Shown here piece by piece: positions 1-64,000 of a DNA stretch of 64,000 bases; positions within the stretch are counted from its first letter, which is position 1, and every line of letters begins with the position of its first letter. Origin of the DNA: Escherichia phage SUT_E1620; sequence record OQ939939. The stretch is one strand, 5' to 3'. The notes under the pieces are model-generated. The model worked only from the letters and a program-made list of their open reading frames with translations. It did not search any database and had not been told where the DNA came from. The position numbers were made by a program, and so were the translations under genes.

Positions 1-98
1 ATTTCACGACTGACTGGTATGGTTTGCTTCTATCGTCAAGATTTACAAGAAAAACGTTGCTTAGTTTACTATCCACCCATTACAAATAGGAAAGATTA

Positions 99-851
99 AT
101 GTCAGTATTAGTCGGTTTACATGGTGAGGCTGGTGCGGGAAAAGATACCGTTGCAGAATTAATGATTGACTGGTGTAATGACACGTTCCCAACGTGTTTA
201 TCCCGTCGTTACAGTTTTGCTAAACCCGTTTACGAACTTGCATCCGTAATCCTCGGGGTAACTCCAGAGTTTCTGGGAGAGCGCAGGGGAAAAGAGATTG
301 ACCAATGGTTTACGGTCACACAATCTCAATTGGAGCGAGCTAGAGACGTATGGTTTAAGTATGGTATCGATAAGTTTGAGGACTTCTCGTACGTTTGGCC
401 GATTTTTGAAGGAAAATACCTTGATCCTCAGCAGTTAATTGGGCAAGCTGATGATGCGCTGTATAGCGTGTTTATCTCCCCAAGAAAAATGCTACAGCTT
501 GTAGGTACTGAGTTAGGAAGGCAGCTGGTGCATGAACGCATTTGGCTCATAATTCTGGAGCAATCCATCGATAAAGACGACCCAGACGTCGCAATCGTTA
601 CCGATGTGCGTTTCCCCAATGAGGGAGAGCTAATCATGGAAACCAATACTCTAGATATGGATTCCATGCTTATTAAGGTTGAATCTGGTATTACTAATAA
701 GTATCGCATCGAGACAGATCATCCGTCTGAAAGCGGTATTCCTGAAAAATACATTTCTCATAAATTTGAGAATACCTTCAACGGACTTGATGCACTTCGT
801 ACCGATGTGTACCACTTCTGTGACTTAGAGCTAGAACCACTAGTTGGATAA
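99..851 (+). CDS. deoxynucleoside monophosphate kinase-like P-loop kinase
   Basis: 250 aa; N-terminal P-loop GLHGEAGAGKDT; SD AGGAAAG upstream; size and motif fit my recollection of the T5 dNMP kinase. Confidence 0.65.
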   Translation: MSVLVGLHGEAGAGKDTVAELMIDWCNDTFPTCLSRRYSFAKPVYELASVILGVTPEFLGERRGKEIDQWFTVTQSQLERARDVWFKYGIDKFEDFSYVWPIFEGKYLDPQQLIGQADDALYSVFISPRKMLQLVGTELGRQLVHERIWLIILEQSIDKDDPDVAIVTDVRFPNEGELIMETNTLDMDSMLIKVESGITNKYRIETDHPSESGIPEKYISHKFENTFNGLDALRTDVYHFCDLELEPLVG

Positions 852-863
852 TTAAGGATCACT

Positions 864-1463
864 ATGACTAATAAGAAAGAAGAAAAGACTAACCTGTTTC
901 ACACTGTTCGCCAATCTAACGAATATACCTTTTTCTTTGATGAAGAATTAGGATCACCGGATGAGTATCGTGACCTATCCATGATACTGATGCAGGCTGG
1001 TGAAGAAGATGAAATTAATCTGATGATTAATGGGCCTGGTGGTTACGTTGATACTGCTGCACAACTATCTAACCTAATCGCTAACTGTCGTGGAACGGTT
1101 ATTGGACACCTGCTCGGTCCTAGTGCTTCTGCTTACTGCACAATCTTCCTGTCTTGCCACGGTTGGGTTGTACATCCACATGCTACGCTTATGGGACATA
1201 CGTTCTCTGGCGGATTCTGTGAGAAAGGTCAAGAAATCAAGAAAGCCTATGAATCTTACAACCAGTTTGTAGAAGATATGATGCTCGATGTTTACTTCCC
1301 GTTCTTCTCTATTGACGAGATCGAGGATATGGTAAAAGAGAATAAGAATATCTACCTCAACAGCAAAGAAATCAATAAGCGTATTGAAATTTTGGCGAAT
1401 TATCGCAAAGAGCAATATAGTAAAGCTCAAGCTCCGCATCCAGAAGAACATGGAGAAGTGTAA
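864..1463 (+). CDS. ClpP/S14-like serine protease family protein (possibly divergent)
   Basis: 199 aa; INGPGG and GPSASA segments resemble ClpP core motifs; SD AAGGA upstream. Confidence 0.4.
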   Translation: MTNKKEEKTNLFHTVRQSNEYTFFFDEELGSPDEYRDLSMILMQAGEEDEINLMINGPGGYVDTAAQLSNLIANCRGTVIGHLLGPSASAYCTIFLSCHGWVVHPHATLMGHTFSGGFCEKGQEIKKAYESYNQFVEDMMLDVYFPFFSIDEIEDMVKENKNIYLNSKEINKRIEILANYRKEQYSKAQAPHPEEHGEV

Positions 1464-1472
1464 GTAGTTTTA

Positions 1473-1505
1473 AGCCAGAGTTTAACGACTCTGGCTTTTC
1501 TTTTG
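1473..1505 (+). terminator. rho-independent terminator
   Basis: stem GCCAGAG/CTCTGGC followed by T-run, directly after the stop at 1463. Confidence 0.5.
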
Positions 1506-1566
1506 CCTAAAATTCTTCTTGACAACTACAAAAAATTGTGCTCCAGAAGTGATCTTTAAAAACACG

Positions 1567-1595
1567 TTGTAATTTTCCTCTAGAATTAGTATAAT
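1567..1595 (+). promoter_or_regulatory. sigma70-type promoter
   Basis: TTGTAA, 17-bp spacer, TATAAT; upstream of the GTG-start gene at 1620. Confidence 0.45.
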
Positions 1596-1619
1596 GGTAA
1601 TGGTTAGAGGAGGTTACAA

Positions 1620-2276
1620 GTGGAAAAGTTTCTACAACTATTAACGGTACTGCTCCAAGAAGCGAAAGATCCAGCTTCGCTACTAAAACGTCTGCTAACT
1701 ATCTTAGTTGCTGTCATTATTTTCTTGTTTGTAAGTAACACTAGCGAGGTGATGTCATTTTTAAAGACTTTCTCCACGTCTGCGGTTTTACAGGATGTTC
1801 AAACCCAAAGGATAGATAACTTTCCTAATGTAGCACGAGAAAAGAGCATGGTTCTTTTCTCTCAGACGGGTGCGGATGCTGTTTTTGTAGTCAAGTATAA
1901 ACCCGATGCTATAAACGATTATTCGAACATTATTGCATGGGAAAGCAATGCGCAATTGGATAGGGCTGACTTGGCCGATAAAGCAGTAAACAAGACGTCT
2001 GAACTTTATAGACGTCACCTGGAAGGCTTTAACTACGCTTCGGATTTAAGTGTAAAAGTAAATAAGTATATGGGGTCAAATATACCCGCGTTTAAGAACG
2101 TTACTTTTAATTACGTCTACACTTGTCCGTATTTCAACCTAAATAATATCTATGCTGGATACATAGGTATTGCCTGGAAGGATAAACCCGTAGATACAGC
2201 TGACTCGGAACAATTTAATGAGTACTTAACAAAGCTTTGCTCACCGCAGCAAAGATCATTAGGTAGATCTATATGA
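1620..2276 (+). CDS. putative holin / lysis membrane protein
   Basis: 218 aa; GTG start with GAGGAGG SD; N-terminal hydrophobic helix; overlaps the start of the endolysin gene. Confidence 0.45.
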   Translation: MEKFLQLLTVLLQEAKDPASLLKRLLTILVAVIIFLFVSNTSEVMSFLKTFSTSAVLQDVQTQRIDNFPNVAREKSMVLFSQTGADAVFVVKYKPDAINDYSNIIAWESNAQLDRADLADKAVNKTSELYRRHLEGFNYASDLSVKVNKYMGSNIPAFKNVTFNYVYTCPYFNLNNIYAGYIGIAWKDKPVDTADSEQFNEYLTKLCSPQQRSLGRSI

Positions 2277-2686
2277 GTTTTAAATTTGGTAAAAATAGCG
2301 AAAAACAATTAGCAACTGTTAAGCCCGAGCTACAAAAGGTAGCTCGTAGGGCTTTAGAACTATCCCCATATGATTTCACAATCATACAGGGTATTCGTAC
2401 AGTAGCACAAAGTGCCCAAAATATTGCTAATGGTACTTCATTCTTGAAAGACCCTAGCAAAAGTAAGCATGTAACTGGAGACGCTATCGATTTTGCACCA
2501 TATATTAATGGTAAGATTGATTGGAAAGATCTGGAAGCATTTTGGGCTGTTAAGAAGGCTTTTGAACAAGCCGGTAAGGAACTTGGTGTCAAACTTCGTT
2601 TTGGTGCCGACTGGAATAGTTCTGGTGATTATCATGATGAGATCGATCGTGGTACTTACGATGGTGGTCACGTAGAATTAGTCTGA
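2273..2686 (+). CDS. endolysin, L-alanyl-D-glutamate peptidase (M15-type zinc peptidase)
   Basis: 137 aa; H-x6-D (HVTGDAID) and C-terminal DGGHVE zinc-ligand motifs; closely matches my memory of the T5 endolysin. Confidence 0.85.
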   Translation: MSFKFGKNSEKQLATVKPELQKVARRALELSPYDFTIIQGIRTVAQSAQNIANGTSFLKDPSKSKHVTGDAIDFAPYINGKIDWKDLEAFWAVKKAFEQAGKELGVKLRFGADWNSSGDYHDEIDRGTYDGGHVELV

Positions 2687-2695
2687 TAATAAATC

Positions 2696-2719
2696 AAGGC
2701 GGGAATTACCCCGCCTTTT
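2696..2719 (+). terminator. rho-independent terminator
   Basis: AAGGCGGGG-loop-CCCCGCCTT hairpin plus T-run after the endolysin stop. Confidence 0.55.
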
Positions 2720-2761
2720 AAAGCAAAGGGGGCTTTAAAAACTTAAGGATAGGAGAAAGCC

Positions 2762-3178
2762 ATGTTTGCAGAACTATTCACCATGATATTACTAGGAGTA
2801 TGGAAAATAAGCCTAGTAGTTTTCATCTTAATGATAATTCTCACTGTTGTCGCACTAGTTACCCAAAATGATACATTAAAGAAAGTCGTTCATGGGCTAG
2901 AGTATATAATTATGGGCACATTCGGCGTTTGCAAATGCAACTGCCAGAGGAATACGAAATATTGTTGGCTTTGGATGGAGTTAGAGAACTGCATCACAGT
3001 AGCCCTGGCTGTCTCATTCGGTATGATTCTTATGGCCCTTACTCTAGCATTGATACCACTAATGTTAGCTGGGGGAGTCACGGCTTATTTCACCCTTTTC
3101 TCCCCTATACTTATGTATTCAATATATCCAATAACTATGTACTTAGTTAGGAAGAGATTCCCACATCAAGCACACTAA
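2762..3178 (+). CDS. hydrophobic membrane protein
   Basis: 138 aa; several predicted TM helices; SD GGAGAAAG. Confidence 0.4.
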   Translation: MFAELFTMILLGVWKISLVVFILMIILTVVALVTQNDTLKKVVHGLEYIIMGTFGVCKCNCQRNTKYCWLWMELENCITVALAVSFGMILMALTLALIPLMLAGGVTAYFTLFSPILMYSIYPITMYLVRKRFPHQAH

Positions 3179-3191
3179 TATAAAAAAGTAG

Positions 3192-3220
3192 TTGACTTTC
3201 CACTGAAATTTTTATATAAT
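3192..3220 (+). promoter_or_regulatory. T5-type strong sigma70 promoter
   Basis: TTGACT-17-TATAAT followed by conserved TATAAATTGA..GAGGAG box. Confidence 0.5.
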
Positions 3221-3253
3221 ATTTGTATAAATTGAATCAGAGGAGTTTCACAA

Positions 3254-3661
3254 ATGTCAGATCGTTACTATACTCAGATGGCTAACCATTACAATATGGC
3301 TCCGTATGAATTGAACATCGCATTACGTGACCTCGATTCACCAGAGCGTGCAAAACTTGAGAAAAAGGCGGGAATTCGTATGTCTAGCAAGGGCAAGAAA
3401 CTTACTCGTATTGACTTAAATACCATGCTAATGGAAGAGCTTGGCGTGAATATTGAAGGTCAGAAGTTGCCTCTCAATGTTCTTGAAACGATGCTGGATA
3501 AAGTCAAAAAGAAAACCTATAAGAAAGTACAAGTACCGGAAGGCAGGCTAAAAGCCCCTTATCAGGCTGCTGTATCTGAGTGCTTAGGTGCTACCTTAGA
3601 TCTTAGCACTGCAACTGTTAAAGTGATGCGTGCGTTTTTAGAGGCAGTTAATAAATTGTGA
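3254..3661 (+). CDS. hypothetical protein
   Basis: 135 aa; SD GAGGAG; no recognised domain. Confidence 0.4.
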   Translation: MSDRYYTQMANHYNMAPYELNIALRDLDSPERAKLEKKAGIRMSSKGKKLTRIDLNTMLMEELGVNIEGQKLPLNVLETMLDKVKKKTYKKVQVPEGRLKAPYQAAVSECLGATLDLSTATVKVMRAFLEAVNKL

Positions 3662-4185
3662 TTACCCAAGAAAGATTGAAGGAACTTCTAGAGTACAATC
3701 CAGATACAGGGATATTTATATGGAAGAGCCGAAAGATAGATAGAAGTGGTTTTAACAAGCAATTCGCAGGAAAAGTTGCTGGCAATCCTCAAAATAACGG
3801 TTATATCAATATTACTGTTGATTCCGAAGTTCATGGGGCACATAGATTAGCTTTTCTTTACATGGAAGGCTATATGCCTGCAAGGGTAGACCACGAAAAC
3901 ATGGTTAGGTCTGATAACAAATGGCTTAACCTACGAGAAGCTACAGTCTCTCAAAATGGTGCTAATGCGTTAAAGTATTCGAACAATAGTTCTGGATATA
4001 AGAACGTATACTGGACAAAGAAAACGTGTAAATGGCAAGTACAGGTTATGAAAGAGGGTAAATCCTACTCGGGAGGATACTTCACAAACCTCAAAGATGC
4101 TGTAGAAACTGCCAATGAGTTAAGATTTGAATTATTTGGGGAATTTGCCCTATATGAACCATTTAAAGGAGATAAACATGAGTAA
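3658..4185 (+). CDS. HNH homing/nicking endonuclease
   Basis: 175 aa; HNH_3-like segment HGAHRLAFLY...VDHEN...DNKWLNLREAT...N; GTG start overlapping the upstream stop. Confidence 0.55.
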   Translation: MITQERLKELLEYNPDTGIFIWKSRKIDRSGFNKQFAGKVAGNPQNNGYINITVDSEVHGAHRLAFLYMEGYMPARVDHENMVRSDNKWLNLREATVSQNGANALKYSNNSSGYKNVYWTKKTCKWQVQVMKEGKSYSGGYFTNLKDAVETANELRFELFGEFALYEPFKGDKHE

Positions 4186-4468
4186 ATTAGTATATCTACT
4201 GAAGGGATCTACCTGCAATCCTTGTAAACTTTTCGAGCCTGTATTCGATAAAGTAGTACAGGACTACAGTCTAGAAGTTCATAAAGAGACTGATAACACA
4301 GAACTTATGCAGAAATTTGGCGTTCGTCAGGTTCCTGTAGTAGTTCTAGCAGATCGTCTCCCTAATGGTCGTGTGGAAGCCAACCACATTCTGATTGGTC
4401 GTCAACTTCGTAAAGAAACTATGCATGACGCAATAAAAAACTTCCTGGAAGATAATCCAGAAGATTAA
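4178..4468 (+). CDS. thioredoxin-like CxxC protein
   Basis: ATG at 4178 with AGGAG SD (the track ORF starts earlier at 4127); CNPC redox-type motif near the N-terminus. Confidence 0.4.
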   Translation: MSKLVYLLKGSTCNPCKLFEPVFDKVVQDYSLEVHKETDNTELMQKFGVRQVPVVVLADRLPNGRVEANHILIGRQLRKETMHDAIKNFLEDNPED

Positions 4469-4475
4469 TAAATCT

Positions 4476-4505
4476 AACCCAGATCTTAGCTGATCTGGGT
4501 TTTTT
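4476..4505 (+). terminator. rho-independent terminator
   Basis: AACCCAGATC-loop-GATCTGGGTT hairpin followed by TTTTTT. Confidence 0.6.
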
Positions 4506-4510
4506 ATTAC

Positions 4511-4539
4511 TTGCTTTCTGCTAAAAATTTTGATATAAT
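4511..4539 (+). promoter_or_regulatory. T5-type strong sigma70 promoter
   Basis: TTGCTT-17-TATAAT plus downstream TATAAATTGATGAGAGGAG box. Confidence 0.55.
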
Positions 4540-4570
4540 ATATGTATAAATTGATGAGAGGAGTATCACA

Positions 4571-4951
4571 TTGAATTACGCATATCTTATAATACATAAC
4601 AATGTGGTCTGTGGTACTCGAGCTGTAGAGATGGGAATCACAGAAGAAAAGTATAACTCTTTGTCTAAATCGGAGCAAGAATACTATGTTGAACAGGCTG
4701 CTTGGGAATATGCTGAGGCTTATCCCGAAGAACGTGAAGGCCGTGTTACTATTGTTGTTACTTTGGGGCTGGTGGGCTGTGATACCGAAGTTGATACAGA
4801 TCTAGAAACACTTGAAGAATGGGAAGAATTGGATATTGCAGAACAAAATGCTATCATCCGTCAATCTTTCTGGGAAGCAGTAGACTGTCACGTTGTCTTT
4901 GAGCCAAATGATACAGAAGCTGAAAAACACACTAATTGGATGACTCGATAA
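4571..4951 (+). CDS. hypothetical acidic protein
   Basis: 126 aa; TTG start after GAGAGGAG; no recognised domain. Confidence 0.4.
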   Translation: MNYAYLIIHNNVVCGTRAVEMGITEEKYNSLSKSEQEYYVEQAAWEYAEAYPEEREGRVTIVVTLGLVGCDTEVDTDLETLEEWEELDIAEQNAIIRQSFWEAVDCHVVFEPNDTEAEKHTNWMTR

Positions 4952-5814
4952 TGAAAAAAGAATTTAACCTGCACGAAATGTTAGTAGTACCAGACGATGT
5001 TAACCTGTTCTTCGTAGGAGATATTCACGGCTGTAATGATATGCTGGAAGATGCTCTTAAACTAGCAGGATATAAAGAAAAGCGTGACTATGTTGTCTGT
5101 GTTGGCGACTTAATTGACCGTGGCCCGCAGAACTTACAGGTTCTAGCCAAATTCTTATATAACCCACGCTTCCGCAGCGTTCGTGGCAACCATGATCAGT
5201 TTATGATTGCTGGTGACTACGCCAACTGGATGTATAATGGTGGAATGTGGGCAATGAATGATCTAGATACCGATACAATTAAAGGTATCGCAGAAGATAT
5301 GGCAGTTAAAATGCCAGTATTCATGACTGTACTCCATCGTGGCAAGAAATATGGTGTTGTTCATGGTGGAATACCATTCCGATATAAAGATGCGGGATTA
5401 GATGTACATACACCTAATTGGGACGATATTATTGATCATATCGCTGCAAGTGAAAATGATCCTAATGATCATCCTAGTTATTACATTGAGCCATATCTAT
5501 GGGATCGTGATGTAATTCAGGAAATTGGTTTTCATCTGTCTAAGCAAGGTGCAGAGCACCCCTATTTCCAGCGTTATGCAGGATTTAAAGATGAACTGAC
5601 TGTGGAAGTGCCAGAAGTTGAAAGTGTAGATTTCGTATTCCATGGTCACACTGGTGTTCCTTACCCAATTCTGTACAAGAACCGTGTTTATCTCGATACT
5701 GGCGGTGTTTTCAACGGGCAGTTGACGGTTGCGCAAGTTAATGATGAAGCCGGTAAGATCATGACATTTACCACAGATAAAAATGATAGCTGTGGTGTAC
5801 AGAGGATTCTATAA
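4951..5814 (+). CDS. Ser/Thr protein phosphatase (calcineurin-like metallophosphatase)
   Basis: GDIHG, GDLIDRG and GNHD motifs; TAATG coupling to the upstream gene (track start 4936). Confidence 0.7.
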   Translation: MKKEFNLHEMLVVPDDVNLFFVGDIHGCNDMLEDALKLAGYKEKRDYVVCVGDLIDRGPQNLQVLAKFLYNPRFRSVRGNHDQFMIAGDYANWMYNGGMWAMNDLDTDTIKGIAEDMAVKMPVFMTVLHRGKKYGVVHGGIPFRYKDAGLDVHTPNWDDIIDHIAASENDPNDHPSYYIEPYLWDRDVIQEIGFHLSKQGAEHPYFQRYAGFKDELTVEVPEVESVDFVFHGHTGVPYPILYKNRVYLDTGGVFNGQLTVAQVNDEAGKIMTFTTDKNDSCGVQRIL

Positions 5815-6182
5815 TGGAACGTGAAGAACGTTATGTAGTTATAAAGCTATCTGATATTGAGAAAGCCATAGAATTAGGACATATCACTCAAAGTAACTTT
5901 ACTGCTTTGGAGCATATCTTGTCCAAAATATGGTATAGTCGAGCACAACGTGGTAAAGAGGATCTTAAAACAGTCGTAGTAGAGCATGATTGGCCAGAGT
6001 ACGAAGAAGTCTGGAAGATGCTAGAGAATCGTGTTGAATTTGAACAAGCACGACAGGAAGAGGTTGACAAAGGCTACCAAGAAGCGAAAGAGCACCATGA
6101 GGTTTATGATGAAATATTCAAACTTCGTGGTATTAGTAGTTATTGTCAGGGCTGGAATAAATATGCGGAGGAAGTTCTGTAA
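5814..6182 (+). CDS. hypothetical protein
   Basis: 122 aa; TAATG-coupled start. Confidence 0.4.
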   Translation: MEREERYVVIKLSDIEKAIELGHITQSNFTALEHILSKIWYSRAQRGKEDLKTVVVEHDWPEYEEVWKMLENRVEFEQARQEEVDKGYQEAKEHHEVYDEIFKLRGISSYCQGWNKYAEEVL

Positions 6183-6388
6183 TGAAGAGATTACTACTAT
6201 TATCAGTACTAATACTAGCTGGATGTGATTCCTACGACGATAATATGAGATTTACTGCAGAAGATACAAAACACTTATGTGATGTAGCTGGAGGTGAGCT
6301 AGATTATTCCAGTATTCAAATTGGACTCACAAAAGGTATATTCTACGATAGTTATACTATTACATCCACATGTGTAAGGAATAAATAA
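6182..6388 (+). CDS. small lipoprotein
   Basis: 68 aa; signal peptide with lipobox LAGC. Confidence 0.45.
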   Translation: MKRLLLLSVLILAGCDSYDDNMRFTAEDTKHLCDVAGGELDYSSIQIGLTKGIFYDSYTITSTCVRNK

Positions 6389-6978
6389 TGAAAGTTAAAT
6401 TCTGGAGTGAACTCCACTTAGACCACCCAGGGATTCTTCGTTTTCGCCCCTGGTTTAAGAACATGAAAGAGCACGATGAGTATATCCTAGATACTTTGTC
6501 CAAGCACATTGGCAAGCGTACAAAACTTGTGCTGCTAGGAGATAGTGCCATGGGGCGAGAAGGGTTGGCCAAGTTGAAGTCGGTTATCCACAACGTGCCT
6601 AACCAACTAATTATGGGAAACCACGATGCTGAGCGTCAGGGTCTGCATATTAAAGATCTTATAGACGTTTATGATGATATTCAGGCTCTAGGTAAGCAAA
6701 CAGGTGGTGGCAAGAAGTTTTGGCTGTCACATTGTCCATTGCACGAAGCAGAACTTCGTGGTAGGCTAAACATTCACGGACATGTGCACACTAATTCTGT
6801 GCGTGACCCACGTTATATCAACGTCTCTTTTGAGATGAGCAAGACTCCTATTCCTCTAGAGGATATTGTGTCGGGCAAATTCACAAGCTATGATAAAGTG
6901 GTTAACTGCACTACTGGTGAAGTACTCCAAATCGATGAAGATGTGGCAGCGGTATTGAGGGGAGATATCAATGTTTGA
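6388..6978 (+). CDS. metallophosphoesterase
   Basis: 196 aa; GD..., GNHD and GHVH motifs. Confidence 0.5.
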   Translation: MKVKFWSELHLDHPGILRFRPWFKNMKEHDEYILDTLSKHIGKRTKLVLLGDSAMGREGLAKLKSVIHNVPNQLIMGNHDAERQGLHIKDLIDVYDDIQALGKQTGGGKKFWLSHCPLHEAELRGRLNIHGHVHTNSVRDPRYINVSFEMSKTPIPLEDIVSGKFTSYDKVVNCTTGEVLQIDEDVAAVLRGDINV

Positions 6979-7044
6979 TTTTGATGGCATGGCTCGTGAG
7001 ATATTTATAGCAATAGGGATAGTAGTTCTTATCTCTTTCTTTAC

Positions 7045-7069
7045 GGGCCTAGGCTTAGGCCTTTTATTT
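7045..7069 (+). terminator. rho-independent terminator
   Basis: GGCCTA-GGCT-TAGGCC hairpin followed by TTTTATTTT. Confidence 0.45.
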
Positions 7070-7080
7070 TAAAACTTCAT

Positions 7081-7109
7081 TTGCTAAAATGCTTAGTTTT
7101 CTGTATAAT
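7081..7109 (+). promoter_or_regulatory. T5-type strong sigma70 promoter
   Basis: TTGCTA-17-TATAAT plus TTTATAAATTGATGAGAAGGAA box. Confidence 0.55.
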
Positions 7110-7139
7110 TACTTTATAAATTGATGAGAAGGAATCAAA

Positions 7140-7571
7140 ATGCAAAAGATTGATAAAGCACTCTTAATCGCAACAGCTGATAAGTTTGAGCAAGTTAAAG
7201 CTACTTTTAAGGCAGTCTTTCAGTCCTATGTTCAAGACAAATCGAACCCTATTTCTGAGCGTTTGATGATGTGGGAATGTTTTGCTTGCAATGCTCTGCT
7301 AATTTCCGATTATAAGGGAGAAGTATCTGAGGAATTGCATGAGATCTTTATTAATGAGGATACTCCACGCTATCAGTTAGTGAACTTCCAAGATCTAGCT
7401 GAGCAAGTTATTCCTGATGATCTTTGGGACAAGTATTACGGTGATCCTGAAGAAGATGGTATGGAACCTGAGAAGTGCATAGAACTGATCTGTAAGGATC
7501 ATCCTGAAATTGCTGAGAAATTTGAGTTAGTATTTGCTTCTGAGTTCTCAGGTTTCGTTAACGATTGGTAA
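7140..7571 (+). CDS. hypothetical acidic protein
   Basis: 143 aa; SD AAGGAA. Confidence 0.4.
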   Translation: MQKIDKALLIATADKFEQVKATFKAVFQSYVQDKSNPISERLMMWECFACNALLISDYKGEVSEELHEIFINEDTPRYQLVNFQDLAEQVIPDDLWDKYYGDPEEDGMEPEKCIELICKDHPEIAEKFELVFASEFSGFVNDW

Positions 7572-7588
7572 GTAAATAAAAAATTCAG

Positions 7589-7617
7589 TTGCTTTTAGCT
7601 TTAAAATTCTGTATAAT
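7589..7617 (+). promoter_or_regulatory. T5-type strong sigma70 promoter
   Basis: TTGCTT-17-TATAAT plus CATAAATTAATGAGAGAGGA box. Confidence 0.55.
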
Positions 7618-7649
7618 AAGTTCATAAATTAATGAGAGAGGAAATTCTA

Positions 7650-7901
7650 ATGGAAAACATGACTAAAACTGAAATGGCTAACGTTCTGGCAATTCTCCTC
7701 GATATGCAGGGTTTTGAAGGTCAGCTCATGAAGATGTCTATTCCGGCAATGAAAAAGATGTACGATTCTCTGAACAAGAATGCTATGGCATTCAACCTCG
7801 CAAAACAGGAAGCACGTTTTGCGAAAGAGCATCAAGCAACTGCCGAACGTCGTGCAGCATCTTTTGAGCGTGAAGTTAAGCAACTAAAAGGTAAGAAATA
7901 A
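7650..7901 (+). CDS. hypothetical protein
   Basis: ATG at 7650 (residue 7 of the track ORF) follows SD GAGAGAGG. Confidence 0.4.
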   Translation: MENMTKTEMANVLAILLDMQGFEGQLMKMSIPAMKKMYDSLNKNAMAFNLAKQEARFAKEHQATAERRAASFEREVKQLKGKK

Positions 7902-8314
7902 TGACTTACAGCCAATTCTTCTATTCACTAGGGCTTGGTGCCTTAGTTTCACTCTGTATTTCGATGGGCACGACGGGCTATATGCTTAGTCAAAGAGATG
8001 CAGATTTACCAAAACCAGTAACTAAAGAAGTATACGTTTATGCTAGTCCTGAAGTACAAGCAATAGCGGAACGTAATAGAGTGCTCGCAGAAGCAAACGT
8101 TGCACTTAAACAAACAGAATTAGATGAAGCGTTATCGAAATATTCTGGGGTTGAAGTAGTAGATGCCTACAAAATGGAAGACTCAATTGAAGTCAAGCTT
8201 CAAATTGAAGAGGGTAAAAGATTCTGTAAAATGAATGATTCCTTCTTAGTAAAAATTAAGTTTTATGAAACTATAAGCCCCTACATTAAATGTAGTAATG
8301 GAGTAACGGATTAA
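7901..8314 (+). CDS. hypothetical membrane-anchored protein
   Basis: 137 aa; N-terminal TM; TAATG coupling. Confidence 0.35.
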   Translation: MTYSQFFYSLGLGALVSLCISMGTTGYMLSQRDADLPKPVTKEVYVYASPEVQAIAERNRVLAEANVALKQTELDEALSKYSGVEVVDAYKMEDSIEVKLQIEEGKRFCKMNDSFLVKIKFYETISPYIKCSNGVTD

Positions 8315-8595
8315 TGATTACAGAAATTTTAATTGGATTGCTGGTTCTCACGACTTTAGCAGCAATTGGTGGAATCATTGGCATTCTTAATGCTAATAAA
8401 AATATGGAGAGGATGCGCCTCACCAATGATGGGCTAGTTAAACGCCTTGTCGAACAGGAAGAAGATATCGAATTAGCCCAAAGACGTTCAGATCTCCTTA
8501 AAGAAAAGCTAATGAATATTGAAACTCTTGTTGGTAACACTAAACTTCCTATTAAAGTCCTGCGCGCTCAGGTAATCACGGAGATTAAGAAATGA
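8314..8595 (+). CDS. hypothetical membrane-anchored coiled-coil protein
   Basis: 93 aa; N-terminal TM; coupled start. Confidence 0.35.
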   Translation: MITEILIGLLVLTTLAAIGGIIGILNANKNMERMRLTNDGLVKRLVEQEEDIELAQRRSDLLKEKLMNIETLVGNTKLPIKVLRAQVITEIKK

Positions 8596-8837
8596 TGTTA
8601 ATTATCTTAGCTTTTTATCTGGTTATTGTTGGTGTTCTGGTTACTAAGTATCATACCTGGACCCCGAAGAACGTTGGTAAAGTAGCACTGTTTGTTCTGC
8701 CAGTTCCTATCATCATCGTTGCAATGCTGTTCACGATGTTGGCCGGTAAAGTGACAAAAACTGACGTTAAACGCATTGTAGACGAACTACAGCAATCTTC
8801 TGACATGATCGAGGATATTCTGAAAGATGAAGCTTAA
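8592..8837 (+). CDS. hypothetical membrane protein
   Basis: 81 aa; two hydrophobic segments; ATGA overlap. Confidence 0.35.
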   Translation: MMLIILAFYLVIVGVLVTKYHTWTPKNVGKVALFVLPVPIIIVAMLFTMLAGKVTKTDVKRIVDELQQSSDMIEDILKDEA

Positions 8838-9159
8838 TTTTAGTGAATTAACCCTGCTGGACGAGTTTCTAGGTTTTGTTACTGAACGTGGGTTTATTAA
8901 TGTAGATCCTCAGACACTAGAAGTCTTGCAATCCATCCAGAATAAAACTAAAACAGATCTGGAAGACTTATGGCGACCACTTTCTGAGCTAACTCCTCTT
9001 AATATGAAAGTGATTGTTAAAAATATTGAAACTGGTGAAGAACGTGAGATGGTTCGTAAAGAACTGGCTAATAGTTATTCTCCAGAGTCCCTAGTGATGC
9101 ATCATGACGATGAACCAGAAACACTTTGGACAGCCCATTATATTTGGCGTCTGCCTTGA
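8827..9159 (+). CDS. hypothetical protein
   Basis: 110 aa; overlaps the upstream gene. Confidence 0.35.
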   Translation: MKLNFSELTLLDEFLGFVTERGFINVDPQTLEVLQSIQNKTKTDLEDLWRPLSELTPLNMKVIVKNIETGEEREMVRKELANSYSPESLVMHHDDEPETLWTAHYIWRLP

Positions 9160-9259
9160 TTGATTTAACAACTGTTACGGCAATCCTAATCTTCGGTTTA
9201 GTGGTTGCCGTTTTCATAATCGTTGAGCAGGCCAAAGTAATACGGAGACTTAAAAATAG

Positions 9260-9460
9260 ATGATTAATTTTTATAACCCTAACTTGCAGAAAGCAACGTG
9301 GGATTACTTTATAATTCTACCAGCTTTTATGTTAAGTTGTGCAATCATTAACATTATGTATCAAGAAGCTGGTTGGACAGTCCAAGATTTCCACATTTCA
9401 CAAGTTCTTCCTTTCATGTATGAAGGCGTTATCGCAGCAATAAATGGAGTTCGTAAATGA
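9260..9460 (+). CDS. hypothetical small membrane protein
   Basis: 66 aa; hydrophobic. Confidence 0.3.
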   Translation: MINFYNPNLQKATWDYFIILPAFMLSCAIINIMYQEAGWTVQDFHISQVLPFMYEGVIAAINGVRK

Positions 9461-9924
9461 CAGCACTGCAAAGATTACAGAATTACTGGTTTGATGGCCA
9501 ATTTAATGATTTATTCATCCAGTTGTTTGTCGAAACGAACGGACGTTTTAATTACCGCTTCTTTAATACTTTCCATGAAACGAAGTTCTCGCATACAGAG
9601 ATTAACGCAGCGATTCAAGATCTCACTGGTTCTAAGGTAATTCCTTATCGTGATGTAGATTTTGCACCTGACTGTTTTGGTTTTGAACTGTTTAAGAAAG
9701 CATATAAGTTCGGTAAGTTCGAAGATGCACGACATTGGGTTCATGACTTCTGGTATAATACCGATATCGTCCCTAGCCGTGTACTGATCCTAAACTGGAT
9801 TGCTAAACAACATCCGCCGAAGGCACAATCGGCATTCCTTCCAACTGATACAGGAAATCTTTACCATGACACAAAAGAAAAATCCAGTGCTAGAGCAGAT
9901 GAAGCAGTTGGAGAAGCAGATTGA
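9457..9924 (+). CDS. hypothetical protein
   Basis: 155 aa; ATGA overlap with the upstream ORF. Confidence 0.35.
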   Translation: MTALQRLQNYWFDGQFNDLFIQLFVETNGRFNYRFFNTFHETKFSHTEINAAIQDLTGSKVIPYRDVDFAPDCFGFELFKKAYKFGKFEDARHWVHDFWYNTDIVPSRVLILNWIAKQHPPKAQSAFLPTDTGNLYHDTKEKSSARADEAVGEAD

Positions 9925-10249
9925 GGAAGGAAGCGTTGATGGACAGTCAATTGTCAATCATGCTTTTGATCTTACAGTAGGATGTGCTAATCCGCTGGTG
10001 GCAGGTGAAACAGCAGATATTCTTGGGCTTTTAATGGCAGTTGGCCAGTTAATCGAGATTACCCAAGAAGAGCTAGACAATGATGAAGAAGTAACTGTTC
10101 ATGATGTTCTTGGTGCTCTAGATCTGATTGTTAATGCCTATGCCTATAAACGCCGCCACTCAATTGATGAATATCTAGTTTCTCGTGAGATTACCGAATC
10201 TCTTCTGGAAACTGCTGATATGGCCTTAAACGGCAAGCAACTTCACTAA
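9866..10249 (+). CDS. hypothetical acidic protein (start uncertain)
   Basis: internal ATG at 9866 with AGGAAA SD; overlaps the 3-prime end of the previous ORF. Confidence 0.25.
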   Translation: MTQKKNPVLEQMKQLEKQIEEGSVDGQSIVNHAFDLTVGCANPLVAGETADILGLLMAVGQLIEITQEELDNDEEVTVHDVLGALDLIVNAYAYKRRHSIDEYLVSREITESLLETADMALNGKQLH

Positions 10250-10269
10250 TCCTAGAGGCCAGGACTTAA

Positions 10270-10812
10270 TTGTTCTGCCCTTTCGTGTATACTATGAGAG
10301 ATAAAATAAACGAATTACTTTATGAGGAAGCATTACAATTCCCCATAAATAGATTCACTAAATCAGATGGATCTATTAATAGAACTAAGCTCAAACAACT
10401 TCATCCAGACTTCCAGCAAGATGCACTTAATCTTATCTTTATCAGGAGAGCTGTAGAAGCACATGGTAAGTTCTTTGGATATGAAAGAGTTAAGTATAGA
10501 ACTATGCAACAGCAGGTTGAGATCTATTGCCCAGATCACGATGGTTATTTCTTGCAAACTGCACGGTCTCACTTAGAAGGACATGGTTGCCGATTATGCG
10601 CTCATAAAGTTGTGACACGCTTAACAGAATATGGAGTGTACACCGTACCAGCACCTTTCCACAAATTTGTAGTTGACGGTGAGCATATAATTTGGTATAA
10701 TAAAGATCAAAAGTTAAAACAGGAGTTAAAGAAAGATGGAGTACGTAGTCTGGTCAAACCCATTAGCTTTACTCTCCCACAAACTGTTCAAGACGACGTG
10801 GGGCAGGAATGA
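10270..10812 (+). CDS. hypothetical Cys/His-rich (zinc-binding?) protein
   Basis: CPDHDG...HLEGHGCRLCAH cluster; TTG start, or alternative ATG at 10294. Confidence 0.35.
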   Translation: MFCPFVYTMRDKINELLYEEALQFPINRFTKSDGSINRTKLKQLHPDFQQDALNLIFIRRAVEAHGKFFGYERVKYRTMQQQVEIYCPDHDGYFLQTARSHLEGHGCRLCAHKVVTRLTEYGVYTVPAPFHKFVVDGEHIIWYNKDQKLKQELKKDGVRSLVKPISFTLPQTVQDDVGQE

Positions 10813-11023
10813 GATAACTGTTAATGAGAATCCACTTAATCATCAACATCCTTTAGTCCCAATTCTCTACAAGATTACTATAAATGGTACAGAATACCTA
10901 TTAGATGATTTCGGTAAAGAGTTTGTACAAAAAGCCATAGACGATAATAACGTTTCTATGGGAGAATTAATTAATAGAGCATCTAATTTTGATAAGAGTT
11001 GGATGTTAATTTGGAGTAACTAA
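10736..11023 (+). CDS. hypothetical protein
   Basis: 95 aa; AGGAG SD; overlaps the upstream ORF in another frame. Confidence 0.25.
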   Translation: MEYVVWSNPLALLSHKLFKTTWGRNEITVNENPLNHQHPLVPILYKITINGTEYLLDDFGKEFVQKAIDDNNVSMGELINRASNFDKSWMLIWSN

Positions 11024-11256
11024 TGGAAATTGTAGCAAGCGTCTTAGTAGTTATGTTATTCATAGTAATACTTGTATCTTTCGTTATTATGCGTAGAGCC
11101 AGAGAATTAGCAGAGGATCTAACAAAGTTACGTGGCGAGGTGGCGACTCTTAAACTACAACGTGAATCTCTCAAGCTATTCGTGGCTCAAGGTAGCCTAG
11201 AGCATGCACCGGAAGACTTCATCGTATATCTTAAACGTTACATGGGAATCAAATAA
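11023..11256 (+). CDS. hypothetical membrane-anchored protein
   Basis: 77 aa; N-terminal TM; TAATG coupling. Confidence 0.3.
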   Translation: MEIVASVLVVMLFIVILVSFVIMRRARELAEDLTKLRGEVATLKLQRESLKLFVAQGSLEHAPEDFIVYLKRYMGIK

Positions 11257-11441
11257 TGGAAACATTACTTCTTATATTACTAGGCGGTTCACTCTTAACC
11301 ATTCTAGGCTTGATAATTGTGTGCAGTCGCCTCAACGTTAAGAATCTAGAATTAAATAGTGAGAATGAGATTCTTAACCGAGAAATTAAACAACATAATA
11401 TCGCAGCTCATAAGCTGTTAGATAAACTGGAGAATAAATAA
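11256..11441 (+). CDS. hypothetical small membrane protein
   Basis: 61 aa; N-terminal TM; coupled. Confidence 0.3.
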   Translation: METLLLILLGGSLLTILGLIIVCSRLNVKNLELNSENEILNREIKQHNIAAHKLLDKLENK

Positions 11442-12052
11442 TGTTTACACAACAAACCATTAAAGTAGTAGCAGATCATGAACTCGACACATGGAATTAC
11501 AGCTTTAAAGATCTGACTGCTACAGTACAGTTTAAATCTATGCAACTGTCGTTTTTGCACACTGATCTTCAAGGTTGCAAGGAATTTCAGGCTAAGCTCA
11601 TGAATGCTCGTGCTATCTTTGGCACGGCTCGCATCCCGGCGGATAATCTGATTAATGCACTGATCGATGCAGGATACAAACTCGTGAAGACTGAAGTGAA
11701 CCGCCCGAGTACTCCAGTGACTATTCGAGATCCGTGGCAGTCGGGACCAATCGCAATGCTGAATAATTCCGATAAAAGATTAATGTCGGATATGCACAAT
11801 GTTCCTTGTGGTGGCGTGGTAAGCAATACGCAATCATATAAATTTGGGGAAGCATCTAGCGTAGACGAGTGGAATAAAGCTGGCGTTGCAATGATGGGCT
11901 TTGCAAAAGATCGCGGAGCACAAGAAGACTCCGGAGTTTCTAGGAACTCATATACTATCCGTTTTAGCAATCCTAGAAAAGAGGGAGAGCTTGAAGAAAT
12001 GTTAACGAAAGTATTCGAAGCTATTGATGCAGATAAAGCTAGAGGTCGTTAA
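11441..12052 (+). CDS. hypothetical protein
   Basis: 203 aa; coupled start. Confidence 0.35.
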   Translation: MFTQQTIKVVADHELDTWNYSFKDLTATVQFKSMQLSFLHTDLQGCKEFQAKLMNARAIFGTARIPADNLINALIDAGYKLVKTEVNRPSTPVTIRDPWQSGPIAMLNNSDKRLMSDMHNVPCGGVVSNTQSYKFGEASSVDEWNKAGVAMMGFAKDRGAQEDSGVSRNSYTIRFSNPRKEGELEEMLTKVFEAIDADKARGR

Positions 12053-12360
12053 TGGATATAATTACTCAGTTTACTGTAGGCCGCTGTAAGGTGGCCACAC
12101 TCAATAAACATACAGTCGGAGTTAGTACATTATCTGAAAACGAATATGAACAAAAAGAAGATATGCAGTATATTCTCTTCATTGGTTCAGATGATATGAA
12201 GTTACTTAAAGACCTAGTATTTAAGTTACCTCCAAATATAAAAATAACACCTAGAAATATATCTCACTTATCTAAGCAGCTAGGGTTTACGTGGATTAAG
12301 TTAGATCCTTCAGTGAAATCAGTAACAAAAACTAAACCAAAACCGGATGATTATATATGA
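12052..12360 (+). CDS. hypothetical protein
   Basis: 102 aa; coupled start. Confidence 0.3.
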   Translation: MDIITQFTVGRCKVATLNKHTVGVSTLSENEYEQKEDMQYILFIGSDDMKLLKDLVFKLPPNIKITPRNISHLSKQLGFTWIKLDPSVKSVTKTKPKPDDYI

Positions 12361-13082
12361 GTATAAAAAAGAATTTAGCAGAGATTATTAAGTTAGCTAG
12401 AGCTTGTAATGGAAAGAATGTTTCCGAACTTAATGAGTTAGAAGCTCATGCAGTAGCATTTTGTGCAGAGTTTTATCCAGCATATATTAATGCTAGTGGG
12501 CAACCTAAATATAATAAAGATGCAGAAGAAGTCACATTAGCTCCTTCATATATTAGTTTACGTCGTCTGATTCAAACTGTTGATCCTACTATTAAAGGAT
12601 TTTCAGCAGATTCATTCCACGTCTTTGCAGATAAAGAACTCCCGCATTTTAAAGAAGGAAATGCAAAGTCATGTTTAGAATGTTATCCTAATATTCTGAT
12701 GATTCCTCAAAAGCAATGTAAATACGATCATCTCCCTAGACTTACAAAGAAAGTAGAACCACCATATTCTTCTCTATCTGAATTAAAGCTAGGAATCGTA
12801 TCTACACTTGCGCAGGTTCATCTAAGTATAGTTGACGAATCAACATCATCTAACCATATTCTAGATGCTGCTCACTTTGAAATCTTACGTGATCCTGAAC
12901 AAGCTAGAAAAGTTGCAAGATCTGTTAAGTTTGATATCGAAACAATTCTTGACACTAAACAAGAAACTAGACCTAGAGGAAGTGTAGATTATTCTGCGCT
13001 AAATTCCGAGTCATCTTACCTAGCAACATTCCTTTTCATGGCATCGAAGGGAGTCATACTCAAAGTCAATCACGATCTATAA
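12357..13082 (+). CDS. hypothetical protein
   Basis: 241 aa; last gene before the repeat-rich region. Confidence 0.35.
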   Translation: MSIKKNLAEIIKLARACNGKNVSELNELEAHAVAFCAEFYPAYINASGQPKYNKDAEEVTLAPSYISLRRLIQTVDPTIKGFSADSFHVFADKELPHFKEGNAKSCLECYPNILMIPQKQCKYDHLPRLTKKVEPPYSSLSELKLGIVSTLAQVHLSIVDESTSSNHILDAAHFEILRDPEQARKVARSVKFDIETILDTKQETRPRGSVDYSALNSESSYLATFLFMASKGVILKVNHDL

Positions 13083-13099
13083 ACGTTAGCAAAATCTTC

Positions 13100-13128
13100 T
13101 TGACATTATTTGAGCTGCATGTTATAAT
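13100..13128 (+). promoter_or_regulatory. consensus sigma70 promoter reading into the repeat region
   Basis: perfect TTGACA, 17-bp spacer, perfect TATAAT. Confidence 0.5.
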
Positions 13129-13162
13129 AATCTCATAGATTAAAAACATCAACTTGTTTTTA

Positions 13163-13292
13163 CCTCTAGGCCGTAGATTTACATCATTCCTCGTAGGAAA
13201 ATACTTGATGACGGTTCTGCTTGCAGGTTCTCGTCAATTGTTCTTCCTCCCCGAGACTCAGGAGGATGTATCAAATCGCACGCGCCTAGAGG
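13163..13292 (+). ncRNA. candidate structured RNA (cloverleaf-like, about 130 nt)
   Basis: 9-bp closing helix CCTCTAGGC/GCCTAGAGG enclosing three local hairpins, just downstream of the consensus promoter; no convincing ORF. Confidence 0.2.
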
Positions 13293-13486
13293 GGCTAACT
13301 CTCATGAAATGGGGGTATATTAACTTTTATTTACCTTATAATATTTAAAGGCAATATTTGTGTTCAAGATGATACACCGGTTGCCGCTCATCTGCTAGGA
13401 CGGCACAACACTTTCTAGTAGACTCCTAAGTTTCTAGGAAAACTCACGCATTCTAGGGCAGTTTCTCTCCAACGTTACATATCCTA

Positions 13487-13526
13487 GGGCGGTTTCCTAT
13501 ACAGGGCGGTTATAGGGAGGGCGGTT
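13487..13526. repeat. three copies of GGGCGGTT spaced 15-17 bp
   Basis: direct reading; embedded in a CTAG-rich stretch. Confidence 0.5.
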
Positions 13527-13571
13527 ATTTCTAGAAGACATTTTTCCAAAACACATTTCTGGAAATTGCTA

Positions 13572-14172
13572 TCGGATTTGCACATTATGTTTCTAGAAAT
13601 TTATGGTCGGATTTGCACAAGTGCCTAAGTTTTTAGGAACACATAATCTCCTGAAAATAGCAGCATTATTTCGGGCCGAAGGCCCATGATTGCCTGAGTT
13701 TTTAGAGCCACAGGAATTTTCACTTGTCAAGCTATTTTGCCTCATTTTGCTAATAAAATTTCGCTTTATCTCCCTTAATCTCAATTCTAGCCAAAACATC
13801 CCGCATTATCCCCAAAAATGCAGCAAACCGGTGCTAAAGCACCATCACCGCTGCTCCTTCCGTAGTTCCTCCCAAAAACCTCGTCAGATTCGCACTTCTC
13901 CCCAAACTCACACAATCACACACCTTCTCATCGAAGTAACAAAAATCTTGTCGGTTTTGCACACCTTAACACTTGTCGGATTTGCACATACTCTAGTAAA
14001 TCCAGCTGGATTGCATCGCAGTTGCGGATTGCTGGAGTTTTTAGGAAAATTCATTGTCGGATTTGCACACTACCAAAAATTTTGGGGTCGGATTTGCACA
14101 CTACCAAAAATTGTCGGATTCGCACATACACGCCCGCACGTAACACCCGTGGAGCAATGTCGGATTTGCACA
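13572..14172. repeat. iteron array: 8 or more copies of 13-bp TCGGATTTGCACA
   Basis: copies at 13572, 13607, 13951 (TCGGTTTTGCACA), 13976, 14057, 14088, 14114 (TCGGATTCGCACA), 14160; two copies share extended context GTCGGATTTGCACACTACCAAAAATT. Confidence 0.8.
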
Positions 14173-14176
14173 AAAG

Positions 14177-14196
14177 CGCAGGGCAATTGCCCTGCG
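14177..14196. repeat. perfect 20-bp palindrome CGCAGGGCAATTGCCCTGCG
   Basis: self-complementary by direct reading; sits between the iteron array and the tandem repeats. Confidence 0.7.
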
Positions 14197-14201
14197 ACTT
14201 T

Positions 14202-14369
14202 GAATGATAATGTTTCTCATTTAAGAAGTGGAATGCGAATGATAATGTTTCTCATTTAAGAAGTGAAATGAGAACTATTCAAAAAGTGAAATGATTCTCA
14301 TTTAAGAAAGGAAATGATTATCAGTTAGACAGTGGAATGCGAATGATAATGATTCTCATTTAAGAATGG
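14202..14369. repeat. four tandem about 35-bp direct repeats (GAATGATAATGTTTCTCATTTAAGAAGTG family)
   Basis: units at about 14202, 14237, 14288 and 14341; related copies near 14700, 18110 and 23770. Confidence 0.7.
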
Positions 14370-14393
14370 AAGTGAGAAACACTGTTATTTAAG

Positions 14394-14502
14394 TTATCCA
14401 CAGACTTATTAACAGCACGATTTGATTTGACAGAATCCTAGCCATTTTGAGGCGTTATTAACAGACTTATCCACAGCTTATCCTACTGTATAAATATACA
14501 GT
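14394..14502. repeat. left arm of about 110-bp imperfect inverted repeat with two DnaA boxes
   Basis: TTATCCACA at 14394 and 14467; palindrome CTGTATAAATATACAG; reverse complement aligns to 17989-18096 at roughly 80 percent identity. Confidence 0.7.
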
Positions 14503-14759
14503 ATTCCTATGTAGTGAATAATTCTAATATAGGCCTAAAACGTCCTGAATCGCATTCTAACGCGTTTAATTTTGATGGAGATACTAAAACAAGGGCAAAA
14601 TTGGAGGAGGCTTAAAAATTAGTTAGCTTGCTAACGATCACACAAGGCGACACGTAACACCTTAATCATTAGCAGGCTAACCATCGCGGGCGCGGTTAAA
14701 TGAGAATCACTCTCATTTGAGAATTGGGGGCACTCCCTGGTAGTTGCGCCCCGTTATTA

Positions 14760-14954
14760 TTAGTCTGGTAGTCGATGCGTGATCTTTTCCTCCTCCCCGT
14801 AGGAATCCACCAAATGCTGATAATAACCATCGGCATCATAAATAACGCTATCATATTCGCCACGCTCGACCGCTTGCCGATTCTCCGGCGTATCGGGCAC
14901 GTAAAAAACATCAACCATTGTACTGATTTTGGTTACAACAATTTTATTGCTCAT
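14760..14954 (-). CDS. hypothetical acidic protein (cassette gene)
   Basis: ATG at 14954 with AGGGG SD (the track ORF extends to a TTG at 14984); last gene of the minus-strand operon. Confidence 0.35.
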   Translation of the reverse strand: MSNKIVVTKISTMVDVFYVPDTPENRQAVERGEYDSVIYDADGYYQHLVDSYGEEEKITHRLPD

Positions 14955-15054
14955 AATAACCCCTAGTAAATATATTTTTGCCAATAGTGGCGAACGTTAT
15001 CGCCACCAGCGGAATCATTTGCAGCCTCAACATTACCCGCGAAAATATATAATC

Positions 15055-15399
15055 TCATTGCGCCACCTTTCGAAACGCTGTTTCAATACTATCCGCAGTG
15101 GATTGAATATACGCGCCTTTCATTATCAGGCGCTCGGTGCATATCTTGCGAAAAATATTAATAAAATCATCTTCATTTTCTGCAATTAATGCTTCACCCA
15201 TAACCTGAACGTCACAAGATGCAAAGGTCAAAAATTGAAACGCTAGTTCACGGGCAACGACCGCATTGATTTTATAATGCGCCTTGCCCTCATAAATATT
15301 AATAACGCCCTTATAAGCTGGTGAAAGCTGATTCAAATAGTTTGCTAGTAATGCCGGACGGCAATTAGCAACAAAACGATTGCCTTCATAAATAACCAT
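15055..15399 (-). CDS. hypothetical protein (cassette gene)
   Basis: ATG at 15399 lies 1 nt after the upstream stop (the track ORF extends to a TTG at 15438). Confidence 0.4.
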   Translation of the reverse strand: MVIYEGNRFVANCRPALLANYLNQLSPAYKGVINIYEGKAHYKINAVVARELAFQFLTFASCDVQVMGEALIAENEDDFINIFRKICTERLIMKGAYIQSTADSIETAFRKVAQ

Positions 15400-15400
15400 T

Positions 15401-15613
15401 TTATAACACCCCACGAAACGCAGCGTAAAAGGTGGCAAAGTGTTTAACCGTTTCAGCGATCACGTTGCCGCGCTTGTCGAATTTTTTCTCAGTAACACGG
15501 AAGGCGTTTTTATTTCGCGCTACATATTCAATTTTACAATCTTCCCGCTCGAACGTGTTAACGTCCACCAGCTTAAAGCCTTTTGAACGTGCAAGGGAAA
15601 CGTTACGAATCAT
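15401..15613 (-). CDS. hypothetical basic protein (cassette gene)
   Basis: 70 aa; SD AAGGAG; tightly packed. Confidence 0.4.
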   Translation of the reverse strand: MIRNVSLARSKGFKLVDVNTFEREDCKIEYVARNKNAFRVTEKKFDKRGNVIAETVKHFATFYAAFRGVL

Positions 15614-15615
15614 TT

Positions 15616-15765
15616 TTATTCTCCTTTACTAGTCATGCAGCCCAGCAGATAAGAAAATACAGCGATACCCGCACCAATAATAACCGCGTGAACGTCGAAA
15701 GCTATTGCAAACAAAGATAAAATAGCGCCCAAGATACCCGCCAGAATAGCTCGAAAAATAACCAT
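15616..15765 (-). CDS. small hydrophobic membrane peptide (about 49 aa)
   Basis: hand-translated MVIFRAILAGILGAILSLFAIAFDVHAVIIGAGIAVFSYLLGCMTSKGE; SD AGGAGG; not in the ORF track because it is under 60 aa. Confidence 0.35.
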   Translation of the reverse strand: MVIFRAILAGILGAILSLFAIAFDVHAVIIGAGIAVFSYLLGCMTSKGE

Positions 15766-15814
15766 TTGTGATAGCCTCCTAGTTATCGGGGGATATAATA
15801 TCCCCCGTTACTAA

Positions 15815-16045
15815 TTACATTAAAACAATTTTTGCAGCTTGTTTTTTGGTGCAATGTTCCGCCTTCAGGGTATCCAGCAAAAAGCCAGCCGTTTGCTGAT
15901 CGATTTTATCGGCGTTATATAGTTCCTGAATGGTATTATAGGTTTTAGCAATACCGAACTCCTGCACCATTTCATAGATGACAGCACGATTAGACACCCA
16001 GCCTTGAGCGGTGAACAGATGACTAGCAGAAGAATAAGCAACCAT
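15815..16045 (-). CDS. hypothetical protein (cassette gene)
   Basis: ATG at 16045 preceded by GGAGG (the track ORF extends to a TTG at 16078). Confidence 0.4.
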   Translation of the reverse strand: MVAYSSASHLFTAQGWVSNRAVIYEMVQEFGIAKTYNTIQELYNADKIDQQTAGFLLDTLKAEHCTKKQAAKIVLM

Positions 16046-16108
16046 TTTAAGCCTCCAAATTTTTGGGAAAATTTTCAACCGTCCTTAAACGGTGTAAAGG
16101 CATTATAA

Positions 16109-16138
16109 CAAAAAAGGCCACCAATTATGGCGACCTTT
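16109..16138 (-). terminator. possible rho-independent terminator (minus strand)
   Basis: imperfect hairpin AAAGGTCGCC...GGTGGCCTTT followed by U-run in the minus-strand transcript, between the 164-aa gene and the downstream genes. Confidence 0.3.
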
Positions 16139-16151
16139 ACAAAACTTTACA

Positions 16152-16646
16152 TTAAACTACTTGTAATGTTTCAATATTGAAACATCGTTTCAATTCGTCA
16201 TGCAAAACAGCGTATTCATCCCATCGGGTACTATCAGGGATATAAACAAGCTGTTTTAGTCGGTTTGCGTATATTACCGCTTTGTTACCAACTATCTCGA
16301 CGCCGCCATATTTAATAATTAATTTCATGACGGAATTAATAGGATCGCCGCCGTTTACATATGTGCCGGATTTACTTAATTGATAATGATAAAGGCTTGC
16401 ATATACATTATCATTCTCATACCATTCGCCAGTATCCTCGTCTTCATAGCCATCGCTACCAAAACGAGAAGCATTATCAATAGCCATTTCATGAGCGAAA
16501 GCGTCCAGATCCGTACCAGCAGGAACAAAGTATTCCTCGGTATTCCCCTCGCCGCAATAGCCAGTATGGCAATCGACTAAAATGATCATATCATGTTTAG
16601 CCGTGCTCACTTCCCCTAGCGAGAAGCCGTATTTTTCCTCAGCCAT
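16152..16646 (-). CDS. highly acidic protein of unknown function
   Basis: 164 aa; about 28 Asp/Glu against 12 Lys/Arg, concentrated in the N-terminal 80 residues; SD AGGAGG. Confidence 0.5.
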   Translation of the reverse strand: MAEEKYGFSLGEVSTAKHDMIILVDCHTGYCGEGNTEEYFVPAGTDLDAFAHEMAIDNASRFGSDGYEDEDTGEWYENDNVYASLYHYQLSKSGTYVNGGDPINSVMKLIIKYGGVEIVGNKAVIYANRLKQLVYIPDSTRWDEYAVLHDELKRCFNIETLQVV

Positions 16647-16711
16647 TAGTTAGCCTCCTATTAATTAACAAGGGAATAGTAAAGCGGGGTAACAATCCCC
16701 GCTTAATATTA

Positions 16712-17722
16712 TTACTCGCTTTCGGTGTTAGTGGTAAAAGTAGAAATATCGATACCTTTTACCATTTCATCAATCATTTCAGCGATGTTAAAACTTTGCA
16801 CCATTTCCAGCATTGCCGCTTCCATAGCCGCCCCTGCTACCGCTTTCGCCTTTTGGTTATTTGGGGCGTACTGGTCAACCGCTACACTCAGCAGGTTAGC
16901 AATCACTACTCGACCAATAGGCGTATCGATATAACCTTTGATCATGAATGGTGCTTTTTTAGCCGCTACTTTCGTAATTTGAGTTAATGCAATTTTACCC
17001 GCTTCCAGTTTTGCAGCATTTACAACAGCGGATTTATTGGCGGCAACGATATTGGCGATCTTGGTCATGGTATTTTTTCCTTTGTTTTCAGTGATTTGAG
17101 TATTAACGCTTTGAGTGTTAGAATTTACAGCATGTTTTTCCGTGCTGTCAATGATCTGATTCTCATCTTTCCAGAAAATAAAACCCGCTTCATGTACTAG
17201 TTCATTATATATATACGGGTATAATTTCGATGGTAATAAAAAATTACCGTCGCCATCAAAAGCCATTACCGCCGTATATTGAGATCCATCACTATCAGGC
17301 CTATGCCATCCAGCAGATAAATACTTCCAGATAACATCTAAAAACCCCTCAAGGCTAGAAAGTCCGTTTATTAAATCAAGCCCAATAAGCTCAAAATTAT
17401 TTATATTAAATGATTGACGGCCTGAATTGCTATGATACGCAACAATATTATTACCCTGCGCAATAATAAAATCGGTATCCGGCCCCGCTCCCTTGCCTGT
17501 AAAGATATGGCAATCACGATTATATAAGATAATCGTTGCCCCCTGCTTATATAAGGGTAGAAAACTATCCATATCATAGGCATCATAATCATCAAAAAAG
17601 TTTTGGTGAATAGTTTCAGCCTTGTTAATAAAATGTTTAATGCTGGTTGTTCTGCTACCATCCAGCAGGTTACGCAGCGCACCTTTTAAGACGGTTGCGT
17701 TATCTGGTTTATATAGCCTCAT
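16712..17722 (-). CDS. two-domain protein of unknown function
   Basis: 336 aa; SD GGGAGG; N-terminal about 190-aa domain, polar linker, Ala/Val-rich amphipathic C-terminal domain. Confidence 0.5.
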   Translation of the reverse strand: MRLYKPDNATVLKGALRNLLDGSRTTSIKHFINKAETIHQNFFDDYDAYDMDSFLPLYKQGATIILYNRDCHIFTGKGAGPDTDFIIAQGNNIVAYHSNSGRQSFNINNFELIGLDLINGLSSLEGFLDVIWKYLSAGWHRPDSDGSQYTAVMAFDGDGNFLLPSKLYPYIYNELVHEAGFIFWKDENQIIDSTEKHAVNSNTQSVNTQITENKGKNTMTKIANIVAANKSAVVNAAKLEAGKIALTQITKVAAKKAPFMIKGYIDTPIGRVVIANLLSVAVDQYAPNNQKAKAVAGAAMEAAMLEMVQSFNIAEMIDEMVKGIDISTFTTNTESE

Positions 17723-17988
17723 TTGTTGGCCTCCCTCGTTAATCGGTGAGTGAATGATAAAGGCAATTTTCTAGCATAGGCAAATATTATTTTACCTTTT
17801 TATTTTCCTTGCCTAGCGCCTAGTTTTATGCTAACCGCGCAGCGGTACAGTAAAGAGCAAAACACGGTGAAGCCACCAGGGCGACGGGTGAAGGCTTTAC
17901 TTTAATATTACCCCACCGCATTTAGCTCGTTAGAAAGCGTTTTAGGCCGCTTAAAATTGATTGCAGTTGTTAACACTACCCATTTACC

Positions 17989-18096
17989 CTGTATATTTAT
18001 ACAGTAGGATAACATGTGGATAAGTCTGTGGATAAGTCCTTATATCGCCGCCTATCGTGTCAAATCATTTTGTGCTGTTAATAACATTGTGGATAA
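17989..18096. repeat. right arm of inverted repeat with three DnaA boxes
   Basis: TGTGGATAA at 18015, 18027 and 18088; palindrome CTGTATATTTATACAG; inverted copy of 14394-14502. Confidence 0.7.
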
Positions 18097-18936
18097 CTTA
18101 AATGATAGTGGTTCTCACTTAGGACGATAGTTTCTTATAGTTATTATTTCTATCGGTTACGATTTCTTATAATTATTATTTCTCATTAATTTATAAGTAT
18201 ATTATATATCATGAAATAGTTAGTTGGCTAATGAGATTTTCCGTGATTAATAGTCTGCTAATAGTTCCGGCTGTTACAATCCACCAGCATGATTATCATC
18301 CTAGCAACTATTAGTCTGCTATCTTTCCGATGCATACTAACAAATAAAAGTCAATTAATTTATTTCATAAAATAAGTAGTTATCCACTGGAAAATAAAAG
18401 TCAAGTGGATAACTAGGAAAATTTCATTTTTGCTTTTGGGGATAAGTTATCAACAAGGCTAGAATGCGCCTAAAACGCCCTAGAACGCGATGAAAGTTTT
18501 AGCCATGCCATTGCATTGCCTACCCTCGTTTATCGCTACCACGAGCTTTTTAGTTTTTGTCAAGTAGGGCAAGGCAAATATAAATGAAAAAATTACTTGC
18601 CAACCTGCTGGGTTTTATGGTATTCGCGCGCCCGTTTCCTTTAATTTTAGTGCGCCGCGCCCAGGTCGCCGCACGGTGTCCGGTGGCATTTTGTCTTTAC
18701 GTTTCTTTACAAAAATAAGGTTGCGCCATTTTTACTATTTGCTATTATTTATCTCGTAGGGAGGCAATGACGAACTACACGGCGGGAAGTTTACCGCCAC
18801 GCTCTTTAAAAATTGGGTATATCTTAAAGCCTATCGGCGGTAAACTTATTCATTATAAGGAATCGACGATATGAAACAGACGCTTTTGATCACTGGCAAG
18901 CCTAGCAAGGCACTAGATAGCAAAACAAAAAACTTG

Positions 18937-18964
18937 TTGACAGTAGCGCAAAGATCGGTAAAAT
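18937..18964 (+). promoter_or_regulatory. consensus sigma70 promoter
   Basis: TTGACA, 16-bp spacer, TAAAAT. Confidence 0.5.
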
Positions 18965-19070
18965 ACCGATTCACGCAGTACAAGAAAGGTCGCCAGCAAG
19001 GTTTAGAAATGATCTGGAGAAATATTATGATTGACCTGAAAGAAAATCATAAAAAACTGCAAAAAATTGT

Positions 19071-19099
19071 TTGACAACCTAGCCGATAGGCTTTAAGAT
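19071..19099 (+). promoter_or_regulatory. consensus sigma70 promoter
   Basis: TTGACA, 17-bp spacer, TAAGAT; about 200-nt leader before the ATG at 19301. Confidence 0.5.
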
Positions 19100-19226
19100 G
19101 TACCCAGTTCGATAAGAGCGATAACTTGATAAAATTTGACGGTCGGTGCTTACCATAATGCGCCCCGCCCCCTAACGGGATATAGCGGCCTACGTGGAGT
19201 TCTTTAAATTGATTAAACTGGCGAGC

Positions 19227-19277
19227 GGATTGTTACTTATTACCTGCTACTTTCTAGCAGGTAATGCGGAACAATCC
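19227..19277 (+). promoter_or_regulatory. long two-tier hairpin in the 5-prime leader
   Basis: GGATTGTT/AACAATCC outer stem enclosing TACCTGCTA-CTTTC-TAGCAGGTA inner stem, just upstream of the SD. Confidence 0.4.
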
Positions 19278-19300
19278 ATCAAATAACTGGAGTTTATATT

Positions 19301-19552
19301 ATGCAAAACGTTATTACCGCGCCTAAAATTGGTCAATCTGTTTTTATTCCTTTCGTTACTAAAACGGACGAATTAACCGGAAAAGCCGAACGTATTAAAG
19401 GCGCGGCGCTTATGCCTTTCGATACAATCGACGCGGTATACGCTGAAAATGAACGTAGTAACAACGGCAAGCCTGTTTTTAACGTTCGCGTTAAATCCGG
19501 CGACGTTGTAAAGATCATTCAGAAGGATGATAAATGGCAAGCCATAGCATAA
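19301..19552 (+). CDS. hypothetical protein
   Basis: 83 aa; SD CTGGAG. Confidence 0.4.
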   Translation: MQNVITAPKIGQSVFIPFVTKTDELTGKAERIKGAALMPFDTIDAVYAENERSNNGKPVFNVRVKSGDVVKIIQKDDKWQAIA

Positions 19553-19652
19553 ATTAGTGTTACTTTTATATTCCCCTGAAATATGGGGAATATATGGATT
19601 AACATTAGTTAATCATAATCCCTTAATTAATAATTGAATGGAGTATTAAATT

Positions 19653-20069
19653 ATGTCTAACGTTAAAACCGAAAAAACCGCAAAATTCTCTTGGAACGAA
19701 GAAAACACCGAAAAGGCTGTTTCTATGTATTCTGAAATGGTCGCTAAAAGCGGGATTGAGTTTGCGAATAGTGACGGCTTAAAAGAAATTGCCGCCGCCG
19801 TTGGCGCTGCTAGTCCGGTGTCTGTACGTTCTAAACTGACAAGCGCAAAAGCGTACCAGAAAAGCGATAAACCGCGTAAAGTTGGCGGCGGGTCTAGTGT
19901 CCGTAAAGCTCACTATGTGCGCGTCATTGCTAAACATGCCATTGATAGCGGCATTGTAAAAGACGCTGACGATCTGGCAAGTCTGGAAAGTGCAAAACTG
20001 GAAACGCTGGACGCCGTAGCTCAATTGTTAGGCGTAGCGGAGGAAGTAAAACAGGCCGCAGGTGAATAA
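19653..20069 (+). CDS. hypothetical protein
   Basis: 138 aa; SD TGGAG. Confidence 0.4.
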   Translation: MSNVKTEKTAKFSWNEENTEKAVSMYSEMVAKSGIEFANSDGLKEIAAAVGAASPVSVRSKLTSAKAYQKSDKPRKVGGGSSVRKAHYVRVIAKHAIDSGIVKDADDLASLESAKLETLDAVAQLLGVAEEVKQAAGE

Positions 20070-20127
20070 ATTTTAATTAGCGGGGAATATTCCCCGCTAT
20101 AATTTCCCTTTGACCGGAGTTATTAAA

Positions 20128-20355
20128 ATGATTTTCTTCCCTAGTGAAGCGTTTATTTTAGGTTTATTTATAGTTGCCGCTATGTTTATATTTAATTACG
20201 GCAAATATATAATCTCTATTATCGGCATTAATTCAGCTTATGCCGCTGATATGTTTAAACGTCAAGCTAATAAACAAAAATATCTGGCGATTATATTTTT
20301 AACGCTGGCTATTAGTTGCGGGTTTAGTTCTAGTCTTATGCCAATTCTAGAATAA
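20128..20355 (+). CDS. small membrane protein
   Basis: ATG at 20128 with GGAG SD (the track ORF starts at a TTG at 20110); two hydrophobic helices. Confidence 0.35.
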   Translation: MIFFPSEAFILGLFIVAAMFIFNYGKYIISIIGINSAYAADMFKRQANKQKYLAIIFLTLAISCGFSSSLMPILE

Positions 20356-20463
20356 TATTGCAAATTATAACGCCTTTTAAATTGTCCTCACTTCAGGCAA
20401 GGCGTTATATTTGGCAATATTGCCAGTATTAATATTTATCCCTTTATAGGAGTTGATTTAGTT

Positions 20464-22134
20464 ATGAATATTTCCGCAGAAAAACAAGCTCAAATTTTGA
20501 AAATGGCCGCTGATTTTAATTTCTATGGTAAGCGTTTACGCGCTACTAAATTGGAAGTTTGCGACGATATTTCAAAAGCTGTTTATGATACGCCGAAACA
20601 TTCGACCGCAATTTGTGACTGGCTGGAAGCAAATAAGCCAGCGAAACCGAAAGCGGCAAAAGCTGAAAAGGCGATTAAAAATGATGATCGCCCCGAAGCG
20701 GCGGGAATTGTTTCTAGTACCGTTGAACAATGGGAAGTTAAATCCGGTCGCCGTTTTATTCTAACGTCGATTCAAAATAATACTTTCCCGCATAAAAACT
20801 TTTTAGCAAGTCTGGAAAAATTCGCTGAATATTGCGGCGCTGAATTGCTGATTAGTAAATTCATTTATAATAAAAATGGATTCCAGAACGGGGAAGGGGC
20901 AAACGGTATTAAATACGATCCCGCATTTGATAAATATGTTTGTGATAAAAACGTATTTTTAAATAACCGCCGCTTTGCTTTCATGGCTGAAATTAATGTT
21001 TTACCAACGGCAGATTATCCGCTTTCAGGATTCGCAGAAACCGCCACGGCTTTAAATATCGAAGGTCTGGCAATTGGTCACGCAAAAATTACCGCTGAAA
21101 GTGTTCCCGCGCTTAAAGGTGAAGTAGTGCGCCGTATGTATTCAACCGGAACGGCAACGCTCAAAAACTACATTCAGCAGAAAGCCGGACAAAAGGCCGA
21201 GGCGCTGCATAATTTCGGTGCGCTTATTGTCGAGTTCGACGAAGACGGTGAGTTTTTTGTTCGCCAGCTTGAAACGATGGATGAAAGCGGGGTATTTTAT
21301 GATCTGAATGTTTGTGCTACTCCCGCCGGATGCTATGAAACAACGGGACACGTTTTAGGTTTACAATATGGTGACATCCACGCTGAAAAATTAGATGAAG
21401 AATGCGCCGCTGCATCTTGGGGGCATGGCGACACCTACGGGCTTGTGGATATTCTTAAACCAAAATATCAATTCGTACACGACGTGCATGATTTTACATC
21501 ACGCAACCATCACAACCGCGCATCCGGTGTATTCCTAGCAAAACAATACGCCGCCGGACGTGATAAAGTTATTGATGATCTTATCGATACGGGGCGCGTG
21601 CTGGAATCAATGGAACGTGATTTCTCGCAAACAATCATTGTTGAATCTAATCACGATTTGGCGCTATCCCGTTGGCTTGATGATCGTAATGCTAACATTA
21701 AAGACGATCCAGCAAACGCGGAACTATATCACCGCCTAAATGCCGCGATTTATGGAGCTATTGCAGAAAAAGACGATACTTTCAACGTGCTAGATTATGC
21801 GCTGCGCAAGGTTGCAGGTTGTGAGTTTAACGCCATTTTTCTAACTACTGACCAATCTTTCAAGATTGCAGGCATTGAATGCGGCGTACACGGTCACAAC
21901 GGCATTAACGGCAGCCGTGGCAATCCTAAACAGTTTAAGAAATTGGGCAAGCTAAACACGGGACACACCCATACCGCTAGCATTTACGGTGGCGTTTATA
22001 CCGCTGGCGTAGCTGGTAGTCTGGATATGGGTTACAACGTTGGCGCGTCAAGCTGGACGCAAACGCATTTAATTACCTATGCAAACGGTCAGCGCACTTT
22101 GATTGACTTTAAAAACGGTAAATTTTTCGCGTAA
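20464..22134 (+). CDS. A1: A1-like pre-early metallophosphatase
   Basis: 556 aa, the size I recall for T5 A1; phosphoesterase motifs YGDIHAE, HGDTYG, RNHHN, GVHGHNG, GHTHT; SD TAGGAG. Confidence 0.65.
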   Translation: MNISAEKQAQILKMAADFNFYGKRLRATKLEVCDDISKAVYDTPKHSTAICDWLEANKPAKPKAAKAEKAIKNDDRPEAAGIVSSTVEQWEVKSGRRFILTSIQNNTFPHKNFLASLEKFAEYCGAELLISKFIYNKNGFQNGEGANGIKYDPAFDKYVCDKNVFLNNRRFAFMAEINVLPTADYPLSGFAETATALNIEGLAIGHAKITAESVPALKGEVVRRMYSTGTATLKNYIQQKAGQKAEALHNFGALIVEFDEDGEFFVRQLETMDESGVFYDLNVCATPAGCYETTGHVLGLQYGDIHAEKLDEECAAASWGHGDTYGLVDILKPKYQFVHDVHDFTSRNHHNRASGVFLAKQYAAGRDKVIDDLIDTGRVLESMERDFSQTIIVESNHDLALSRWLDDRNANIKDDPANAELYHRLNAAIYGAIAEKDDTFNVLDYALRKVAGCEFNAIFLTTDQSFKIAGIECGVHGHNGINGSRGNPKQFKKLGKLNTGHTHTASIYGGVYTAGVAGSLDMGYNVGASSWTQTHLITYANGQRTLIDFKNGKFFA

Positions 22135-22187
22135 TTAAATTATCCCCTAGCGGCTTGAAATATAGCCGCTATTACAGGAGTCAAAAA

Positions 22188-22445
22188 ATGAAAGTTACAT
22201 TACCCAAAACATTGGACGAAAAAGCATTCATCTCACCGGATGAAATGGAATCCGATAAAGTTTACAGCTTTGGGCCTATCCTAGCCGCCAAAACTAATAC
22301 GGATGGCATTATTTCCATCGATTATCGTGATAATGATGTTGTTCCTTTTGATGATGATGGCGCTTTTTATGAGTGGCTAAGCGATAATAATTTACCCGTA
22401 AACGGTGAATTAACGCCGTACCAGATGCAGATTATTATCAAATAA
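22188..22445 (+). CDS. hypothetical acidic protein
   Basis: ATG at 22188 with CAGGAG SD (the track ORF starts at a TTG at 22155). Confidence 0.35.
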   Translation: MKVTLPKTLDEKAFISPDEMESDKVYSFGPILAAKTNTDGIISIDYRDNDVVPFDDDGAFYEWLSDNNLPVNGELTPYQMQIIIK

Positions 22446-22484
22446 ATTAAATCCCTATATTAAACTAATTGGAGTTTTATAAGT

Positions 22485-22877
22485 ATGAAAAAGCAAAATA
22501 TTCCATTCGATCGCGCTCAGTCTTCCATTGTTCTGGTTTATTCTAATGGTGAACGTTACCACGTCGAGGCGGGGCACGTTATTGATGAATTATTAGATTT
22601 CAATGACGCTTTACAGGTTACTACCTTTGCCTATACGCAAGGCAAACTAACCAGCCATATTAAAGCAAAAGGCGTTTATGTTGACACGATGAAACAAGAA
22701 ACAATCATTATTGACGCGGTAAAATCTGGTCTAGCCTTTGCAGTTGTCGCGCCTTGCCCCGCTTGCCTTGATGATCAGCTAGCGAGCGCAAAGGTATACA
22801 CCTGCGCGGGGATTCGTTCTAGCGTATCCGGTGAGGATGTTAGTTTTATCGCTGATGCGTTGGCTTATGGTCTTTAA
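22485..22877 (+). CDS. hypothetical protein (A2-like by position and size only)
   Basis: 130 aa; SD TTGGAG; lies between the A1-like and dmp-like genes. Confidence 0.3.
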   Translation: MKKQNIPFDRAQSSIVLVYSNGERYHVEAGHVIDELLDFNDALQVTTFAYTQGKLTSHIKAKGVYVDTMKQETIIIDAVKSGLAFAVVAPCPACLDDQLASAKVYTCAGIRSSVSGEDVSFIADALAYGL

Positions 22878-22956
22878 TAGTTGATTTATTATTACCCGCT
22901 TATAAATAGCGGGTAATGCTGAATTAATCTAATCCCTTAAATGGAGAACGTAACAA

Positions 22957-23691
22957 ATGAATAAAGCTATTATGAATATTTCCCGCAGCTTCCCGCATAT
23001 TTCCCGCGTCATGATTTGGGATTTAGACGGCACTATCGTTAATTCTTTCCATCGTGTAGCGCCTTGCTTTGATAGTGAGGGCAATTTAGATTTAAATAAG
23101 TATAAAAATGAAGCGTGTAAACATCATTTAATAATGCAAGATACTTTATTGCCATTGGTTGAATATATGCGCCAGTGCATGAATGACGCAAATACTTTAA
23201 ACATTATTTGCACCGCTCGACTGATGAGTAAGTCGGACTATTATTTCTTGCGCAAACAAGGCTTGCGCGGTCGTGGTAATAGTAATATCCGCGTATTTTC
23301 CCGCGACACACTGCATAAATATTTTAAAGCTGATAAGGTTAGCGAAATATACCACAGCAAAGACGCAGTATATAAATCTTATTATTTTGAATTATTTAAA
23401 CAGTTATATCCGAACGCTGATTTTACAATGATTGATGATCATAAAGGCGTACTATCAGCGGCGGCATCATACGGATTTAAAACGCTGGACGCCCAAGCCG
23501 TTAATGATATTCTATCAATCGGCGTGGCATTAATAGGTGAAACCTTTATTGATGAATCTCTCGACGATGATAATGATTATCAATTCCTAGCCGATCGTTT
23601 GAAATTATGTTGGGAAGGTATGACCGAAGAAGAACGCGCAGAATATAGTACCACACCGCAACAATTCATTGATAAATTAAAAGTTGCCTAA
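22957..23691 (+). CDS. dmp: HAD-family 5-prime-deoxyribonucleotidase (dmp-like)
   Basis: 244 aa; HAD motif I WDLDGTIVNS; SD ATGGAG; size matches my recollection of T5 dmp. Confidence 0.6.
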   Translation: MNKAIMNISRSFPHISRVMIWDLDGTIVNSFHRVAPCFDSEGNLDLNKYKNEACKHHLIMQDTLLPLVEYMRQCMNDANTLNIICTARLMSKSDYYFLRKQGLRGRGNSNIRVFSRDTLHKYFKADKVSEIYHSKDAVYKSYYFELFKQLYPNADFTMIDDHKGVLSAAASYGFKTLDAQAVNDILSIGVALIGETFIDESLDDDNDYQFLADRLKLCWEGMTEEERAEYSTTPQQFIDKLKVA

Positions 23692-23854
23692 CAATTAAAA
23701 ATAAAATAGTCACACTGTGTAATGATAACATGGTGTGACTATTAGCTTGCTAAGTAAGGGGGCGGTAATGAGACTCATTCTCATCTAGGGAACCTCTGGG
23801 CACACCTTCATGTGTAATCTTATGAGATTTCGAGAATTGGTAATTAGCGCTAAC

Positions 23855-24100
23855 TTAGGAGGAACACCGGTCTACTGGCTTGTCTCCTGATTCTGACATA
23901 CGAAATCTCCTCCGCGATGCCCGAGATCCATCCGACCACTCTCGCTCAAACTCCTCCCGTTTCTCCGCAAACTTCCGCTCCCTTTCCGAAAGCTCCCGCG
24001 ATACTCCCGCAATATATTCACGATGCTTATTAATCGCCCCGAGTGTTCCGAAGATTCCCACAAGCACCCCGATAATAAAGATAGCTACAAAGCTAAACAT
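23855..24100 (-). CDS. small membrane protein with charged C-terminal tail
   Basis: 81 aa; N-terminal TM; TAATG-coupled to the upstream small ORF. Confidence 0.4.
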   Translation of the reverse strand: MFSFVAIFIIGVLVGIFGTLGAINKHREYIAGVSRELSERERKFAEKREEFEREWSDGSRASRRRFRMSESGDKPVDRCSS

Positions 24101-24204
24101 TACTTGTCTCCCCGCAGCTTACGTTCAATACGAGCTAAGTGGTTATCTAAGATGCACTGCCCGATAATTACCACAACTAGTAAAGCAATAATTACTACTT
24201 CCAT
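24100..24204 (-). CDS. small membrane peptide (about 34 aa)
   Basis: hand-translated MEVVIIALLVVVIIGQCILDNHLARIERKLRGDK; TAATG overlaps at both ends. Confidence 0.3.
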   Translation of the reverse strand: MEVVIIALLVVVIIGQCILDNHLARIERKLRGDK

Positions 24205-24338
24205 TATAACCACCCCGCCATAGCCGCTAACCAAAAGAGTACAAAGATAAAGAATAACACAGTCCCGAATCCGAAACTATTTATCCAACTTTCGTACACT
24301 TCCCCGCGTCTGTTCTTTCTTCTGTTGTCGTCTGACAT
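24204..24338 (-). CDS. small tail-anchored membrane protein
   Basis: ATG at 24338 with CAGGAG SD (the track ORF extends to a GTG at 24389); C-terminal TM helix. Confidence 0.3.
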   Translation of the reverse strand: MSDDNRRKNRRGEVYESWINSFGFGTVLFFIFVLFWLAAMAGWL

Positions 24339-24591
24339 CTCTTTGCTTCTCCTGTAGTCCTGGTATTTGGAATATCCTAGCAATTGCACGAACCATTACG
24401 ACTGTCCCGATAAGATCCATTACTTCATCGAAGCCGGACTCTTCTAGCAAAAAGGATGTTCCCATCACATCTTCCATTGTATCTTCTATGACGTCTTGAA
24501 TGATTTCGTTAATTGCATCATGTATTGCTTTAGTCCTGGGATCTATTTCAAAGTTAACAGGTTCCTGAAAGGACTTTTCTTCATCTTGCAT
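24277..24591 (-). CDS. hypothetical acidic protein
   Basis: 104 aa; weak SD; overlaps the downstream small ORF. Confidence 0.3.
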   Translation of the reverse strand: MQDEEKSFQEPVNFEIDPRTKAIHDAINEIIQDVIEDTMEDVMGTSFLLEESGFDEVMDLIGTVVMVRAIARIFQIPGLQEKQRDVRRQQKKEQTRGSVRKLDK

Positions 24592-24665
24592 TGTGTTTGC
24601 TACCTGTACCTCATCCCAGAAATAAAAATTTTTGTTTACTTCGAGATCTTTTTACTTTATACTAA

Positions 24666-24932
24666 TTACAAGTGACCAGATTGTTCTAGTTTAAATTTGC
24701 AATCGCCATATTTGAGATCAAACTGTGACAAATCCCACCACCCAAACTTAGTGCGTAACTGAGTTTTAGGGAATCGGTAGCCCACAGTACGGGCTTCTCG
24801 AATATCTAAAGCATAGTGTTCTTCACCAACATGACCATAAGACTTCACATATGCCTTACAAAATGGCTCGGGAGCTGGTACACAACCCGTCAACACTACT
24901 GCTGCAACTACGATGGCTAGTAACTTTTTCAT
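24666..24932 (-). CDS. llp: small lipoprotein, candidate receptor-blocking (Llp-like) protein
   Basis: 88 aa; signal peptide with lipobox LTGC; SD AGAGGA; divergent from the adjacent large plus-strand gene, as for T5 llp/oad. Confidence 0.5.
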   Translation of the reverse strand: MKKLLAIVVAAVVLTGCVPAPEPFCKAYVKSYGHVGEEHYALDIREARTVGYRFPKTQLRTKFGWWDLSQFDLKYGDCKFKLEQSGHL

Positions 24933-25015
24933 AATCGTTCCTCTGTTTAATTTATAAATATATTATAGCAAAATAGAGGGATCTAAGCAAATACATTTTT
25001 AAAGAAGGAGATTGT

Positions 25016-26797
25016 ATGAGTTTTTTCGCAGGAAAATTTAGTGATGGTAAAACTGTATTATCGCTAAACGCTGCTAATGGTGGTGATATAAATCAGCACT
25101 ACTCTCCAAATACTAATAGTATCTTCCACTCAGATATGCCCTTCGTCCTAGTTGATGGGACTTATGAAGCGGCTCTAGGTGATGCAGGCAATGGGTATTT
25201 TGTTACTCAGATGCCTTGGGATATTATAAACATTAAATCCAATGATCCTGGTAGAGTTATACTAACTGCTATTGAGATAAACGGTACTCATCGTGGATTT
25301 CTGAATGGTACACAATCTCAGGTTGGCCAGTTCTTATCATTCTTTGAAGATCAACCACGTGCTGGTGCTGAACTGGCTATAACATCTGCTTTTGCAATCG
25401 GTGATAGTTTAGCTCACGGTACTTATATATATAATGGTGGTCTTGGTCATGAGGAATCTATTGCTAGGCAAGGAACTGGTGGTACTTTACTACAATCTTC
25501 CGGTTTCCAGATCTTTAGACCTGGTGGTGTTTCCGCAGGTGAAGCTATTTCCAGAGCCTGGGGATTAATGGGCTTTCCTACTGGTGTTTCTACTGTTCCT
25601 ATAGATGGTGGTAACGCCGATTATTGGGAACCTAACTGGCAAGCGCCTGTTGGTTCTGCTGGTAGAGGCCATGATTGGTTTTATGTTTGTAGTTCTAATA
25701 TTCGTGGCTTCGCAGGTAAAAAAGGCGTACTACCAGATAACGTAAACGTTCTTTACCAATCTCCTGCATATCCAGAAAAAATATATGTTTGTAGAGGTTC
25801 TACTTCTAATATGGCTGCTCAGTCCGCTAGAAAGGTATATGTACAGGACTGGTATAATGTTACGCCAACTAAGGTTATTTGGTATGTGCTAAATCTGCGC
25901 TATTCTAATGGTAGTATGGGAGTTTCTGGTAATCCATTTACCGGTTCAGATATCCTAATATCTCCATCTAACTTTACTATTAAAGGTGTTAGTTTACCAA
26001 ATACAGGATATAAATTCATTAACCAGAATGCCTTTGGAAACTTAGGCTATCGCCCTGATATGGAGTATGTTGGTAATAACGCTGCGTATACCGGAGTTTT
26101 TGGTGATAATACTGCACGATGTGAATTTATCGGCTCTAGTAATGGTGGGTTGTGGTCGCCCGTTAACTATGGGGGTGCAGCTTCCCAAATTAGCCTATAT
26201 AAATTTGGTGTAGGTAAACAATGGTATGTAGATACTAATACCAACTCCATTGGTAATGAACATGGACCTGTGTGGAGTCCTAGTACTGTACCCCTCAGGT
26301 TATTCCCAGGCAACGTTGCAAGTACTTATGTAGGGGACGATATAACTCCATCCTACCCTGGTGCTGGTGACTTCTACACACCTTTGGCCACTGTTTGGTT
26401 AGGATTACCTAATGCTCACTCTACCGTTATATTAACTACTGAAGTTATTATGGGTAATCTTAATACTGCTGGAATGCCTGTGCGTACTTATGGTGGTAGT
26501 GCTTGGCAGGTACAAGGTAGACGTCAACAAAGTTATACAGCTGGTGATGGTGTATTCCATCAGATTCTTACTCTGCCACCTGGCTATCTAGTACCTTATC
26601 ACAGTACAACTTCCTATAGTTATACACAAACTTGGGCTAGTAGGCCAAATGAGTTTGCTTTCCGTAGGAACGGATATATTTATACTATTAAAAACCTTGG
26701 TAATGGCAACGTTGAGTTGGGTGTTATCATTCACGCTGCAGAAGCGGCAGCTGTTTTCTTGCCAAGACTACGTGTAACAGTTCAACGCCTAACCTAA
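25016..26797 (+). CDS. putative receptor-binding tail protein (pb5-like by position)
   Basis: 593 aa; SD AAGGAG; sits between the lipoprotein and the terminase genes; Gly/Thr-rich. Confidence 0.45.
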
Positions 26798-26807
26798 AGG
26801 AGGATAT

Positions 26808-27290
26808 ATGGCAAATGATGTATTAGTTCCCGATCTCATGTCTCCCGAAGGCATGGATGTTATTGAAGCCTATTTACAATGCGGTAGTGATGTTCCTGCC
26901 GCTGCTCGTAGTCTTGGGATGTCCGAGATTGCATTCCGTGATATAATGAATCGTGGGGAAGTTAAAAACTATCTTAACGATATCTTTATGGAAAGCGGCT
27001 TCCGTAATCGTGACCGTTTGTTTGGGGTTCTTGATGAAGTTATCAAGCGTAAGCTAGAAGAACTTGAAGAAACTGGCATGGGTTCTGACCAGGATATCAT
27101 GGATATTCTCTGGAAGGCGCACAAGATGAAAATGGAAGAAATGAAAATGATGGTAGAACTGGAGAAAGTGAAGGCAGCAGCCCGTACTCCGGCTAACCAG
27201 ACTAACATTCAGAATAATATTATTGCTGGAAGTGGTGACGAAAACTATATGAATCTTATTACCGCTCTAGCAGGAGGAGGTAAGAGATAA
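26808..27290 (+). CDS. terminase small subunit
   Basis: 160 aa; N-terminal HTH-like segment; immediately upstream of the large subunit. Confidence 0.5.
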
Positions 27291-28606
27291 TGAAAGTCTC
27301 TAGAGACTATATTAACACCACAGATGTTATTGACTTTGGTATTGACAAACGATTCTTTCGTCTACCAGTCTCTAGCATCCTAGCACAAGAGGGGATTACA
27401 CCTAATGCCCCTCAGATTGCAATCATTAATGCGCTGGAAGACCCAAGACACCGTTTCGTAACTGCATGTGTATCACGTCGTGTAGGTAAGTCGTTCATCG
27501 CATATACTCTTGGGTTTCTGAAGCTTCTGGAGCCTAATGTAAAGGTGCTAGTAGTAGCACCTAACTATTCACTGGCTAACATCGGTTGGTCACAGATTCG
27601 TGGTCTTATTAAGAAGTATGGATTACAGACTGAACGTGAGAACGCCAAAGATAAAGAGATTGAACTAGCGAATGGTTCTCTCTTTAAGCTGGCTTCTGCA
27701 GCGCAGGCTGACTCCGCGGTTGGTCGTTCGTATGACTTCATCATCTTTGACGAAGCAGCGATTTCCGATGTTGGTGGTGCAGCTTTCGATATTCAGTTAC
27801 GTCCTACCCTAGATAAGCCAAACTCTAAAGCTCTGTTTATTTCCACACCTCGTGGTGGTAACTGGTTCAAAGAGTTCTATGAGAAAGGATTTAATGAGAC
27901 GCTGCCTAACTGGGTATCTATTCATGGTACATATCGTGATAACCCACGTGCTGATCTGAACGATATCGAAGAAGCGCGTCGTACAGTTAGTAAAAACTAC
28001 TTTCGTCAGGAATATGAGGCTGACTTCTCTGTATTCGAAGGTCAGATCTTTGATACCTTTAATGCTATAGACCATGTTAAAGACCTTAAAGGTATGCGTC
28101 ACTTCTTTAAAGATGATGAAGCATTCGAAACGTTGCTTGGTATTGACGTTGGTTATCGTGATCCTACAGCAGTTCTTACTATTAAGTACCACTATGATAC
28201 AGATACCTACTATGTATTAGAAGAGTACCAGCAGGCGGAGAAAACCACAGCTCAGCATGCGGCTTACATTCAGCACTGTATAGATCGTTATAAAGTTGAT
28301 CGTGTTTTTGTTGACTCTGCCGCAGCTCAGTTCCGTCAGGACTTAGCTTATGAACATGAAATTGCATCGGCTCCAGCTAAAAAATCTGTCCTAGATGGAT
28401 TAGCATGTTTACAAGCACTATTCCAACAAGGCAAGATTATTGTGGATGCTTCATGTTCCTCATTAATTCACGCATTGCAGAATTACAAGTGGGATTTCCA
28501 AGAAGGTGAAGAAAAATTATCACGTGAAAAACCACGTCATGATGCTAACTCTCACCTCTGTGATGCTCTGCGCTATGGAATTTACTCTATTTCCCGTGGT
28601 AAATAA
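27290..28606 (+). CDS. terL: terminase large subunit
   Basis: 438 aa; Walker A-like RRVGKS; Walker B DFIIFDEAA; C-terminal nuclease-like domain. Confidence 0.85.
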   Translation: MKVSRDYINTTDVIDFGIDKRFFRLPVSSILAQEGITPNAPQIAIINALEDPRHRFVTACVSRRVGKSFIAYTLGFLKLLEPNVKVLVVAPNYSLANIGWSQIRGLIKKYGLQTERENAKDKEIELANGSLFKLASAAQADSAVGRSYDFIIFDEAAISDVGGAAFDIQLRPTLDKPNSKALFISTPRGGNWFKEFYEKGFNETLPNWVSIHGTYRDNPRADLNDIEEARRTVSKNYFRQEYEADFSVFEGQIFDTFNAIDHVKDLKGMRHFFKDDEAFETLLGIDVGYRDPTAVLTIKYHYDTDTYYVLEEYQQAEKTTAQHAAYIQHCIDRYKVDRVFVDSAAAQFRQDLAYEHEIASAPAKKSVLDGLACLQALFQQGKIIVDASCSSLIHALQNYKWDFQEGEEKLSREKPRHDANSHLCDALRYGIYSISRGK

Positions 28607-28720
28607 ATAAGTATAGGAAGGGATACTACTCAGTTGGTATCCCATTCCTGCATTTTAAAATCCCCTTTACAAATTCGATACGATTATGTATACTATATTC
28701 ATACAGTTGAGGAGAACACT

Positions 28721-29158
28721 ATGGCAAGCAATATAAAATATAAACGCGATGCTATATCCCTTATGAGAGACGGAATAAAAAGTCAATATAAAAAAGACTC
28801 TCAATGTGCTATCTGCGGTTGTGCTGAAGAATTAGAGCTTCATCATTACCATACGGTGTCTCTACTAGTTAAAAAATTTGCTAAAGAACTCCAATTGGAT
28901 TTCACTGACGAAGAAATAGTCCTTTCAAATAGGACGGCATTCTATGATCGATATAGGCATGAGCTAGTAGAAGACACTGTTACCCTTTGTGTACACCATC
29001 ACCAATTATTACATAAGGTTTACACAAAAGAACCTCCTTTATTTTCTGCTAATAAGCAAAAAGTGTGGGTTCAAAAGCAGAAAGACAAATTACAGAATCC
29101 TCAAGAAAAGACACAAGTCAAGACTGAAACAAAATCAGGATTCGCAAGGTTCTTATAA
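28721..29158 (+). CDS. HNH endonuclease
   Basis: ATG at 28721 with GAGGAG SD (the track ORF starts at 28634); CAICGC...HHYH...CVHHH zinc/HNH motif. Confidence 0.55.
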   Translation: MASNIKYKRDAISLMRDGIKSQYKKDSQCAICGCAEELELHHYHTVSLLVKKFAKELQLDFTDEEIVLSNRTAFYDRYRHELVEDTVTLCVHHHQLLHKVYTKEPPLFSANKQKVWVQKQKDKLQNPQEKTQVKTETKSGFARFL

Positions 29159-30375
29159 TGGGTTTTAAAAGCTGGATTACTGAAAAGCTAAATCCGGGTC
29201 AACGTATTATAAGAGACATGGAACCAGTTAGTCATCGCACTAACCGTAAGCCTTTTACCACTGGACAAGCCTACAGTAAAATTGAGATTCTCAATAGAAC
29301 TGCTAATATGGTTATAGATAGTGCGGCGGAGTGTTCTTATACTGTCGGAGATAAATATAATATTGTCACGTATGCCAATGGCATCAAGGCAAAGACTCTA
29401 GACACTCTCTTAAATGTACGACCTAATCCATTCATGGATATAAGCACATTCCGTAGACTTGTAGTCACTGACCTACTTTTTGAAGGTTGTGCATACATCT
29501 ATTGGGATGGCACAGCACTTTACCATGTCCCTGCTGCATTAATGCAAGTAGAGGCAGATGCCAATAAGTTTATCAAAAAATTTATATTTAATAACCAGAT
29601 AGACTATCGCGTAGATGAGATTATCTTTATAAAGGATAACAGTTACGTGTGTGGCACAAATTCTCAAATTTCTGGACAATCTCGTGTTGCTACTGTTATT
29701 GATTCTCTTGAGAAGCGTTCTAAGATGCTTAACTTTAAAGAGAAATTCCTCGATAACGGAACCGTGATTGGACTTATTCTTGAGACGGATGAAATCCTGA
29801 ACAAGAAATTGCGTGAGCGTAAACAAGAAGAATTACAACTAGATTATAATCCTAGTACTGGTCAGTCCTCTGTCCTGATTCTAGATGGTGGTATGAAAGC
29901 TAAACCGTACTCCCAAATATCCTCTTTTAAAGATCTAGACTTTAAGGAAGACATTGAAGGATTTAATAAATCTATCTGTCTAGCCTTTGGTGTTCCGCAA
30001 GTGTTACTTGATGGTGGTAATAACGCGAACATTCGACCAAACATCGAATTGTTCTATTACATGACTATCATTCCTATGCTGAACAAGCTGACTAGTTCTC
30101 TTACTTTCTTCTTTGGCTACAAGGTTACTCCTAACACTAAGGAAGTAGCTGCACTGACGCCAGATAAAGAAGCTGAGGCTAAACATTTAACCTCTTTGGT
30201 TAATAACGGTATCATGACTGGTAACGAAGCTCGTGAAGAGCTTAACCTTGAACCTTTAGATGATGAGCAGATGAATAAGATTCGTATTCCTGCTAACGTT
30301 GCTGGTTCTGCAACAGGTGTATCTGGTCAAGAAGGTGGTAGACCGCAAGGCACTGCCGATGGGGATAAAGAATGA
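29158..30375 (+). CDS. portal protein
   Basis: 405 aa; position after terminase; TAATG coupling. Confidence 0.65.
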   Translation: MGFKSWITEKLNPGQRIIRDMEPVSHRTNRKPFTTGQAYSKIEILNRTANMVIDSAAECSYTVGDKYNIVTYANGIKAKTLDTLLNVRPNPFMDISTFRRLVVTDLLFEGCAYIYWDGTALYHVPAALMQVEADANKFIKKFIFNNQIDYRVDEIIFIKDNSYVCGTNSQISGQSRVATVIDSLEKRSKMLNFKEKFLDNGTVIGLILETDEILNKKLRERKQEELQLDYNPSTGQSSVLILDGGMKAKPYSQISSFKDLDFKEDIEGFNKSICLAFGVPQVLLDGGNNANIRPNIELFYYMTIIPMLNKLTSSLTFFFGYKVTPNTKEVAALTPDKEAEAKHLTSLVNNGIMTGNEAREELNLEPLDDEQMNKIRIPANVAGSATGVSGQEGGRPQGTADGDKE

Positions 30376-30854
30376 TTGATTATGATGGTCTAAAGGCCAT
30401 TTTTGGTGAAAAGCTGCCAGAATCTCATATCTTCTTTGCTACGGTTGCAGCACATAAGTTTGTTCCAAACTACGCTACTCTACGTAAAGAGTTTGGAATG
30501 ACCACTGCACATACCAACCGCAAGGTTTGGAATAAGTTCAAAGAAGCATACGAAGTTACTGCTCCGGTTGTTCCGGCTCTAGCTTTCACGAAGAATCTGG
30601 CTAAAACTCTAGCTGTTGATACTGGTGCAGCAATTAATCTGGGCGTAACAGTTACTGGTGGTACTGCACCATATACTTATGCTTGGACTAAAGACGGTTC
30701 TCCACTAAGTGGTGTTACTGGCCCTAATTTCAACAAAGCTACAGCTGCTGCAGAAGATGCTGGTACTTACAAAGTTGTTGTAACGGATAGTAAATCTACT
30801 TCTATTACTTCTAACGAGTGCGTAACAACTATCAATCCTGCGCCGGAGGCTTAA
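30372..30854 (+). CDS. Ig-like domain head decoration protein (pb10-like)
   Basis: 160 aa; C-terminal Ig-like segment GGTAPYTYAWTKDGSPL...GTYKVVVTD. Confidence 0.4.
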   Translation: MIDYDGLKAIFGEKLPESHIFFATVAAHKFVPNYATLRKEFGMTTAHTNRKVWNKFKEAYEVTAPVVPALAFTKNLAKTLAVDTGAAINLGVTVTGGTAPYTYAWTKDGSPLSGVTGPNFNKATAAAEDAGTYKVVVTDSKSTSITSNECVTTINPAPEA

Positions 30855-30857
30855 TAA

Positions 30858-31490
30858 ATGACAAATGCTGCTATTGACTATAACAAGTTAAAATCAGCAC
30901 CGGTTCATTTAGACGCTTACATTAAGTCTATTGATAGCGAGTCCAAAGAGGGTGTTGTAAAAATCCGTGGATTCGCTAATACAATTAGTAAAGATCGCGC
31001 TGGCGACGTAATTCCTGCTTCGGCATGGAAAACGTCTAATGCACTTGCTAACTACATGAAAAACCCGATTATTCTTTTCGGCCACGACCATCGTCGTCCA
31101 ATCGGCAAGTGTATTGATCTTAACCCTACTGAAATGGGTCTCGAAATTGAATGCGAGATTTATGAAAGTTCTGATCCAGCTATCTTCTCACTAATTAAAA
31201 ACGGTGTACTGAAAACATTCAGTATCGGATTCCGCTGCCTAGATGCAGAATGGGATGAAGCTACTGACATATTTATTATTAAAGATTTAGAACTATACGA
31301 AGTTTCGGTAGTTTCTGTACCTTGTAATCAGGACTCAACGTTCAACCTCGCTAAGAGTATGAATGGCCACGATTACACTGAATGGCGCAAATCTTTTACT
31401 GCAACAAGTTCTAAGGCTGTCCCAGCTCAAGAACGTAATCTTTCTGAACTAGAAAAACTTGCGATAGCTTTAGGCTACGTTAAAGAATAA
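30858..31490 (+). CDS. prohead protease
   Basis: 210 aa; immediately upstream of the major capsid gene. Confidence 0.55.
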   Translation: MTNAAIDYNKLKSAPVHLDAYIKSIDSESKEGVVKIRGFANTISKDRAGDVIPASAWKTSNALANYMKNPIILFGHDHRRPIGKCIDLNPTEMGLEIECEIYESSDPAIFSLIKNGVLKTFSIGFRCLDAEWDEATDIFIIKDLELYEVSVVSVPCNQDSTFNLAKSMNGHDYTEWRKSFTATSSKAVPAQERNLSELEKLAIALGYVKE

Positions 31491-31507
31491 CGGAGAATTA
31501 TTTAAAA

Positions 31508-32884
31508 ATGACTATTGATATTAATAAGCTGAAGGAAGAACTTGGTCTGGGTGATCTGGCTAAATCTCTGGAAGGTCTGACTGCTGCTCAGAAAGCTGCG
31601 GAAGCTAAGCGTCTGCGTGAAGAGCAGGAAGAAAAAGAACTGGCTCGTATGAACGATCTAGTATCTAAAGCTGTTGGTGAAGACCGTAAGCGTCTGGAAG
31701 AAGCTCTGGATCTGGTTAAGAACCTGGATGAGAAGTCTAAGAAGAGCGCAGAACTGTTTGCACAGACTGTAGAAAAGCAACAGGAAACCATCGTTGGTCT
31801 TCAGGACGAAATTAAGTCTCTGTTGGCAGCTCGTGAAGGTCGTTCCTTCGTTGGTGATAGCGTAGCTAAAGCTCTTTATGGCACTCAGGATGCTTTCGAA
31901 GATGAAGTTGAGAAACTGGTTCTTCTGTCTTATATGATGGAGAAGGACGTATTCGAAACTGAACATGGTAAGGCTCACGTTAAAGCTGTTAACGGTTCTT
32001 CTTCCGTTTCCATGTCTAGCGAAGCATACGAAACTATCTTCTCTACCCGTATTATCCGTGACCTGCAGAAGGAACTGGTAGTTGGTGCACTGTTCGATGA
32101 ACTGCCAATGTCCAGCAAAATCCTTACTATGCTCGTTGAACCAGAAGCTGGTCGTGCTACTTGGGTAGATGCTTCCAAATTCGGTACTGACGAAACTGTT
32201 GGTGACGAAGTTAAAGGTCAACTGACTGAAATCAGCTTCAAAACTTACAAGCTGGCTGCTAAGTCCTTCATCACTGATGAAACTGAAGAAGATGCAATCT
32301 TCTCCCTGCTGCCTCTGCTGCGTAAGCGTCTGATCGAAGCACACGCTGTTTCTATCGAAGAAGCTTTCATGTCCGGTAATGGTACTGGTCAGCCTAAGGG
32401 TCTGCTGAAACTGGCTGCTGATGATGGTGCTAAGGTTGTTACCGAAGCTAAAGCTGACGGTTCTGTTCTGGTAACTGCTAAAACTATCTCCAAGCTGCGT
32501 CGTAAACTGGGCCGTCACGGTCTGAAACTGAGCAAACTGGTACTGATCGTATCTATGGATGCTTACTACGATCTGCTGGAAGATGAAGAATGGCAGGATG
32601 TTGCCCAGGTTGGTAACGATGCTGTTAAACTGCAGGGTCAGGTTGGTCGTATTTACGGTCTGCCGGTTGTAGTTTCTGAGTACTTCCCAGCTAAAGCTGC
32701 TTCCGCTGAATTCGCAGTTATTGTTTATAAAGATAACTTCGTAATGCCGCGTCAGCGTGCCGTTACTGTTGAACGTGAGCGCCAAGCTGGCAAACAGCGT
32801 GACGCATACTACGTTACTCAGCGTGTTAACCTGCAACGTTACTTCGAAAACGGCGTTGTATCTGGTGCTTACGCTGCATCTTAA
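31508..32884 (+). CDS. major capsid protein
   Basis: 458 aa; codon usage typical of a highly expressed gene; strong terminator downstream. Confidence 0.8.
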   Translation: MTIDINKLKEELGLGDLAKSLEGLTAAQKAAEAKRLREEQEEKELARMNDLVSKAVGEDRKRLEEALDLVKNLDEKSKKSAELFAQTVEKQQETIVGLQDEIKSLLAAREGRSFVGDSVAKALYGTQDAFEDEVEKLVLLSYMMEKDVFETEHGKAHVKAVNGSSSVSMSSEAYETIFSTRIIRDLQKELVVGALFDELPMSSKILTMLVEPEAGRATWVDASKFGTDETVGDEVKGQLTEISFKTYKLAAKSFITDETEEDAIFSLLPLLRKRLIEAHAVSIEEAFMSGNGTGQPKGLLKLAADDGAKVVTEAKADGSVLVTAKTISKLRRKLGRHGLKLSKLVLIVSMDAYYDLLEDEEWQDVAQVGNDAVKLQGQVGRIYGLPVVVSEYFPAKAASAEFAVIVYKDNFVMPRQRAVTVERERQAGKQRDAYYVTQRVNLQRYFENGVVSGAYAAS

Positions 32885-32903
32885 TACAGGCTTTTCAGCC
32901 GAT

Positions 32904-32929
32904 AAGGAGAGCTTCGGCTCTCCTTTTTT
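32904..32929 (+). terminator. rho-independent terminator
   Basis: GGAGAGC-TTCG-GCTCTCC hairpin plus TTTTTT. Confidence 0.6.
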
Positions 32930-32943
32930 ATTGGGAAAAATAA

Positions 32944-33456
32944 ATGCAAATCATCACTGTTGAAGATTATAAACTATATGGGAACTTAAAACGTCCTGAT
33001 ATGGAAACTCAGGTTGAGATGATGATTAAAGCTGCCAATACGCTGATTACAAGCCTTCTAGGTATGGATGATGCAGACGCGGTAGATCAATTAATCACCA
33101 CAAAACCTAGCCGTAGGAAATATTTTCTGAGTTCCCCCTCAGCCACATCTATTACAAAGATGACTATTAACGAGAAAGAAATAGACCCGGAACAGTTTAA
33201 ACTGTATCCTGATGGTGTTATTCTTCTTAAGTTTAATCCTCCTGAAGGGTATATGGATGTAGAGTATACTCAAGGTGGTTTCAATCCAACGCCTGAAGAT
33301 CTTAAACTGGCAGCATGTCTGTTAGTAGACCACTGGCATAAGCAAGATTATCGTCAAGCCAAGACTATTGGTGGTGAGACAGTTACGTTTAACAATACTA
33401 AGTCTGGTATTCCAGAGCATATTCGTACAATCATCGAAGTCTACAGGAGAGTATAA
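32944..33456 (+). CDS. head completion / connector protein (by position)
   Basis: 170 aa. Confidence 0.4.
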   Translation: MQIITVEDYKLYGNLKRPDMETQVEMMIKAANTLITSLLGMDDADAVDQLITTKPSRRKYFLSSPSATSITKMTINEKEIDPEQFKLYPDGVILLKFNPPEGYMDVEYTQGGFNPTPEDLKLAACLLVDHWHKQDYRQAKTIGGETVTFNNTKSGIPEHIRTIIEVYRRV

Positions 33457-34223
33457 TGGCTCTTTCTGATCTAGCTAGACAAATTATTAAAGAGCAGCTA
33501 GATACTGCAGGACGATCTGAGAATAATAAGAATACTGTTGTGTATACAGTTGAGACAGGTTTGAAAGATCCTACAAGAGATGGTACAGTTGCACAGGTAT
33601 CTTTCAAATTCTCAAAACCAGTATCTCAAGACTTATTAAATGTTAGGACAGCATCTATACTGAAGGCTGTTTCTTCTAATTTAGATCTTTCTGGTGATTT
33701 AGGCGCTCTAGAGAATTTAATTCAAGCAACAGCAGGTAAACGTTCTGCTGTTGGTAAAAAACGTTCTACCGGTAGAGTTCAGGTAAACTTTGGAGATCCT
33801 AGAGATACTGAAGATGGCTATTCTGGTGCAGTAACAGGTGCTTCCGGTCGTTTCGTATCGAATAGTAACATGCGTGCTATTCTTGAGATAGTAGCTAAGG
33901 AATACTTAATCAAGGATATGAAAAAAGCAGGGGCACCATTGAAGTTCAGAACTGGTCGCTTTGCTAACTCCTTAAAGATTAAAGACGTTATGCTACGTGA
34001 TGCAGAAACTAGTAAAGGTGCTCCAGAGCTGAATGTGACGTATAACTATATGGTTCGTCCTTACTCTGTGTTCAACCCCGCAGTTTCTACATATCGAAGA
34101 CTTTCTCTACGACCTTACCCTGGCGCTCGAAACCCTCAAAAACTTATTGGGGAAGCAATCGCAAAAGCTGCAAGAGACCTGATTCACTCTAGATATAAAA
34201 TCAAGGTTAATCAAGGAACCTAG
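33456..34223 (+). CDS. structural protein, head-tail joining region
   Basis: 255 aa; TAATG coupling. Confidence 0.4.
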   Translation: MALSDLARQIIKEQLDTAGRSENNKNTVVYTVETGLKDPTRDGTVAQVSFKFSKPVSQDLLNVRTASILKAVSSNLDLSGDLGALENLIQATAGKRSAVGKKRSTGRVQVNFGDPRDTEDGYSGAVTGASGRFVSNSNMRAILEIVAKEYLIKDMKKAGAPLKFRTGRFANSLKIKDVMLRDAETSKGAPELNVTYNYMVRPYSVFNPAVSTYRRLSLRPYPGARNPQKLIGEAIAKAARDLIHSRYKIKVNQGT

Positions 34224-34226
34224 TAA

Positions 34227-34712
34227 ATGGATCACAGAACAAGTATTGCACAAGCAGTGGTTGACCGAATCGCCACACAAATGGATGGTTCACAACCTGA
34301 CGAGTATTTCAATAACCTTTATGGAAACGTTTCTCGTCAAACTTATAAATTCGAGGAAATCCGAGAATTTCCTTATGTGGCAGTCCATATCGGAACTGAA
34401 ACTGGGCAGTATCTTCCCTCAGGCCAACAGTGGATGTTTTTAGAACTTCCAATCTTCGTGTATGACAAAGAGAAAACAGATATTCAAGAGCAACTTGAAA
34501 AACTCGTAGCTGACATAAAAACCGTCATTGACACAGGTGGAAATTTAGAATATACTGTTAGTAAACCTAATGGATCGACCTTCCCATGTGAGGCAACTGA
34601 TATGAGCATCACCTCAGTAGCTACAGATGAGGGTCTACTGGCCCCATATGGTTTAGCGGAAATAAATGTAACAGTGAGGTATCAGCCACCTCGTAGGGCA
34701 CTTCGCAGATAA
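34227..34712 (+). CDS. tail completion protein (by position)
   Basis: 161 aa. Confidence 0.4.
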   Translation: MDHRTSIAQAVVDRIATQMDGSQPDEYFNNLYGNVSRQTYKFEEIREFPYVAVHIGTETGQYLPSGQQWMFLELPIFVYDKEKTDIQEQLEKLVADIKTVIDTGGNLEYTVSKPNGSTFPCEATDMSITSVATDEGLLAPYGLAEINVTVRYQPPRRALRR

Positions 34713-34738
34713 GTTACAGATTAGGAGAATATAAATAA

Positions 34739-36148
34739 ATGTCTTTACAACTATTACGTAATACTCGAATCTTCGTGTCTACGGTTAAGACTGGTCACGA
34801 TAAGACCAACACGCAAGAGATTCTAGTTCAAGATGATATTTCTTGGGGTCAGGACAGTAACTCAACCGATATTACTGTTAACGAAGCTGGTCCGCGTCCA
34901 ACTCGTGGTTCAAAACGTTTCAACGACTCCCTGAACGCAGCTGAGTGGAGTTTCTCTACTTACATCCTGCCTTACTTAGATAAGACTACTAGTAAGCAGA
35001 TCGTTCCGGACTACATGCTGTGGCATGCTCTTTCTAGTGGTAAGCCTATCAACCTAGATGGTGATACAGGTGCTCACACTAACGAAACTAACTTCATGGT
35101 TAACTTTAAGGATAACGCATACCACGAGCTGGCAATGCTACATATTTACATCCTTACTGATAAAGCATGGAGCTACATCGATTCCTGTCAGATCAACCAG
35201 GCTGAAGTAAACGTTGATATCGAAGATATCGGTCGTGTAACTTGGTCAGGTAATGGTAACCAGCTGATCCCTCTGGACGCTGCTCCCTTTGATCCTGATA
35301 CTGTGGGTATTGATGATGAAACTTACATGACTATCCAGGGTTCTTACATCAAGAACAAACTGACTATCCTCAAAATTAAGGATATGGATACTGGTAAGGC
35401 ATATGACATTCCGATCACTGGTGGTAGCTTTACAATTAACAACAACATCACATATCTGACTCCTAACGTCATGTCCCGTGTTAACATCCCAATCGGTTCA
35501 TTTACTGGTGCATTCGAATTAACTGGTTCTCTGACCGCTTATCTTAACGATAAAGCTCTAGGTTCTATGGATCTGTATAAAGATCTGATTAAGACCCTGA
35601 AGGTAGTTAACCGTTTCGAAATCGCTCTAGTACTTGGCGGTGAATATGATGATGAGCGCCCAGCCGCTGTTCTAGTTGCTAAGCAAGCTCACGTTAACAT
35701 CCCAACTATTGAGACTGACGATGTACTTGGTACTTCTGTAGAGTTCAAAGCAATTCCTACTGATCTGGATACTGGTGATGAAGGTTATCTTGGTTTCTCT
35801 AATAAGTACACCAAAGCTACTATTGCAAATCTGATTGCAACTGGTGACGGTGGTAAAGCAGCTCCAGTAAAAGTAACAGGTATTACTGTTAAATCTGCGG
35901 GTGATGCAACTTCCGTCGAGAATAGTGCAACTCTTCAGATGACTGTAGATGTTTTACCTGCTGAAGCTACTAATAAGGAAGTAACTTGGTCTATTTCCTC
36001 TGGTACTGCTGCCACTATTGATGCAACTTCTGGGTTACTAACCGCTGATGCTTCTAAGACTGGTGCAGTTACTGTGAAAGCTGTAGCTAAAGATGGTTCT
36101 GGTGTAGAAGGTACTAAGAGCATTACAGTTACTGCTTCTGGTGGCTAA
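34739..36148 (+). CDS. major tail tube protein with C-terminal Ig-like domain
   Basis: 469 aa; C-terminal BIG_2-like segment; position upstream of the tape measure gene. Confidence 0.65.
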   Translation: MSLQLLRNTRIFVSTVKTGHDKTNTQEILVQDDISWGQDSNSTDITVNEAGPRPTRGSKRFNDSLNAAEWSFSTYILPYLDKTTSKQIVPDYMLWHALSSGKPINLDGDTGAHTNETNFMVNFKDNAYHELAMLHIYILTDKAWSYIDSCQINQAEVNVDIEDIGRVTWSGNGNQLIPLDAAPFDPDTVGIDDETYMTIQGSYIKNKLTILKIKDMDTGKAYDIPITGGSFTINNNITYLTPNVMSRVNIPIGSFTGAFELTGSLTAYLNDKALGSMDLYKDLIKTLKVVNRFEIALVLGGEYDDERPAAVLVAKQAHVNIPTIETDDVLGTSVEFKAIPTDLDTGDEGYLGFSNKYTKATIANLIATGDGGKAAPVKVTGITVKSAGDATSVENSATLQMTVDVLPAEATNKEVTWSISSGTAATIDATSGLLTADASKTGAVTVKAVAKDGSGVEGTKSITVTASGG

Positions 36149-36152
36149 TTAA

Positions 36153-37052
36153 ATGTACTACTCTCTAATGAGGGAGTCAAAAGTTATAGTTGAGTACGAT
36201 GGCAGGGCTTATCATTTTGATGCCCTGTCAAATTACGATATCAATACGTCCTATGAGGAATTTAAAACTCTTCGTAGGACTATACATCGTAGAACCAACT
36301 ATGCTGACTCTATTATTAATGCACAAACTCCATCTTCAATATCACTGGCTATAAATTTTAGTAATACCCTTACTGAAGCTAACTTCTTTGAATGGATGGG
36401 CTTTGACCGAGAGGGTAACACATTCTTACTACCACTTTATAGTACAAATATTGAGCCAACAATGTTTAATATATACATAGTTAATAAAGATAATAACTGT
36501 GTATACTTTGAGAATTGCTATGTATCTACTGTAGACTTTTCTCTAGATAAAAGCGTTCCTATCCTAAACGTAGGAATTGAATCTGGTAAGTTCTCTGAGG
36601 TGTCTACTTTTACTCCTGCTGGTTCTATTGTTCAGGGTGAAGTTATGTCATATAGTCCTCCTAGAGTATCTACCAACAGTAATGTTTTACCAGCTCTTTT
36701 ATCCGCTTCTATGTCATTCCAGCAACAATGTTCTTGGAGAGAAGATAAAAGCGTATTTGACATAAACAAAATATATAATAATAAGAGAGCTTATGTTAAT
36801 GAAATGAATGCTTCGGCAACAATTGCATTTTACTACACCAAGCGATTTGCTGGTGATATATTTTATAATATTGAACCCGAAACTGACATACCATTAACCA
36901 TCAGAAATGAACATATTTCGATTGATTTTCCTTCAGCACGTATAACAAAACGCCTACAATTCTCGGATATATACAGAGTTGAATGGGATGTAATCCCTAC
37001 TGCAGACTCTGATCCGGTAAGAATCGACTTCTTTGGAGAAATAAAGAAATGA
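36153..37052 (+). CDS. tail protein
   Basis: 299 aa. Confidence 0.4.
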   Translation: MYYSLMRESKVIVEYDGRAYHFDALSNYDINTSYEEFKTLRRTIHRRTNYADSIINAQTPSSISLAINFSNTLTEANFFEWMGFDREGNTFLLPLYSTNIEPTMFNIYIVNKDNNCVYFENCYVSTVDFSLDKSVPILNVGIESGKFSEVSTFTPAGSIVQGEVMSYSPPRVSTNSNVLPALLSASMSFQQQCSWREDKSVFDINKIYNNKRAYVNEMNASATIAFYYTKRFAGDIFYNIEPETDIPLTIRNEHISIDFPSARITKRLQFSDIYRVEWDVIPTADSDPVRIDFFGEIKK

Positions 37053-37453
37053 TCAATTTAAAAGATATTACCCTTGAAACTCGTACTATTGAGCTGGCTT
37101 ACCCAGGTATGCCTAACTTCAAGCTACAACTGAACTACATGTCTCGTGCTGCATCTAAGCGTGTTATCTCTTCCGCTAAGCGTGACGAGTGGGTTAACGG
37201 TACTATGATTCAGGTTCAGGATGATGATAAGTTTATTGAAGCTTTCGTTGATACTGCAATTGCTGGCTGGACTGGCTTGACGATTGGAGATGTTGAGAAG
37301 CTGATGCTTATCGAAACTGAGGCTGATCCTACTACTGAAGTTCCATTTAGTCGCGATAACGCTATCATGCTTATGCAGAACTCTGCTGCGTTTGATTCTT
37401 GGATCAACCAGACAGTGTTCCACTTAGACACTTTTCGTAGCTCAAAAGCGTAA
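37049..37453 (+). CDS. putative tail assembly chaperone
   Basis: 134 aa; acidic; upstream of the tape measure gene. Confidence 0.35.
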   Translation: MINLKDITLETRTIELAYPGMPNFKLQLNYMSRAASKRVISSAKRDEWVNGTMIQVQDDDKFIEAFVDTAIAGWTGLTIGDVEKLMLIETEADPTTEVPFSRDNAIMLMQNSAAFDSWINQTVFHLDTFRSSKA

Positions 37454-37514
37454 GCAGTTACTAGATGCTGTTGCCGATTTTGCAGATAAATGCATTAAAT
37501 CCTCAGCATCTAAA

Positions 37515-37883
37515 ATGACAAAACAACAATATTTAATGCTTTGTGAGTCTCTAGGTATTGAACCTGATCCTAAGGCAATGCCTGTTGAACTCGAAGATTT
37601 TCCACCTATTGTATCTACTAGTATGAATATTTATAACAGTCTTATTGACTGTTTCATACCAGGTGACTTTCCTATCTTTATAGGAAAAGACAAAAGTGCA
37701 TTAGGTGTTTTATTTGATATCTATGGGATTACTGATCCTATAGAGAAAGAGTTTGTTCTACACATCATCAATATATTTGATTCGAAAGCTGTAGATGCAG
37801 CTCGTAAGAGAGCCGAGAAGCATAGTAAACCTAATGGTCGTACCCCGAACATTAAGCCACATGCTAGATCTCGAGCTCAGTAA
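37515..37883 (+). CDS. putative tail assembly protein
   Basis: 122 aa; basic C-terminus. Confidence 0.35.
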   Translation: MTKQQYLMLCESLGIEPDPKAMPVELEDFPPIVSTSMNIYNSLIDCFIPGDFPIFIGKDKSALGVLFDIYGITDPIEKEFVLHIINIFDSKAVDAARKRAEKHSKPNGRTPNIKPHARSRAQ

Positions 37884-37919
37884 AAAGTTTCCTCCAATGG
37901 GCGTTCCACGATGAGGCTT

Positions 37920-37950
37920 GGCTCTGGGTGATTTGCCCAGAGCCTTTTTT
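37920..37950 (+). terminator. rho-independent terminator
   Basis: GGCTCTGGG-loop-CCCAGAGCC hairpin plus TTTTTT. Confidence 0.6.
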
Positions 37951-37964
37951 ATTGGGAAAAATAA

Positions 37965-40900
37965 ATGACTGATAAGCTAATACGAGAACTACTTATAGAT
38001 GTAAAGCAGAAAGGGGCAACCCGTACTGCAAAATCTATTGAGAACGTTTCCGATGCGTTAGAAAATGCTGCTGCCGCTTCCGAACTGACTAATGAGCAGT
38101 TAGGAAAAATGCCCAAAACTCTTTACTCCATTGAGAGGGCGGCGGATAGAGCAGCTAAAAGTCTAACTAAAATGCAGGCTAGTAGAGGTATGGCTGGTAT
38201 CACTAAATCCATTGAAGGTATTGGTGATAAGCTAGATGATCTTGCCCTTGCTATGATCGAAGTATCTGAGAAGCTAGAGTCTGGATTTACACATGTGGGT
38301 AAATCTGTTAAGGCTATGGGTAACGATGTAGCTGCTGCAACCGAAAAAGTTCAAGATAGATTATATGATACTAACCGAGCACTAGGCAATACTGCTAGAG
38401 GCTTTAACGATACAACTACCTCCGCAGGACGTGCTAGTCGTGCAATTGGTAATACTTCTGGTTCAGCACGTGGTGCTACTCGTGACTTCGCAGCAATGGC
38501 TAAAGTGGGTGGTAGTTTACCTCTTATGTATGCTGCTATCGCGTCTAACGTGTTCGTTCTACAATCTGCATTCGAACAACTTAAGATGGGTGACCAGTTA
38601 AACCGTCTTGAGAAGTTTGGTACTATTGTTGGTACTCAAACAGGTACTCCTGTACAAACTCTAGCTAGATCTCTACAAGAGGCTGCTGGTTATGCAATCT
38701 CCTTCGAAGAAGCAATGAGACAGGCATCCTCTGCTTCTGCATATGGATTCGATGCTAAACAACTTAATAAATTTGGTCTAGTAGCTCGTCGTGCTGCTGC
38801 TGTTCTTGGTGTTGATATGACTGATGCACTTAACCGTGTAATCAAGGGCGTATCTAAACAAGAAATCGAACTTCTGGACGAACTTGGTGTTACTATTCGT
38901 CTTAACGATGCTTACGCAGACTATGTTAAACAGTTAAATGCTGCTAACACAGGTATTACATATAACGTTAATAGTCTCTCTACTTTCCAGAAGCAACAAG
39001 CATATGCTAACGCAGTTATCGCTGAATCTACTAAACGTTTCGGCTATCTTGATGATGTACTTCGTGCAACCCCCTGGGAACAGTTTGCTGCTAATGCTGA
39101 TGCTGCACTGAGAAAGGTTCAACAGGCTGCTGCTAAGTATTTAGGGCCAGTAATTGATTCTATCAACGCAGTGTTCTATACTTCTCAAGCATCTATCTCG
39201 GCCTCTGCTGCTAGAGCACAGGAAGAAACTAACCGCCAGATTGACCCAGCTAACGTTGGTGCTGTAGCTTTAAGTCTTTCCGCTTCTGAGGAAGGATATA
39301 ATAAAGCTCTTGATATGTACAAAGAATCTCTAGAAAAGCGTAATAAGTTAAAAGCTGATCTAGATAAGCGTATGGAACAGGCTGACTTCTTTACTGCAGG
39401 TGCAATTCGTTCTGTGGCTCAAGGTGTTCCGGTAAGTGCTGCGGCTCTTGGTGCTTCGGAGGAAAACAAGAAGTTCGTAGCTGAAACTGCTGCATTAGCT
39501 CTCCAGGTAGAGCGTCTTGATAAGGAAGTAGAGGATTCAACCGATAACTTAGGTGCATGGAAATCTGCATATCAAGCTGCTGGTGCTGCCGCAGCCAAAT
39601 CTAATACAGCATTCCAGAAGCAAATTAACCTACAGAAAGATGCAAATGACCCGGATGCGGTTTATGACTTTAACTCTGCAACTCTGAAAGGATTGACAGA
39701 ACAGCAGAAAGCGTATGACCAAGCTAAGAAAACTGCCAGTGACTTAGCTAACGATATCCAGAACATCGCTCAGAATACTAATACTGCGGCTAAAACTAGT
39801 GCATCCCTATCAGATACGATTAAGACTATTGAGTCTCTTTCTGCGGGTACTGGTAAAAATGCTGATGAGTATGTTAAGAGCCTGAACTTAGGGTATAATA
39901 CTCTTAGTGAGATGAAGACTGCTTCACAAGCTCTTGCTGGTTACGTAAAATTAACTGGTAATGAGACTAAGAATCAGTTAGAAGTTCAGCAGAAGATTGC
40001 AGAAGTATACAACCAGACTAAGGACAAAGAGAAAGCACAGGAAGCTGGTAGACGTCTGGAAATCCAACAGTTAGAAGAACAGGAAGCAGCTCTTAAGCGT
40101 GTCCTAGAAACTAACAAAGGTAACAAAGCAATCGAAGGTGAAATAGCTAAGATTCAGTTAGAACGTATCAAGATTACTAACCAGGGTATGGAAGCTCAGA
40201 AGAAGGTTAAGGACTATACCGATAAGATTCTTGGTGTTGATCGTGAAATTGCTCTCCTGAATAACCGTACTATGACAGATACTCAATATCGTTTAGCTCA
40301 GTTGAACCTTGAACTGACTGTCGAGAAAGAAAAGTATGAATGGTACTCCAAACAGGTTGATAAGCATAAGGAAGCTGAACAATCAAGACGTGCTCAGGCA
40401 CAAATTGAACGTGAAATCTGGAAATTCCGTCAGGATCAGCAAAGGGAAATGGCTGCTGGCAGGGAGGAGGAGCAACAAAGGAAGTTTACCGCAAATCCTT
40501 TAATGGGAGCTGCGGAACGTATCAAGGAGCAAATCCAGCTATTTGAAGACCTTAAGCAAAAAACTTTAGGGAATGCTGCTGCTCAGCTAGAGTATAACAA
40601 AAAACTGGCCGAAACTAGAGCCCAGCTCGCGGCTTTAAGAGTACAGCGCGATGCAGAAATGCAGTCTTCTGTAGGTGCGGCTGTAGGGGCTACGTATACT
40701 CCTACTACTGGATTAACTGGAGAAGATAAAAACTTCGCAGATATGCAGAATAGAATGGCATCCTACGACCAGGCTATTTCTAAGCTGTCTGAGCTGAACT
40801 CCGAAGCAACTGCTGTAGCACAAAGCATGGGTAACCTAACTAACGCTATGATCCAGTTCTCTCAAGGATCTCTGGATACCACTTCTCTAGTAGCGGCGGG

Positions 40901-41645
40901 TATGCAAACTGTATCTTCAATGATTCAGTATAGTGTTGGTCAACAGGTAAGTGCTATTGATGCAGCTATTGCAGCAGAACAGAAACGTGACGGTAAATCT
41001 GAGCAATCCAAAGCTAAGATCAAGAAGTTAGAGGCTGAAAAGCTCAAGATCCAGCAAGATGCAGCTAAGAAGCAAATCATTATCCAGACGGCAGTAGCGG
41101 TGATGCAAGCAGCAACAGCTGTTCCGTACCCATTCTCTATTCCTCTGATGGTTGCGGCTGGTTTAGCAGGTGCTATGGCTCTTGCTCAAGCATCCTCTGC
41201 ATCTGGTATGTCTTCTATTGGGGACTCTGGTGCTGAGACAGCTGGTTACTTAACTCTTGGAGAGCGCCAGAAGAACGTAGACGTTTCTATGTCGGCTAAC
41301 GCAGGTGAGCTTTCTTATATTCGAGGAGATCAAGGGATTGGTAATGCTAACTCTTTCGTACCCCGTGCAGAAGGTGGTAATATGTATCCTGGAGTTAGTT
41401 ACCAGATGGGTGAACATGGTACCGAAGTAATCACTCCTATGGTTCCGATGAAGGCTACTCCTACTGATGAACTCAAAGGATCTTCAAAGGGTACATCGGG
41501 TAGACCTATTGTGCTGAACATCAGTACGATGGATGCGGCTAGCTTCCGAGACTTTGCTTCGAGCAACAGTGCTGCTTTCAGGGATGCCGTAGAACAGGCT
41601 CTTAATGAGAATGGAACCACCCTGAAATCACTTGGTAATTCTTAA
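37965..41645 (+). CDS. tape measure protein
   Basis: 1226 aa; long alpha-helical Ala/Gln-rich coiled coil; hydrophobic segment near the C-terminus. Confidence 0.85.
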   Translation: MTDKLIRELLIDVKQKGATRTAKSIENVSDALENAAAASELTNEQLGKMPKTLYSIERAADRAAKSLTKMQASRGMAGITKSIEGIGDKLDDLALAMIEVSEKLESGFTHVGKSVKAMGNDVAAATEKVQDRLYDTNRALGNTARGFNDTTTSAGRASRAIGNTSGSARGATRDFAAMAKVGGSLPLMYAAIASNVFVLQSAFEQLKMGDQLNRLEKFGTIVGTQTGTPVQTLARSLQEAAGYAISFEEAMRQASSASAYGFDAKQLNKFGLVARRAAAVLGVDMTDALNRVIKGVSKQEIELLDELGVTIRLNDAYADYVKQLNAANTGITYNVNSLSTFQKQQAYANAVIAESTKRFGYLDDVLRATPWEQFAANADAALRKVQQAAAKYLGPVIDSINAVFYTSQASISASAARAQEETNRQIDPANVGAVALSLSASEEGYNKALDMYKESLEKRNKLKADLDKRMEQADFFTAGAIRSVAQGVPVSAAALGASEENKKFVAETAALALQVERLDKEVEDSTDNLGAWKSAYQAAGAAAAKSNTAFQKQINLQKDANDPDAVYDFNSATLKGLTEQQKAYDQAKKTASDLANDIQNIAQNTNTAAKTSASLSDTIKTIESLSAGTGKNADEYVKSLNLGYNTLSEMKTASQALAGYVKLTGNETKNQLEVQQKIAEVYNQTKDKEKAQEAGRRLEIQQLEEQEAALKRVLETNKGNKAIEGEIAKIQLERIKITNQGMEAQKKVKDYTDKILGVDREIALLNNRTMTDTQYRLAQLNLELTVEKEKYEWYSKQVDKHKEAEQSRRAQAQIEREIWKFRQDQQREMAAGREEEQQRKFTANPLMGAAERIKEQIQLFEDLKQKTLGNAAAQLEYNKKLAETRAQLAALRVQRDAEMQSSVGAAVGATYTPTTGLTGEDKNFADMQNRMASYDQAISKLSELNSEATAVAQSMGNLTNAMIQFSQGSLDTTSLVAAGMQTVSSMIQYSVGQQVSAIDAAIAAEQKRDGKSEQSKAKIKKLEAEKLKIQQDAAKKQIIIQTAVAVMQAATAVPYPFSIPLMVAAGLAGAMALAQASSASGMSSIGDSGAETAGYLTLGERQKNVDVSMSANAGELSYIRGDQGIGNANSFVPRAEGGNMYPGVSYQMGEHGTEVITPMVPMKATPTDELKGSSKGTSGRPIVLNISTMDAASFRDFASSNSAAFRDAVEQALNENGTTLKSLGNS

Positions 41646-41650
41646 TACTG

Positions 41651-41678
41651 GAGGAGGACTTTATGTCCTCCTTTTCTT
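41651..41678 (+). terminator. rho-independent terminator
   Basis: GAGGAGGAC-TTTAT-GTCCTCC hairpin plus T-rich tail. Confidence 0.5.
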
Positions 41679-41698
41679 TATGGAAAAATAAAAATTTC

Positions 41699-41727
41699 TT
41701 GATAAAATTTTCCAATCCTATTATAAT
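41699..41727 (+). promoter_or_regulatory. sigma70-type promoter
   Basis: TTGATA-17-TATAAT upstream of the gene at 41754. Confidence 0.45.
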
Positions 41728-41753
41728 ATTGTTATTAAGAGGAGAAATTAACT

Positions 41754-42368
41754 ATGAGACTACCAGACCCATACACGAACCCAGAGCTATCAGGGTTAGG
41801 TTTTGAAAGCGTTAACTTAGTAGACAATGACCCTATGATTCGTGATGAATTACCTAATGGTAAAGTTAGGGAGGTTAAGGTGTCTGCTCAATATTGGGGT
41901 ATTAATATCTCTTATCCAGAATTATTCCCAGATGAATTTGCTAAATTAGACTCATTCATTCTAGATTATAAAAGAACAGGTAGCTATATTGATGTGTTAT
42001 TACCACAATATGAAGCTTTCCGAGTTCGTGGTGATACTAGTGCTGTAAATATTCCTGCTGGACAAAAAGGTTCAACAGTTATTATGGACACTAAAGGTAC
42101 ACTTCGTGGACTGCCTAAACCAGGCGATTTATTTAAATTGTCCAACCATCCAAAAGTGTACAAAATCACTTCTATCAACACAGCAGGAAATACTTGGAAT
42201 ATAAGTGTTTATCCTGATCTATTCATTACTACTACGGGTAGTGAGAAACCGGTATTTAATGGTATTCTGTTTAGAACTAAATTAATGAACGGAGACAGTT
42301 TTGGCTCTACGTTAAATAGTAATGGTACATATACTGGTATTTCACTTTCCTTGAGGGAAAGTCTATGA
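41754..42368 (+). CDS. distal tail protein (pb9-like)
   Basis: 204 aa; follows the tape measure gene. Confidence 0.45.
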   Translation: MRLPDPYTNPELSGLGFESVNLVDNDPMIRDELPNGKVREVKVSAQYWGINISYPELFPDEFAKLDSFILDYKRTGSYIDVLLPQYEAFRVRGDTSAVNIPAGQKGSTVIMDTKGTLRGLPKPGDLFKLSNHPKVYKITSINTAGNTWNISVYPDLFITTTGSEKPVFNGILFRTKLMNGDSFGSTLNSNGTYTGISLSLRESL

Positions 42369-45214
42369 AGAAAATTCTTGACAGTGCAAGAGAGTATCTA
42401 AGAACCAATAATAAAATAAAAACTGCATGCCTTATTACTCTTGAATTGCCAAGCTCTACTGGATCAAGTTCTGCGTACATTTATCTTACAGACTATTTTA
42501 GGGATGTAATTTATAATGGTATTCTTTACACATCCGGTAAAGTTAAGTCTATAACAACACATAAACAAAATAGAAAACTTTCCATCGGTAGCCTTTCTTT
42601 TACTATAACAGGTACTGCTGAGGATGAAGTATTAAAACTAGTCCAAAATGGTGTATCCTTCCTAGATAGATCCATCTCAATCCATCAAGCGGTTATTGAT
42701 GAAGAAGGTAACATTCTTCCTGTAGATCCAGACACTAATGGTCCTTTACTTTACTTCCGTGGTAAAATCACTGGTGGTGGTATTAAGGACAACATTGGTA
42801 CTTCTGGAGTTAGTACATCTATTATTACATGGAACTGTTCAAACCAATTCTATGACTTTGATAGAGTAAACGGACGTTTCACAGATGATGCTGACCATAG
42901 GGGGCTTGAGATTGTTGCTGGCCAATTAGTTCCCTCTAATGGTGCTAAGCGACCTGAATATCAAGAAGACTACGGGTTCTTCCACGCTAACAAGAGTATC
43001 TCTATTCTTGCTAAGTATCAGGTTCAGGAAGAACGTTATAAGTTACAATCTAAGAAAAAATTATTTGGTCTTTCTAGAAGCTATAGTCTAAAGAAATATT
43101 ATGAGACTGTAACTAAGGAAGTAGATCTTGATTTTAACTTAGCTGCTAAATTCCTGCCAGTAGTATATGGAGTTCAGAAAATTCCTGGAATCCCAGTATT
43201 TGCAGATACTGAACTGCATAATCCTAATATTGTATATGTAGTATACGCTTTCTGTGAGGGTGAGATTGATGGATTTCTAGATTTCTACTTTGGTGATGTA
43301 CCAATGATCTGTATTGATCCTAATGATAGTAAGTCTCGTACTTGCTTTGGTACTAAGAAAGTAGCTGGTGATACCATGCAACGTATTGCTTCTGGTCAAC
43401 CAAGCTCTGAACCTTCTGTTCATGGACAGGAATATAAGTATAATGATGGTAATGGCGATATCCGTATCTGGACTTATCATGGTAAGGCTGATCAATCTGC
43501 CGCTGATGTTCTAGTTAACATTGCAAAAGAGAAAGGTTTCTATCTACAGAACATGAATGAGAATGGACCGGAATACTGGGACTCTCGTTATAAACTGTTA
43601 GATACTGCTTATGCTATTGTTCGCTTTACTATTAATGAAAACAGAACAGAAATTCCAGAAGTTAGCGCTGAAGTTCAAGGTAAGAAGATTAAGATCTATC
43701 ATTCAGATGGTAGAGTAACTGCTGATAAGACTAGCTTAAATGGTATATGGCAAACTCTGGACTACCTAACCTCTGATCGCTACGGTGCTAATATCACTAT
43801 CGATCAGTTCCCACTCCAGCAACTTATTCAAGAAGCAGCTATTTTGGATATCATTGATGAATCCTATCAGGTTTCTTGGCAACCCTATTGGAGATACGTT
43901 GGATGGACTGATGCTGTAGGAGAGAATAGACAAATAGTTCAAATGAACACTATTCTCGATACCTCTGAGTCAGTATTTAAAAACGTGCAGGGATTAATAG
44001 AGTCTTATGGTGGTGCTATCAACAACTTATCTGGTCAATATAGAATAACTGTTGAGAAGTTCTCAAACACCCCATTAGAGATTGACTTCTTAGATACCTA
44101 TGGTGATCTGGAATTGTCAGATACTACTGGTAGAAATAAATTCAACTCAGTACAAGCCTCTATACTAGATCCTGCATTAAGCTGGAAAACTAACTCCATT
44201 ACATTCTTTAACTCTATATTTAAGGAACAAGATAAAGGGTTAGATAAAAAACTTCAACTTTCTTTTGCAAATATCACTAACTACTATACTGCGCGTAGCT
44301 TTGCAGATAGAGAACTGAAAAAGTCTCGTTACTCACGAACTCTTACGTTCTCGTTACCATATCATTTCATAGGTATTGAGCCTAACGATCCGATTGCTTT
44401 TACATATGGTCGTTATGGTTGGGATAAGAAATACTTCCTAGTTGATGAAGTTGAAAACTCTAGAGAAGGTAAGATTAATATTACACTGCAAGAGTATGGT
44501 GAGGATGTATTCATTAACTCCGAGCAGGTTGATAATAGTGGTAACGATATCCCTGATGTTAGTAATAACGTACTGCCTCCTAGAGACTTTATGTACACAC
44601 CAACACCGGGTGGACAAGTAGGATCTATTGGTAAGAATGGTGAGTTATCTTGGCTTCCTAGCTTAACTAATAACGTTGTTTATTACTCCATCGTTCATTC
44701 AGGGCATGCTGATCCTTATATCATACAGCAACTAGAAACTAATCCAAATCTACGAATGATCCAAGAAATTATTGGAGAACCTGCTGGTTTAGCAGTCTTT
44801 GAGATTAGAGCTGTAGATATTAATGGTAGACGAAGTTCTCCTGTAACATTATCGGTAGAACTTAACTCTGCTAAAAACTTAAGCGTCGTTAGTAATTTCA
44901 GGGTTACTAACACAGCTTCAGGAGATGCATCGGAGTTTGTAGGACCAGACGTTAAGTTGGCCTGGGATAGAATTCCAGAAGAAGATATCATTGATGGAAT
45001 CTTCTACACTCTCGAAATCTACGATAACCTAGATCGTTTATTAAGAAGTGTACGAATTGAAGATCAGTATGTCTACGATTATCTACTGATATACAATAAG
45101 GCAGACTATGCTCTTCATAACGAGGATGCTCTAGGTATTAATAGGAAGTTACGCTTCCGTATAAGAGCAGAAGGTGATAATGGCGAGCAATCTGTGGATT
45201 GGGCATCTATTTAA
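42365..45214 (+). CDS. baseplate hub / tail tip protein (pb3-like)
   Basis: 949 aa, the size I recall for T5 pb3; position. Confidence 0.55.
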   Translation: MKKILDSAREYLRTNNKIKTACLITLELPSSTGSSSAYIYLTDYFRDVIYNGILYTSGKVKSITTHKQNRKLSIGSLSFTITGTAEDEVLKLVQNGVSFLDRSISIHQAVIDEEGNILPVDPDTNGPLLYFRGKITGGGIKDNIGTSGVSTSIITWNCSNQFYDFDRVNGRFTDDADHRGLEIVAGQLVPSNGAKRPEYQEDYGFFHANKSISILAKYQVQEERYKLQSKKKLFGLSRSYSLKKYYETVTKEVDLDFNLAAKFLPVVYGVQKIPGIPVFADTELHNPNIVYVVYAFCEGEIDGFLDFYFGDVPMICIDPNDSKSRTCFGTKKVAGDTMQRIASGQPSSEPSVHGQEYKYNDGNGDIRIWTYHGKADQSAADVLVNIAKEKGFYLQNMNENGPEYWDSRYKLLDTAYAIVRFTINENRTEIPEVSAEVQGKKIKIYHSDGRVTADKTSLNGIWQTLDYLTSDRYGANITIDQFPLQQLIQEAAILDIIDESYQVSWQPYWRYVGWTDAVGENRQIVQMNTILDTSESVFKNVQGLIESYGGAINNLSGQYRITVEKFSNTPLEIDFLDTYGDLELSDTTGRNKFNSVQASILDPALSWKTNSITFFNSIFKEQDKGLDKKLQLSFANITNYYTARSFADRELKKSRYSRTLTFSLPYHFIGIEPNDPIAFTYGRYGWDKKYFLVDEVENSREGKINITLQEYGEDVFINSEQVDNSGNDIPDVSNNVLPPRDFMYTPTPGGQVGSIGKNGELSWLPSLTNNVVYYSIVHSGHADPYIIQQLETNPNLRMIQEIIGEPAGLAVFEIRAVDINGRRSSPVTLSVELNSAKNLSVVSNFRVTNTASGDASEFVGPDVKLAWDRIPEEDIIDGIFYTLEIYDNLDRLLRSVRIEDQYVYDYLLIYNKADYALHNEDALGINRKLRFRIRAEGDNGEQSVDWASI

Positions 45215-47272
45215 ATGATTTCGAATAATGCACCAGCCAAGATGGTCTTAAATAGTATTATGACTGGATATACTATGGCGTATATCCAGCATTCTATCTA
45301 TACCGACTACGATGTTATCGGTAGATCATTCTGGCTTAAACTTGGCGAAGAAGTGGATAGAAGAGATTTCACTGGAATCGACACTTTCTTTGTTATGATC
45401 AATAACTTAACTCCCTCAACTACCTACCAGGTTCAGGGAGCTTTTTATGACTCAATTATTGACTCAGAACTTTTAAATGCAAAAATTGGTATTAACCTCT
45501 CTAATGAAACTAACTTTAAAACAAAAGAGAAGCCAATAATTGTTGCAGCAAGATCTGAGTCAGAACCTGTGGATGTTGGGGTGGGCGCACCAATAGTTGT
45601 TGTGGAAACAACTGGTGAAGCAAGCTACTGTACTATTGAGTTAAAAAGTACAGCCACTGAAGACAGTCCATGGACTAAATATTATATTGGGGCTTTAGGT
45701 TCTACTATTAAATTTGGTGGAGTTCCTATCGGAGATTATAAGATCAGAATATCTGGTCAAGTAACTATGCCTGATGGTGTTACAGTTGATTCTTCTGGAT
45801 ACTATGAGTTCCCTAATATTCTAACTGTAGCCTATAACTTTGTTCCTCCTACGGCACCTATCGATATTGTTTTTAAAGCTGCACGAATTGCTGATGGTAA
45901 AGAACGATATGATGTTAGAATTGAGTGGGACTGGGAACGTGGTGCTGGTGCTAACGTTCGTGAGTTCTTGGTTACTTATATAAACTCCGAGGAATACGCT
46001 AAAACCGGATGGGCTAAAGCTCAAAAGATAAACGTGGGTGCTGCTAGAGCTGCTACGATTATATCATTCCCATGGAAAGTTGAGTATACTTTTAAGGTAT
46101 CATCAATTGCCTGGGGACCAAATAAGCAAGATATAACAGAATCAGCTCCTGTAACATTTATATTGAATGAAGATACTCCTCTAGACAACAGCTTTGTCAA
46201 TGAGACGGGTATTGATGTTAACTACGCCTTTATTAAGGGCAGCATGAAAGATGGGGAAATCTGGAGACAGACATTCTTAATTGATGCAGCTACTGGTGCT
46301 ATTAACATTGGTCTGCTCGATGAAGAAGGAAAAACACCTATTTCTTTCGACCCTATAAACCGTGTTGTTAACGTTGATGGTAAAGTAATTACTAGAGATA
46401 TTAATGCTGCGAACTTTATCATGACTAACTTATCAGATAAAGATAACCCAGCAATTTATACTCAAGGTAAATCTTGGGGAGATAATAACTCTGGTATTTG
46501 GATGGGTATGGATAATACCTCTGCCAAAGCTAAACTAGACATTGGTAATGCTACACAATGGATACGTTATGATGGTACTACTCTGCGTATTTCTAGTGGT
46601 GTAGTAATTGGAACACCAAATGGTGACGTAGATATTGGAACTGGTTTACAGGGTAAGCAAACAGTATTTGTTTATAAGTTAGCAACATCTTTACCGGCCA
46701 AACCGCTAGAACAAGATTATCCACCTCCTGGTTGGTCAAAAACTCCACCTAACCGTACAGATATGACACAAAATATCTATGCGACTACAGGTACACTTGA
46801 TCCAGTTACTAACAAACTTCTTGAAGGTACTAGCTGGTCTGATGTAGTTCAGTGGAGTGGTACTGAAGGTACTATAGGACATGATGGACAGCGTGGTCCT
46901 GGGATGTACTCCATGGGTATTCCTGGATTAGGTGGTTGGGATGATGGACAGGCTAACGCATTCTTCCAAAATAACTTTGGAAAACCCCCGGTTAAGTATG
47001 ATGTTCTAACACAATTTAACAGTAATGCTCCACAAACAGCATTTACCCGCCAATGGAACGGGGCTGGATGGATTAACCCTGCAATGGTTCTTCATGGAAA
47101 CATGATTGTCAATGGAACTGTAACTGCTGATAAGATTGTGGCAGGAAATGCCTTCTTATCACAAATCGGGGTTAATATAATCTACGATAGAAATGCTGCG
47201 TTATCAGGGAACCCTGAAGCATACTACAAGATGAAGATAGACCTAAATAGTGGGTATATCCATATAAGGTAA
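45215..47272 (+). CDS. central straight fibre protein (pb4-like)
   Basis: 685 aa; position. Confidence 0.45.
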
Positions 47273-47277
47273 TTATA

Positions 47278-47700
47278 ATGAGTACAGAAAACCGAGTTAT
47301 TGATATTGTTGTTGATGAAAAAGTACCTTATGGTCTTATCATGCAATTTATGGATGTTGATGATAGCGTATATCCACCAACAGAAGTTCCTGTTAACTTA
47401 ACCGGATATTCACTCCGAGGAACTATTAAATCTAGCTTAGACGAGAACGCCGAGGTTCTAGCTAACTTTAAAACTCGTGTTATTGATGCTGCTCAAGGTG
47501 CTGCTGCAATTAGTCTTTCTGTTGCAGACGTTACTAATATTGGTGAAAAAGCATCTAAAGAACGTGATAAGTATAACCCAAGACAACGTTTTGCTGGTTA
47601 TTATGATATCCTAATGACTCGTGATGTAATTGGCTCTGAAGTCAGTTCTTTCCGTATTATGGAAGGTAAAGTATACATCAGCGATGGAGTAACTCAATAA
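47278..47700 (+). CDS. tail collar protein (p132-like)
   Basis: 140 aa; position before the fibre genes. Confidence 0.4.
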
Positions 47701-50700
47701 TGGCACTTAAAACTAAAATTATTGTACAGCAGATTCTGAACATAGATGACACTACAACTACTGCTAGTAAGTATCCTAAGTATACAGTAGTTTTAGGTAA
47801 TTCTATCAGTTCTATTACTGCTGGTGAACTAACAGCGGCTGTTGAAGCCGCTGCAGAGTCTGCTGCTGCTGCTAAAGATTCTGAAATAGCAGCTAAAGAC
47901 TCTGAAAATAAAGCTAAAGATTCGGAAATTCAAGCGGGTATTCATGCTGGTGCTTCTGAGGCTTCAGCAACCCAGTCTGCTGCTTCTGCTGCTGAATCTG
48001 AAAGACAAGCTAACTTATCTCAAGGTAGTGCGGAAAACTCTGCTGCTTCTGCTTTAGAATCTAAGAATTTTAAAGATGCTTCGGAACTTGCTGCTCAAAA
48101 TGCAGAGCAGAGTAAGATTTTAGCAGAGCAAGCTCAAAGAGCGGCAGAAGCTGCCCAGTCTGGTGCTCAAGCTTCTGAAAATAAAGCATCAGCATTTGCT
48201 ACACAAGCTGCTGCATCTTCAGCTTCCGCAGGAGATTTTGCTGCAGCCGCTAAACAATCTGAATTAAATGCTAAAACTTCTGAAACCAATGCCGCAACAT
48301 CAGAAGTGGAAGCGGAAACCCAAGCTGAAACTGCTACTACTGAGGCAAATCGTGCTAAGGCTGAAGCCGATCGCGCAGCTCAGATTGTAGATAGTAAGTT
48401 AGATAAAGAAGATATATCTGGCTTTATCAAAGTCTACAAGACTAAAGAAGAAGCGGACGCCGACGTTAGTAGCCGCGTACTAGGTGAAAAGATCCTAGTG
48501 TGGAACCAAACTGACTCAAAATATGGATGGTATAAAGTAGCTGGAACTGCTGAGGCTCCAGTATTAGAGTTAGTAGAGACAGAGCAAAAGCTAGTTTCTA
48601 TTAATAACGTTCGTGCAGATGACGCAGGTAACGTACAGATTACTCTTCCTGGTGGTAATCCTTCCTTATGGTTGGGTGAAGTTACTTGGTTCCCTTATGA
48701 CAAAGATTCAGGTGTTGGCTATCCTGGTGTTCTCCCTGCTGATGGCCGCGAAGTCCTTCGTGTAGACTATCCAGATACGTGGGAGGCTATCGAAGCCGGT
48801 CTGATTCCTTCTGTTACTGAAGAACAATGGCAAGCTGGTGCAACTCTCTATTTCTCCACTGGTAATGGTACTACTACTTTCCGTCTACCTGATATGATGC
48901 AGGGGCAGGCATTCCGTGCTGCTGCAAAAGGCGAGGAAAACGCTGGCAATATTAAAGAGCAAATTCCGTACATTACTATGATTAACGGTAAAGCTCCTGC
49001 TGACGATGGTACAATTACTTTAGGTAATGCTGCAGATAAAAACGTATGGAATGGTGTTGATGGTGAGGTATTACTAAGAGGTGCTTTTGGTCTTGGTGGT
49101 ACTGGTTTAATCCTTAATGAACCTGATGCCGTTTCCTTCTTTAAAGCAATGCGTGCTTTTGGTTCTGGATACTATAGAAATGACTCTGAAAGTAACCCAG
49201 TGATTCCTAAGTATTCTGCTGGATTCTACTCCAAAACTGCCGACACTCATACTTTTATCTGTTCTGCTTATGGTAATGGTGTTACTTTCGTAGCTACTAT
49301 AAATGATGCATTATTAGATGGAGAAAATCCTACTGTACATACAAATATTCTTTATGGTACAGCAAATAAACCTGATCTGAATACCGATACTCAAGGAGTT
49401 TTAGGAGTAGAGAAGGGCGGTACTGGTGCTACTACACAGAAAGGTGCTAGACTAAATCTGGATACTCCTGTAGGCAGCAGAGCTATTGGAATGCCTAATA
49501 ACTCTGATGTACTAGCTTTCATGAAATCTTCCGCAGAAAGCGGATATTATTCCTCTGGTAATATAGTTACTGGAGTTCCAGAAACTGCAGGATGGTATAT
49601 GTTCGATCTCCATGTACATGGTAAGAATGCTGCGGGAGAAATGGAGTATGGTAATGTATACTGTACAACAAGTGCTGGTGCTATTTGGTACACCTTAATG
49701 GAGGTTGGTGTATGGCAGCCATGGAGACGTTTGACCACAGAACATGGTATTATTCCTATTACTTCAGGGGGTACTGGTACAAATAATGCAAATGACGCAA
49801 GAATAAATCTAGGTCTTGGTCCTATAAATGCACCTACTTTTAGTGGTATGACTCTTCAGGGTACTAATGAAACTACTTCAGGTATAGCGGTTTTTAGTAA
49901 TAGAAATACGGAAGGGACTCAACTTTCCTATTCTAGAATGTACCATGAAATTCAGAGTGGTGTTGGTAAAACTACTATTCAGACTACAAGAGAGGGCGGG
50001 GCGACTAACTATTTCCAAATTGATGAGTATGGTAATATTGGGAATATTAACTCAATTATTGCATATGGATATATGGGATTAGGTGCTGCTAATGCTATGG
50101 GAAATGCCTCTATTGCGATTGGTGACTCTGACTCTGGGCTAAAATGGAATAGTGATGGTAACATAAGTACCATAGCAGATGGTGTAAAAATAGCCACATG
50201 GACACCTCATGGATTTTATACACATAAAATAATAAGCTCAGATGTTGCTAATACCGAAAGAGGGATGTATGTAAACGGGGTTAGGACTACCGGTGCCTCC
50301 GCTCTTGTAGCTGGGGTTGTAGAAGCTGGATCTCATGTTGGTTGGAGAGATAGAGCTTCAGGTATGCTTGTTGAATTGAATACTAGAGGAGCTGCTGCCA
50401 ATATCTGGAAAGCAACTAGATGGGGTGATCAACATGCTGGTGCATCTGACATCGTTATTTATGATGATGGATCTCCTTATTATAGAACTCTTGTAGGCGG
50501 TGGTGAATTTGGGTTCAATGGCCTTGGACAAGCTACCTGTACTTCTTGGATTAGTACATCTGATATTAGGCTTAAGGCACAGCTAAAAGAGATAGTATCT
50601 GCTAAAGATAAGGTAAAATCCCTACAGGGGTACACTTATTTTAAACGTAATAGTTTGGTTGAAGATGAGCATTCTTTTTATTGTGAAGAGGCAGGATTAA

Positions 50701-50915
50701 TCGCACAGGATGTTCAAACTGTACTACCGGAAGCTGTATATAAAATAGCTAACTCAGATCTTCTCGGTGTTAATTACTCTGGTGTTACCGCATTATTGGC
50801 TAACGCAGTAAAAGAGATGTTGGCGGATGCGGAGGCTCAGGAAGCTCGTATCAGTAATCTAGAGGAAGAACTGGCAGAGTTAAAAGCTCTAGTAGCCACT
50901 CTGGTAAATAAGTAA
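47700..50915 (+). CDS. ltfA: L-shaped tail fibre A with C-terminal intramolecular chaperone domain
   Basis: 1071 aa; N-terminal Ala/Ser/Glu-rich repeats; two GGTGA...ARxNLGL motifs; C-terminal S74-like chaperone segment. Confidence 0.75.
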   Translation: MALKTKIIVQQILNIDDTTTTASKYPKYTVVLGNSISSITAGELTAAVEAAAESAAAAKDSEIAAKDSENKAKDSEIQAGIHAGASEASATQSAASAAESERQANLSQGSAENSAASALESKNFKDASELAAQNAEQSKILAEQAQRAAEAAQSGAQASENKASAFATQAAASSASAGDFAAAAKQSELNAKTSETNAATSEVEAETQAETATTEANRAKAEADRAAQIVDSKLDKEDISGFIKVYKTKEEADADVSSRVLGEKILVWNQTDSKYGWYKVAGTAEAPVLELVETEQKLVSINNVRADDAGNVQITLPGGNPSLWLGEVTWFPYDKDSGVGYPGVLPADGREVLRVDYPDTWEAIEAGLIPSVTEEQWQAGATLYFSTGNGTTTFRLPDMMQGQAFRAAAKGEENAGNIKEQIPYITMINGKAPADDGTITLGNAADKNVWNGVDGEVLLRGAFGLGGTGLILNEPDAVSFFKAMRAFGSGYYRNDSESNPVIPKYSAGFYSKTADTHTFICSAYGNGVTFVATINDALLDGENPTVHTNILYGTANKPDLNTDTQGVLGVEKGGTGATTQKGARLNLDTPVGSRAIGMPNNSDVLAFMKSSAESGYYSSGNIVTGVPETAGWYMFDLHVHGKNAAGEMEYGNVYCTTSAGAIWYTLMEVGVWQPWRRLTTEHGIIPITSGGTGTNNANDARINLGLGPINAPTFSGMTLQGTNETTSGIAVFSNRNTEGTQLSYSRMYHEIQSGVGKTTIQTTREGGATNYFQIDEYGNIGNINSIIAYGYMGLGAANAMGNASIAIGDSDSGLKWNSDGNISTIADGVKIATWTPHGFYTHKIISSDVANTERGMYVNGVRTTGASALVAGVVEAGSHVGWRDRASGMLVELNTRGAAANIWKATRWGDQHAGASDIVIYDDGSPYYRTLVGGGEFGFNGLGQATCTSWISTSDIRLKAQLKEIVSAKDKVKSLQGYTYFKRNSLVEDEHSFYCEEAGLIAQDVQTVLPEAVYKIANSDLLGVNYSGVTALLANAVKEMLADAEAQEARISNLEEELAELKALVATLVNK

Positions 50916-50958
50916 GAGTATAGGGGAGTAATTCTCCCCTATTTACTAAGGAAATACT

Positions 50959-53253
50959 ATGTCACGTAATTTAATGCCTAAATCTGGCGCAATGGCGCCA
51001 TACATTGTAGTTAATAGAGACGCTGCTGTTGCTGGTGTTTTCTCTATTGACGGAGAAGCTGGCGCTGTTGTACTTACTTCTAAGTACTTACAAATCTCTA
51101 AATATAATTTAGATCAGCAAGCTCTAGCTACTCGTCTTACTGGAATAGATAGCTCTATTCAAAGTAATACTGAAGCTATTGGAAATATTAATACTGCAAT
51201 TGGTAGTATTAATAGTAGTCTAAGTGCCAAAGCGGCTAAGGGTGCTAATAATGATATTACAGAATTAAATGCACTTACTAAGGCTATTACTGTATCTCAA
51301 GGTGGTACAGGTGCTACTTCTCCAGATGGAGCACGTTTAGCACTAGAATTAAATCATCTCACTAAGTCAACAGATGTCTCATATATGGGATCTCCTGATG
51401 GTTCAAAGTTACTTTATATTAGTAATGAGGGGGCTTGGGGAGTTACTGCTGAGGGTGGTGGCACTAACTATGCACTACCTATTACTCAAGGTGGTACAGG
51501 TGCTTTAAGTGCAGCAGAGGCACTAGTTAAGCTAATGGATGGTAAACCATTACCATTAGCTGCAGATGGGCAAGCTCCTTATGATGCTGTAACTGTAAGG
51601 CAACTATCTAATATTTCTGGTGGCGGAAATGCTAGCATGAGTGGAGTTATGAATAACTTCATAGGTGCTGTTGAGTGGTTTAATGGTAACCGTACTAAGC
51701 TACCTGCCGGCTATATACCAGCAGACGGTCAATTAGAAAGCCGTACCGATCCTAAGACTAGGGATCTATGGGCGGCAGTTTCAGGTGGATTATTCGTAAG
51801 TGTTAGTGATACAGAGTGGATAACTAACTCCTACGGTCAGGATTACCAAAAAACAGGGAATAGAGGTGCATATTCTACAGGAGATGGCTCTACTAACTTC
51901 CGTGTACCTGATTTAAACGGCGTTAGAAGAAATGGGGATACTATGGATGGAATTCCTTTTGCAGGATATGATACCCCTTATGCAGCATTCCTTCGTGGTG
52001 ACGGTGGTGGTAGTATTAATGGAGTATTTGCCTCTGGGGCGCTAAATATGAGTGCTGCCCCTAATATAATAGGTAACTTTTCTGTAAGAGTACCAAATAA
52101 CCATGGAATGTACGCTACTGGTATTTTCTCGGGTATAAATCATACAGGATGGCCTGATGCTCCAGATGCTAGTTATTCTGGAGGAAGTGGAACAGCGGAT
52201 TTTGTAGATACTCAGAAGTATGGATATTCTCTAAATGCTGCAGCAGGTAGCCCAGTATATGGAAGAGATGGTACATCAGAGGTACGCCCTACTGCTGTTA
52301 CTGGTCTTTGGATTATCCGTGCTAACGGTTCTTTTAACGCTGCTGGTTCACAGTATCATGTTATTAATGGAGACTCTACACGCCCTGCTGATGGAACTAC
52401 TACTTATGGTGGCTTTGCGTATAGTGACTACAGAATAGGGGAAACAGTTAATCACTCAGCTTTAATAGTAAGTGCCAAAAGATTTGGTAATCCTTATAGT
52501 GTTGCTGTTCTTCAGTCCTATAATGATGAGACAGGGGATCTTGCCAACCTAGAGGTACAATCTAATGGTGTTGTTAACTTACCTACTTCGATTAATAATA
52601 AATCCTGGATACAAGCTTTTGGTGCCAACGGCCTGCATTTAGATGCTGCTACTACTGCTCAAGATCTACATACTATGCCTGGTGGAGGTTGTGGTGTATC
52701 TCAAGCAGAGAGAAATGCTATCGAGTTGAATAATAACCCAGGTGCTGTAGGTTCTGGTGGTTATGTTAACTGGCTGCAAGGATGGTGGTATGACGATAGG
52801 TTCCAGTTCGGTGCTATTCGTAGTGGTTCTACTGTATTGGATGCTGTAGCCTTATCTACATATTCTAATGCATTGGGGTTAAAACAGTGGTTCTTTAGGG
52901 CTAATGATGGTAGGATTGCTTCCACTGCAGGTACTATTGCTATTGAAGGTTCAGATATCAAACTTAAGGAGAATATAGTTAGAGCACCAGAAGGGGCCTT
53001 AGATAGAATAACTAAAATCACCCCTAGAGAGTTTGACTGGAAAGCTGGAGGTAGGCATGATAGAGGATATATTGCTCAGGAATTACGTGATGTAGATCCT
53101 ACCTATGTATATTCATCAACTGTTGGGGAAGGAGAAGAGGTATTAAACGTTAGTACATCTGCTTTGATTTCTGACTTAATAGCTGCTGTTACAACTCTTA
53201 AACAAGAGTTGGATTCTGCCAAATTAGAAATTAAAAAGCTAAAAGCTAAATAA
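50959..53253 (+). CDS. ltfB: L-shaped tail fibre B with C-terminal intramolecular chaperone domain
   Basis: 764 aa; two QGGTGA motifs; C-terminal chaperone-like segment ending in a coiled coil. Confidence 0.75.
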   Translation: MSRNLMPKSGAMAPYIVVNRDAAVAGVFSIDGEAGAVVLTSKYLQISKYNLDQQALATRLTGIDSSIQSNTEAIGNINTAIGSINSSLSAKAAKGANNDITELNALTKAITVSQGGTGATSPDGARLALELNHLTKSTDVSYMGSPDGSKLLYISNEGAWGVTAEGGGTNYALPITQGGTGALSAAEALVKLMDGKPLPLAADGQAPYDAVTVRQLSNISGGGNASMSGVMNNFIGAVEWFNGNRTKLPAGYIPADGQLESRTDPKTRDLWAAVSGGLFVSVSDTEWITNSYGQDYQKTGNRGAYSTGDGSTNFRVPDLNGVRRNGDTMDGIPFAGYDTPYAAFLRGDGGGSINGVFASGALNMSAAPNIIGNFSVRVPNNHGMYATGIFSGINHTGWPDAPDASYSGGSGTADFVDTQKYGYSLNAAAGSPVYGRDGTSEVRPTAVTGLWIIRANGSFNAAGSQYHVINGDSTRPADGTTTYGGFAYSDYRIGETVNHSALIVSAKRFGNPYSVAVLQSYNDETGDLANLEVQSNGVVNLPTSINNKSWIQAFGANGLHLDAATTAQDLHTMPGGGCGVSQAERNAIELNNNPGAVGSGGYVNWLQGWWYDDRFQFGAIRSGSTVLDAVALSTYSNALGLKQWFFRANDGRIASTAGTIAIEGSDIKLKENIVRAPEGALDRITKITPREFDWKAGGRHDRGYIAQELRDVDPTYVYSSTVGEGEEVLNVSTSALISDLIAAVTTLKQELDSAKLEIKKLKAK

Positions 53254-53260
53254 AATAAAA

Positions 53261-53289
53261 CCCCAGTGGACAATCCACTGGGGTTTTTT
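53261..53289. terminator. bidirectional rho-independent terminator
   Basis: CCCCAGTGGA-CAA-TCCACTGGGG hairpin flanked by an A-run and a T-run, between convergent gene blocks. Confidence 0.65.
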
Positions 53290-53290
53290 A

Positions 53291-53563
53291 TTACTCTTTA
53301 CTGCCTGCGATAATACCTAAGTTATATACGGCAAGCATAGCCCTAAGGGTAGGATCTTGAGACTCAGAACACAGTTTAATAAAACCTTCTTCATCCCATT
53401 GCTCTACATTGCCAAACATATCCACTTTTAATACTACCTTATCAAGGGTAGGGGGTGCTACAATCACATCATAGAAATTCGGGTGTTGATTAACATCAAT
53501 CTCTATTTGATTAGGATCAGCAAAATTATTTACTTCCTGAGCTTCCAAAGCCGCCTTCTCCAC
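53291..53563 (-). CDS. hypothetical protein
   Basis: 90 aa; overlaps the dUTPase start. Confidence 0.35.
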   Translation of the reverse strand: MEKAALEAQEVNNFADPNQIEIDVNQHPNFYDVIVAPPTLDKVVLKVDMFGNVEQWDEEGFIKLCSESQDPTLRAMLAVYNLGIIAGSKE

Positions 53564-53972
53564 GATTAGTCTCCTCTAGTTCGTCAACGATTTCAAAATG
53601 ATGAGTTGAGTAGTGTGGTAGTACCACTAACTGACAAAGTCTCTCGAAATTCTCCAGAGTTTGCATTTCAGAACCATAGTTATAAAGGTTCATCTTAATA
53701 GTACCACGGTAGTCTGAGTCGATCACTCCTGCGGTGTTTGCGATCATTAGTTTACGCTTACCTAAAGAGCTGCGAGGAACTACCAAACCAAACCAACCTC
53801 GCGGAATTTCCACCGCGACACCGGTGTCAATCATAAGGGATTTGCCTGGTGCAATAGCACGTAAATCTGCCGCAAGGTTAGTACCAAAGAATGCACGCAG
53901 ATCCATACCTGCGGCATCATCAGAACCAATCCTCGGCATGCAATCTGGATGAGTTAGTTTAATTTTAATCAT
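53526..53972 (-). CDS. dut: dUTPase
   Basis: 148 aa; AGMDLRA, GVIDSDYRG and C-terminal RGEGGFGSSG motifs. Confidence 0.9.
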   Translation of the reverse strand: MIKIKLTHPDCMPRIGSDDAAGMDLRAFFGTNLAADLRAIAPGKSLMIDTGVAVEIPRGWFGLVVPRSSLGKRKLMIANTAGVIDSDYRGTIKMNLYNYGSEMQTLENFERLCQLVVLPHYSTHHFEIVDELEETNRGEGGFGSSGSK

Positions 53973-54844
53973 TGTCCTGCGATCTCCAAAATATCTTTCG
54001 TAAACTTATCTAATACGTCTTGACCCACAGCAGCAATAGCATCTACACAATAGGTCGGTAAATCAACCAGAATCAGATTTCGGAAAAGCAACTCCTCCGA
54101 TGCGTTCAGATTCTGTATATATTTCTGTTTCCCAGGCAGAGGGAGTTGATCAATAATATCCAGAACATTACCAAATTCACGGATAATATTATAACCACGT
54201 TTTGCACCGATGCCTTCAACACCACGGATGTTATCACCAAGATCTCCCATAATTGCTTTCAGAGAGATAAACTGATCTACATCGTCAACGTTATGATGTT
54301 CATACATATCACGAAGATGGTACTCACGACGTGTGGTGAAGGAGAAGCGAGAAACTCGATCAGTTAATAGAGTATCCCAGTCACCATCAGTAGAGATCAG
54401 CCAAACGTGATCATATAAATGACCAATGAGCTTAACAACATAAGCTGCCATATCGTCTGCTTCTACACCACGAATAGTGAAAGTTGGGAATGTGGTTTCA
54501 CACAACTCGAAAGCATCACGAAGATACTCGAAGAACTGTTCATCTAGTGCTTTCTCTTCTTCTGTACGTTGAGCATACTTTTCATCACGGTTGCCCTTAT
54601 AATCAGGAAGGTGCTCTAAACGGAATACAGACTTTCCTTTATCACCGAGAACGATTGTAGTTCTAGCTGAGTAGGATTTTGCGAGAGATTGAATTGTAGA
54701 AACATAACTTGAAGCGAAGGGTTTCTTACTATTATTATGTTTGAAGCGGAAGCCTAAGTTAGTTCCATCAACAATCATTAGGTTGCGACGAGAAGCCAGC
54801 TCAGCTTCTTCCTCTTCAATAAATTTTCCCCAGGATTTACTCAT
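53969..54844 (-). CDS. flap endonuclease / 5-prime-3-prime exonuclease (D15-like)
   Basis: 291 aa; N-terminal LMIVDGTNLGFR motif typical of FEN/5-prime-nuclease family. Confidence 0.85.
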   Translation of the reverse strand: MSKSWGKFIEEEEAELASRRNLMIVDGTNLGFRFKHNNSKKPFASSYVSTIQSLAKSYSARTTIVLGDKGKSVFRLEHLPDYKGNRDEKYAQRTEEEKALDEQFFEYLRDAFELCETTFPTFTIRGVEADDMAAYVVKLIGHLYDHVWLISTDGDWDTLLTDRVSRFSFTTRREYHLRDMYEHHNVDDVDQFISLKAIMGDLGDNIRGVEGIGAKRGYNIIREFGNVLDIIDQLPLPGKQKYIQNLNASEELLFRNLILVDLPTYCVDAIAAVGQDVLDKFTKDILEIAGQ

Positions 54845-55326
54845 TATTTAATTAAGTCCTCAACAGATGCGTGATGTAACCACGGTTCGAATAACCCGAT
54901 TACGATTTCTATGTCTTTCTTATTTAACACCATATGGGTACGACTCATTAAGTTGTCGACCATAGGGTCTGAGCTATCCAAAGCAATTAACCACTGTCCT
55001 CTGTCTTTCTTGAATATTAAGGCTGGTTTGGAGTTCATCTGTTCACCTTCACGGGAACACTGCTGCCACCACTTCTCTAGAGTGGATTCACCAACGTTAA
55101 ATAAATTACTTGATATGTTATCATCTTTATACCACTTAACTTCGAAGCAGTATTTACTAATGTGTCCGCTTTGTGGTGGAAGGTAGATGTCACCCTTCAG
55201 TCCATGGCTCTGGCCAAAAGCACCAGAACCTGGAACACGTTCCCACTCAAGACCTGTACGTTCACGTAGTATATCTCTTACCTGATATTCCCCACGTTTA
55301 CCTTTCTCTCTACTATCTACGGCCAT
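54844..55326 (-). CDS. PD-(D/E)xK-type nuclease (possible junction resolvase)
   Basis: 160 aa; GSGAFG...GDIY...CFEVKWYKD arrangement resembles the D...E-x-K core. Confidence 0.4.
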   Translation of the reverse strand: MAVDSREKGKRGEYQVRDILRERTGLEWERVPGSGAFGQSHGLKGDIYLPPQSGHISKYCFEVKWYKDDNISSNLFNVGESTLEKWWQQCSREGEQMNSKPALIFKKDRGQWLIALDSSDPMVDNLMSRTHMVLNKKDIEIVIGLFEPWLHHASVEDLIK

Positions 55327-55329
55327 GTT

Positions 55330-57168
55330 TTATTCTAAGTAGGAAAATCCTTCTGCATCTTTTTTAACAGTAATCTTATGGGCTAATGGATGCGTATGCC
55401 CATGAGAAACAATGATAGAATTCAGACTATCTTCCTCATTTAATAATTCAACGAGAGTATCAAGTCCTTTCGTATCAATAAAGCTAATAACTTCGTCAAG
55501 GAACAGAAGATTAATATTAACTTTACTAATAGATGTTAACAGCATTCGAATAGCTAACAGAGTTGCTAGGTTAATTCTACTCTGCTGACCAGTAGAGCAG
55601 TTCTCCATACTGGTACGGTTTCCATCATTGAAGATTACTACTTGTAATTTAGTTTCATCAAGCTCAAATCCAAGTGCGAACTTACCACCAGTCATAATAG
55701 AAAGATATTTATTAATCAATTCCTCAAATACTTTCACACTATGTTCTAGTTTATATCCTACCAGATTTTTCAATGCAGCAATCAGAATATCAAGATCAGC
55801 AACAGCTTCTGATACTCCATCCAGTTTGGACGTTATCTCAGACATTTCTGCCTCAGCTTTTTCAATCTGTTCTAGTTTCGCTTTATACTTTGCATTGGCT
55901 AACTCGACATTTGCATTATGCTCTTTGGCAATTGCAACTTTAGAACGTCCATCAGCGATTTCCTGTTCTAATTGTCGGATTTGCACCTGTAGGATTTGCA
56001 CATTGAGTTCTTCAAAAGAAGCGTCACTCATTGAATTTTTGAACTCGTCTCTAGCTGCTACTGCCTTATCCAAAGCATCCTTAGCTCTAGTATACGCAGT
56101 GTACTCGACTTGTTCTTTCTTCAACTGCTCCAATGTAGCTTCAAGAGATTGTTTCTCTTTGAACAGAGGATCGTATTCTGTTCTAGCCATATCCATTGCT
56201 TTTTGAGCAGCAGTTGTATCAAGATGCGTACCACAAGTAGGACATTCAGTATTTGAAGCCTCTTGCTTAAACTTCTGATAACGTTTCTTGACTTCTCCCG
56301 CACGTGAGGTAACAATCGTTAAGTCACGCGTAACACTTGAGATCTCTTCAGATTGGTCAGTGGGCGCAGGGAAATTTTTGAAAGGCTCGAAAGATTGTTC
56401 GGCAACTTGTACAGCTTTGTCCAAATTACGGAGTTTAGTAATATTAGCCTCTTGTGACTTGGCTAATGCCGCCTTAATTTTCGATTCAGTAAGTTCTTGT
56501 GCTAACGGTTCTTCATCAAATTCTGGAACTTCAACTGGCTCCTGTAAACTTCCGAGATTACCTTTTCCATTGAGGATCTTCGTAATTACGGCCATCTGGC
56601 CTTGCAAGTTACTTAACGTACTTGCCACTTCTTTACGATCAGCCTTAATAGTTTCTGACATCTCTTTATACTGTTCCTGATTGAACAGATTAACAAGAAA
56701 AGCTTTACGTGTTGCATCAGTTGCTTTGAGGAAGTCTAGATTGGAACCAACAGATTGATAGATTAGTTTAGTGAATGTTTGGAAGTCACCACCCATAATC
56801 TCTTCAATCATCTTGTACGTTTGAGTTGCTGTGTGTCCACTGATATCTTCTCCATTCTTAATCAGTGTAACCTTAGCAGTTGATTTAACTACTTTATGCA
56901 ATTCATACTCATCTTCATCTTTCGAGAAGTAAGCATGCATATCATACTCTTTCTTCGGAGAACCCCAAGAGAATAGGGCGTCCTTCTTGATACCACGTGA
57001 GTTCTTGTTATAAAACAATTCCTCAATAACAGTAGCAATAGTGGACTTCCCTAGACCGTTTCCTCCGATTAACTGAGTAACTGGATTCTTATCGAAATGA
57101 ATTACGATATCCTTACCGTAAGACATAACGTTGCTGAATTTTAGTGTCTTAATTATAATCTTTGACAT
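55330..57168 (-). CDS. SbcC/Rad50-like recombination ATPase
   Basis: ATG at 57168 (the track ORF extends to 57243); Walker A GGNGLGKST; central coiled coil; C-terminal LLFLDE. Confidence 0.7.
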   Translation of the reverse strand: MSKIIIKTLKFSNVMSYGKDIVIHFDKNPVTQLIGGNGLGKSTIATVIEELFYNKNSRGIKKDALFSWGSPKKEYDMHAYFSKDEDEYELHKVVKSTAKVTLIKNGEDISGHTATQTYKMIEEIMGGDFQTFTKLIYQSVGSNLDFLKATDATRKAFLVNLFNQEQYKEMSETIKADRKEVASTLSNLQGQMAVITKILNGKGNLGSLQEPVEVPEFDEEPLAQELTESKIKAALAKSQEANITKLRNLDKAVQVAEQSFEPFKNFPAPTDQSEEISSVTRDLTIVTSRAGEVKKRYQKFKQEASNTECPTCGTHLDTTAAQKAMDMARTEYDPLFKEKQSLEATLEQLKKEQVEYTAYTRAKDALDKAVAARDEFKNSMSDASFEELNVQILQVQIRQLEQEIADGRSKVAIAKEHNANVELANAKYKAKLEQIEKAEAEMSEITSKLDGVSEAVADLDILIAALKNLVGYKLEHSVKVFEELINKYLSIMTGGKFALGFELDETKLQVVIFNDGNRTSMENCSTGQQSRINLATLLAIRMLLTSISKVNINLLFLDEVISFIDTKGLDTLVELLNEEDSLNSIIVSHGHTHPLAHKITVKKDAEGFSYLE

Positions 57169-58126
57169 ATTTAGCAGCTCTAGCCAAGATTCTATCAATG
57201 TCGTCTTGAGACAGCTTTTCAACTTCACGGAAGTAAAGCTCAAGCTCGCCTAACATATCAAGATCAACAAGATTTAACTTAGCATCTTTAGTAACTCGAT
57301 GGTTAATCTTTTTATCTAAGAGATCAGAATCTTTAATAGACTTTAACTGAACGACGTCACCAGTGACTTCATAAATTACACGGTCATAGTCACTAGGCTC
57401 CATTTCCTCACCAACTCCGATTGTTTTACGAATCAGTTGTGGTAAGTCACCAAGTTCAATCCATTCTACTTTTAATGTGTCGGTATCAATGATAAAACAA
57501 CCATTTGTACCTTTTGTTCGTTCTCTATGGAACGATGTAGTTAATGGAGATCCTGGATAAAGAAGTCTAGTAGAACCAACAGTTTGACTATTAGTATAAG
57601 AATGTAAATCGCCAGCAATTACAGTGTCATAACAGTTATACCTCGTTAGATCAATCTCTGGTTTTACATGTGGAGGGATTTCACCACGAACATGCGTGAA
57701 ACATAGTTTTGATTCAGATGGTTTCCACTTTGGTTTGTGGATTTCATCATAAGGGATAATATCAAATTCAGGAGAACGATATGGTTTAGTAATGACTTCC
57801 CAATTTCCGTTTGTTACTTTATTAATAACTCCTGCATAATGATACAGACATGAAATAGTTTTAGTTAACATTTCATGGTTCCCAGTGAAGATCTTGCCTG
57901 AATGGTCAAGTCTTGACATGAACTGTTCAAGAAGTTCTATTTCTTCCGACGATGGGTCGGCAACATCAAGAATATCACCACCAGCAATATGCAGATCACA
58001 GTTATGATTATGGAATATGTCATTTAACCGTTCTCCTAGCATCAGGAAGCGACGCTTCTGCCATTCCTTTGGAACTTTATCTTGTCCTAATTTGATATGA
58101 TGATCAGCACTAAATAGTATTCTCAT
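57149..58126 (-). CDS. SbcD/Mre11-like nuclease
   Basis: 325 aa; metallophosphoesterase motifs DHH, GD, GNHE. Confidence 0.75.
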   Translation of the reverse strand: MRILFSADHHIKLGQDKVPKEWQKRRFLMLGERLNDIFHNHNCDLHIAGGDILDVADPSSEEIELLEQFMSRLDHSGKIFTGNHEMLTKTISCLYHYAGVINKVTNGNWEVITKPYRSPEFDIIPYDEIHKPKWKPSESKLCFTHVRGEIPPHVKPEIDLTRYNCYDTVIAGDLHSYTNSQTVGSTRLLYPGSPLTTSFHRERTKGTNGCFIIDTDTLKVEWIELGDLPQLIRKTIGVGEEMEPSDYDRVIYEVTGDVVQLKSIKDSDLLDKKINHRVTKDAKLNLVDLDMLGELELYFREVEKLSQDDIDRILARAAKYVKDYN

Positions 58127-58165
58127 AAGTTAAAAAGAAAGGGAGCCGTAGCTCCCCTTGGTTTA

Positions 58166-58939
58166 TTAGTCGTCCAGATCGCTAGCAGCTTCAGCGTCGA
58201 TGCCTTTCTGAGAACCAGCATCACCACCAGACTTAGCGTCACCGCCGTCTTGCTTCTCACGACCTTCCATGAAGGCGAGAATAGCTTCTTTCTGCTCTTC
58301 ATAGGACGGAACCGGGTAGGTTTCTTCCAGAGAAGGAACTTTTTCGAACTTGATGAACTCACCAGTATCATCACACATAGCTTCACCGAGGATATCAACA
58401 TCAGCGGCGTGCAGTTTAGACTCAGCACTGGTAGGATCTTTCAGTTTCATCTGGAACTGCATTGCTGCGATCTGCTGTACATCGTACTCAGTATCGAAGC
58501 CTTTACCTTTCTTCTCGATAGAAATATCGATATCGAATGGATCTGCCAGTTCAAGCTGCTTCATGATAGACTGGATGCCTTTCAGGATAGTAGCTTTAAC
58601 TTCCATAACTTTCAGTTTGTTATCGGAACGGTCGATAACGAAAGCAATGTAGTTTTTCTTCGGTTTCAGCGGAACACGATTACCATCTTTGTCCAGCTCT
58701 TTCTCGAAGAAGCCCATTTCGTGAATCGGGTCAGCTTTACCGCGAACGAAGCTCTCTTTAGTACGGTTGAAACGCAGACACTCAAACGGAGCTGCATTAC
58801 CATCTTTGTTAGTCAGCCAGTAGACATAACGTGGAAGAACACCAGAAACGATACGAACACGAGTTACACCGTTGTTGAATTTCAGGAAGTCGATTTTATC
58901 GTTAGAACCGCCAGTAGTTTCGCCCCAAGACTTAGCCAT
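58166..58939 (-). CDS. putative DNA-binding protein with acidic C-terminal tail
   Basis: 257 aa; Gly-rich acidic tail ending in DLDD, as seen in SSB-type proteins. Confidence 0.35.
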   Translation of the reverse strand: MAKSWGETTGGSNDKIDFLKFNNGVTRVRIVSGVLPRYVYWLTNKDGNAAPFECLRFNRTKESFVRGKADPIHEMGFFEKELDKDGNRVPLKPKKNYIAFVIDRSDNKLKVMEVKATILKGIQSIMKQLELADPFDIDISIEKKGKGFDTEYDVQQIAAMQFQMKLKDPTSAESKLHAADVDILGEAMCDDTGEFIKFEKVPSLEETYPVPSYEEQKEAILAFMEGREKQDGGDAKSGGDAGSQKGIDAEAASDLDD

Positions 58940-59294
58940 ATTTTATTTCCTCTTTAAAGATTATCTTCGATTTATTGATTGCAATTAGTGGGTTAGTGTC
59001 GATTACAGAACGTGGTATCCATATGGGGACATATTGCATGTCTAAACTCGGATCGTTTGTAAACTTATATTCGGCATAATTTCGTAGACTTAGAATTCCT
59101 AGATATTCTGCCAGTTGTCTATTAGACAATTTGTAAGGGTTATCAACAATAGTTGATTCATTCAAGATGAATGAAGAACCGACCAGTAACTGGTGAGCAT
59201 CAGGCTCTGCAAGCATTCTATTAAATAGCTTGACAATCAGGTCGGAGTTTCCTCTAGCTAAGAGGTAAATTCTCTCGTAATCAAAGAATTTCAT
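58932..59294 (-). CDS. hypothetical protein
   Basis: 120 aa; two T5-type promoters upstream. Confidence 0.35.
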   Translation of the reverse strand: MKFFDYERIYLLARGNSDLIVKLFNRMLAEPDAHQLLVGSSFILNESTIVDNPYKLSNRQLAEYLGILSLRNYAEYKFTNDPSLDMQYVPIWIPRSVIDTNPLIAINKSKIIFKEEIKYG

Positions 59295-59321
59295 TTTTGT
59301 CTCTCATCAATTTATGTATAT

Positions 59322-59352
59322 ATTATACATTAAATAGGGAGGATTTGACAAG
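59322..59352 (-). promoter_or_regulatory. T5-type sigma70 promoter (minus strand)
   Basis: reverse complement reads TTGTCA-18-TATAAT followed by CATAAATTGATGAGAG box. Confidence 0.45.
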
Positions 59353-59422
59353 TACAATTTTTATTTTTCTGCTTCGGACTTTCTTATCAATCCGAAACTT
59401 TCTCTCTCAAATTTATGTGTAT

Positions 59423-59451
59423 ATTATACAATAATTATGAGCAGTTGCCAA
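59423..59451 (-). promoter_or_regulatory. T5-type sigma70 promoter (minus strand)
   Basis: reverse complement reads TTGGCA-17-TATAAT followed by CATAAATTTGAGAGAG box. Confidence 0.45.
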
Positions 59452-60787
59452 ATGCAATTTTAGCTAATTGTACTGCTTTCTCCGGAGTCATAGTAATAGT
59501 TTTCCATGCATTATTGCGATACACGGCCATACGTCCAGAAGCCTGTCTTAAACCAGTACCTCCTTTCATAATTAAATCTACAACAATCGGATCTAGCTTT
59601 CCGTCAACAATACGTTGAACGCGGCCTGCTAACTGTTCTATGAGAGATTCATTATTAATGAGACTTCCCATTATTAAACAAGACAGCTCGTTAAGAGAAA
59701 TACCTTCTGAGAAGATACTCTGAGCTGCTGCAAGCACACAGGGTCCGCCCTCCGCTACATCTTTCTGGATTCTCAATCGGTCATCCAAAGGAGTTGCACC
59801 TATAATCTCATAGGTTGTAACACCACGTTGAGCGAGAGCTTCTAGTATTGTTTGAATTAGTTCTGTTCTATCACTTACAAAGAGAACCTTATGCCCCATA
59901 GACACATATAAATGTGCTAAGTTTATAATAGTTTCCCGATATTCAGGATGATTATACACATCGTTAGCACGTAATGCCCACGGTACGTTCTGGTTTCCTG
60001 ATAATTCTACAGGCACGGAGTACCTATGGATTGTGGGTGGAACAGTATTATTAACCGGAGGACTAAAGATCTTATATCCAAAGAAGTCTTTGAACATAAC
60101 TTGTAGCCCATCTTTACGTTTTAATGTACCTGATAGACCGATCTTGTAGCGAGCACATGAGATCTCTAGGAAATTAGTGAAAGTTGTAGCTACACAGTGG
60201 TGAACTTCATCAACTATAACAGTACCGAATACCTTAGAAAGATTATTCGCATGTTTGTTCACTGTTTGTATATTACTGACCACGATTGGTGGATCAATGT
60301 TATACTTTCCAGAACCTATAATACCCGGCTCGAATCCAAACCATTTACGAACTTCTGCAGCCCACATTTCACGAATGGATGTGTTAGTGCAGATTACCAG
60401 AGTTTTCTGGCCAAACTTATATGCAAGAGCTAGAGCTAGGATAGTTTTACCAAATCCAGGCTTACCATTGATAATACAAGTATCATCGCACTCTTCATAT
60501 ATAGGAAGCTGATCTTCCTCACGTAGCTTGAACTGAGGTTCTGGTATTTCTACCGGAGCTAACGTGCGTTTGTCAACTAATTCGTATTTTACTCCCTTAG
60601 CATCTAGTAAATCTAGACGCGTAATGGGAATCCACTTAATCTCTTTAGCAACAACACCACTATTCTTATACATAATAGGGTATTTACTAGTCATTGTCTC
60701 GATGTGATAAGTGGTTTGTTTACTACAGTAATCCCAGAGTTCATCATCGGGCTTGAAATAGGCTTTATTAGATATAACAACCTTCAT
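59435..60787 (-). CDS. SF2 DNA helicase (D10-like)
   Basis: 450 aa; Walker A GKPGFGKT; DEVH box VIVDEVHH. Confidence 0.75.
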   Translation of the reverse strand: MKVVISNKAYFKPDDELWDYCSKQTTYHIETMTSKYPIMYKNSGVVAKEIKWIPITRLDLLDAKGVKYELVDKRTLAPVEIPEPQFKLREEDQLPIYEECDDTCIINGKPGFGKTILALALAYKFGQKTLVICTNTSIREMWAAEVRKWFGFEPGIIGSGKYNIDPPIVVSNIQTVNKHANNLSKVFGTVIVDEVHHCVATTFTNFLEISCARYKIGLSGTLKRKDGLQVMFKDFFGYKIFSPPVNNTVPPTIHRYSVPVELSGNQNVPWALRANDVYNHPEYRETIINLAHLYVSMGHKVLFVSDRTELIQTILEALAQRGVTTYEIIGATPLDDRLRIQKDVAEGGPCVLAAAQSIFSEGISLNELSCLIMGSLINNESLIEQLAGRVQRIVDGKLDPIVVDLIMKGGTGLRQASGRMAVYRNNAWKTITMTPEKAVQLAKIAFGNCS

Positions 60788-61281
60788 AATTTTATTCTAA
60801 GTCTAGGAATTTCAGGCTCCTCTTGATGGACTTGATAAATAACAGGGCTATTATTTACCAGAATATAGCTTATATAAGCTGGAACATAGGATAGCACGAA
60901 TGGATACGGGACTTTAGCCACATAGCATTGATACTTTCCATTATAAATTCTTGCAGAATGCAGAACTTTAGATGTGCTAACATCATAGAACGTAGTTTTC
61001 TTCCAGTTAATGAGATTTCCATCAGAATCTATGAACTGGCTACGCTTTGACCCAACTAATTGGGACAACATTGATATTCTACCACGAATAGGATAGAGCT
61101 TATAAGGTAATTCTTTCCGCTTCTCAAATAAGGCTAACCTACGTTGAGAGAATGTGCCAGGCAACTCCCTGTTATCTAACACATATTTATTATATCTTGT
61201 TGTAATTATGGAATAATCACCTTCCTGCTCAATTGATACAAACGCCCGTAAAGCATATACGGGCAATTTGAAATCAAGCAC
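60784..61281 (-). CDS. hypothetical protein
   Basis: 165 aa; overlaps the helicase start and the polymerase stop. Confidence 0.35.
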   Translation of the reverse strand: MLDFKLPVYALRAFVSIEQEGDYSIITTRYNKYVLDNRELPGTFSQRRLALFEKRKELPYKLYPIRGRISMLSQLVGSKRSQFIDSDGNLINWKKTTFYDVSTSKVLHSARIYNGKYQCYVAKVPYPFVLSYVPAYISYILVNNSPVIYQVHQEEPEIPRLRIKL

Positions 61282-63841
61282 CTAAAATCCTTTTCACATT
61301 ATCCAGATCTTTACATACAGCAATAAACTTATCATCCTTGTACTTGCTGTGGTCTGGATGCTCTTTATCCATTGCAGCTAACTTCTTATACTCGAAATCT
61401 GCATCGAGTAATACACCCTTAACATAACGAGTATACTCATCATCATCAATACAAGCGATTGATGGGTGCTGTTTCTTCATCTTACCACAAGAGTAGTCAC
61501 GAGAACCACCTTTCTCAGAATCAGAATCAATACCGATTGGGCAGCCAGGGATACTAATACCACGATCCTTCTGGATGTTACGAATCAGAATCTCGTTATA
61601 CTGATCGATCAGATCTTCACGTACAATGGCAACCACGGAGTCGTGAACCAACATGACGATCTTCATCTCTTTTCCTAGACCCAGGGACAGGATTTCTTCA
61701 TCAGCATCAATAGCCCCTAACAGGAGACTATCAGAAGATGCAGACTGAATGATTGCGTTAAATCCAGAACGGATTTCTTCACCCTGAACACCACGATCTT
61801 CGGAATGGATGTTATGCAGACGACGCTTACGACCAAAGTGACTATAGATGAATCCAAAGTTCTTGATCTGATCGTGGCACTTATCAATCCAACGCTTAAG
61901 CTGAGGGAACTGACCGAAGTAAGTTTCGATATAGTCCTTCGCATCTGCAACGGTACATTCAACAAACGGTTCGCCTGTCTTAGCGGCCTGTTCCAGAAGA
62001 GCTTCGTTAACAGAGTGAGCGACTTTAGCTGGGCCAGAACCATACAGAATACCGAAGGTAATTGCCTTAGCAGCCTGACGCAGAGCTGGGAACAACTTCT
62101 TAACATCACGCGGTTCACAGGTCAGTTTAAATACCATGTGTGCGATGTTTGAGTGGAAGTCAGGATATTTATCAGGTTCATTCTTCATGTTGATAAATAC
62201 TTGTTGCATATTTCTGTCACCAGACAGAACAGCAGCATAGTAAACTTCCGCAGTTGTTAAGTCCCATGCAATTACACGATATCCAGGAGGAGCTACTACA
62301 CAACCCTTGATAATAGATTCATCACGTGGTAACTGTTGTAGGTTCAGCTTACCAGAAGAACTCAGACGACCAGAAGTAGTCATATGTTCGTGGAAACCGG
62401 TACGAATACAACCATCTGCATCGATGCTCAGAAGAATCTTCTCAACATATGTAGAGATCAGCTTAGTCAGCTTACGAATCTCTAGCAGAGTTTTAGCAAT
62501 CGGATGCTGAGTAGCCAATTCATTCAGAGCTTCTGCGTTTGTAGAATCTGCACCTGTATCTGTCAGTTTACCAGTTGGAGTCAGACCAACATAATCAAAC
62601 AGAAGAACACGAAGTTGCTTAACAGAGTTCGGGTTAAATGCTTCGTTCTGATCTTTCTCTAGCTGAACGACTTCTGGATAAGTATACAGCTTTTCACGAG
62701 CCTTGTTCAGGTTGTGAGTTAACTGATACTGAGCTTCTTTCAAGCGATCAACAGAAATCGGTACACCTCGATCTTCAACACGTTGAAGGAATACACAACC
62801 AGGCATCAGAACGTCATAGTACAGACTGCAAAGCTTTTCATTCTTCTCAATTTTTGGTAAGAAGAAGTTATGCAGACGCAGAGTAGCATCGGTATCTTTT
62901 GCAGCATATGGCCACATAATATCAAATGGAATCAGATCATAGCTGAAATCCTCTTTTTTGATCTTATGTGCCTTGCAATAATCATCCTTGAACTTATCCA
63001 GTTCAAAGTCGTAATCGCCCATGTCAGTATACTTCATAGCCAGAGATTTCAGGCCGTGGGTACCACGACGTTCATCGAGAACATAGTGTTGTAACATGGT
63101 ATCGTGAAGTCTACGCTCTTTATGTGCTTTCTCGAAGGAAAGTCCTAGATGATAGGAATAAAAGTGCATATCGAACTTCAAGTTATGGAAAACGATCTGA
63201 TGATTCTTGCTATCCAGAATTTTCTGGAGATAATGTACAGCTACTTCGGTGATACTGTCAGAATCAATATAGACACCCTGATACTCTTGGTGAGACATAG
63301 AAACACCAAGTAGATAACCATCACGAGCGTACAGAGCTGAGGTTTCGGAGTCGAATGCGATAGGACCGATAACCATGTTATACACCATCTTGATGTATTC
63401 TTCAGCTTCATCTGGATCAGTAATAGGACGATAATCACCAGCTTTTGCAATCTTCTCACGACCATTAATAATATCGTGAATACTTTCTACAGTTGCATCG
63501 AAAACTGGTTTCATTTCAGGTTTAAAGTGTAACTGAGCTGGACTAATACTTGCAATCCAATTGGCATAGCCGCCATGCTCTACACGTTTACCAGTATAAT
63601 CACCGATACCTTTCTTACCTGCGAAATACAGGAAAGGTTCAGCACCAACTAGTACAACAAAATCGTAATCGTTCGGATCGAACGGGTTATCTGGAGTTCC
63701 GATTGTAATATGCTTTTTCAGCAAACGGCCAGATAACTTCTCGTTACACATATGGAATACATCAACTTCCTCACCATAAAGCTGGAAGTGTTTATCATAA
63801 CGAGTGTTATTTAGAGCTTTATCAACTACTGCAATTTTCAA
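61274..63841 (-). CDS. family A DNA polymerase with 3-prime-5-prime exonuclease domain
   Basis: 855 aa; exo motif FDSETS; Pol A motif B RQAAKAITFGILYG; motif C VHDS; TTG start with AAGGAG SD. Confidence 0.9.
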   Translation of the reverse strand: MKIAVVDKALNNTRYDKHFQLYGEEVDVFHMCNEKLSGRLLKKHITIGTPDNPFDPNDYDFVVLVGAEPFLYFAGKKGIGDYTGKRVEHGGYANWIASISPAQLHFKPEMKPVFDATVESIHDIINGREKIAKAGDYRPITDPDEAEEYIKMVYNMVIGPIAFDSETSALYARDGYLLGVSMSHQEYQGVYIDSDSITEVAVHYLQKILDSKNHQIVFHNLKFDMHFYSYHLGLSFEKAHKERRLHDTMLQHYVLDERRGTHGLKSLAMKYTDMGDYDFELDKFKDDYCKAHKIKKEDFSYDLIPFDIMWPYAAKDTDATLRLHNFFLPKIEKNEKLCSLYYDVLMPGCVFLQRVEDRGVPISVDRLKEAQYQLTHNLNKAREKLYTYPEVVQLEKDQNEAFNPNSVKQLRVLLFDYVGLTPTGKLTDTGADSTNAEALNELATQHPIAKTLLEIRKLTKLISTYVEKILLSIDADGCIRTGFHEHMTTSGRLSSSGKLNLQQLPRDESIIKGCVVAPPGYRVIAWDLTTAEVYYAAVLSGDRNMQQVFINMKNEPDKYPDFHSNIAHMVFKLTCEPRDVKKLFPALRQAAKAITFGILYGSGPAKVAHSVNEALLEQAAKTGEPFVECTVADAKDYIETYFGQFPQLKRWIDKCHDQIKNFGFIYSHFGRKRRLHNIHSEDRGVQGEEIRSGFNAIIQSASSDSLLLGAIDADEEILSLGLGKEMKIVMLVHDSVVAIVREDLIDQYNEILIRNIQKDRGISIPGCPIGIDSDSEKGGSRDYSCGKMKKQHPSIACIDDDEYTRYVKGVLLDADFEYKKLAAMDKEHPDHSKYKDDKFIAVCKDLDNVKRILGA

Positions 63842-63902
63842 ATTTAGTCTCCTTTTGGTAAGTAAGTATAACTTCAGTGTTTCTTCTCTAACTTACCAAT
63901 AT

Positions 63903-63932
63903 ATTATACCAAATCTTTGAGCGATTCGGCAA
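63903..63932 (-). promoter_or_regulatory. sigma70-type promoter for the polymerase gene
   Basis: reverse complement reads TTGCCG-18-TATAAT; 9-bp hairpin in the leader. Confidence 0.4.
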
Positions 63933-64000
63933 CTAAAATTTCAATACGTTGAGCCAACATATCGATCTCTTCTTTATTTAAGTCACCTGGGTCTTTGCCT

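Follow-up and report, generated by a model that had tools for sequence, protein, structure and literature searches.

The window, by which we mean the whole 64-kb stretch of DNA that was analysed, comes from a T5-like phage of the Demerecviridae: 439 phage records match positions 12900-13700, with Salmonella and Escherichia Demerecviridae as the best matches (95-98%), and 463 phage records match the narrower segment 13083-13420. Comparison with annotated relatives and with T5 showed that the standard T5 map is drawn in the opposite direction to the window's + strand. The genes between 9800 and 13082 all lie on the + strand and are tightly packed, and the group that ends at 13082, homologous to T5.022-T5.018, comprises the leftmost early genes. 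On the 3' side of these early genes, a long 'untranslated' region extends to the left terminal repeat and the injection stop signal. Where the records of T5, EscoHU1, and Stitch annotate the right end of the terminal repeat, the corresponding window position is ~13700 in each case. Further along, a perfect palindrome at 14171-14202 corresponds to palindrome J of T5, which adjoins the 7.9% nick; the nick itself falls at window position ~14176.

In T5, positions 9194-10856 (AY587007 numbering; 1662 bp, the iss region) have been treated as non-coding DNA rich in repeats and palindromes (Heusterspreute 1987; 10.1101/866236). The locus described here, a candidate RNA gene, sits inside this 'untranslated' stretch. 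The repeat map of AY587007 ends at 10409 and ORF018 starts at 10856; the segment between these positions, which is without annotated feature, holds the candidate RNA gene together with a conserved block. The candidate faces the terminal repeat from outside, with its promoter ~600 bp and its 3' end ~370 bp away, and it lies ~0.85-1.1 kb beyond the 7.9% nick. Directly 3' of its last hairpin come an A/T-rich tract (13317-13361, 45 bp) and then the very conserved block (13362-13445). The region also contains about 10 copies of the repeat GTCGGATTTGCACA, irregularly spaced at 25-344 bp; for an iteron-type origin, regular spacing, an adjacent initiator gene, and an A/T-rich unwinding element within reach of the transcript would be expected. 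No initiator gene was identified near these repeats, the neighbouring proteins having no known family in Pfam or PHROG, and the T5 replication origins are placed elsewhere by the papers that Davison cites (10.1101/866236). The features of the candidate gene are listed in Table 1.

Table 1 Features of the candidate RNA gene in window coordinates.
Feature	Position	Strand	Basis or remark
A-rich UP-element-like stretch	13078..13099	+	Directly 5' of the -35; overlaps the early-gene stop codon 13080-13082
-35 hexamer TTGACA	13100..13105	+	Consensus scan
Extended -10, TG (13120-13121) and TATAAT (13123-13128)	13120..13128	+	Consensus scan
Predicted transcription start (A, 7 nt 3' of the -10)	13135	+	Sigma-70 geometry
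Predicted small RNA, whole	13135..13335	+	Covariance-model match; ~185-200 nt
H1, 8-bp 5' hairpin	13141..13162	+	Folding; covarying pairs
H2, 130-nt long bulged hairpin	13163..13292	+	Minimum-energy fold; lower stem conserved
H3, 8-bp hairpin ACUCUCAU-GAA-AUGGGGGU with U.G pairs, terminator-like	13298..13316	+	Folding, comparison
U-rich tract after H3 (AUAUUAACUUUUAUUUACC)	13317..13335	+	Probable 3' end zone

The original prediction drew attention to a perfect-consensus promoter at 13100-13128, and this part of it held in full. TTGACA-17-TATAAT matches the consensus at 12 of 12 positions, is preceded at its -10 by the TG of an extended element, and is the only site without mismatches in the 64-kb window; when one mismatch was allowed, 6 sites were found against 0.99 expected. 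We compared the promoter among 43 distinct homologous regions collected from annotated phage records, IMG/VR, and metagenomes. The exact 30-nt promoter string gave 0 matches in IMG/VR and a search with the upstream protein found only 7 loci; a shorter string covering the -10 and the initial transcript did retrieve homologues from IMG/VR and metagenomes. The TG is present in all 43 regions, TATAAT in 42 of them (T5 itself has TATCAT), and TTGACA in 32, the others reading TTGACG, TTGCAT, or TTGCAA. The spacer measures 17 or 18 nt and occurs in 19 different sequences, while the 15 nt that follow the -10 (AATCTCATAGATTAA) are identical in 37 of the 43. On the other side, a AAACGTTARCAAAAT-type sequence 5' of the -35 is kept in most types, even next to a different upstream gene, and from its resemblance we infer an UP element.

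This arrangement is conserved from phages of Salmonella and E. coli to T5 and the Klebsiella Sugarlandvirus phages, and the module of promoter and RNA is intact where the upstream gene has been replaced by one for another protein or for a homing endonuclease. Contact positions that are fixed while the rest is free form the pattern of a functional promoter, and 13100-13128 is read as such: judged by its sequence, it is a near-maximal sigma-70 promoter with conserved hexamers, TG, and spacing. A 20-nt similarity at 44241 was also examined and is not a promoter.

Folded as RNA, positions 13135-13300 reach -57.4 kcal/mol (z = -5.3), a value attained by none of 200 shuffled sequences, and the centroid structure is the same as that of minimum energy. 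H2 alone gives -50.6 kcal/mol (z = -5.5) and is 66-78% paired, with many bulges. The base of H2 is the 9-bp long-range helix that had been proposed between 13163-13171 (CCTCTAGGC) and 13284-13292 (GCCTAGAGG), two segments that are exact reverse complements. The interior of this helix had been drawn as three local hairpins, a model we rejected: the best structure with local pairs only reaches -38.8 kcal/mol, ~12 kcal/mol worse than the single long hairpin, and one long hairpin is also what all other sequence types form. The proposed total of about 130 nt had missed H1 as well as H3 with its U-rich tract, and must be raised to ~185-200 nt. The 3' arm of H2 presents a pyrimidine-rich bulge (CUUCC/CCUCC, 13244-13252) that resembles an anti-Shine-Dalgarno sequence in types A, B, and D (types are defined below).

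The 3' end of the predicted RNA is less sharply drawn. In the window, the 8-bp stem of H3 contains 3 G-C and 2 U.G pairs and is followed by AUAUUAACUUUU; 7 of the first 12 nt of the U-rich tract are U and the run is interrupted, so that this tail is weaker than that of a canonical terminator, and the consensus scan did not call H3. The strength of the hairpin varies among relatives: in type E the stem extends to 14 bp, UUUUUCUUU comes next, and the HdH2 record labels the hairpin a terminator; in the Klebsiella type G the hairpin is weak. The same scan found no other terminator-like site on the + strand between 11000 and 16000, which leaves H3 as the only candidate for ending both the RNA and the upstream early operon. 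Given the interrupted U-run of the window and the weak hairpin of type G, partial read-through past H3 into the A/T-rich tract, the conserved block, and the repeat array is possible.

At least ten sequence types of the transcribed segment can be told apart, with T5 and Klebsiella Sugarlandvirus phages among them: A (the window, faergetype, HildyBeyeler, and others), A2 (EscoHU1), B (Sds2, OSYSP, DT571/2), C (VAH1), D (Th1, KPP2018), E (S114, HdH2), F (Stitch, SpoonbillGilly, PK7), G (Klebsiella P5010), H (T5), and, as the tenth, a Sugarlandvirus type (FZ41). In the Tequintavirus HildyBeyeler (Bas33), the corresponding segment is NC_105119 97028-97228. Folded alone, each type forms the long hairpin and the 3' hairpin, and all except FZ41 form the small 5' hairpin. 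The z-scores for the whole RNA range from -2.3 to -8.4 across the homologues (-5.7 for FZ41), and those for H2 alone from -3.2 to -7.7 in nine types. Conservation of sequence within H2 is confined to its lower part, CUCUAGG..GAUUAU on the 5' side and AAUC..CACGCGCC on the 3' side. The tops of H2 share ~40-50% identity between most types, the level of unrelated sequence, and still fold significantly when taken alone in 6 of 9 types (z -2.2 to -4.9; not in A2, C, and G).

These hairpin tops could not be aligned across types with MAFFT and RNAalifold, so that covariation was visible by this route only in H1, where 3 of 7 pairs are changed on both sides among types B-E (AU to CG, CG to UA, and AU to UA). 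We then used a covariance model, built from types B, C, and D only and comprising 33 pairs. This model matches the window from end to end (13135-13335, + strand; 56.7 bits, E ~7e-12), without a second significant match in the window, and also recovers types A2, E, and F. With default filters, T5 and the Klebsiella type G were not recovered at E <= 1; their membership is based on synteny, on the shared promoter and 5' end, and on their own folds.

In an alignment of 31 sequences, standard pairs fill 94.0% of the cells, a figure inflated by the fitting of this alignment to the structure of the model, compared to 84.6 +/- 0.6 in shuffled controls, none of which (0 of 500) attains the observed value. 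Changes on both sides affect 11 pairs and 70 cells, and the covariation score is 0.208, against 0.082 for the control. When the 3' partners were slid by 1-3 columns, 36-50% of the cells were paired and 0-4 pairs covaried. The contrast with the controls is still large in spite of the fitted alignment, and the fold is kept across types by the kind of compensatory stem changes that the original prediction had named as a check. Much of the lower stem of H2 is invariant in this alignment and uninformative for covariation. At closer range, 12 near-identical sequences of type A differ at six positions, four of which are in loops or unpaired. Of the remaining changes, 13202/13240 is U.G in the window and C-G in the others, the pair being kept, and at 13248 a U-A pair at a helix end is broken in 8 of the 12 sequences.

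No open reading frame accompanies this structure through the family. A frame of 64 aa from a TTG (13154-13348) or 47 aa from an ATG (13208-13348) exists only in type A and is shortened to 35 aa in one close variant; neither it nor the other local frames belong to a Pfam or PHROG family. The conserved CATGAAATGGGGG could start a mini-ORF (MKWG...) at 13305, which would be 8-18 aa long; types F and G lack its ATG, and in type C codon 2 is a stop. No + strand frame is common to the sequence types, and a Shine-Dalgarno-like GAGGGG is buried in the base helix of H2. Coding sequences are annotated here in faergetype (~13208-13399) and Seafire (~13205-13348), whereas other GenBank records carry conflicting frames on either strand or nothing. 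The absence of a convincing frame 3' of the promoter, as initially described, is thereby borne out, and the comparison across types found no conserved small protein, whose presence had been named as a refutation.

Nor does the predicted RNA match a family catalogued in Rfam. The covariance scan that had been suggested was run against Rfam 15 and returned 0 matches in the window at gathering thresholds; at E <= 10, the interval 13090-13480 gave only chance-level hits (IS009 with 18 bits, where 117 are needed, and SNORA18 with 17, where 70 are needed). A scan for tRNA and tmRNA found none, and a comparison with E. coli genomes for mimicry of host RNAs found nothing similar. Three T5 GenBank records have no feature at the candidate gene. 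The account that calls the 1662 bp non-coding contains the word 'promoter' 0 times and mentions no RNA (10.1101/866236), and the locus is not mentioned in papers on BF23, T5 RNA-polymerase-binding proteins, T5 pre-early genes, or Bas33 transcriptomics. Overall, the literature that could be searched in full text mentions no promoter, transcript, or function at this locus; older work had mapped T5 promoters by electron microscopy. The candidate gene is apparently previously unannotated and undescribed, although its general kind, phage small RNAs, is known.

By the generic criteria of fold stability, compensatory changes, and lack of a conserved frame, the segment scores as a structured non-coding RNA, and the initial suggestion of such an RNA behind a consensus promoter is upheld on all of these counts. 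On computational evidence, we consider it probable that the locus is a gene in its own right, with a small and highly structured non-coding RNA as its product. Host RNA polymerase would start at ~13135 and transcription would stop, at least partly, at H3 (~13320-13335), leaving a stable RNA of ~190 nt. Among the three functions that had been put forward, namely a small RNA, a processing signal, or transcription that activates the downstream iteron region, only the first gains direct support; the third is weakened by the terminator-like hairpin that stands before the repeats.

An alternative that we regard as unlikely, albeit with several points in its favor, is that the locus acts in cis at the DNA level: what would matter is that an imperfect 130-bp palindrome and then the 45-bp A/T-rich stretch are transcribed, and no diffusible RNA would be involved. 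The neighbouring DNA could thereby be opened, synthesis could be primed from an R-loop, the GTCGGATTTGCACA array could be activated, or the terminal repeat could be helped to duplicate or to be cut at the concatemer junction, ~370-600 bp downstream. The promoter is indeed aimed at the repeat array and the repeat boundary (~13700), the A/T-rich tract and the conserved block follow directly, H3 is a weak terminator in several types, and the arms of H2 vary freely while remaining complementary. A precedent exists in T7, whose concatemer processing involves the promoter phiOR and an inverted repeat able to form a hairpin, at a distance of a few hundred bp from the terminal repeat. The strand analysis bears on this question from both sides. 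As DNA, H2 reaches -21.3 kcal/mol on each strand (z ~-3.3), and as RNA, H2 alone folds better on the + strand in 6 of 9 types, a mild asymmetry; H2 could also be selected as a DNA palindrome. When H3 is included, 8 of 9 types show a more stable fold on the + strand than on the - strand. H3 does not form on the - strand and is essentially without stability as DNA, its U.G pairs are kept in 20-30 of the 31 aligned sequences, and the alignment as a whole contains 77 G.U cells against 17 A.C cells. Since H2 alone is compatible with a DNA palindrome, it is the promoter, H3, and the ordered H1-H2-H3 layout that carry the RNA reading.

Other observations also argue against a device working in cis. 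Pairing of 66-78% with many bulges is poor for cruciform extrusion, and the true palindromes of the region are perfect, as at 14171-14202. As single-stranded DNA the fold of H2 is ill-defined (the frequency of the minimum-energy structure is ~0.001, and the centroid loses the middle), in contrast to the RNA, for which the two structures coincide. Such a device would have no role for H1 or for the strand-specific H3, and in most types it would have to work across the terminator-like hairpin that separates the promoter from the repeats.

The locus might otherwise be a 3'-end module of the upstream early operon, with H3 as its terminator, H2 as a stabilizing or processing hairpin of the mRNA that reads through, the promoter as an add-on, and the RNA as a by-product. 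The tightly packed, uniformly oriented genes at 9800-13082 agree with this, as do the status of H3 as the sole + strand terminator-like site between 11000 and 16000 and the terminator annotation that it carries in HdH2. RNase III typically cleaves hairpins of the long, bulged kind to which H2 belongs. We nevertheless find such a module quite improbable: a by-product would need no promoter whose conservation exceeds that of the flanking genes and reaches 15 nt past the -10, the unit stays intact despite a swap of the upstream gene or the insertion of a homing endonuclease, and H1, which covaries, is located 3' of the promoter.

A regulator that acts by base pairing, either a seed-containing small RNA of the Hfq/ProQ type or a cis-antisense RNA to a - strand transcript from 13367-13338, has similarly poor prospects. 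The conserved 5' end, structured body, and 3' hairpin with U-rich tail reproduce the layout of enterobacterial small RNAs, the bulge at 13244-13252 is anti-Shine-Dalgarno-like in types A, B, and D, and the - strand does contain a promoter-like TTGAAC-18-TATTAT at 13367-13338. That site, however, matches at only 9 of 12 positions in A/T-rich DNA and, on our reading of the alignment, is not preserved in T5 or type F. In most types, the predicted structures pair the conserved 5' end inside the RNA, and the interrupted U-tail is poor for Hfq. Antisense targets inside the 64-kb window amounted to chance-level matches of <=12 nt, with no longer complementarity elsewhere in it and a best E of 0.6 or worse. 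Finally, it is extremely improbable that the region encodes a small protein through the 47/64-aa frame or the mini-ORF from 13305, in spite of the two annotated coding sequences and the conservation of CATGAAATGGGGG, the cross-type comparison having largely refuted both: the long frame is limited to type A, the start and length of the mini-ORF are unstable between types, GAGGGG is held inside the H2 base helix, there is no Pfam or PHROG family, and the annotations conflict or are absent.

For an independent small RNA gene, the preferred reading, the map position suggests when it would be expressed. T5 DNA enters the cell with its left end first, and transfer pauses near the 7.9% nick (summarised in 10.1101/866236). 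As the candidate is situated beyond the nick, it would be outside the cell during the first-step pause, and no other complete transcription unit would precede it into the cell once second-step transfer resumes, a timing that the geometry predicts. The product would be the RNA itself, with three parts fixed in sequence (the 5' end, the lower part of H2 with its pyrimidine-rich bulge, and H3), and the top of H2 would need only to be helical. Fixed elements combined with a variable helical top point more to a protein that recognises the RNA than to long antisense pairing, in which case the RNA may act via a bound host or phage protein, as a scaffold or a decoy. This is the weakest step of the proposed mechanism, for which the pattern of conservation is the evidence. 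We also entertain, as a decidedly doubtful extension, that the RNA is needed to complete or protect the second-step transfer, or that transcription of the palindrome triggers priming, duplication, or cutting of the terminal repeat; if so, the element would be a dedicated part of T5 DNA biology, not an ordinary regulatory small RNA.

The candidate shares several traits with known systems. In common with enterobacterial and phage small RNAs, it has its own sigma-70 promoter, a short structured transcript, a 3' hairpin with a U-rich tail, and conservation of sequence in some parts and of structure elsewhere; like the small RNAs of the 3'-UTR type that share the terminator of the upstream operon, it directly follows the last gene of an operon. 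It differs from them in coming from a strictly virulent phage, not a prophage, and in having no Rfam family, and compared to most seed-type small RNAs it is longer and far more structured (~70% paired). The pRNA of the phi29 family is ~120-174 nt long and is transcribed from a strong early promoter close to the genome end, and its relatives keep the secondary structure while the sequence has strongly diverged. The candidate likewise combines a strong promoter near a genome end with structure that is kept as sequence diverges; in contrast to pRNA, it matches no pRNA model in Rfam, and its promoter points to the terminal repeat and is not at the extreme end. T5 packaging uses a terminase and is not known to require an RNA.

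6S RNA, which sequesters RNA polymerase, is of similar length (~185 nt), is also dominated by one long irregular helix, and is a precedent for a potentially very abundant transcript, but the 5' and 3' ends of the candidate are not paired with each other, H1 and H3 are free domains, and H2 has only small loops. Identity with 6S RNA was rejected, there being neither a closing stem nor a conserved large central bubble, and the 6S models found no match even at E <= 10. Origins of the T4 ori(uvsY) type consist of a promoter plus an unwinding element, and RNA II of ColE1 is also a module of promoter plus structure. As in these systems and T7 phiOR, the candidate has a strong promoter directed towards an A/T-rich stretch, direct repeats, and a terminal-repeat boundary at a distance of a few hundred bp, with an inverted repeat in between; it departs from them in the terminator-like hairpin before the A/T-rich tract, and no origin or packaging site is mapped at its position.

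T5, a classical model phage, is marked by two-step DNA injection, a switch from pre-early to early expression, and the formation of terminal repeats. The 1.6 kb adjoining the injection stop signal have been regarded since 1987 as DNA that is untranslated and acts purely in cis. An RNA gene in this place, conserved and probably expressed at very high levels, would be a new player where these processes meet. Hundreds of sequenced T5-like phages carry the candidate, some of them considered for therapy against Salmonella, E. coli, and Klebsiella, and the finding is relevant to their annotation, as several GenBank records carry mutually inconsistent 'hypothetical protein' coding sequences on this segment.

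No other non-coding block in the entire region is as conserved as window positions 13362-13445. Even phages in which the body of the predicted small RNA is not alignable still show 95-98% identity here, and T5 carries the block too. The block contains an imperfect hairpin, the first CCTAAGTTTCTAGG repeat and a mini-ORF that lacks a Shine-Dalgarno sequence and has a variable C-terminus. It looks conserved at the nucleotide level, rather than as coding sequence.

On the other side of the RNA gene, a CDS lies directly 5' of the promoter in phages Sds2, OSYSP, DT571/2 and VAH1 and in Klebsiella phage FZ41, and is labelled as an endonuclease or homing-endonuclease type in three of these records. 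Similarity to the intergenic sequence of the window starts where this CDS ends, which suggests that the conserved edge of the RNA gene could be an insertion or homing boundary.

Features near the putative RNA gene and their annotation
Feature	Location	Strand	Remarks
Upstream CDS, Sds2, OSYSP, DT571/2, VAH1	L008-L011 (homologous loci), 842/844 to 1198/1200		'putative homing endonuclease' (DT571/2); 'T5orf172 domain protein' (VAH1); equal size, 'hypothetical protein' only (Sds2, OSYSP)
Upstream CDS, Klebsiella phage FZ41	L059 (homologous locus), 491-880		'endonuclease'
Imperfect hairpin (GTTGCCG...CGGCACAAC)	window, within 13362-13445
First CCTAAGTTTCTAGG repeat	window, within 13362-13445
Mini-ORF MSGNRCIILN...	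window, ATG at 13391	-	within 13362-13445
189-aa ORF, TTG start	window 13690-14259	+	spans repeat array

Further downstream, about 10 copies of GTCGGATTTGCACA, the 'direct repeat D' of T5, are irregularly spaced (25-344 bp) over window positions 13563-14171. Every copy includes ATTTGCACA, in which 8 of 9 positions fit a DnaA box (relaxed consensus, TTWTNCACA). The 189-aa ORF across this array is annotated as a CDS in the Seafire and KPP2018 records; it has no family in Pfam or PHROG, and the equivalent T5 region reportedly holds 97 stop codons. This ORF is probably not a gene.

The GTCGGATTTGCACA copies straddle the terminal-repeat boundary. The annotated terminal-repeat ends of T5, EscoHU1 and Stitch all fall at window position ~13700; the Seafire end, predicted by PhageTerm (position 4277 of its locus, L002), maps to ~14176. 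The latter position falls at a perfect palindrome (14171-14202) that is adjacent to the 7.9% nick and equivalent to palindrome J of T5, and the natural nick may have been mistaken for a DNA end in Seafire.

Between palindrome J and a pair of DnaA boxes is an array of GAATGATAATGTTTCTCATTTAAGAAGTGGAATGC-type repeats, both direct and inverted (14200-14392). The two boxes, GTTATCCACAGACTTATTAACAGC and GTTATTAACAGACTTATCCACAGC, are 61 bp apart (14393-14477) and correspond to the IRD'-spacer-IRC' element that Davison (10.1101/866236) described in the injection stop signal.

Two further near-consensus promoters (11/12) were found at 34528-34556 and 41699-41727. Their sequences probably match PJ5 and PD/E20, two classical promoters of T5; the location of the second would conflict with the position given for P-D/E20 in NC_005859 (pre-early region). 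A human-gut metagenome contig (L049, 2877-2899) shares with the window the exact 23-nt -10/initial-transcript string TGTTATAATAATCTCATAGATTA; the contig then continues with A/T-rich DNA that is unrelated, and with a pilin-like ORF. The contig was rejected as a copy of the RNA gene, the shared string belonging to an unrelated promoter or arising by chance.

Follow-up and report, generated by a model that had tools for sequence, protein, structure and literature searches.

Gene content and untranslated repeats of the block

The window analysed here, a 64,000-nt stretch of DNA, derives from a T5-like phage (Demerecviridae) and harbors, to the right of its early genes and to the left of the genes for pb5, terminase and tail proteins, a compact block of divergently transcribed genes and untranslated repeats (Table 1). 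Homology searches with this block identified 493 phage records, nearly all of them T5-like, with Baret as the best match (91.6%). The window is reverse-complemented with respect to the T5 map, and the global alignment of the block to positions 1-10600 of T5 (AY587007) yielded 83.5% identity. Liftover from AY587007 placed each annotated T5 gene, repeat, palindrome, promoter and nick in colinear order.

Table 1. Features of the block and its surroundings in window coordinates
Feature	Position	Strand	Basis or remark
Unique DNA left of repeat	13083..13704		aligned to T5 10140-10528, past the T5 repeat end
Perfect sigma-70 consensus promoter	13100-13128	+	only one in the window
Untranslated Repeat Region 3, candidate injection-stop region	13467..14632		liftover of T5 9194-10409
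DRD array, 8 x GTCGGATTTGCACA	13571..14172	+	correspond to T5 DRD1-8
Predicted long terminal repeat (10,098 bp)	13705..23802		AY587007 liftover exact at both ends
Homologue of the T5 major nick site (7.9%)	14176..14183		liftover; GCGC beside palindrome J (14178-14192)
Four DRC repeats (AATGATAATGnTTCTCATTTAAGA)	14196..14365		repeat search and liftover
Inverted-repeat arm 1 (T5 IRC'-spacer-IRD')	14370..14516		inverted repeat I1, 147 nt, 78% complementary
Leftward pre-early block, T5 genes 011-017	14760..17722	-	PHROG and Pfam matches per ORF
ORF	14760-14984	-	leftward block
016	15055-15438	-	leftward block
015, Ung-dependent nickase family	15401-15613	-	leftward block
014	15616-15765	-	leftward block
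013	15815-16078	-	leftward block
ORF without T5 counterpart	16152-16646	-	leftward block
011 and 012 fused	16712-17722	-	leftward block; DUF7566
Inverted-repeat arm 2 (T5 IRD-spacer-IRC, Repeat Region 2)	17974..18120		I1 and liftover
Repeat Region 1 and divergent pre-early promoter region	18458..19120		inverted repeat I2 and liftover
IRB	18458-18483		within Repeat Region 1
IRA'/IRA	18800-18838 and 19082-19120		within Repeat Region 1
Small ORF	18871-19074		phrog_4718
Promoter-like sites	18937-18964 and 19071-19099	+	11/12 and 10/12 matches; T5P1/T5P2 lift over
Rightward pre-early operon	19301..23691	+	PHROG matches and liftover
T5 007	19301-19552	+	rightward operon
A2	19653-20069	+	phrog_1725
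Membrane protein	20110-20355	+	rightward operon
A1	20464-22134	+	rightward operon; colinear with T5
003	22155-22445	+	rightward operon
002	22485-22877	+	rightward operon
dmp (244 aa)	22957-23691	+	phrog_415; colinear with T5 dmp
Terminator hairpin	23710-23740		3' of dmp operon
Unique DNA right of repeat	23803..24650	-	T5 ORF148-151 homologues; unbroken alignment over T5 junction
Membrane protein	23855-24100	-	T5 ORF148-151 homologue group, PHROG
Small ORFs	24204-24389 and 24277-24591	-	T5 ORF148-151 homologue group, PHROG
Right-hand context	24666..28606		late genes
llp-type lipoprotein	24666-24932	-	right-hand context
Receptor-binding protein pb5	25016-26797	+	right-hand context
ORF	26808-27290		right-hand context
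Terminase large subunit	27290-28606	+	orthologous to T5 terminase

An earlier note on this DNA had recognized an A1-like metallophosphatase, a dmp-like nucleotidase and a repeat and DnaA-box locus within the block. All of these are present, together with A2 and in T5 order, and the last resolves into two untranslated repeat loci with eight DnaA or DnaA-like boxes. The order dmp, A1, A2 at the outer end is the feature by which Davison recognizes true T5-like phages, and here all three genes lie on the plus strand and are transcribed toward 23802.

The A1 product carries the signature of calcineurin-like metallophosphoesterases (D-x-H, D-x-x-D, N-H-D/E, H, G-H-x-H), with G303-D304-x-H306, D340/D343, N396-H397, H476-G-H478 and G500-H501-x-H503 invariant in 32 homologues reaching down to 43% identity, and D398, following N396-H397, nearly invariant in the same set. 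Its fold resembles solved calcineurin-like metallophosphoesterases. The Pfam Metallophos threshold was not reached, and no Pfam, NCBIfam or PDB sequence match was found, for the C-terminal half up to E 10. We conclude that A1 has a metallophosphoesterase fold; published work predicts it to be a metallophosphatase and treats it as a family hallmark. The dmp product contains DLDGT, a DxDxT motif, at residues 22-26, with a weak HAD_2 match (E 0.081) that falls short of the cut-off, and the gene is clearly orthologous to T5 dmp, with 88.9% identity at the nucleotide level. The divergent region between the two transcription units contains strong sigma-70-like promoters (17.8-19.1 kb), and the small ORF located over the promoters in Repeat Region 1 is, judging from this position, probably the hdi equivalent.

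The untranslated region at the inner end contains IRD'-spacer-IRC', DRC and DRD, with all T5 elements in order. Matches to GTCGGATTTGCACA number 12 in the window against 0.31 expected, and eight of them form the DRD array, six copies lying inside the predicted repeat and two outside (13571, 13606). Repeat Region 3 extends past the inner end of the repeat into unique DNA (13467-13704); in T5, according to Davison, the same overrun measures 270 bp. The point at which T5 DNA is sheared in a blender, at about position 9618, lifts over to about 14215, the inner limit of first-step-transfer DNA.

The DnaA or DnaA-like boxes are organized as four pairs with 3-bp gaps, two pairs per inverted-repeat arm. 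In arm 1 the pairs span 14394-14414 (TTATCCACA gac TTATTAACA) and 14455-14475 (TTATTAACA gac TTATCCACA), and those of arm 2, on the minus strand, span 18015-18035 and 18076-18096, with box starts (14394/14406, 14455/14467, 18015/18027 and 18076/18088) in agreement with the published layout. Exact TTATCCACA sequences occur six times in the 64 kb, where 0.75 are expected for the whole window, and five of the six fall in the arms. This eight-box layout is reported to be conserved, making the window one further example of it, and its role in halting DNA transfer has only been proposed. At the level of sequence, both the nick site and the candidate stop region are conserved here.

The T5 repeat, reported to be 10,139 bp long with a first-step transfer of 7.9%, shares with the window the order dmp, 002, 003, A1, 005/006, A2, 007 and the opposing block 011-017. 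In both, three repeat regions are untranslated, DnaA boxes are paired within the IRC/IRD inverted repeat, DRC and DRD form arrays, and palindrome J accompanies the nick site; the two end sequences are shared as well. The T5 flanks likewise match on either side (early genes on one, ORF148-151, llp and pb5 on the other), and the terminase gene region aligns with that of T5 at 87.6%. The window differs in that it lacks the HNH (hegG) insertion that T5 has between Repeat Regions 1 and 2, carries 548 additional bp that include a 164-aa ORF, presents ORF011 and ORF012 as a fusion, and has eight DnaA-type boxes where T5 has seven. Furthermore, T5 has two copies of the repeat, whereas the window sequence has one.

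Predicted ends of the terminal repeat

To delineate the repeat, we mapped the annotated ends and junctions of T5 and its relatives onto the window. The outer end, T5 position 1, falls at 23802, and those of MM-1, SIA3lw, Stitch, Seafire and AKM_ECS fall at 23801. The inner end, T5 position 10139 (equivalent to the T5 genome end, 121752), falls at 13705; the repeat ends annotated in MM-1 and SIA3lw share an alignment column with the right genome end of T5, and the inner end of Stitch maps to about 13700, some 5 nt away. Both T5 loci support these positions. The left locus aligns without interruption through T5 10139 (T5 9238-10528 to window 14595-13363), with the inner junction T5 10139|10140 at 13705|13704, while the right locus aligns without interruption through T5 111614, with the outer junction T5 111613|111614 at 23803|23802, and stops at 13705. 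In alignments with T5, MM-1 and SIA3lw, both end sequences are conserved down to the single nucleotide.

Taken as sequence evidence, these results make it very likely that the block corresponds to the pre-early, first-step-transfer region of a T5-like phage, whose long terminal repeat is represented here by one merged copy at 13705-23802. The match to the T5 pre-early terminal repeat of about 10 kb that the earlier note had proposed is thus borne out by colinear liftover, continuous junctions and an orthologous terminase. The exact ends are predicted from sequence conservation, which places the likely genome ends of the phage at 13705 and 23802. A long terminal repeat in a T5-like phage is known biology and, as such, an ordinary finding.

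Annotated repeat ends are not uniform in the T5-like group, and three records differ at one or both ends: those of saus47N map to 23707 and 13913, those of Kenya-K44 to 23782 and 14673, and the inner end of Seafire, assigned by PhageTerm, to 14177. A shorter repeat, with its inner end at the GCGC nick near 14177, as in Seafire (9,592 bp), or at a position like those of Kenya-K44 and saus47N, would fit these annotations, and the 13.4-14.0 kb DNA belongs to the type of Epseptimavirus (Sds2), the genus of Seafire. We nevertheless consider it improbable, since 14177 corresponds by homology to the T5 7.9% nick, a place where a pile-up of read ends is expected without a genome end, and since Stitch, also an Epseptimavirus, is deposited with both copies and ends at about 13700, while T5, MM-1 and SIA3lw agree on 13705. 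This suggests that at least one deposited repeat annotation, that of Seafire, stops at a nick site and not at the genome end.

The block could also be an ordinary internal single-copy segment of a genome lacking a long terminal repeat, through headful packaging for instance, or having its repeat elsewhere. A repeat search found no second copy within 13000-25000, leaving one copy in the window, and sequence alone does not demonstrate duplication. Such a reading is very unlikely, however, given that every examined relative deposited with resolved ends carries the block at both of them, that the phage has an orthologue of the T5 terminase, and that the sequences of both predicted ends are so strictly conserved. 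By analogy with these relatives, the block would be duplicated at both virion ends.

Least tenable, and almost certainly incorrect, is a repeat spanning 13100-24650 with genome ends near 13.1 and 24.6 kb, as first drawn in the earlier note: its edges resemble natural module boundaries, with a perfect promoter starting at 13100 and an ORF block stopping near 24.6 kb, but 13363-13704 corresponds to T5 10140-10528 and 23803-24388 to T5 ORF148-151, both single-copy in T5, and the outer end lies at 23801/23802 in six relatives and the inner end at 13700-13705 in four. That interval is about 1.45 kb too wide, its edges being displaced by 0.6 and 0.85 kb, and the surplus comprises 605 bp (13100-13704) and 848 bp (23803-24650) of unique-region DNA, in which a conserved promoter and three or four small genes are located.

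Merged layout and proposed course of infection

The proposal that a collapsed repeat separates the early and late modules is supported by the disposition of the flanking genes, with early genes on the left and llp, pb5 and terminase on the right; they flank the block because the repeat is present as one merged copy. Intracellular T5 circles are reported to consist of the genome minus one repeat, and the succession of early genes, repeat and late genes is thus the layout of the replicative form. The same layout could alternatively originate from an assembler merging two identical ends, and assemblers have been reported to mishandle T5-type repeats.

Extrapolating from T5 and its relatives, the virion DNA would be linear, with the 10.1-kb block at both ends, and infection would begin at the 23802 end, the "left" end of T5. 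About 9.6 kb would enter before transfer stops near 14.2-14.5 kb, within the untranslated repeats, by a mechanism that is hypothetical even in T5. According to the literature, the pre-early genes are then expressed by the host RNA polymerase, A1 drives host DNA degradation, dmp dephosphorylates dNMPs, and A1 and the DNA-binding protein A2 restart transfer of the remaining DNA. The doubled gene dosage that the earlier note had attached to the repeat is of doubtful functional weight, because only the left copy is reported to enter the cell at the first step and pre-early gene activity is shut off in an A1-dependent manner. As a merged representation, the sequence would imply a true virion genome about 10.1 kb longer than the source assembly.

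The short terminal repeats of T7-like phages are likewise direct, located at both ends of a linear genome and present once per replicative unit, and the entering end carries the first-expressed genes, as in the T5 type. T7 repeats, however, are ~160 bp long and non-coding, whereas the T5-type repeat predicted here extends over 10 kb, includes a candidate injection-stop region and carries 18 ORFs of at least 49 aa matching phage protein families.

Representation in relatives and mosaicism of the repeat

The gene encoding A1 was found at 524 places in 447 records, pointing to about 77 records with two copies. Among the 60 matches listed, two-copy records are mostly 115-123 kb long, and those whose ends were examined have the repeat at each of them, while one-copy complete genomes are mostly 104-115 kb. 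Most deposited T5-like genomes present a unique-repeat-unique layout. Baret (OR896834, 108 kb) and Sds2 (MW357609, 115 kb) show the same arrangement as the window, with early genes, one repeat and then llp, pb5 and terminase; these records are database representations of the same merging and do not differ in kind. Among Epseptimavirus and Tequintavirus relatives for which both copies are deposited, the repeats of Stitch (9,982 bp), MM-1 (10,407 bp) and SIA3lw (9,916 bp) have the same content and end within 0-5 nt of the window positions. Differences in length with respect to relatives correspond to indels, which affect the 011-017 block as well as the repeat regions. The BF23 repeat, known from the literature only, is 9,743 bp long by PhageTerm.

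The interior of the repeat is mosaic relative to its flanks. Over the repeat, the nearest match is Tequintavirus, with 89.9% to Baret; the flanks most resemble Epseptimavirus sepoy, the right one matching Sds2 at 96.4%, and the unique DNA at 23803-24650 is 98% identical to many Epseptimavirus records. The history of this phage thus differs from that of any single reference. Sds2-like backbone, which encodes the terminase, occupies 13.4-14.0 kb on the inner side and resumes from about 23.6 kb on the outer side. One tentative and rather unlikely explanation is that the interior (about 14.1-23.6 kb) constitutes a Baret-like, Tequintavirus-type pre-early cassette exchanged between genera. If this were the case, and not chance mosaicism, the determinants of terminase cutting would lie near each repeat end and travel with the backbone, leaving the cargo free to swap.

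Predicted location of the repeat ends

Both ends of the repeat were located by homology to T5 (AY587007) and to annotated relatives. At the inner end, the alignment of the left T5 locus crosses T5 position 10139 without a break (T5 9238-10528 to window 14595-13363), and that of the right locus halts at the T5 genome end, which corresponds to window position 13705. When this region was aligned with T5, MM-1 and SIA3lw, the right end of T5 and the annotated repeat ends of the other two fell in one column, at 13705, between TTTTTA and GAGCCACAGG; the right end of the T5-like phage Stitch maps to ~13700. At the outer junction, the alignment continues without interruption from T5 ORF151 into dmp, passing over the beginning of the right repeat. 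T5 position 1 falls at 23802, between CTCTGGGCA and CACCTTCATG, with the outer ends of MM-1, SIA3lw, Stitch, Seafire and AKM_ECS one position away, at 23801. From this homology, the repeat is predicted to span 13705-23802 (10,098 bp). The ends proposed in the earlier note, near 13.1 and 24.6 kb, do not hold, since those of the relatives map to 13705 and 23801/23802. The 605 bp by which its block exceeds the repeat on the left are the homolog of unique T5 DNA, with 13363-13704 aligning to T5 10140-10528, and the 848 bp in excess on the right carry homologs of T5 ORF148-151 and are 98% identical to many Epseptimavirus records. A cut-site motif common to both ends is not claimed, because the only sequence shared at the same offset by T5, MM-1, SIA3lw and the window, CCA, is too weak.

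A repeat shorter than 13705-23802 appears very improbable. It is suggested by the record of the T5-like phage Seafire (MK050846.2), where a "terminal repeat predicted with PhageTerm" (1..9592) has its end at window position 14177; this position, however, is the exact homolog of the 7.9% strand nick of T5 and differs from the ends of T5, MM-1, SIA3lw and Stitch, so that the nick was probably mistaken for a genome end. The annotated ends of saus47N (23707 and 13913) and Kenya-K44 (23782 and 14673), and the start of the faergetype record (~14084), disagree with the consensus ends and were regarded as approximate or arbitrary.

A single copy between unique flanks

A record that is correctly linear has the repeat at its ends. 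In the window, unique DNA lies on either side of it and each junction is one that occurs naturally in T5, which is the layout expected if two identical ends had been merged. The collapsed terminal repeat described in the earlier note is supported in kind, its twofold presence in the virion being a prediction from relatives; both of its coordinates are wrong, and its placement between early and late modules agrees with the gene content of the flanks. The left flank reaches 98.5% identity to Epseptimavirus records, and the right flank (25016-48000) is 97.5% identical to Sds2 and Sepoy. Baret and Sds2, two T5-like relatives, present the same merged layout. A search with the A1 gene returned 524 places in 447 records, and therefore some 77 records carry it twice; among the 60 rows listed, two-copy records are mostly 115-123 kb long (DT57C, at 108 kb, and SE7, at 114 kb, being exceptions) and one-copy complete genomes mostly 104-115 kb. 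Assemblers are known to mishandle such repeats, and T5 circles inside the cell consist of the genome minus one repeat (Davison), so the window also has the layout of the replicative form. Alignment to T5 across the terminase gene region gives 87.6% identity, an argument that packaging follows the T5 mode.

When 13100-24650 was compared by megablast with 50,697 phage records, 493 gave matches, almost all from T5-like Salmonella and Escherichia phages, with Escherichia phage Baret as the top match (91.6% identity). Annotations beneath the matches include A1/DNA transfer protein, dNMP monophosphatase and A2; some records also label an "LTR" or a "right terminal repeat region". A long terminal repeat is already well known from T5-like phages.

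In the region 24666-26797, the pb5 receptor-binding protein (593 aa) lacks a match to T5 pb5 at the nucleotide level, with neighboring genes matching at 87.6%, and the adjoining lipoprotein matches the Cor/Llp superinfection-exclusion family. The 23-kb late region with pb5 shares 97.4% identity with Salmonella phage Sepoy, and the Sepoy record includes an annotated FhuA receptor-binding tail protein.

Gene and repeat layout compared with T5

Global alignment of window 13290-23802 with the reverse complement of T5 1-10600 yielded 83.5% identity. Using the detailed annotation of both T5 ends, liftover recovered all annotated features in order: the terminator, dmp, palindrome A, ORF002, ORF003, A1, ORF005/006, palindrome B, A2 and the 9.2-kDa ORF; promoters P1 and P2 with the inverted repeats IRA/IRA', then IRB, IRC, IRD and IRB'; promoter P4 and ORF011-017; and palindrome D, IRD', IRC', the direct repeats DRC1-4, palindrome J, the 7.9% nick site and DRD1-8. 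In AY587007, a single one of 10,139 positions distinguishes the two copies of the T5 repeat, which carry an annotation as identical there.

Features of the repeat and its flanks
Feature	Window position	Description
Left-flank early genes	1-13704	phosphatase, dNMP kinase, holin, endolysin
GTCGGATTTGCACA (DRD motif)	13571-14172	8 copies
147-nt inverted repeat	14370-14516; 17974-18120	arms
164-aa ORF	16152-16646	phrog_6741; carried by a 548-bp insertion relative to T5 (16155-16707)
336-aa ORF	16712-17722 (-)	single ORF equal to T5 ORF011 + ORF012; Pfam DUF7566, E 6.8e-115
Second stretch listed with the T5-relative insertion	18146-18350
Promoter-like sites	18937-18964; 19071-19099	directed towards A2, A1 and dmp
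A2	19653-20069	phrog_1725
A1	20464-22134	556 aa; phrog_1745, E 2.8e-244
dmp	22957-23691	phrog_415
Right-flank late genes	25016-48000	receptor-binding protein, terminase, portal, capsid, tail
Sds2-like sites	to ~12.1 kb; 13.4-14.0 kb; from 23.6 kb
Baret-like sites	12.3-13.4 kb; 14.1-23.6 kb

The match to the T5 pre-early region, the dmp-like gene and the locus of repeats and DnaA boxes, all put forward in the earlier note, are borne out by this colinearity, by dmp itself, and by the inverted repeat, its paired boxes and the GTCGGATTTGCACA array. The A1-like metallophosphatase is supported by motifs and fold. A1 is present, at 94% identity to named A1 proteins, and its five metallophosphatase signature motifs are invariant in an alignment of 32 homologs with identities down to 43%; sequence profiles, with zero matches in Pfam, NCBIfam and PDB sequences, do not confirm the label. 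T5 gene 011 has been reported to be toxic.

The arms of the inverted repeat hold eight DnaA or DnaA-like boxes, which form four pairs whose members are separated by 3 bp. Of the six exact TTATCCACA sites that the window contains, five lie within these arms (0.75 expected window-wide). The loose consensus TTWTNCACA shows no enrichment at window level (11 found vs 7.5 expected); the DnaA signal comes from the way exact boxes cluster and pair. A layout of this kind is described in the literature, with three untranslated repeat regions, the third extending 270 bp past the repeat end, and eight DnaA-type boxes that sit in IRC/IRD and IRD'/IRC' as pairs spaced by 3 bp. Matches to GTCGGATTTGCACA number 12 in the window (0.31 expected). 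Those beyond the repeat region comprise a back-to-back pair, GTCGGATTTGCACC and GTAGGATTTGCACA, at 55974-56002 (+), within the minus-strand ORF 55330-57243, and single copies at 11548 and 11785, both in early genes; these suggest a DNA-binding factor with sites outside the repeat. An Rfam scan of 12800-25100 returned no credible RNA family.

The window itself shows which genes are present and in what order, the promoter-like sites, the fold of A1, the arrangement of the boxes and the homology of the ends. In T5, the left end, whose homolog here is 23802, enters first; ~7.9% of the genome is transferred before a stop near the shear point at T5 9618 (~14215 here), which has been proposed to be caused by DnaA binding at the boxes, and A1 and A2 are required for transfer to resume. 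Degradation of host DNA requires A1, and dmp is dispensable. By analogy, SUT_E1620 DNA would enter from the 23802 end, halt near 14.2-14.5 kb and resume its transfer through A1 and A2.

Mosaic interior and a consensus promoter

Identity of the window to Baret is 89.9% over the repeat and that to Sds2 75.9%; over the right flank the order is reversed, with 96.4% for Sds2 and 68.2% for Baret. With these two references, informative sites change type at ~12.2, 13.4, 14.05 and 23.6 kb. Judged by these switches, both predicted repeat ends would lie in Sds2-type (backbone) DNA and the interior would be of Baret type, that of another genus, a split that is a lead and not a result because it draws on two references only. 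Coincidence of the mosaic breakpoints with the repeat ends was rejected: on the right, the breakpoint (~23.6 kb) falls within the repeat, 200 bp from its end, and on the left the pattern is patchy.

The sole perfect sigma-70 consensus in the 64 kb, TTGACA-N17-TATAAT with TG in the spacer, is found at 13100-13128 (+), ~600 bp beyond the inner end of the repeat and directed towards it. A perfect match is absent from the homologous T5 spot. The hexamers and TG are kept in four relatives (SIA3lw, Baret, Sds2 and EH3) despite spacer differences, and SIA3lw annotates a 47-aa ORF starting nearby, at 13208.

Follow-up and report, generated by a model that had tools for sequence, protein, structure and literature searches.

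What a long array of short direct repeats marks in a phage genome, and which protein reads it, is the question raised by a locus of Escherichia phage SUT_E1620. In the window, i.e. the whole 64-kb stretch of DNA that was analysed, the 13-mer TCGGATTTGCACA is present in 8 copies between 13572 and 14172, exclusively on the + strand. Six of these are exact (13572, 13607, 13976, 14057, 14088 and 14160) and two carry one mismatch (TCGGTTTTGCACA at 13951 and TCGGATTCGCACA at 14114), which bears out the count of at least eight copies given in the preliminary description. At a threshold of ≤2 mismatches the entire window holds 13 matches to the 13-mer, whereas its dinucleotide-preserving shuffles (n = 100) hold 1.56 ± 1.25 with a maximum of 7, and 13 or more matches were seen in 0 of 100 shuffles. 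The array is real and highly non-random. A repeat search of the window shows that the unit exceeds 13 bp and is rather of ~15 bp, (T)GTCGGATTTGCACA, and the consensus over 88 copies from 10 phages is T-R-TCGGATTTGCAC-A-T, in which the first T is never preceded by C or T. Newly described here is the bipartite layout of the array, which is made of an outer pair (13572..13619, with copies at 13572-13584 and 13607-13619), a gap of ~340 bp and an inner cluster of six 13-mers (13951..14172, with copies starting at 13951, 13976, 14057, 14088, 14114 and 14160). A ninth and degenerate copy (TCAGATTCGCACT, 3 mismatches) is found at 13885-13897, in the gap between the two sub-arrays (13705..13950, + strand).

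An ORF of 189 aa (13690-14259) runs over the array. It is interrupted by in-frame stop codons in 28 of 28 aligned relatives and has no PHROG match, and the spacings between the window copies (35, 344, 25, 81, 31, 26 and 46) are not multiples of three. On these comparisons it is taken to be a chance ORF and the array to be non-coding, as had been supposed beforehand, and a coding repeat was rejected given that the ORF is neither conserved nor matched to any family. Three further copies, each with one mismatch and on the + strand, lie away from the array. The first, TCGGATATGCACA at 11786..11798, falls within a 203-aa ORF (11441-12052), and the two others form an adjacent pair (55975/55990, spanning 55975..56002) antisense within the D13 (SbcC-like) gene, where the opposite strand encodes VQILQVQIRQ, that is a VQIL/VQIR peptide repeat. 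No pair was found at the D13 position in the Klebsiella, Pantoea and Vibrio relatives, and this outlying pair was consequently rejected as a conserved functional site. A similar pair with a 15-bp spacing is seen in Pantoea phage AAS21, ~100 codons from the position of the D13 pair, and none in the Klebsiella and Vibrio relatives.

The region of the array matches 455 phage records at 80-95% identity, all of them T5-like, in agreement with the preliminary assignment of the genome, while a database search found no plasmid relatives of the region. Relative to the conventional T5 map, the window + strand is reverse-complemented. The T5 record AY587007 carries the identical 13-mer under the name "direct repeat D" (DRD), with copies 1-9 at 9672-10409, and the nine annotated copies all differ from the window 13-mer by 0-1 mismatch, the unit on the T5 top strand being TGTGCAAATCCGA. 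By this match the window array is the array of T5 DRD copies 1-9, and because DRD is already annotated in T5, it is counted here as a known feature, in other words a rediscovery. The outer pair is equivalent to T5 DRD copies 8 and 7, the inner cluster to copies 6 to 1, the outlying copy at 11786 to copy 10 and the D13 pair to copies 12 and 11.

The 13-mer and the order of the copies are the same in both genomes, and the T5 spacings read in the opposite direction are 46, 26, 31, 81, 25, 344, 35 and 137, against 35, 344, 25, 81, 31, 26 and 46 in the window. The neighbours also follow in the same order: first palindrome J, which goes with nick 1, then the DRC/DRE repeats, and finally inverted repeats D' and C', in which the DnaA boxes lie. 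T5 has nine good copies and the window eight, with no match at the position of T5 copy 9, whereas the window, unlike T5, has one extra degenerate copy in the gap. In T5 as in the window the array is located in a large non-coding region with the pre-early genes on one side and the first early genes on the other, across the right end of the terminal repeat. This location, together with the T5 record AY543070, in which 9140-10149 is labelled 'injection stop signal (iss)' and spans the inner cluster, agrees in position with the earlier suggestion that the array could be the injection-stop locus of the first-step-transfer DNA. Davison (bioRxiv 10.1101/866236) counts "nine DRD repeats" among the three main repeat classes of Repeat Region 3 and gives no function for them. 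The 13-mer sequence itself was not found in the text of the literature searched. What is added here to the known DRD is that its link to the genome terminus is conserved and that the motif is distributed in a phage-specific manner; the preliminary description had overlooked the DRD annotation, the straddling of the terminal-repeat boundary by the array and the small terminase as a candidate reader.

Also new here is where the 10-kb terminal repeat stops: its right boundary, the physical right end of the virion DNA, is located at a conserved sequence within the gap of the array. The T5 terminal repeat ends at 10139, so that DRD copies 1-6 are inside and copies 7-9 outside. All available genomes with both repeat copies or an annotated terminus were checked, and the boundary lies between the sub-arrays in T5, BF23, Sw2, phiR2-01, two further T5-like contigs, IME260, My1 and AG74. 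The pattern holds across four Demerecviridae lineages, a Vibrio phage among them. The nearest outer copy is found 85 nt beyond the boundary in T5, BF23 and Sw2, 84 and 85 nt beyond it in the two further T5-like contigs, 119 nt in phiR2-01, 117 nt in Klebsiella phage IME260 (Sugarlandvirus) and 245 nt in Pectobacterium phage My1 (Mccorquodalevirinae), and Vibrio phage AG74 (Ermolyevavirinae) shows about five copies on each side. The sole exception is chee24, whose boundary is off by ~207 bp; its boundary sequence is unlike all others and the annotation is therefore treated as imprecise. These phages are related, and the agreement between boundary and array is in part inherited, so that the nine cases should not be counted as independent. 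In T5 orientation the boundary reads ...TTGACAAGTGAAAATTCCTGTGGCTC/TAAAAACTCAGG... (the slash marking the boundary), which is identical in T5, BF23, Sw2, phiR2-01 and the two further T5-like contigs, and related and recognisable in IME260 and My1. By homology to T5, the equivalent position in the window would be 13704/13705. The homology to the T5 boundaries at both ends likewise suggests that 13705..23802 is a single (collapsed) terminal repeat of ~10.1 kb with the pre-early genes, in which case the inner cluster and the gap at 13705..13950 are within the repeat, and the outer pair is outside it and ends 85 nt from the boundary.

The conservation of the region was followed in an alignment of 29 relatives that are 69-85% identical to the window. 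The block at 13650..13760, around the inferred boundary, is near-invariant and the most invariant part of the region. Furthermore, the DRD columns are more conserved than the spacer columns, with a majority fraction of 0.94 vs 0.86 (Mann-Whitney p = 1e-7) and 61% vs 36% of invariant columns. Among 10 phages the orientation is uniform within each array for 88 of 88 copies and a gap of 266-611 bp is present in every array. Around the position of the genome end, the outer cluster holds 1-5 copies and the inner one 4-7, all in a single orientation. In the T5-like phages a GC-rich hairpin, GGGCC-GAA-GGCCC, is located ~20-35 nt outside the boundary (13673-13685 in the window, within the near-invariant block). 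A hairpin of different sequence, CACGGTG-ACA-CACCGTG, is found at a similar position in Klebsiella phage IME260 (~10275-10295 of its sequence), and in Vibrio phage AG74 the boundary is inside a 13-nt inverted repeat (CCAAAAATTGGCC / GGCCAATTTTTGG). In addition, the + strand of the gap at 13705-13950, just inside the genome end, is C-rich and G-poor with a GC skew of -0.4 to -0.6.

The DnaA boxes, palindrome and tandem repeats that had been noticed beside the array are real. The equivalent of T5 major nick 1 (7.9%) is found at 14137..14196 on the + strand and consists of CACGTAACACC (14137-14147), a spacer containing DRD copy 1 and A/GCGCAGG (14175-14182), and it is overlapped by the palindrome at 14177-14196, which is terminator-like on the - strand. 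The T5 nick consensus is R/GCGCRGG (PMC3517423). In 4 of 4 unique T5 major nick sites we observed a second motif, AC(G/A)(C/T)GTAA(T/C)..., ~31 nt upstream of this consensus, and the window displays the same succession, the second motif at 14137-14147 being followed by AGCGCAGG at 14175-14182. Another CACGTAACACC is present at 14651-14661 with GGCGCGG 32 nt past its GTAA core (region 14651-14695) and may represent an extra nick site. In T5, nick 1 abuts DRD1 and DRD11/12 are 362 bp from nick 4. As a nick determinant, DRD was nevertheless rejected, given that nicks 2 and 3 are without DRD and that all four nicks share the different upstream motif.

Beyond the nick, at 14200..14503, are other elements known from T5: the DRC/DRE repeats (14200-14380), the DnaA boxes (14394-14402 and 14467-14475) and a LexA-box-like palindrome (14484-14503). 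The DRC/DRE repeats (GAATGATAATGWTTCTCATTT; 14200-14380 and 14696-14727) agree with the 19-bp Fur box in 14-15 of its 19 positions, a 16/19 match to this box is found at 23563-23587 near the left end of the terminal repeat, and in the Vibrio relative the place of the DRC/DRE repeats is taken by unrelated tandem repeats. The palindrome TACTGTATAAATATACAGTA at 14484-14503 (19/20) and CCCTGTATATTTATACAGTA at 17987-18006 (17/20) are near-consensus LexA (SOS) boxes, and each is located beside a cluster of consensus DnaA boxes (14394 and 14467 for the former; 18015, 18027 and 18088 for the latter). The former corresponds to T5 'palindrome D', which is not termed a LexA site in the Davison text consulted. 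A similar pairing of CTGTATATTTATACAG with the DnaA box TTATCCACA is also seen in Vibrio phage AG74 (~11770-11880).

We then considered which protein could read the repeats. A search for the 13-mer across related phages showed that the motif is kept from the T5-like phages to Vibrio, the core TCGGATTTGCAC being present in phages of Escherichia, Salmonella, Yersinia, Klebsiella, Pantoea, Pectobacterium and Vibrio. An Aeromonas phage relative exhibits a variant motif (TCGAATTTCTACT and TCGRAWAAGTACT), while a Proteus phage relative is without the motif and has a different tandem repeat instead. As this distribution does not track host relatedness, a phage-encoded reader that changes with the motif is favoured, and the reader of the 13-mers is, on this pattern, probably encoded by the phage. 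A link to the pre-early proteins A1/A2, of which A2 is encoded at 19653-20069, was considered and was weakened for A1, which the motif does not follow. The identity of A1 falls to 32% among the phages that keep the core, AG74 being a phage with A1 at 32% identity and the motif retained, and in metagenomic contigs outside the T5-like group (A1 at 36-48% identity) the motif was not found within the 10-kb flanks around A1, which argues against such a link.

The candidate small terminase (160 aa, 26808..27290, + strand; phrog_3802, E = 2e-90) is encoded directly upstream of the large terminase (27290-28606), 12.6 kb from the array, and its position makes it a candidate reader of the repeats. The alignment of small terminases gave no support for this role: the putative helix-turn-helix (residues ~26-50) is the most variable part among the motif-bearing phages and differs between the window and AG74 despite the same DNA motif, and the small terminase of the motif-lacking Proteus phage is no more divergent at this element. 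Covariation with the motif is hence unsupported for the small terminase, which may nevertheless be the reader. In two older records the gene at 26808-27290 is labelled 'putative sciB' (M62847) or 'SciB protein' (AKFV33), sciB being one of two loci reported to control the single-strand nicks of T5; if the small terminase is sciB, nicking would be tied to the packaging enzyme. Between the large terminase and the portal we also observed an HNH-motif ORF of 174 aa (28634-29158, + strand), where T5.154 and T5.153 are found in T5, and its product may be either a homing endonuclease or an HNH protein associated with packaging.

Our main reading, to which we would give a probability of about 40%, is that the 13-mers are polar binding sites of a phage-encoded protein and that, together with the near-invariant sequence of the gap, they would mark the right boundary of the terminal repeat, i.e. 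the site where the genome end is cut and packaging starts. A late phage protein, with the small terminase as the obvious candidate, would bind in a single orientation to both the outer pair and the inner cluster. The large terminase would then cut in the gap at the conserved ...TGTGGCTC/TAAAAAC..., where the position of the end is observed and the enzyme is presumed, and translocation would begin at the cut end, with the inner cluster passing first and then the terminal repeat, in the direction of the genes for terminase, head and tail. In T5 the left end is the first to be injected, and on a last-in-first-out basis the right end would be packaged first; moreover, the usual siphovirus polarity runs from cos or pac to terminase to head genes. 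In window orientation the array and cut site come first, followed by the terminal repeat, the small terminase, the large terminase and the portal, and it is from last-in-first-out and this gene order that the direction of translocation is inferred. The same array could, more speculatively, also add to the pause of DNA entry, since the whole site persists uncut in the left terminal repeat, ~10 kb from the leading end. Against packaging stand the copies away from the terminus (11786 and 55975/55990) and published work that assigns the region of the array to the injection-stop locus. Furthermore, according to one paper T5 DNA is packed starting from its left end (PMC3517423); if this is correct, the site would serve termination and not initiation.

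The assignment to injection leads to the main rival, a plausible, if tentative, alternative in which the array is part of the injection-stop/restart signal and a host or virion protein (for the stop) or pre-early A1/A2 (for the restart) acts on the oriented repeats at ~8% of the genome while the left terminal repeat is entering. DRD1 of T5 starts at 9672, ~50 bp beyond the estimated shear point of the first-step transfer at ~9618, the iss feature of AY543070 includes the inner cluster, and the region has been described as a stop signal as late as 2026. The orientation and conservation of the repeats would suit a directional process, and A1 and A2 are present in all motif-bearing phages. However, for the stop signal Davison (bioRxiv 10.1101/866236) prefers the inverted repeats with the DnaA boxes, together with the DRE repeats, both of which lie to the side of the shear point that has already entered, and gives DRD no role; in window coordinates these published candidates are right of the array and are not DRD itself. 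The stop also occurs without new protein synthesis, which excludes a phage-encoded cytoplasmic reader for the stop itself, whereas a host reader fits the Vibrio/Proteus/Aeromonas pattern of the motif poorly. In vitro, ejection runs to completion. Moreover, a role in the injection stop leaves unexplained why the genome end is inside the array and at a conserved sequence. The two roles are not mutually exclusive.

Other explanations are considered much less likely. The preliminary description had proposed an iteron-controlled origin or a protein-loading site; conserved and oriented sites, presumably bound by a protein, agree with the latter, while an origin finds little in its favour and we consider an iteron-type origin or replication-protein loading site with the nearby DnaA boxes highly improbable. 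At least eight direct repeats do adjoin consensus DnaA boxes, T5 does have a protein annotated 'replication origin binding protein' (obp), and the variant repeat GGATTCGCACA resembles the herpesvirus UL9 box GTTCGCAC. Yet no initiator gene adjoins the array, which is flanked by a 241-aa protein (phrog_8993, no assigned function) and small pre-early ORFs, and the T5 'obp', ~50 kb from the array, matches the herpes family over helicase residues 389-533 (profile positions 46-197 of 820) and not over the DNA-binding domain, so that a UL9-like origin-binding protein has no support as reader. No clear AT-rich unwinding element is seen beside the repeats, the gap being of 33-52% GC, gap and array together of 33-53%, and the sole stretch at ≤30% GC being the DRC/DRE block (14200-14399), and Davison 2020 cites a mapping of the T5 origins near the genome centre. 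The repeats themselves could instead be weak DnaA boxes (ATTTGCACA vs TTWTNCACA) or sites of another conserved host factor. They are one mismatch off the relaxed DnaA consensus, the copy at 13951 is a perfect TTTTGCACA and consensus boxes are 220 bp away. Nevertheless, that copy is the only one to fit TTWTNCACA, no DnaA box includes the invariant TCGG, My1 has T and AG74 has C in place of the last A of the box, and the motif is present in Vibrio phages and absent in a Proteus phage. On such motif comparisons the repeats are not DnaA boxes, and a host-factor site of this kind has a minimal chance of being correct. There is finally a slim chance that the repeats are a roadblock to transcription or motifs of a non-coding RNA. 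A consensus sigma-70 promoter (TTGACA, 17 nt, TATAAT; 12/12 with TG) at 13100..13128 on the + strand, from which such an RNA would be made, lies in unique DNA and is directed into the non-coding region, through the array and over the genome terminus. Every repeat is on the transcribed sense strand, and the array is between convergent transcription units. This promoter follows directly after the last early ORF, and promoter-like sequences were also seen by eye in T5 and Vibrio phage AG74. Against such a role, the region has no Rfam match and no compensating changes are seen in the small TGT...ACA stem, where 24 of 88 copies have A at position 0 but the C that would pair with it never varies; a structured RNA was rejected on both counts, and neither RNA nor roadblock accounts for the link to the genome end.

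Returning to packaging, it is possible, although doubtful to us in this extended form, that the DRD array and the invariant gap sequence are the long-sought packaging or terminus-recognition site of T5-like phages and that the same oriented complex, or a structure left behind by it, sets the pause of DNA entry. If true, the length of the terminal repeat, the formation of the genome end and the two-step injection would all hang on one cis element. How T5 DNA entry stops and restarts and how the 10-kb terminal repeats are made are questions that are ~50 years old. Annotation of the array dates back to the sequencing of the T5 genome, and its link to the genome end together with the motif distribution offers a defined object for mutagenesis and binding assays, experiments that are within reach now that the T5 genome can be edited.

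Two kinds of known systems offer a comparison. Iteron origins such as those of pSC101, P1 oriR and lambda ori share with the window direct repeats in the same orientation near DnaA boxes. Unlike them, the window has no adjacent initiator gene and no clear unwinding element, and its repeats are irregularly spaced, with a 344-bp gap, and located at the genome terminus. SPP1 pacL-pacC-pacR, P1 pac, where hexamer repeats flank the cleavage site, and the R sites of lambda cosB are terminase recognition sites with repeats. In contrast to these, the window site is a 10-kb terminal repeat away from the terminase genes, its array is longer (~600 bp), the genome has long exact terminal repeats and not cohesive or headful ends, and small-terminase binding is without support from the alignment. 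As in SPP1, P1 and lambda, short repeated elements in the window flank the position of the mature DNA end, and the arrangement is directional and upstream of the terminase and head genes in what would be the direction of packaging.

Follow-up and report, generated by a model that had tools for sequence, protein, structure and literature searches.

The perfect palindrome and the repeats that follow it, at positions 14,177 to 14,369 of the DNA of Escherichia phage SUT_E1620 (record OQ939939), were shown by alignment and by the order of their elements to be the core of a T5-type injection stop signal (iss), located in the long terminal repeat. We analysed a stretch of 64,000 nucleotides, hereafter called the window. 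As judged from the comparison with other phages, the palindrome is built on the phage nick motif, which reads AAAA^GCGCAGGG on the + strand, and the repeats belong to a motif family that was shown, by the positions of its copies, to mark the terminus, the ends of the pre-early operons and the transfer boundary. How T5 halts the injection of its genome after 8% and then restarts it is a question more than 50 years old, and the iss has been described as a "bewildering" set of repeats. The comparison narrows the experiments to be done: the palindrome resolves into a nick motif and a hairpin, of which the nick motif alone is family-wide; the repeats reduce to one palindromic motif family, found also at the terminus and at the pre-early operon ends, from E. 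coli to Vibrio phages; and LexA boxes, DnaA boxes and Fur-like sites are carried by a single module. Each of these points can be converted into a binding or deletion experiment.

The feature, though real and conserved, is not new, and the earlier note had not identified it as the iss region of T5. We rate it as already known because every element is named in the T5 literature and annotated in the T5 record. Four observations seem to be absent from the sources consulted: that the nick motif at the boundary is conserved family-wide, that near-consensus LexA boxes are present, that the units resemble Fur boxes and that the terminus-proximal copy is deeply conserved. We present them as leads and not as results. 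In particular, Davison's comparative preprint makes no mention of nicks, LexA or Fur. The features discussed below are listed in Table 1.

Table 1. Positions of the sequence elements in the window and their main characteristics.
Feature	Position	Strand	Remarks
DRD repeats, TGTCGGATTTGCACA and variants	13882..14172	+	last copy abuts the nick motif; more copies at 13575-13620
Intrinsic-terminator-like hairpin, tail CUUUUGUGCA	14167..14196	-	8-bp stem, 7 G-C pairs, loop AAUU
T5-type nick motif A^GCGCAGGG	14176..14183	+	palindrome left arm plus one base; consensus match
Perfect 20-bp palindrome CGCAGGGCAATTGCCCTGCG	14177..14196	.	exact
Repeat units 1 and 2	14200..14266	+	35-bp period; cores AATGATAATGTTTCTCATT at 14203-14221 and 14238-14256
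Degenerate shortened units	14266..14335	+	23-bp period; half-site AAATGAGAAC at 14266-14275, AAATGATTCTCATTT at 14289-14303, AAATGATTATCAGTT at 14312-14326
Repeat unit 5	14339..14370	+	core AATGATAATGATTCTCATT at 14342-14360; holds the best Fur-box-like site of the window, TGATAATGATTCTCA
Two DnaA/DnaA-like box pairs, IRD'-spacer-IRC'	14394..14475	+	described for T5-like phages by Davison
Near-consensus LexA (SOS) box TACTGTATAAATATACAGTA	14484..14503	.	conserved in the alignment of relatives
Solitary perfect-arm copy AATGAGAATCACTCTCATT	14699..14717	+	after GGGCGCGGT; ~45 bp past the last pre-early ORF
Divergent copy AATGATAGTGGTTCTCACT	18101..18119	+	part of inverted repeat IRD of "Repeat Region 2"; the two pre-early operons lie on either side
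Terminus-proximal copy AATGAGACTCATTCTCATC	23767..23785	+	~75 bp after the dmp stop; adjoins the genome left end

Correspondence with the T5 injection stop signal

By its sequence matches, the window is that of a T5-like phage, ~90% identical to known Tequintaviruses. It is reversed relative to the standard T5 map, since most of the records, T5 included, match it on the minus strand. Positions 13600-14800 match 454 phage records at ~85-91% identity, nearly all of them from T5-like phages of Escherichia and Salmonella, and the absence from relatives that the earlier note had named as fatal to its proposal is thus not what was found, the region being kept in hundreds of phage records. No plasmid match was found for 13600-14800, and a plasmid origin, or plasmid iterons, was rejected on this ground. 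A host-derived sequence was also rejected, a search of 5,426 complete E. coli genomes having given 0 matches, also when run in distant mode, as was a known RNA family, the Rfam matches being at chance level and far below gathering scores.

The genes A2 (19653-20069), A1 (20464-22134) and dmp (22957-23691), all on the + strand, are syntenic with those of T5 and chee24 (both reverse-complemented), and the terminal-repeat annotations of both phages span the stretch homologous to the palindrome and the array. In the T5 RefSeq record (NC_005859), a misc_feature at 9140-10149 in the left terminal repeat is annotated "injection stop signal (iss)", and inside it a "major DNA single-chain interruption" is placed at 9748^9749 on the minus strand; this nicked strand of T5 is the + strand of the window. 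According to Davison, the position of the T5 iss was mapped by shear length alone. The same preprint names the iss stretch "Repeat Region 3", a region whose order is conserved in T5-like phages and to which no function is assigned, and gives this order as palC, palD, IRD', DRE/DRB, IRC', DRC with palE-palI, palJ and nine DRD. Heusterspreute 1987 and Wang 2005 are cited there for the iss/Repeat Region 3 of the T5 left terminal repeat.

We aligned the region with T5 and 22 other distinct relatives; the alignment was collinear, and the correspondence with T5 is base by base. Like the T5 iss, the region is part of the long direct terminal repeat, in which it separates the pre-early genes from the inner boundary, and consists of a large non-coding stretch with ordered palindromes, IRD'-spacer-IRC', DRC/DRE and DRD, with a pair of DnaA/DnaA* boxes, 3 bp from each other, on either side of the spacer. 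At the same genomic position as in T5, a LexA-like palindrome, two DnaA-box pairs, AATGAGAAT-type repeats (which are DRC/DRE and palE-palI), the GC-rich palindrome palJ and DRD follow each other in order, with ~86-90% sequence identity. The palindrome, which aligns to T5 9729-9748 (GCAGGGCAATTGCCCTGC), is most likely the palJ of T5 nomenclature, because it sits directly before the DRD repeats, as the published order would have it. The differences from T5 are small. They concern the palindrome, which at 20 bp is longer than that of T5 (18 bp) and shorter than that of other relatives (22 bp), the number and sequence of the units, and the solitary copy at 14699, which is kept here and whose place in T5 is taken by gene T5.017 and a different terminator.

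Beyond the array, the two DnaA pairs read TTATCCACA-GAC-TTATTAACA (14394-14414) and TTATTAACA-GAC-TTATCCACA (14455-14475). DnaA boxes are not significantly enriched over the whole window (11 against 7.5 expected), and the paired arrangement alone is distinctive. The LexA box also follows the DnaA pairs in the Proteus, Aeromonas and Vibrio relatives, and CTGG is found there in the Klebsiella relative. The comparison thus shows a module made of the nick motif, repeats, DnaA pairs and a LexA box to be conserved across genera, as far as aligned sequence can tell. On the other side of the palindrome, a perfect promoter is present at 13100-13128, for which no exact T5 equivalent was found.

A palindrome apparently built on the nick motif

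The 20-bp palindrome that the earlier note had described was confirmed as exact. The published consensus for the major nicks of T5 is R^GCGCRGG, and A^GCGCAGGG at 14175/14176 on the + strand matches it on the nicked strand. In T5, whose whole genome we reassembled, GCGCAGGG is present in six copies. The minus strand carries four of them, at 8.0, 18.3, 32.6 and 99.6%, each coinciding with one of the five major nick sites annotated in the T5 record, which places these sites by map position and consensus and not by base-level mapping. At the remaining annotated site, the sequence is GG^GCGCGGGC in T5 and GG^GCGCAGGG at the homologous position of the window, 56364. The window contains 4 copies of GCGCAGGG (0.63 expected). 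Three are on the + strand, at 281, 14176 and 56364, and are the homologs of the T5 18.5, 7.9 and 64.8% sites, whereas the fourth is on the - strand and lacks the preceding purine. From the matches in T5 and in the window, taken with the consensus, we consider the palindrome to be built on the nick motif, and we predict a single-strand interruption between 14175 and 14176 of the + strand, equivalent to the "7.9%" major nick of T5. The + strand reads AAAA^GCGCAGGG at the homolog of this T5 site, and the homologs of the 18.5% and 64.8% sites are on the same strand. The site at 14176 differs from the others in that it alone is embedded in a palindrome.

The same motif was found well beyond the close relatives. 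In all six distant Demerecviridae examined (Klebsiella phage Riker, Proteus phage M4H10_20, Aeromonas phage AhSzw-1 and Vibrio phages pVp-1, D325 and AG74, with A1 identities of 32-74%), R^GCGCAG(G/A) lies 3-5 nt after the last DRD-type repeat, so that the composite formed by the last DRD, 3-5 nt and GCGCAG is kept throughout. Neither a second arm nor a T-run is present at the nick spot in any of the six. As the motif is retained without these additions, the nick motif is the ancient, family-wide element, and the palindrome and the terminator are, on this comparison, an elaboration in the T5/Epseptimavirus lineage.

The earlier note had proposed that the palindrome might be a cruciform, and several properties of the arms support a structure of this type. 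The arms, GCAGGGCA and TGCCCTGC, are invariant in the 23 distinct relatives compared, apart from a change in phage FFH1, and the full length of the palindrome is 18, 20 or 22 bp depending on the phage. In four Epseptimavirus-like relatives (L050, L053, L067 and L068), an A-rich insert of 7-9 nt occupies the centre of the palindrome and the arms are kept. In FFH1, the palindrome reads GCGGGGGCAATTGCCCCCGC, a compensatory change mirrored on both arms; as this variant was found in FFH1 only, it represents a single event, and a lineage of such variants was rejected. Conserved arms, a variable centre and a compensatory change fit a hairpin or stem-loop and not an operator with fixed spacing. The folding energy of the hairpin was -10.4 kcal/mol as single-stranded DNA (z = -4.9) and -20.4 kcal/mol as RNA (z = -4.4), with folding z-scores of -4.3 to -4.9 overall.

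Read on the - strand, the hairpin together with CTTTTGTG is the sole terminator-like site between 13000 and 15000, and the T-run is invariant in 23 aligned relatives. It faces the rightward pre-early operon (in T5 orientation), the pre-early ORFs of which occupy 14760-17722 on the - strand. By its form, it would qualify as a Rho-independent terminator, with a GC-rich stem of 8 pairs, a 4-nt loop and the U-rich tail CTTTTGTGCA at the end of a transcription unit. It departs from the usual type in having a short, interrupted U-run (CUUUUGUG), a stem that is at the same time a DNA nick motif, and a location ~560 nt past the last ORF. Since the palindrome and the U-run are absent in other genera, termination cannot be a family-wide role of the site. 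The T5 record contains another predicted terminator upstream, at 9275-9296.

The repeat array and its dispersed copies

Behind the palindrome, the earlier note had seen four tandem repeats of 35 bp. The repeats are real, but the regular arrangement did not hold: we found three good units, with cores at 14203, 14238 and 14342, plus two or three degenerate ones, at spacings of 35, 46, 23 and 35 bp. This is the result of a repeat search that returned five copies starting at 14200, 14235, 14281, 14304 and 14339, with identities of 100, 91, 66, 66 and 81%. With TRF, 2.1 copies of a 35-bp unit were obtained over 14202-14274 (94% matches), along with a looser 23-bp period over 14244-14339. Each unit contains a 19-bp quasi-palindrome, AATGAKAAT-N-ATTCKCATT, and a matrix made from 85 distinct units of the relatives reads GAATGNG-AATGAKAAT-S-ATTCKCATT-TAARAA, its most conserved positions being the two half-sites. 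Following the suggestion that copy number be compared among relatives, we observed that whole units were gained or lost among 23 of them, the degenerate stretch at 14266-14335 being the place where this happens. Such a gain and loss of whole units is typical of a protein-binding array. In the Vibrio phages, unrelated tandem repeats occupy the position of the array.

The possibility that the repeats are coding sequence, which would have overturned the earlier interpretation, was rejected, each of the six frames containing 4-7 stop codons. The relatives, too, have stops in every frame or in nearly every one, a single frame being open in 2 of 22. An ORF of 189 aa (13690-14259) that overlaps the array, annotated as hypothetical in some GenBank records, belongs to no Pfam or PHROG family.

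The array is part of a dispersed family. Divergent copies had been announced near 14700, 18110 and 23770, and they exist, at 14699, 18101 and 23767. With up to 2 mismatches allowed, AATGAGA-N5-TCTCATT matches exactly 14203, 14238, 14342, 14699, 18101 and 23767, that is 6 matches in the window against 0.39 expected, a number that 0 shuffles reached. All six lie inside the terminal repeat, in agreement with the idea of a family confined to one region. A strict unit pattern matched 14203, 14238, 14342 and 14699 (0.00 expected). The copy at 18101 falls within the IRC-spacer-IRD arrangement that Davison described for Repeat Region 2.

Two of the copies outside the array also occur in distant phages. 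Positional homologs of the 14699 copy are present in two Vibrio phages, pVp-1 (GGGCGCGGTCAAATGAGAACTATTCTCATTT) and D325, in which it is shorter and more divergent; in pVp-1, the equivalent position carries GGGCGCGGT-YAAATGAGAAY…TCTCATTT. Similarly, GGTAATGAGACTNNTTCTC follows dmp, at the place equivalent to 23767, in Aeromonas phage AhSzw-1 and in Vibrio phages pVp-1 and AG74. In the distant genera, the terminus and the stretch beyond the LexA box carry perfect copies, and the 14699 and 23767 copies are, by these positional homologies, very old. In two Vibrio phages, where this part of the genome is visible, a further copy lies ~45 bp upstream of A2; unlike these phages, the window has no copy that we could find upstream of A2.

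A proposed mechanism and the candidate protein A2

The reading that we prefer, and to which we give an even chance taken as a whole, is that of an iss core in which a hairpin carrying the nick motif is combined with a protein-binding array that holds and then releases the entering DNA. Virion DNA would carry the "7.9%" interruption at 14175/14176, and the second arm would convert the nick motif into a stable hairpin. On the - strand, this hairpin with its U-run would most likely end the rightward pre-early transcripts inside the first-step DNA. The repeats would form an iteron-like array of 19-bp quasi-palindromes, with a basic period of ~23 bp, bound by a dimeric sequence-specific protein, for which our preferred candidate is the phage pre-early protein A2. 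The bound array, together with the DnaA pairs and the LexA box, may then constitute a nucleoprotein complex that holds the entering DNA until A1 and A2 release it. T5 mutants deficient in the interruptions are viable, so the nick itself is probably not what stops transfer. The isolation of interruption-deficient T5 mutants is announced in the title of a published paper.

A2 has been described as a dsDNA-binding dimer that is required together with A1 for second-step transfer (Davison preprint). All genomes examined encode it, and all copies of the motif lie on DNA that is already inside the cell when A2 acts. The predicted structure of A2 is all-helical (pLDDT 83). A Foldseek search of this model against the PDB returned nothing with E < 0.7, and a PDB sequence search returned nothing; with no significant fold match, the model neither supports nor excludes A2 in this role, and nothing in it ties A2 to the motif. 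We consider it possible, at somewhat less than even chances, that the repeat-binding protein is A2 or another phage protein. Beside this and the host regulator Fur, what probability remains goes to another host protein or to a purely structural role of the repeats.

Possible Fur boxes and host-factor sites at the boundary

The alternative that survives best is that the repeat units are sites for the host protein Fur. On this reading, dimers of Fur-Fe2+ would polymerise along the array and so contribute to holding or marking the entering DNA, and, with the DnaA and LexA boxes, the boundary of the first step would be a landing pad for host proteins. We regard this as unlikely, but the scores of the units are as good as those of genuine Fur boxes, so that a host protein has to be taken seriously as an alternative. 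Like a Fur box (GATAATGATAATCATTATC; 7-1-7 motif TGATAATNATTATCA), the unit is a 19-bp AT-rich quasi-palindrome of AATGAT-like hexamers. The site in unit 5 is one mismatch from the 7-1-7 motif, and matches with 1-2 mismatches are located at 14205, 14240 and 14344; in the whole 64 kb, four sites fall within 2 mismatches of the 7-1-7 core, three of them in the array and one in dmp. We also built a position weight matrix from nine published iron boxes. Its top seven matches in the window are in the array, at the terminus copy and at the 3' end of dmp, and 7 matches reach at least 15 bits against 0.31 expected. The phage sites score 15.6-20.3 bits, within a range of 6-27 bits obtained for real boxes by leave-one-out. 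Moreover, the T5 unit AAATGAGAATCATTATC and the iron box GATAATGAGAATCATTATT have 15 consecutive bases in common, array-type units of the Klebsiella and Proteus phages score 15-16 bits, and the adjacent DnaA and LexA boxes indicate that sites for host factors are selected in this region.

The evolution of the motif argues against Fur. The copies with the deepest conservation, namely 14699, 23767 and their homologs in Vibrio or Aeromonas phages, are of the form TGAGA-N5-TCTCA, with G/C where Fur prefers T/A and with a variable centre in place of AAT-N-ATT, so it is not the Fur-type bases that long-term selection has kept. In the matrix of array units, G and T are mixed at positions 6 and 15, and C predominates at position 14. 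The phage family thus differs from the Fur box by G/C at the symmetric position 4/12, by a variable centre in its oldest copies and by extra conserved flanks, since the conserved positions reach well beyond the Fur footprint (TTTAAGAAGTGGAATG, for example). In addition, the Vibrio phages lack Fur-like units in the array, and we found no link in the literature between Fur and the first-step DNA of T5. We hold it to be a minority possibility that AATGAKAAT-N-ATTCKCATT represents genuine Fur boxes that form, with the DnaA pairs and the LexA box, a conserved host-protein landing pad at the first-step boundary. If it were true, the T5 genome would pause and resume its entry under the control of host proteins, and possibly of the iron status of the cell, as would suit phages whose entry receptors are iron receptors regulated by Fur. 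The nick motif, which stands beside the pad in all genera compared, would then belong to one device with it.

Less likely roles: packaging, replication and operator

A role of the motif family in packaging is improbable. According to this proposal, the terminase or another maturation protein would bind the copies close to the left terminus and to the inner end of the terminal repeat, and would thereby define and duplicate the repeat during the processing of concatemers. In favour of such a signal, one copy is located at most a few tens of bp away from the left terminus, a placement kept from E. coli phages through to those of Vibrio, and the array is ~300-500 bp away from the inner end of the repeat, a boundary drawn by homology with T5 and chee24. 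However, the array is not at the boundary itself, the 14699 and 18101 copies are internal, and the boundary differs among annotated relatives whereas the array stays put.

Still more doubtful is an origin of replication or DNA processing, with iterons and DnaA boxes, or a nick-hairpin comparable to the nic of rolling-circle or oriT systems that would prime strand-displacement synthesis by the T5 polymerase. Direct repeats with a period of ~23 bp beside clustered DnaA boxes are indeed shared with the iterons of plasmid and phage origins; there are four DnaA-type boxes, the nick motif abuts a hairpin, and the T5 record notes that the polymerase performs strand displacement from nicks. But the units here are palindromic, no initiator or relaxase gene adjoins the array, and the other nick sites have neither iterons nor hairpins. 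In the literature as summarized by Davison, the T5 origins are near the middle of the genome and the replication genes are not on the first-step DNA. The array thus has neither the adjacent initiator nor the mapped origin that define replication iterons.

Least probable of all is the other suggestion of the earlier note, a symmetric operator of a dimeric regulator centred on AATT, with the repeats as auxiliary sites: the perfect symmetry over 20 bp and the invariance of the arms in most close relatives would suit it, but the inserts found in four relatives break the fixed spacing of the half-sites and leave the stem intact, the arm is the known T5 nick consensus, which has no partner arm at other nick sites, and the Klebsiella, Proteus, Aeromonas and Vibrio relatives keep the GCGCAG motif alone, without the symmetry. 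The palindrome itself is present as a single copy in the window, a further point against an operator. When the window was simulated 100 times with a first-order Markov model, only 3 of the simulations gave a perfect palindrome of at least 20 bp; the real window has three such palindromes, all of which lie within the terminal repeat.

The nick motif and the palindrome at the first-step boundary

The last DRD repeat, GTCGGATTTGCAC, is followed after 3-5 nt by R^GCGCAG(G/A), the major single-chain interruption motif, and all the Demerecviridae genera examined keep this order at the corresponding position. Because the composite is kept so widely, the nick motif at the boundary of first-step transfer must predate the palindrome by far. 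Seven of the 23 distinct relatives (L021/L023, L011/L033, L014/L025, L015, L007/L026, L032 and L013) have a palindrome of 22 bp, GCGCAGGGCAATTGCCCTGCGC, and both strands consequently carry the full nick motif with its preceding purine, at a distance of 22 bp. Nicking at both motifs would produce a staggered double-strand break. Elsewhere in the window the nick motif lies on the same strand as in the iss at the homologs of two T5 major nick sites, of which the 64.8% site reads GCGCGGGC in T5 and GCGCAGGG in the window. The terminal repeat also holds two further perfect palindromes of at least 20 bp, and the one directly after A2 is probably a terminator.

Positions of the features in the window and in relatives (L079-L084 are divergent phages of Klebsiella, Proteus, Aeromonas and Vibrio)
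Feature	Window	Other genomes	Remarks
Nick motif GCGCAGGG	281-288 (+)		homologous to T5 18.5% site
Sigma-70 promoter	13100-13128 (+)		perfect TTGACA-17-TATAAT, upstream TG
DRD core ATTTGCACA	13606-14172		
Last DRD repeat with nick motif	14158-14183	L079 4495-4519; L080 3645-3670; L081 3083-3105; L082 6444-6470; L084 164-192	
LexA (SOS) box TACTGTATAAATATACAGTA	14484-14503		near-consensus; adjoins DnaA box pair
Palindrome ATGTTTCAATATTGAAACAT	16166-16185		within an ORF
LexA (SOS) box, twin of TACTGTATAAATATACAGTA	17987-18006		near-consensus; adjoins DnaA box pair
Palindrome TAGCGGGGAATATTCCCCGCTA	20078-20099		directly after A2
Fur 7-1-7 match TGATAATGATTATCA	23568-23582	T5 233-247; L079 13865	in dmp
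Terminus copy GGTAATGAGACTNNTTCTC(ATT)	23764-23785	L081 9081; L082 13429; L084 7108	
Nick motif GCGCAGGG	56364-56371 (+)		homologous to T5 64.8% site
Motif copy ACTGAGAAA(C/T)ACTCTCATT		L082 9906-9924; L084 3350-3368	~45 bp upstream of A2

Copies of the motif outside the array

The terminus copy of the quasi-palindromic motif lies 50-75 bp 3' of dmp, adjoining the left genome terminus. It is kept from E. coli phages to Aeromonas and Vibrio phages, and in T5 the corresponding sequence has diverged and stands about 17 nt from the physical end of the genome; this copy could serve as an end-recognition or end-protection site. The copy upstream of A2 in the Vibrio phages pVp-1 and AG74 is suggestive of A2 autoregulation. 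In the window, the stretch upstream of A2 yielded no such copy.

Candidate host-factor sites

A CTGT-N8-ACAG box like the two LexA boxes also follows the DnaA pairs in T5-like phages of Proteus, Aeromonas and Vibrio; the Klebsiella relative has CTGG at this spot and does not match. LexA is not mentioned in the Davison preprint. The DRD core shares 8 of the 9 bases of TTWTNCACA, the DnaA-box consensus, and from this match the nine DRD copies could act as weak DnaA sites. In phages of Escherichia, Salmonella and Klebsiella, the 3' end of the dmp coding region contains a site that fits the Fur 7-1-7 core without mismatch, which may be a mere consequence of a run of Asp/Asn codons. The predicted promoter stands just beyond the last early ORF and is directed into the non-coding iss region; T5 gave no exact counterpart.

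Assembly of the terminal repeat

The window contains a single copy of the terminal repeat (~13700-23850). Early genes adjoin it on the low-coordinate side, and on the other side, from ~23855 onwards, come homologs of the T5 genes that immediately precede the right repeat. It follows that the assembly behind this sequence has been collapsed or permuted across the genome ends.
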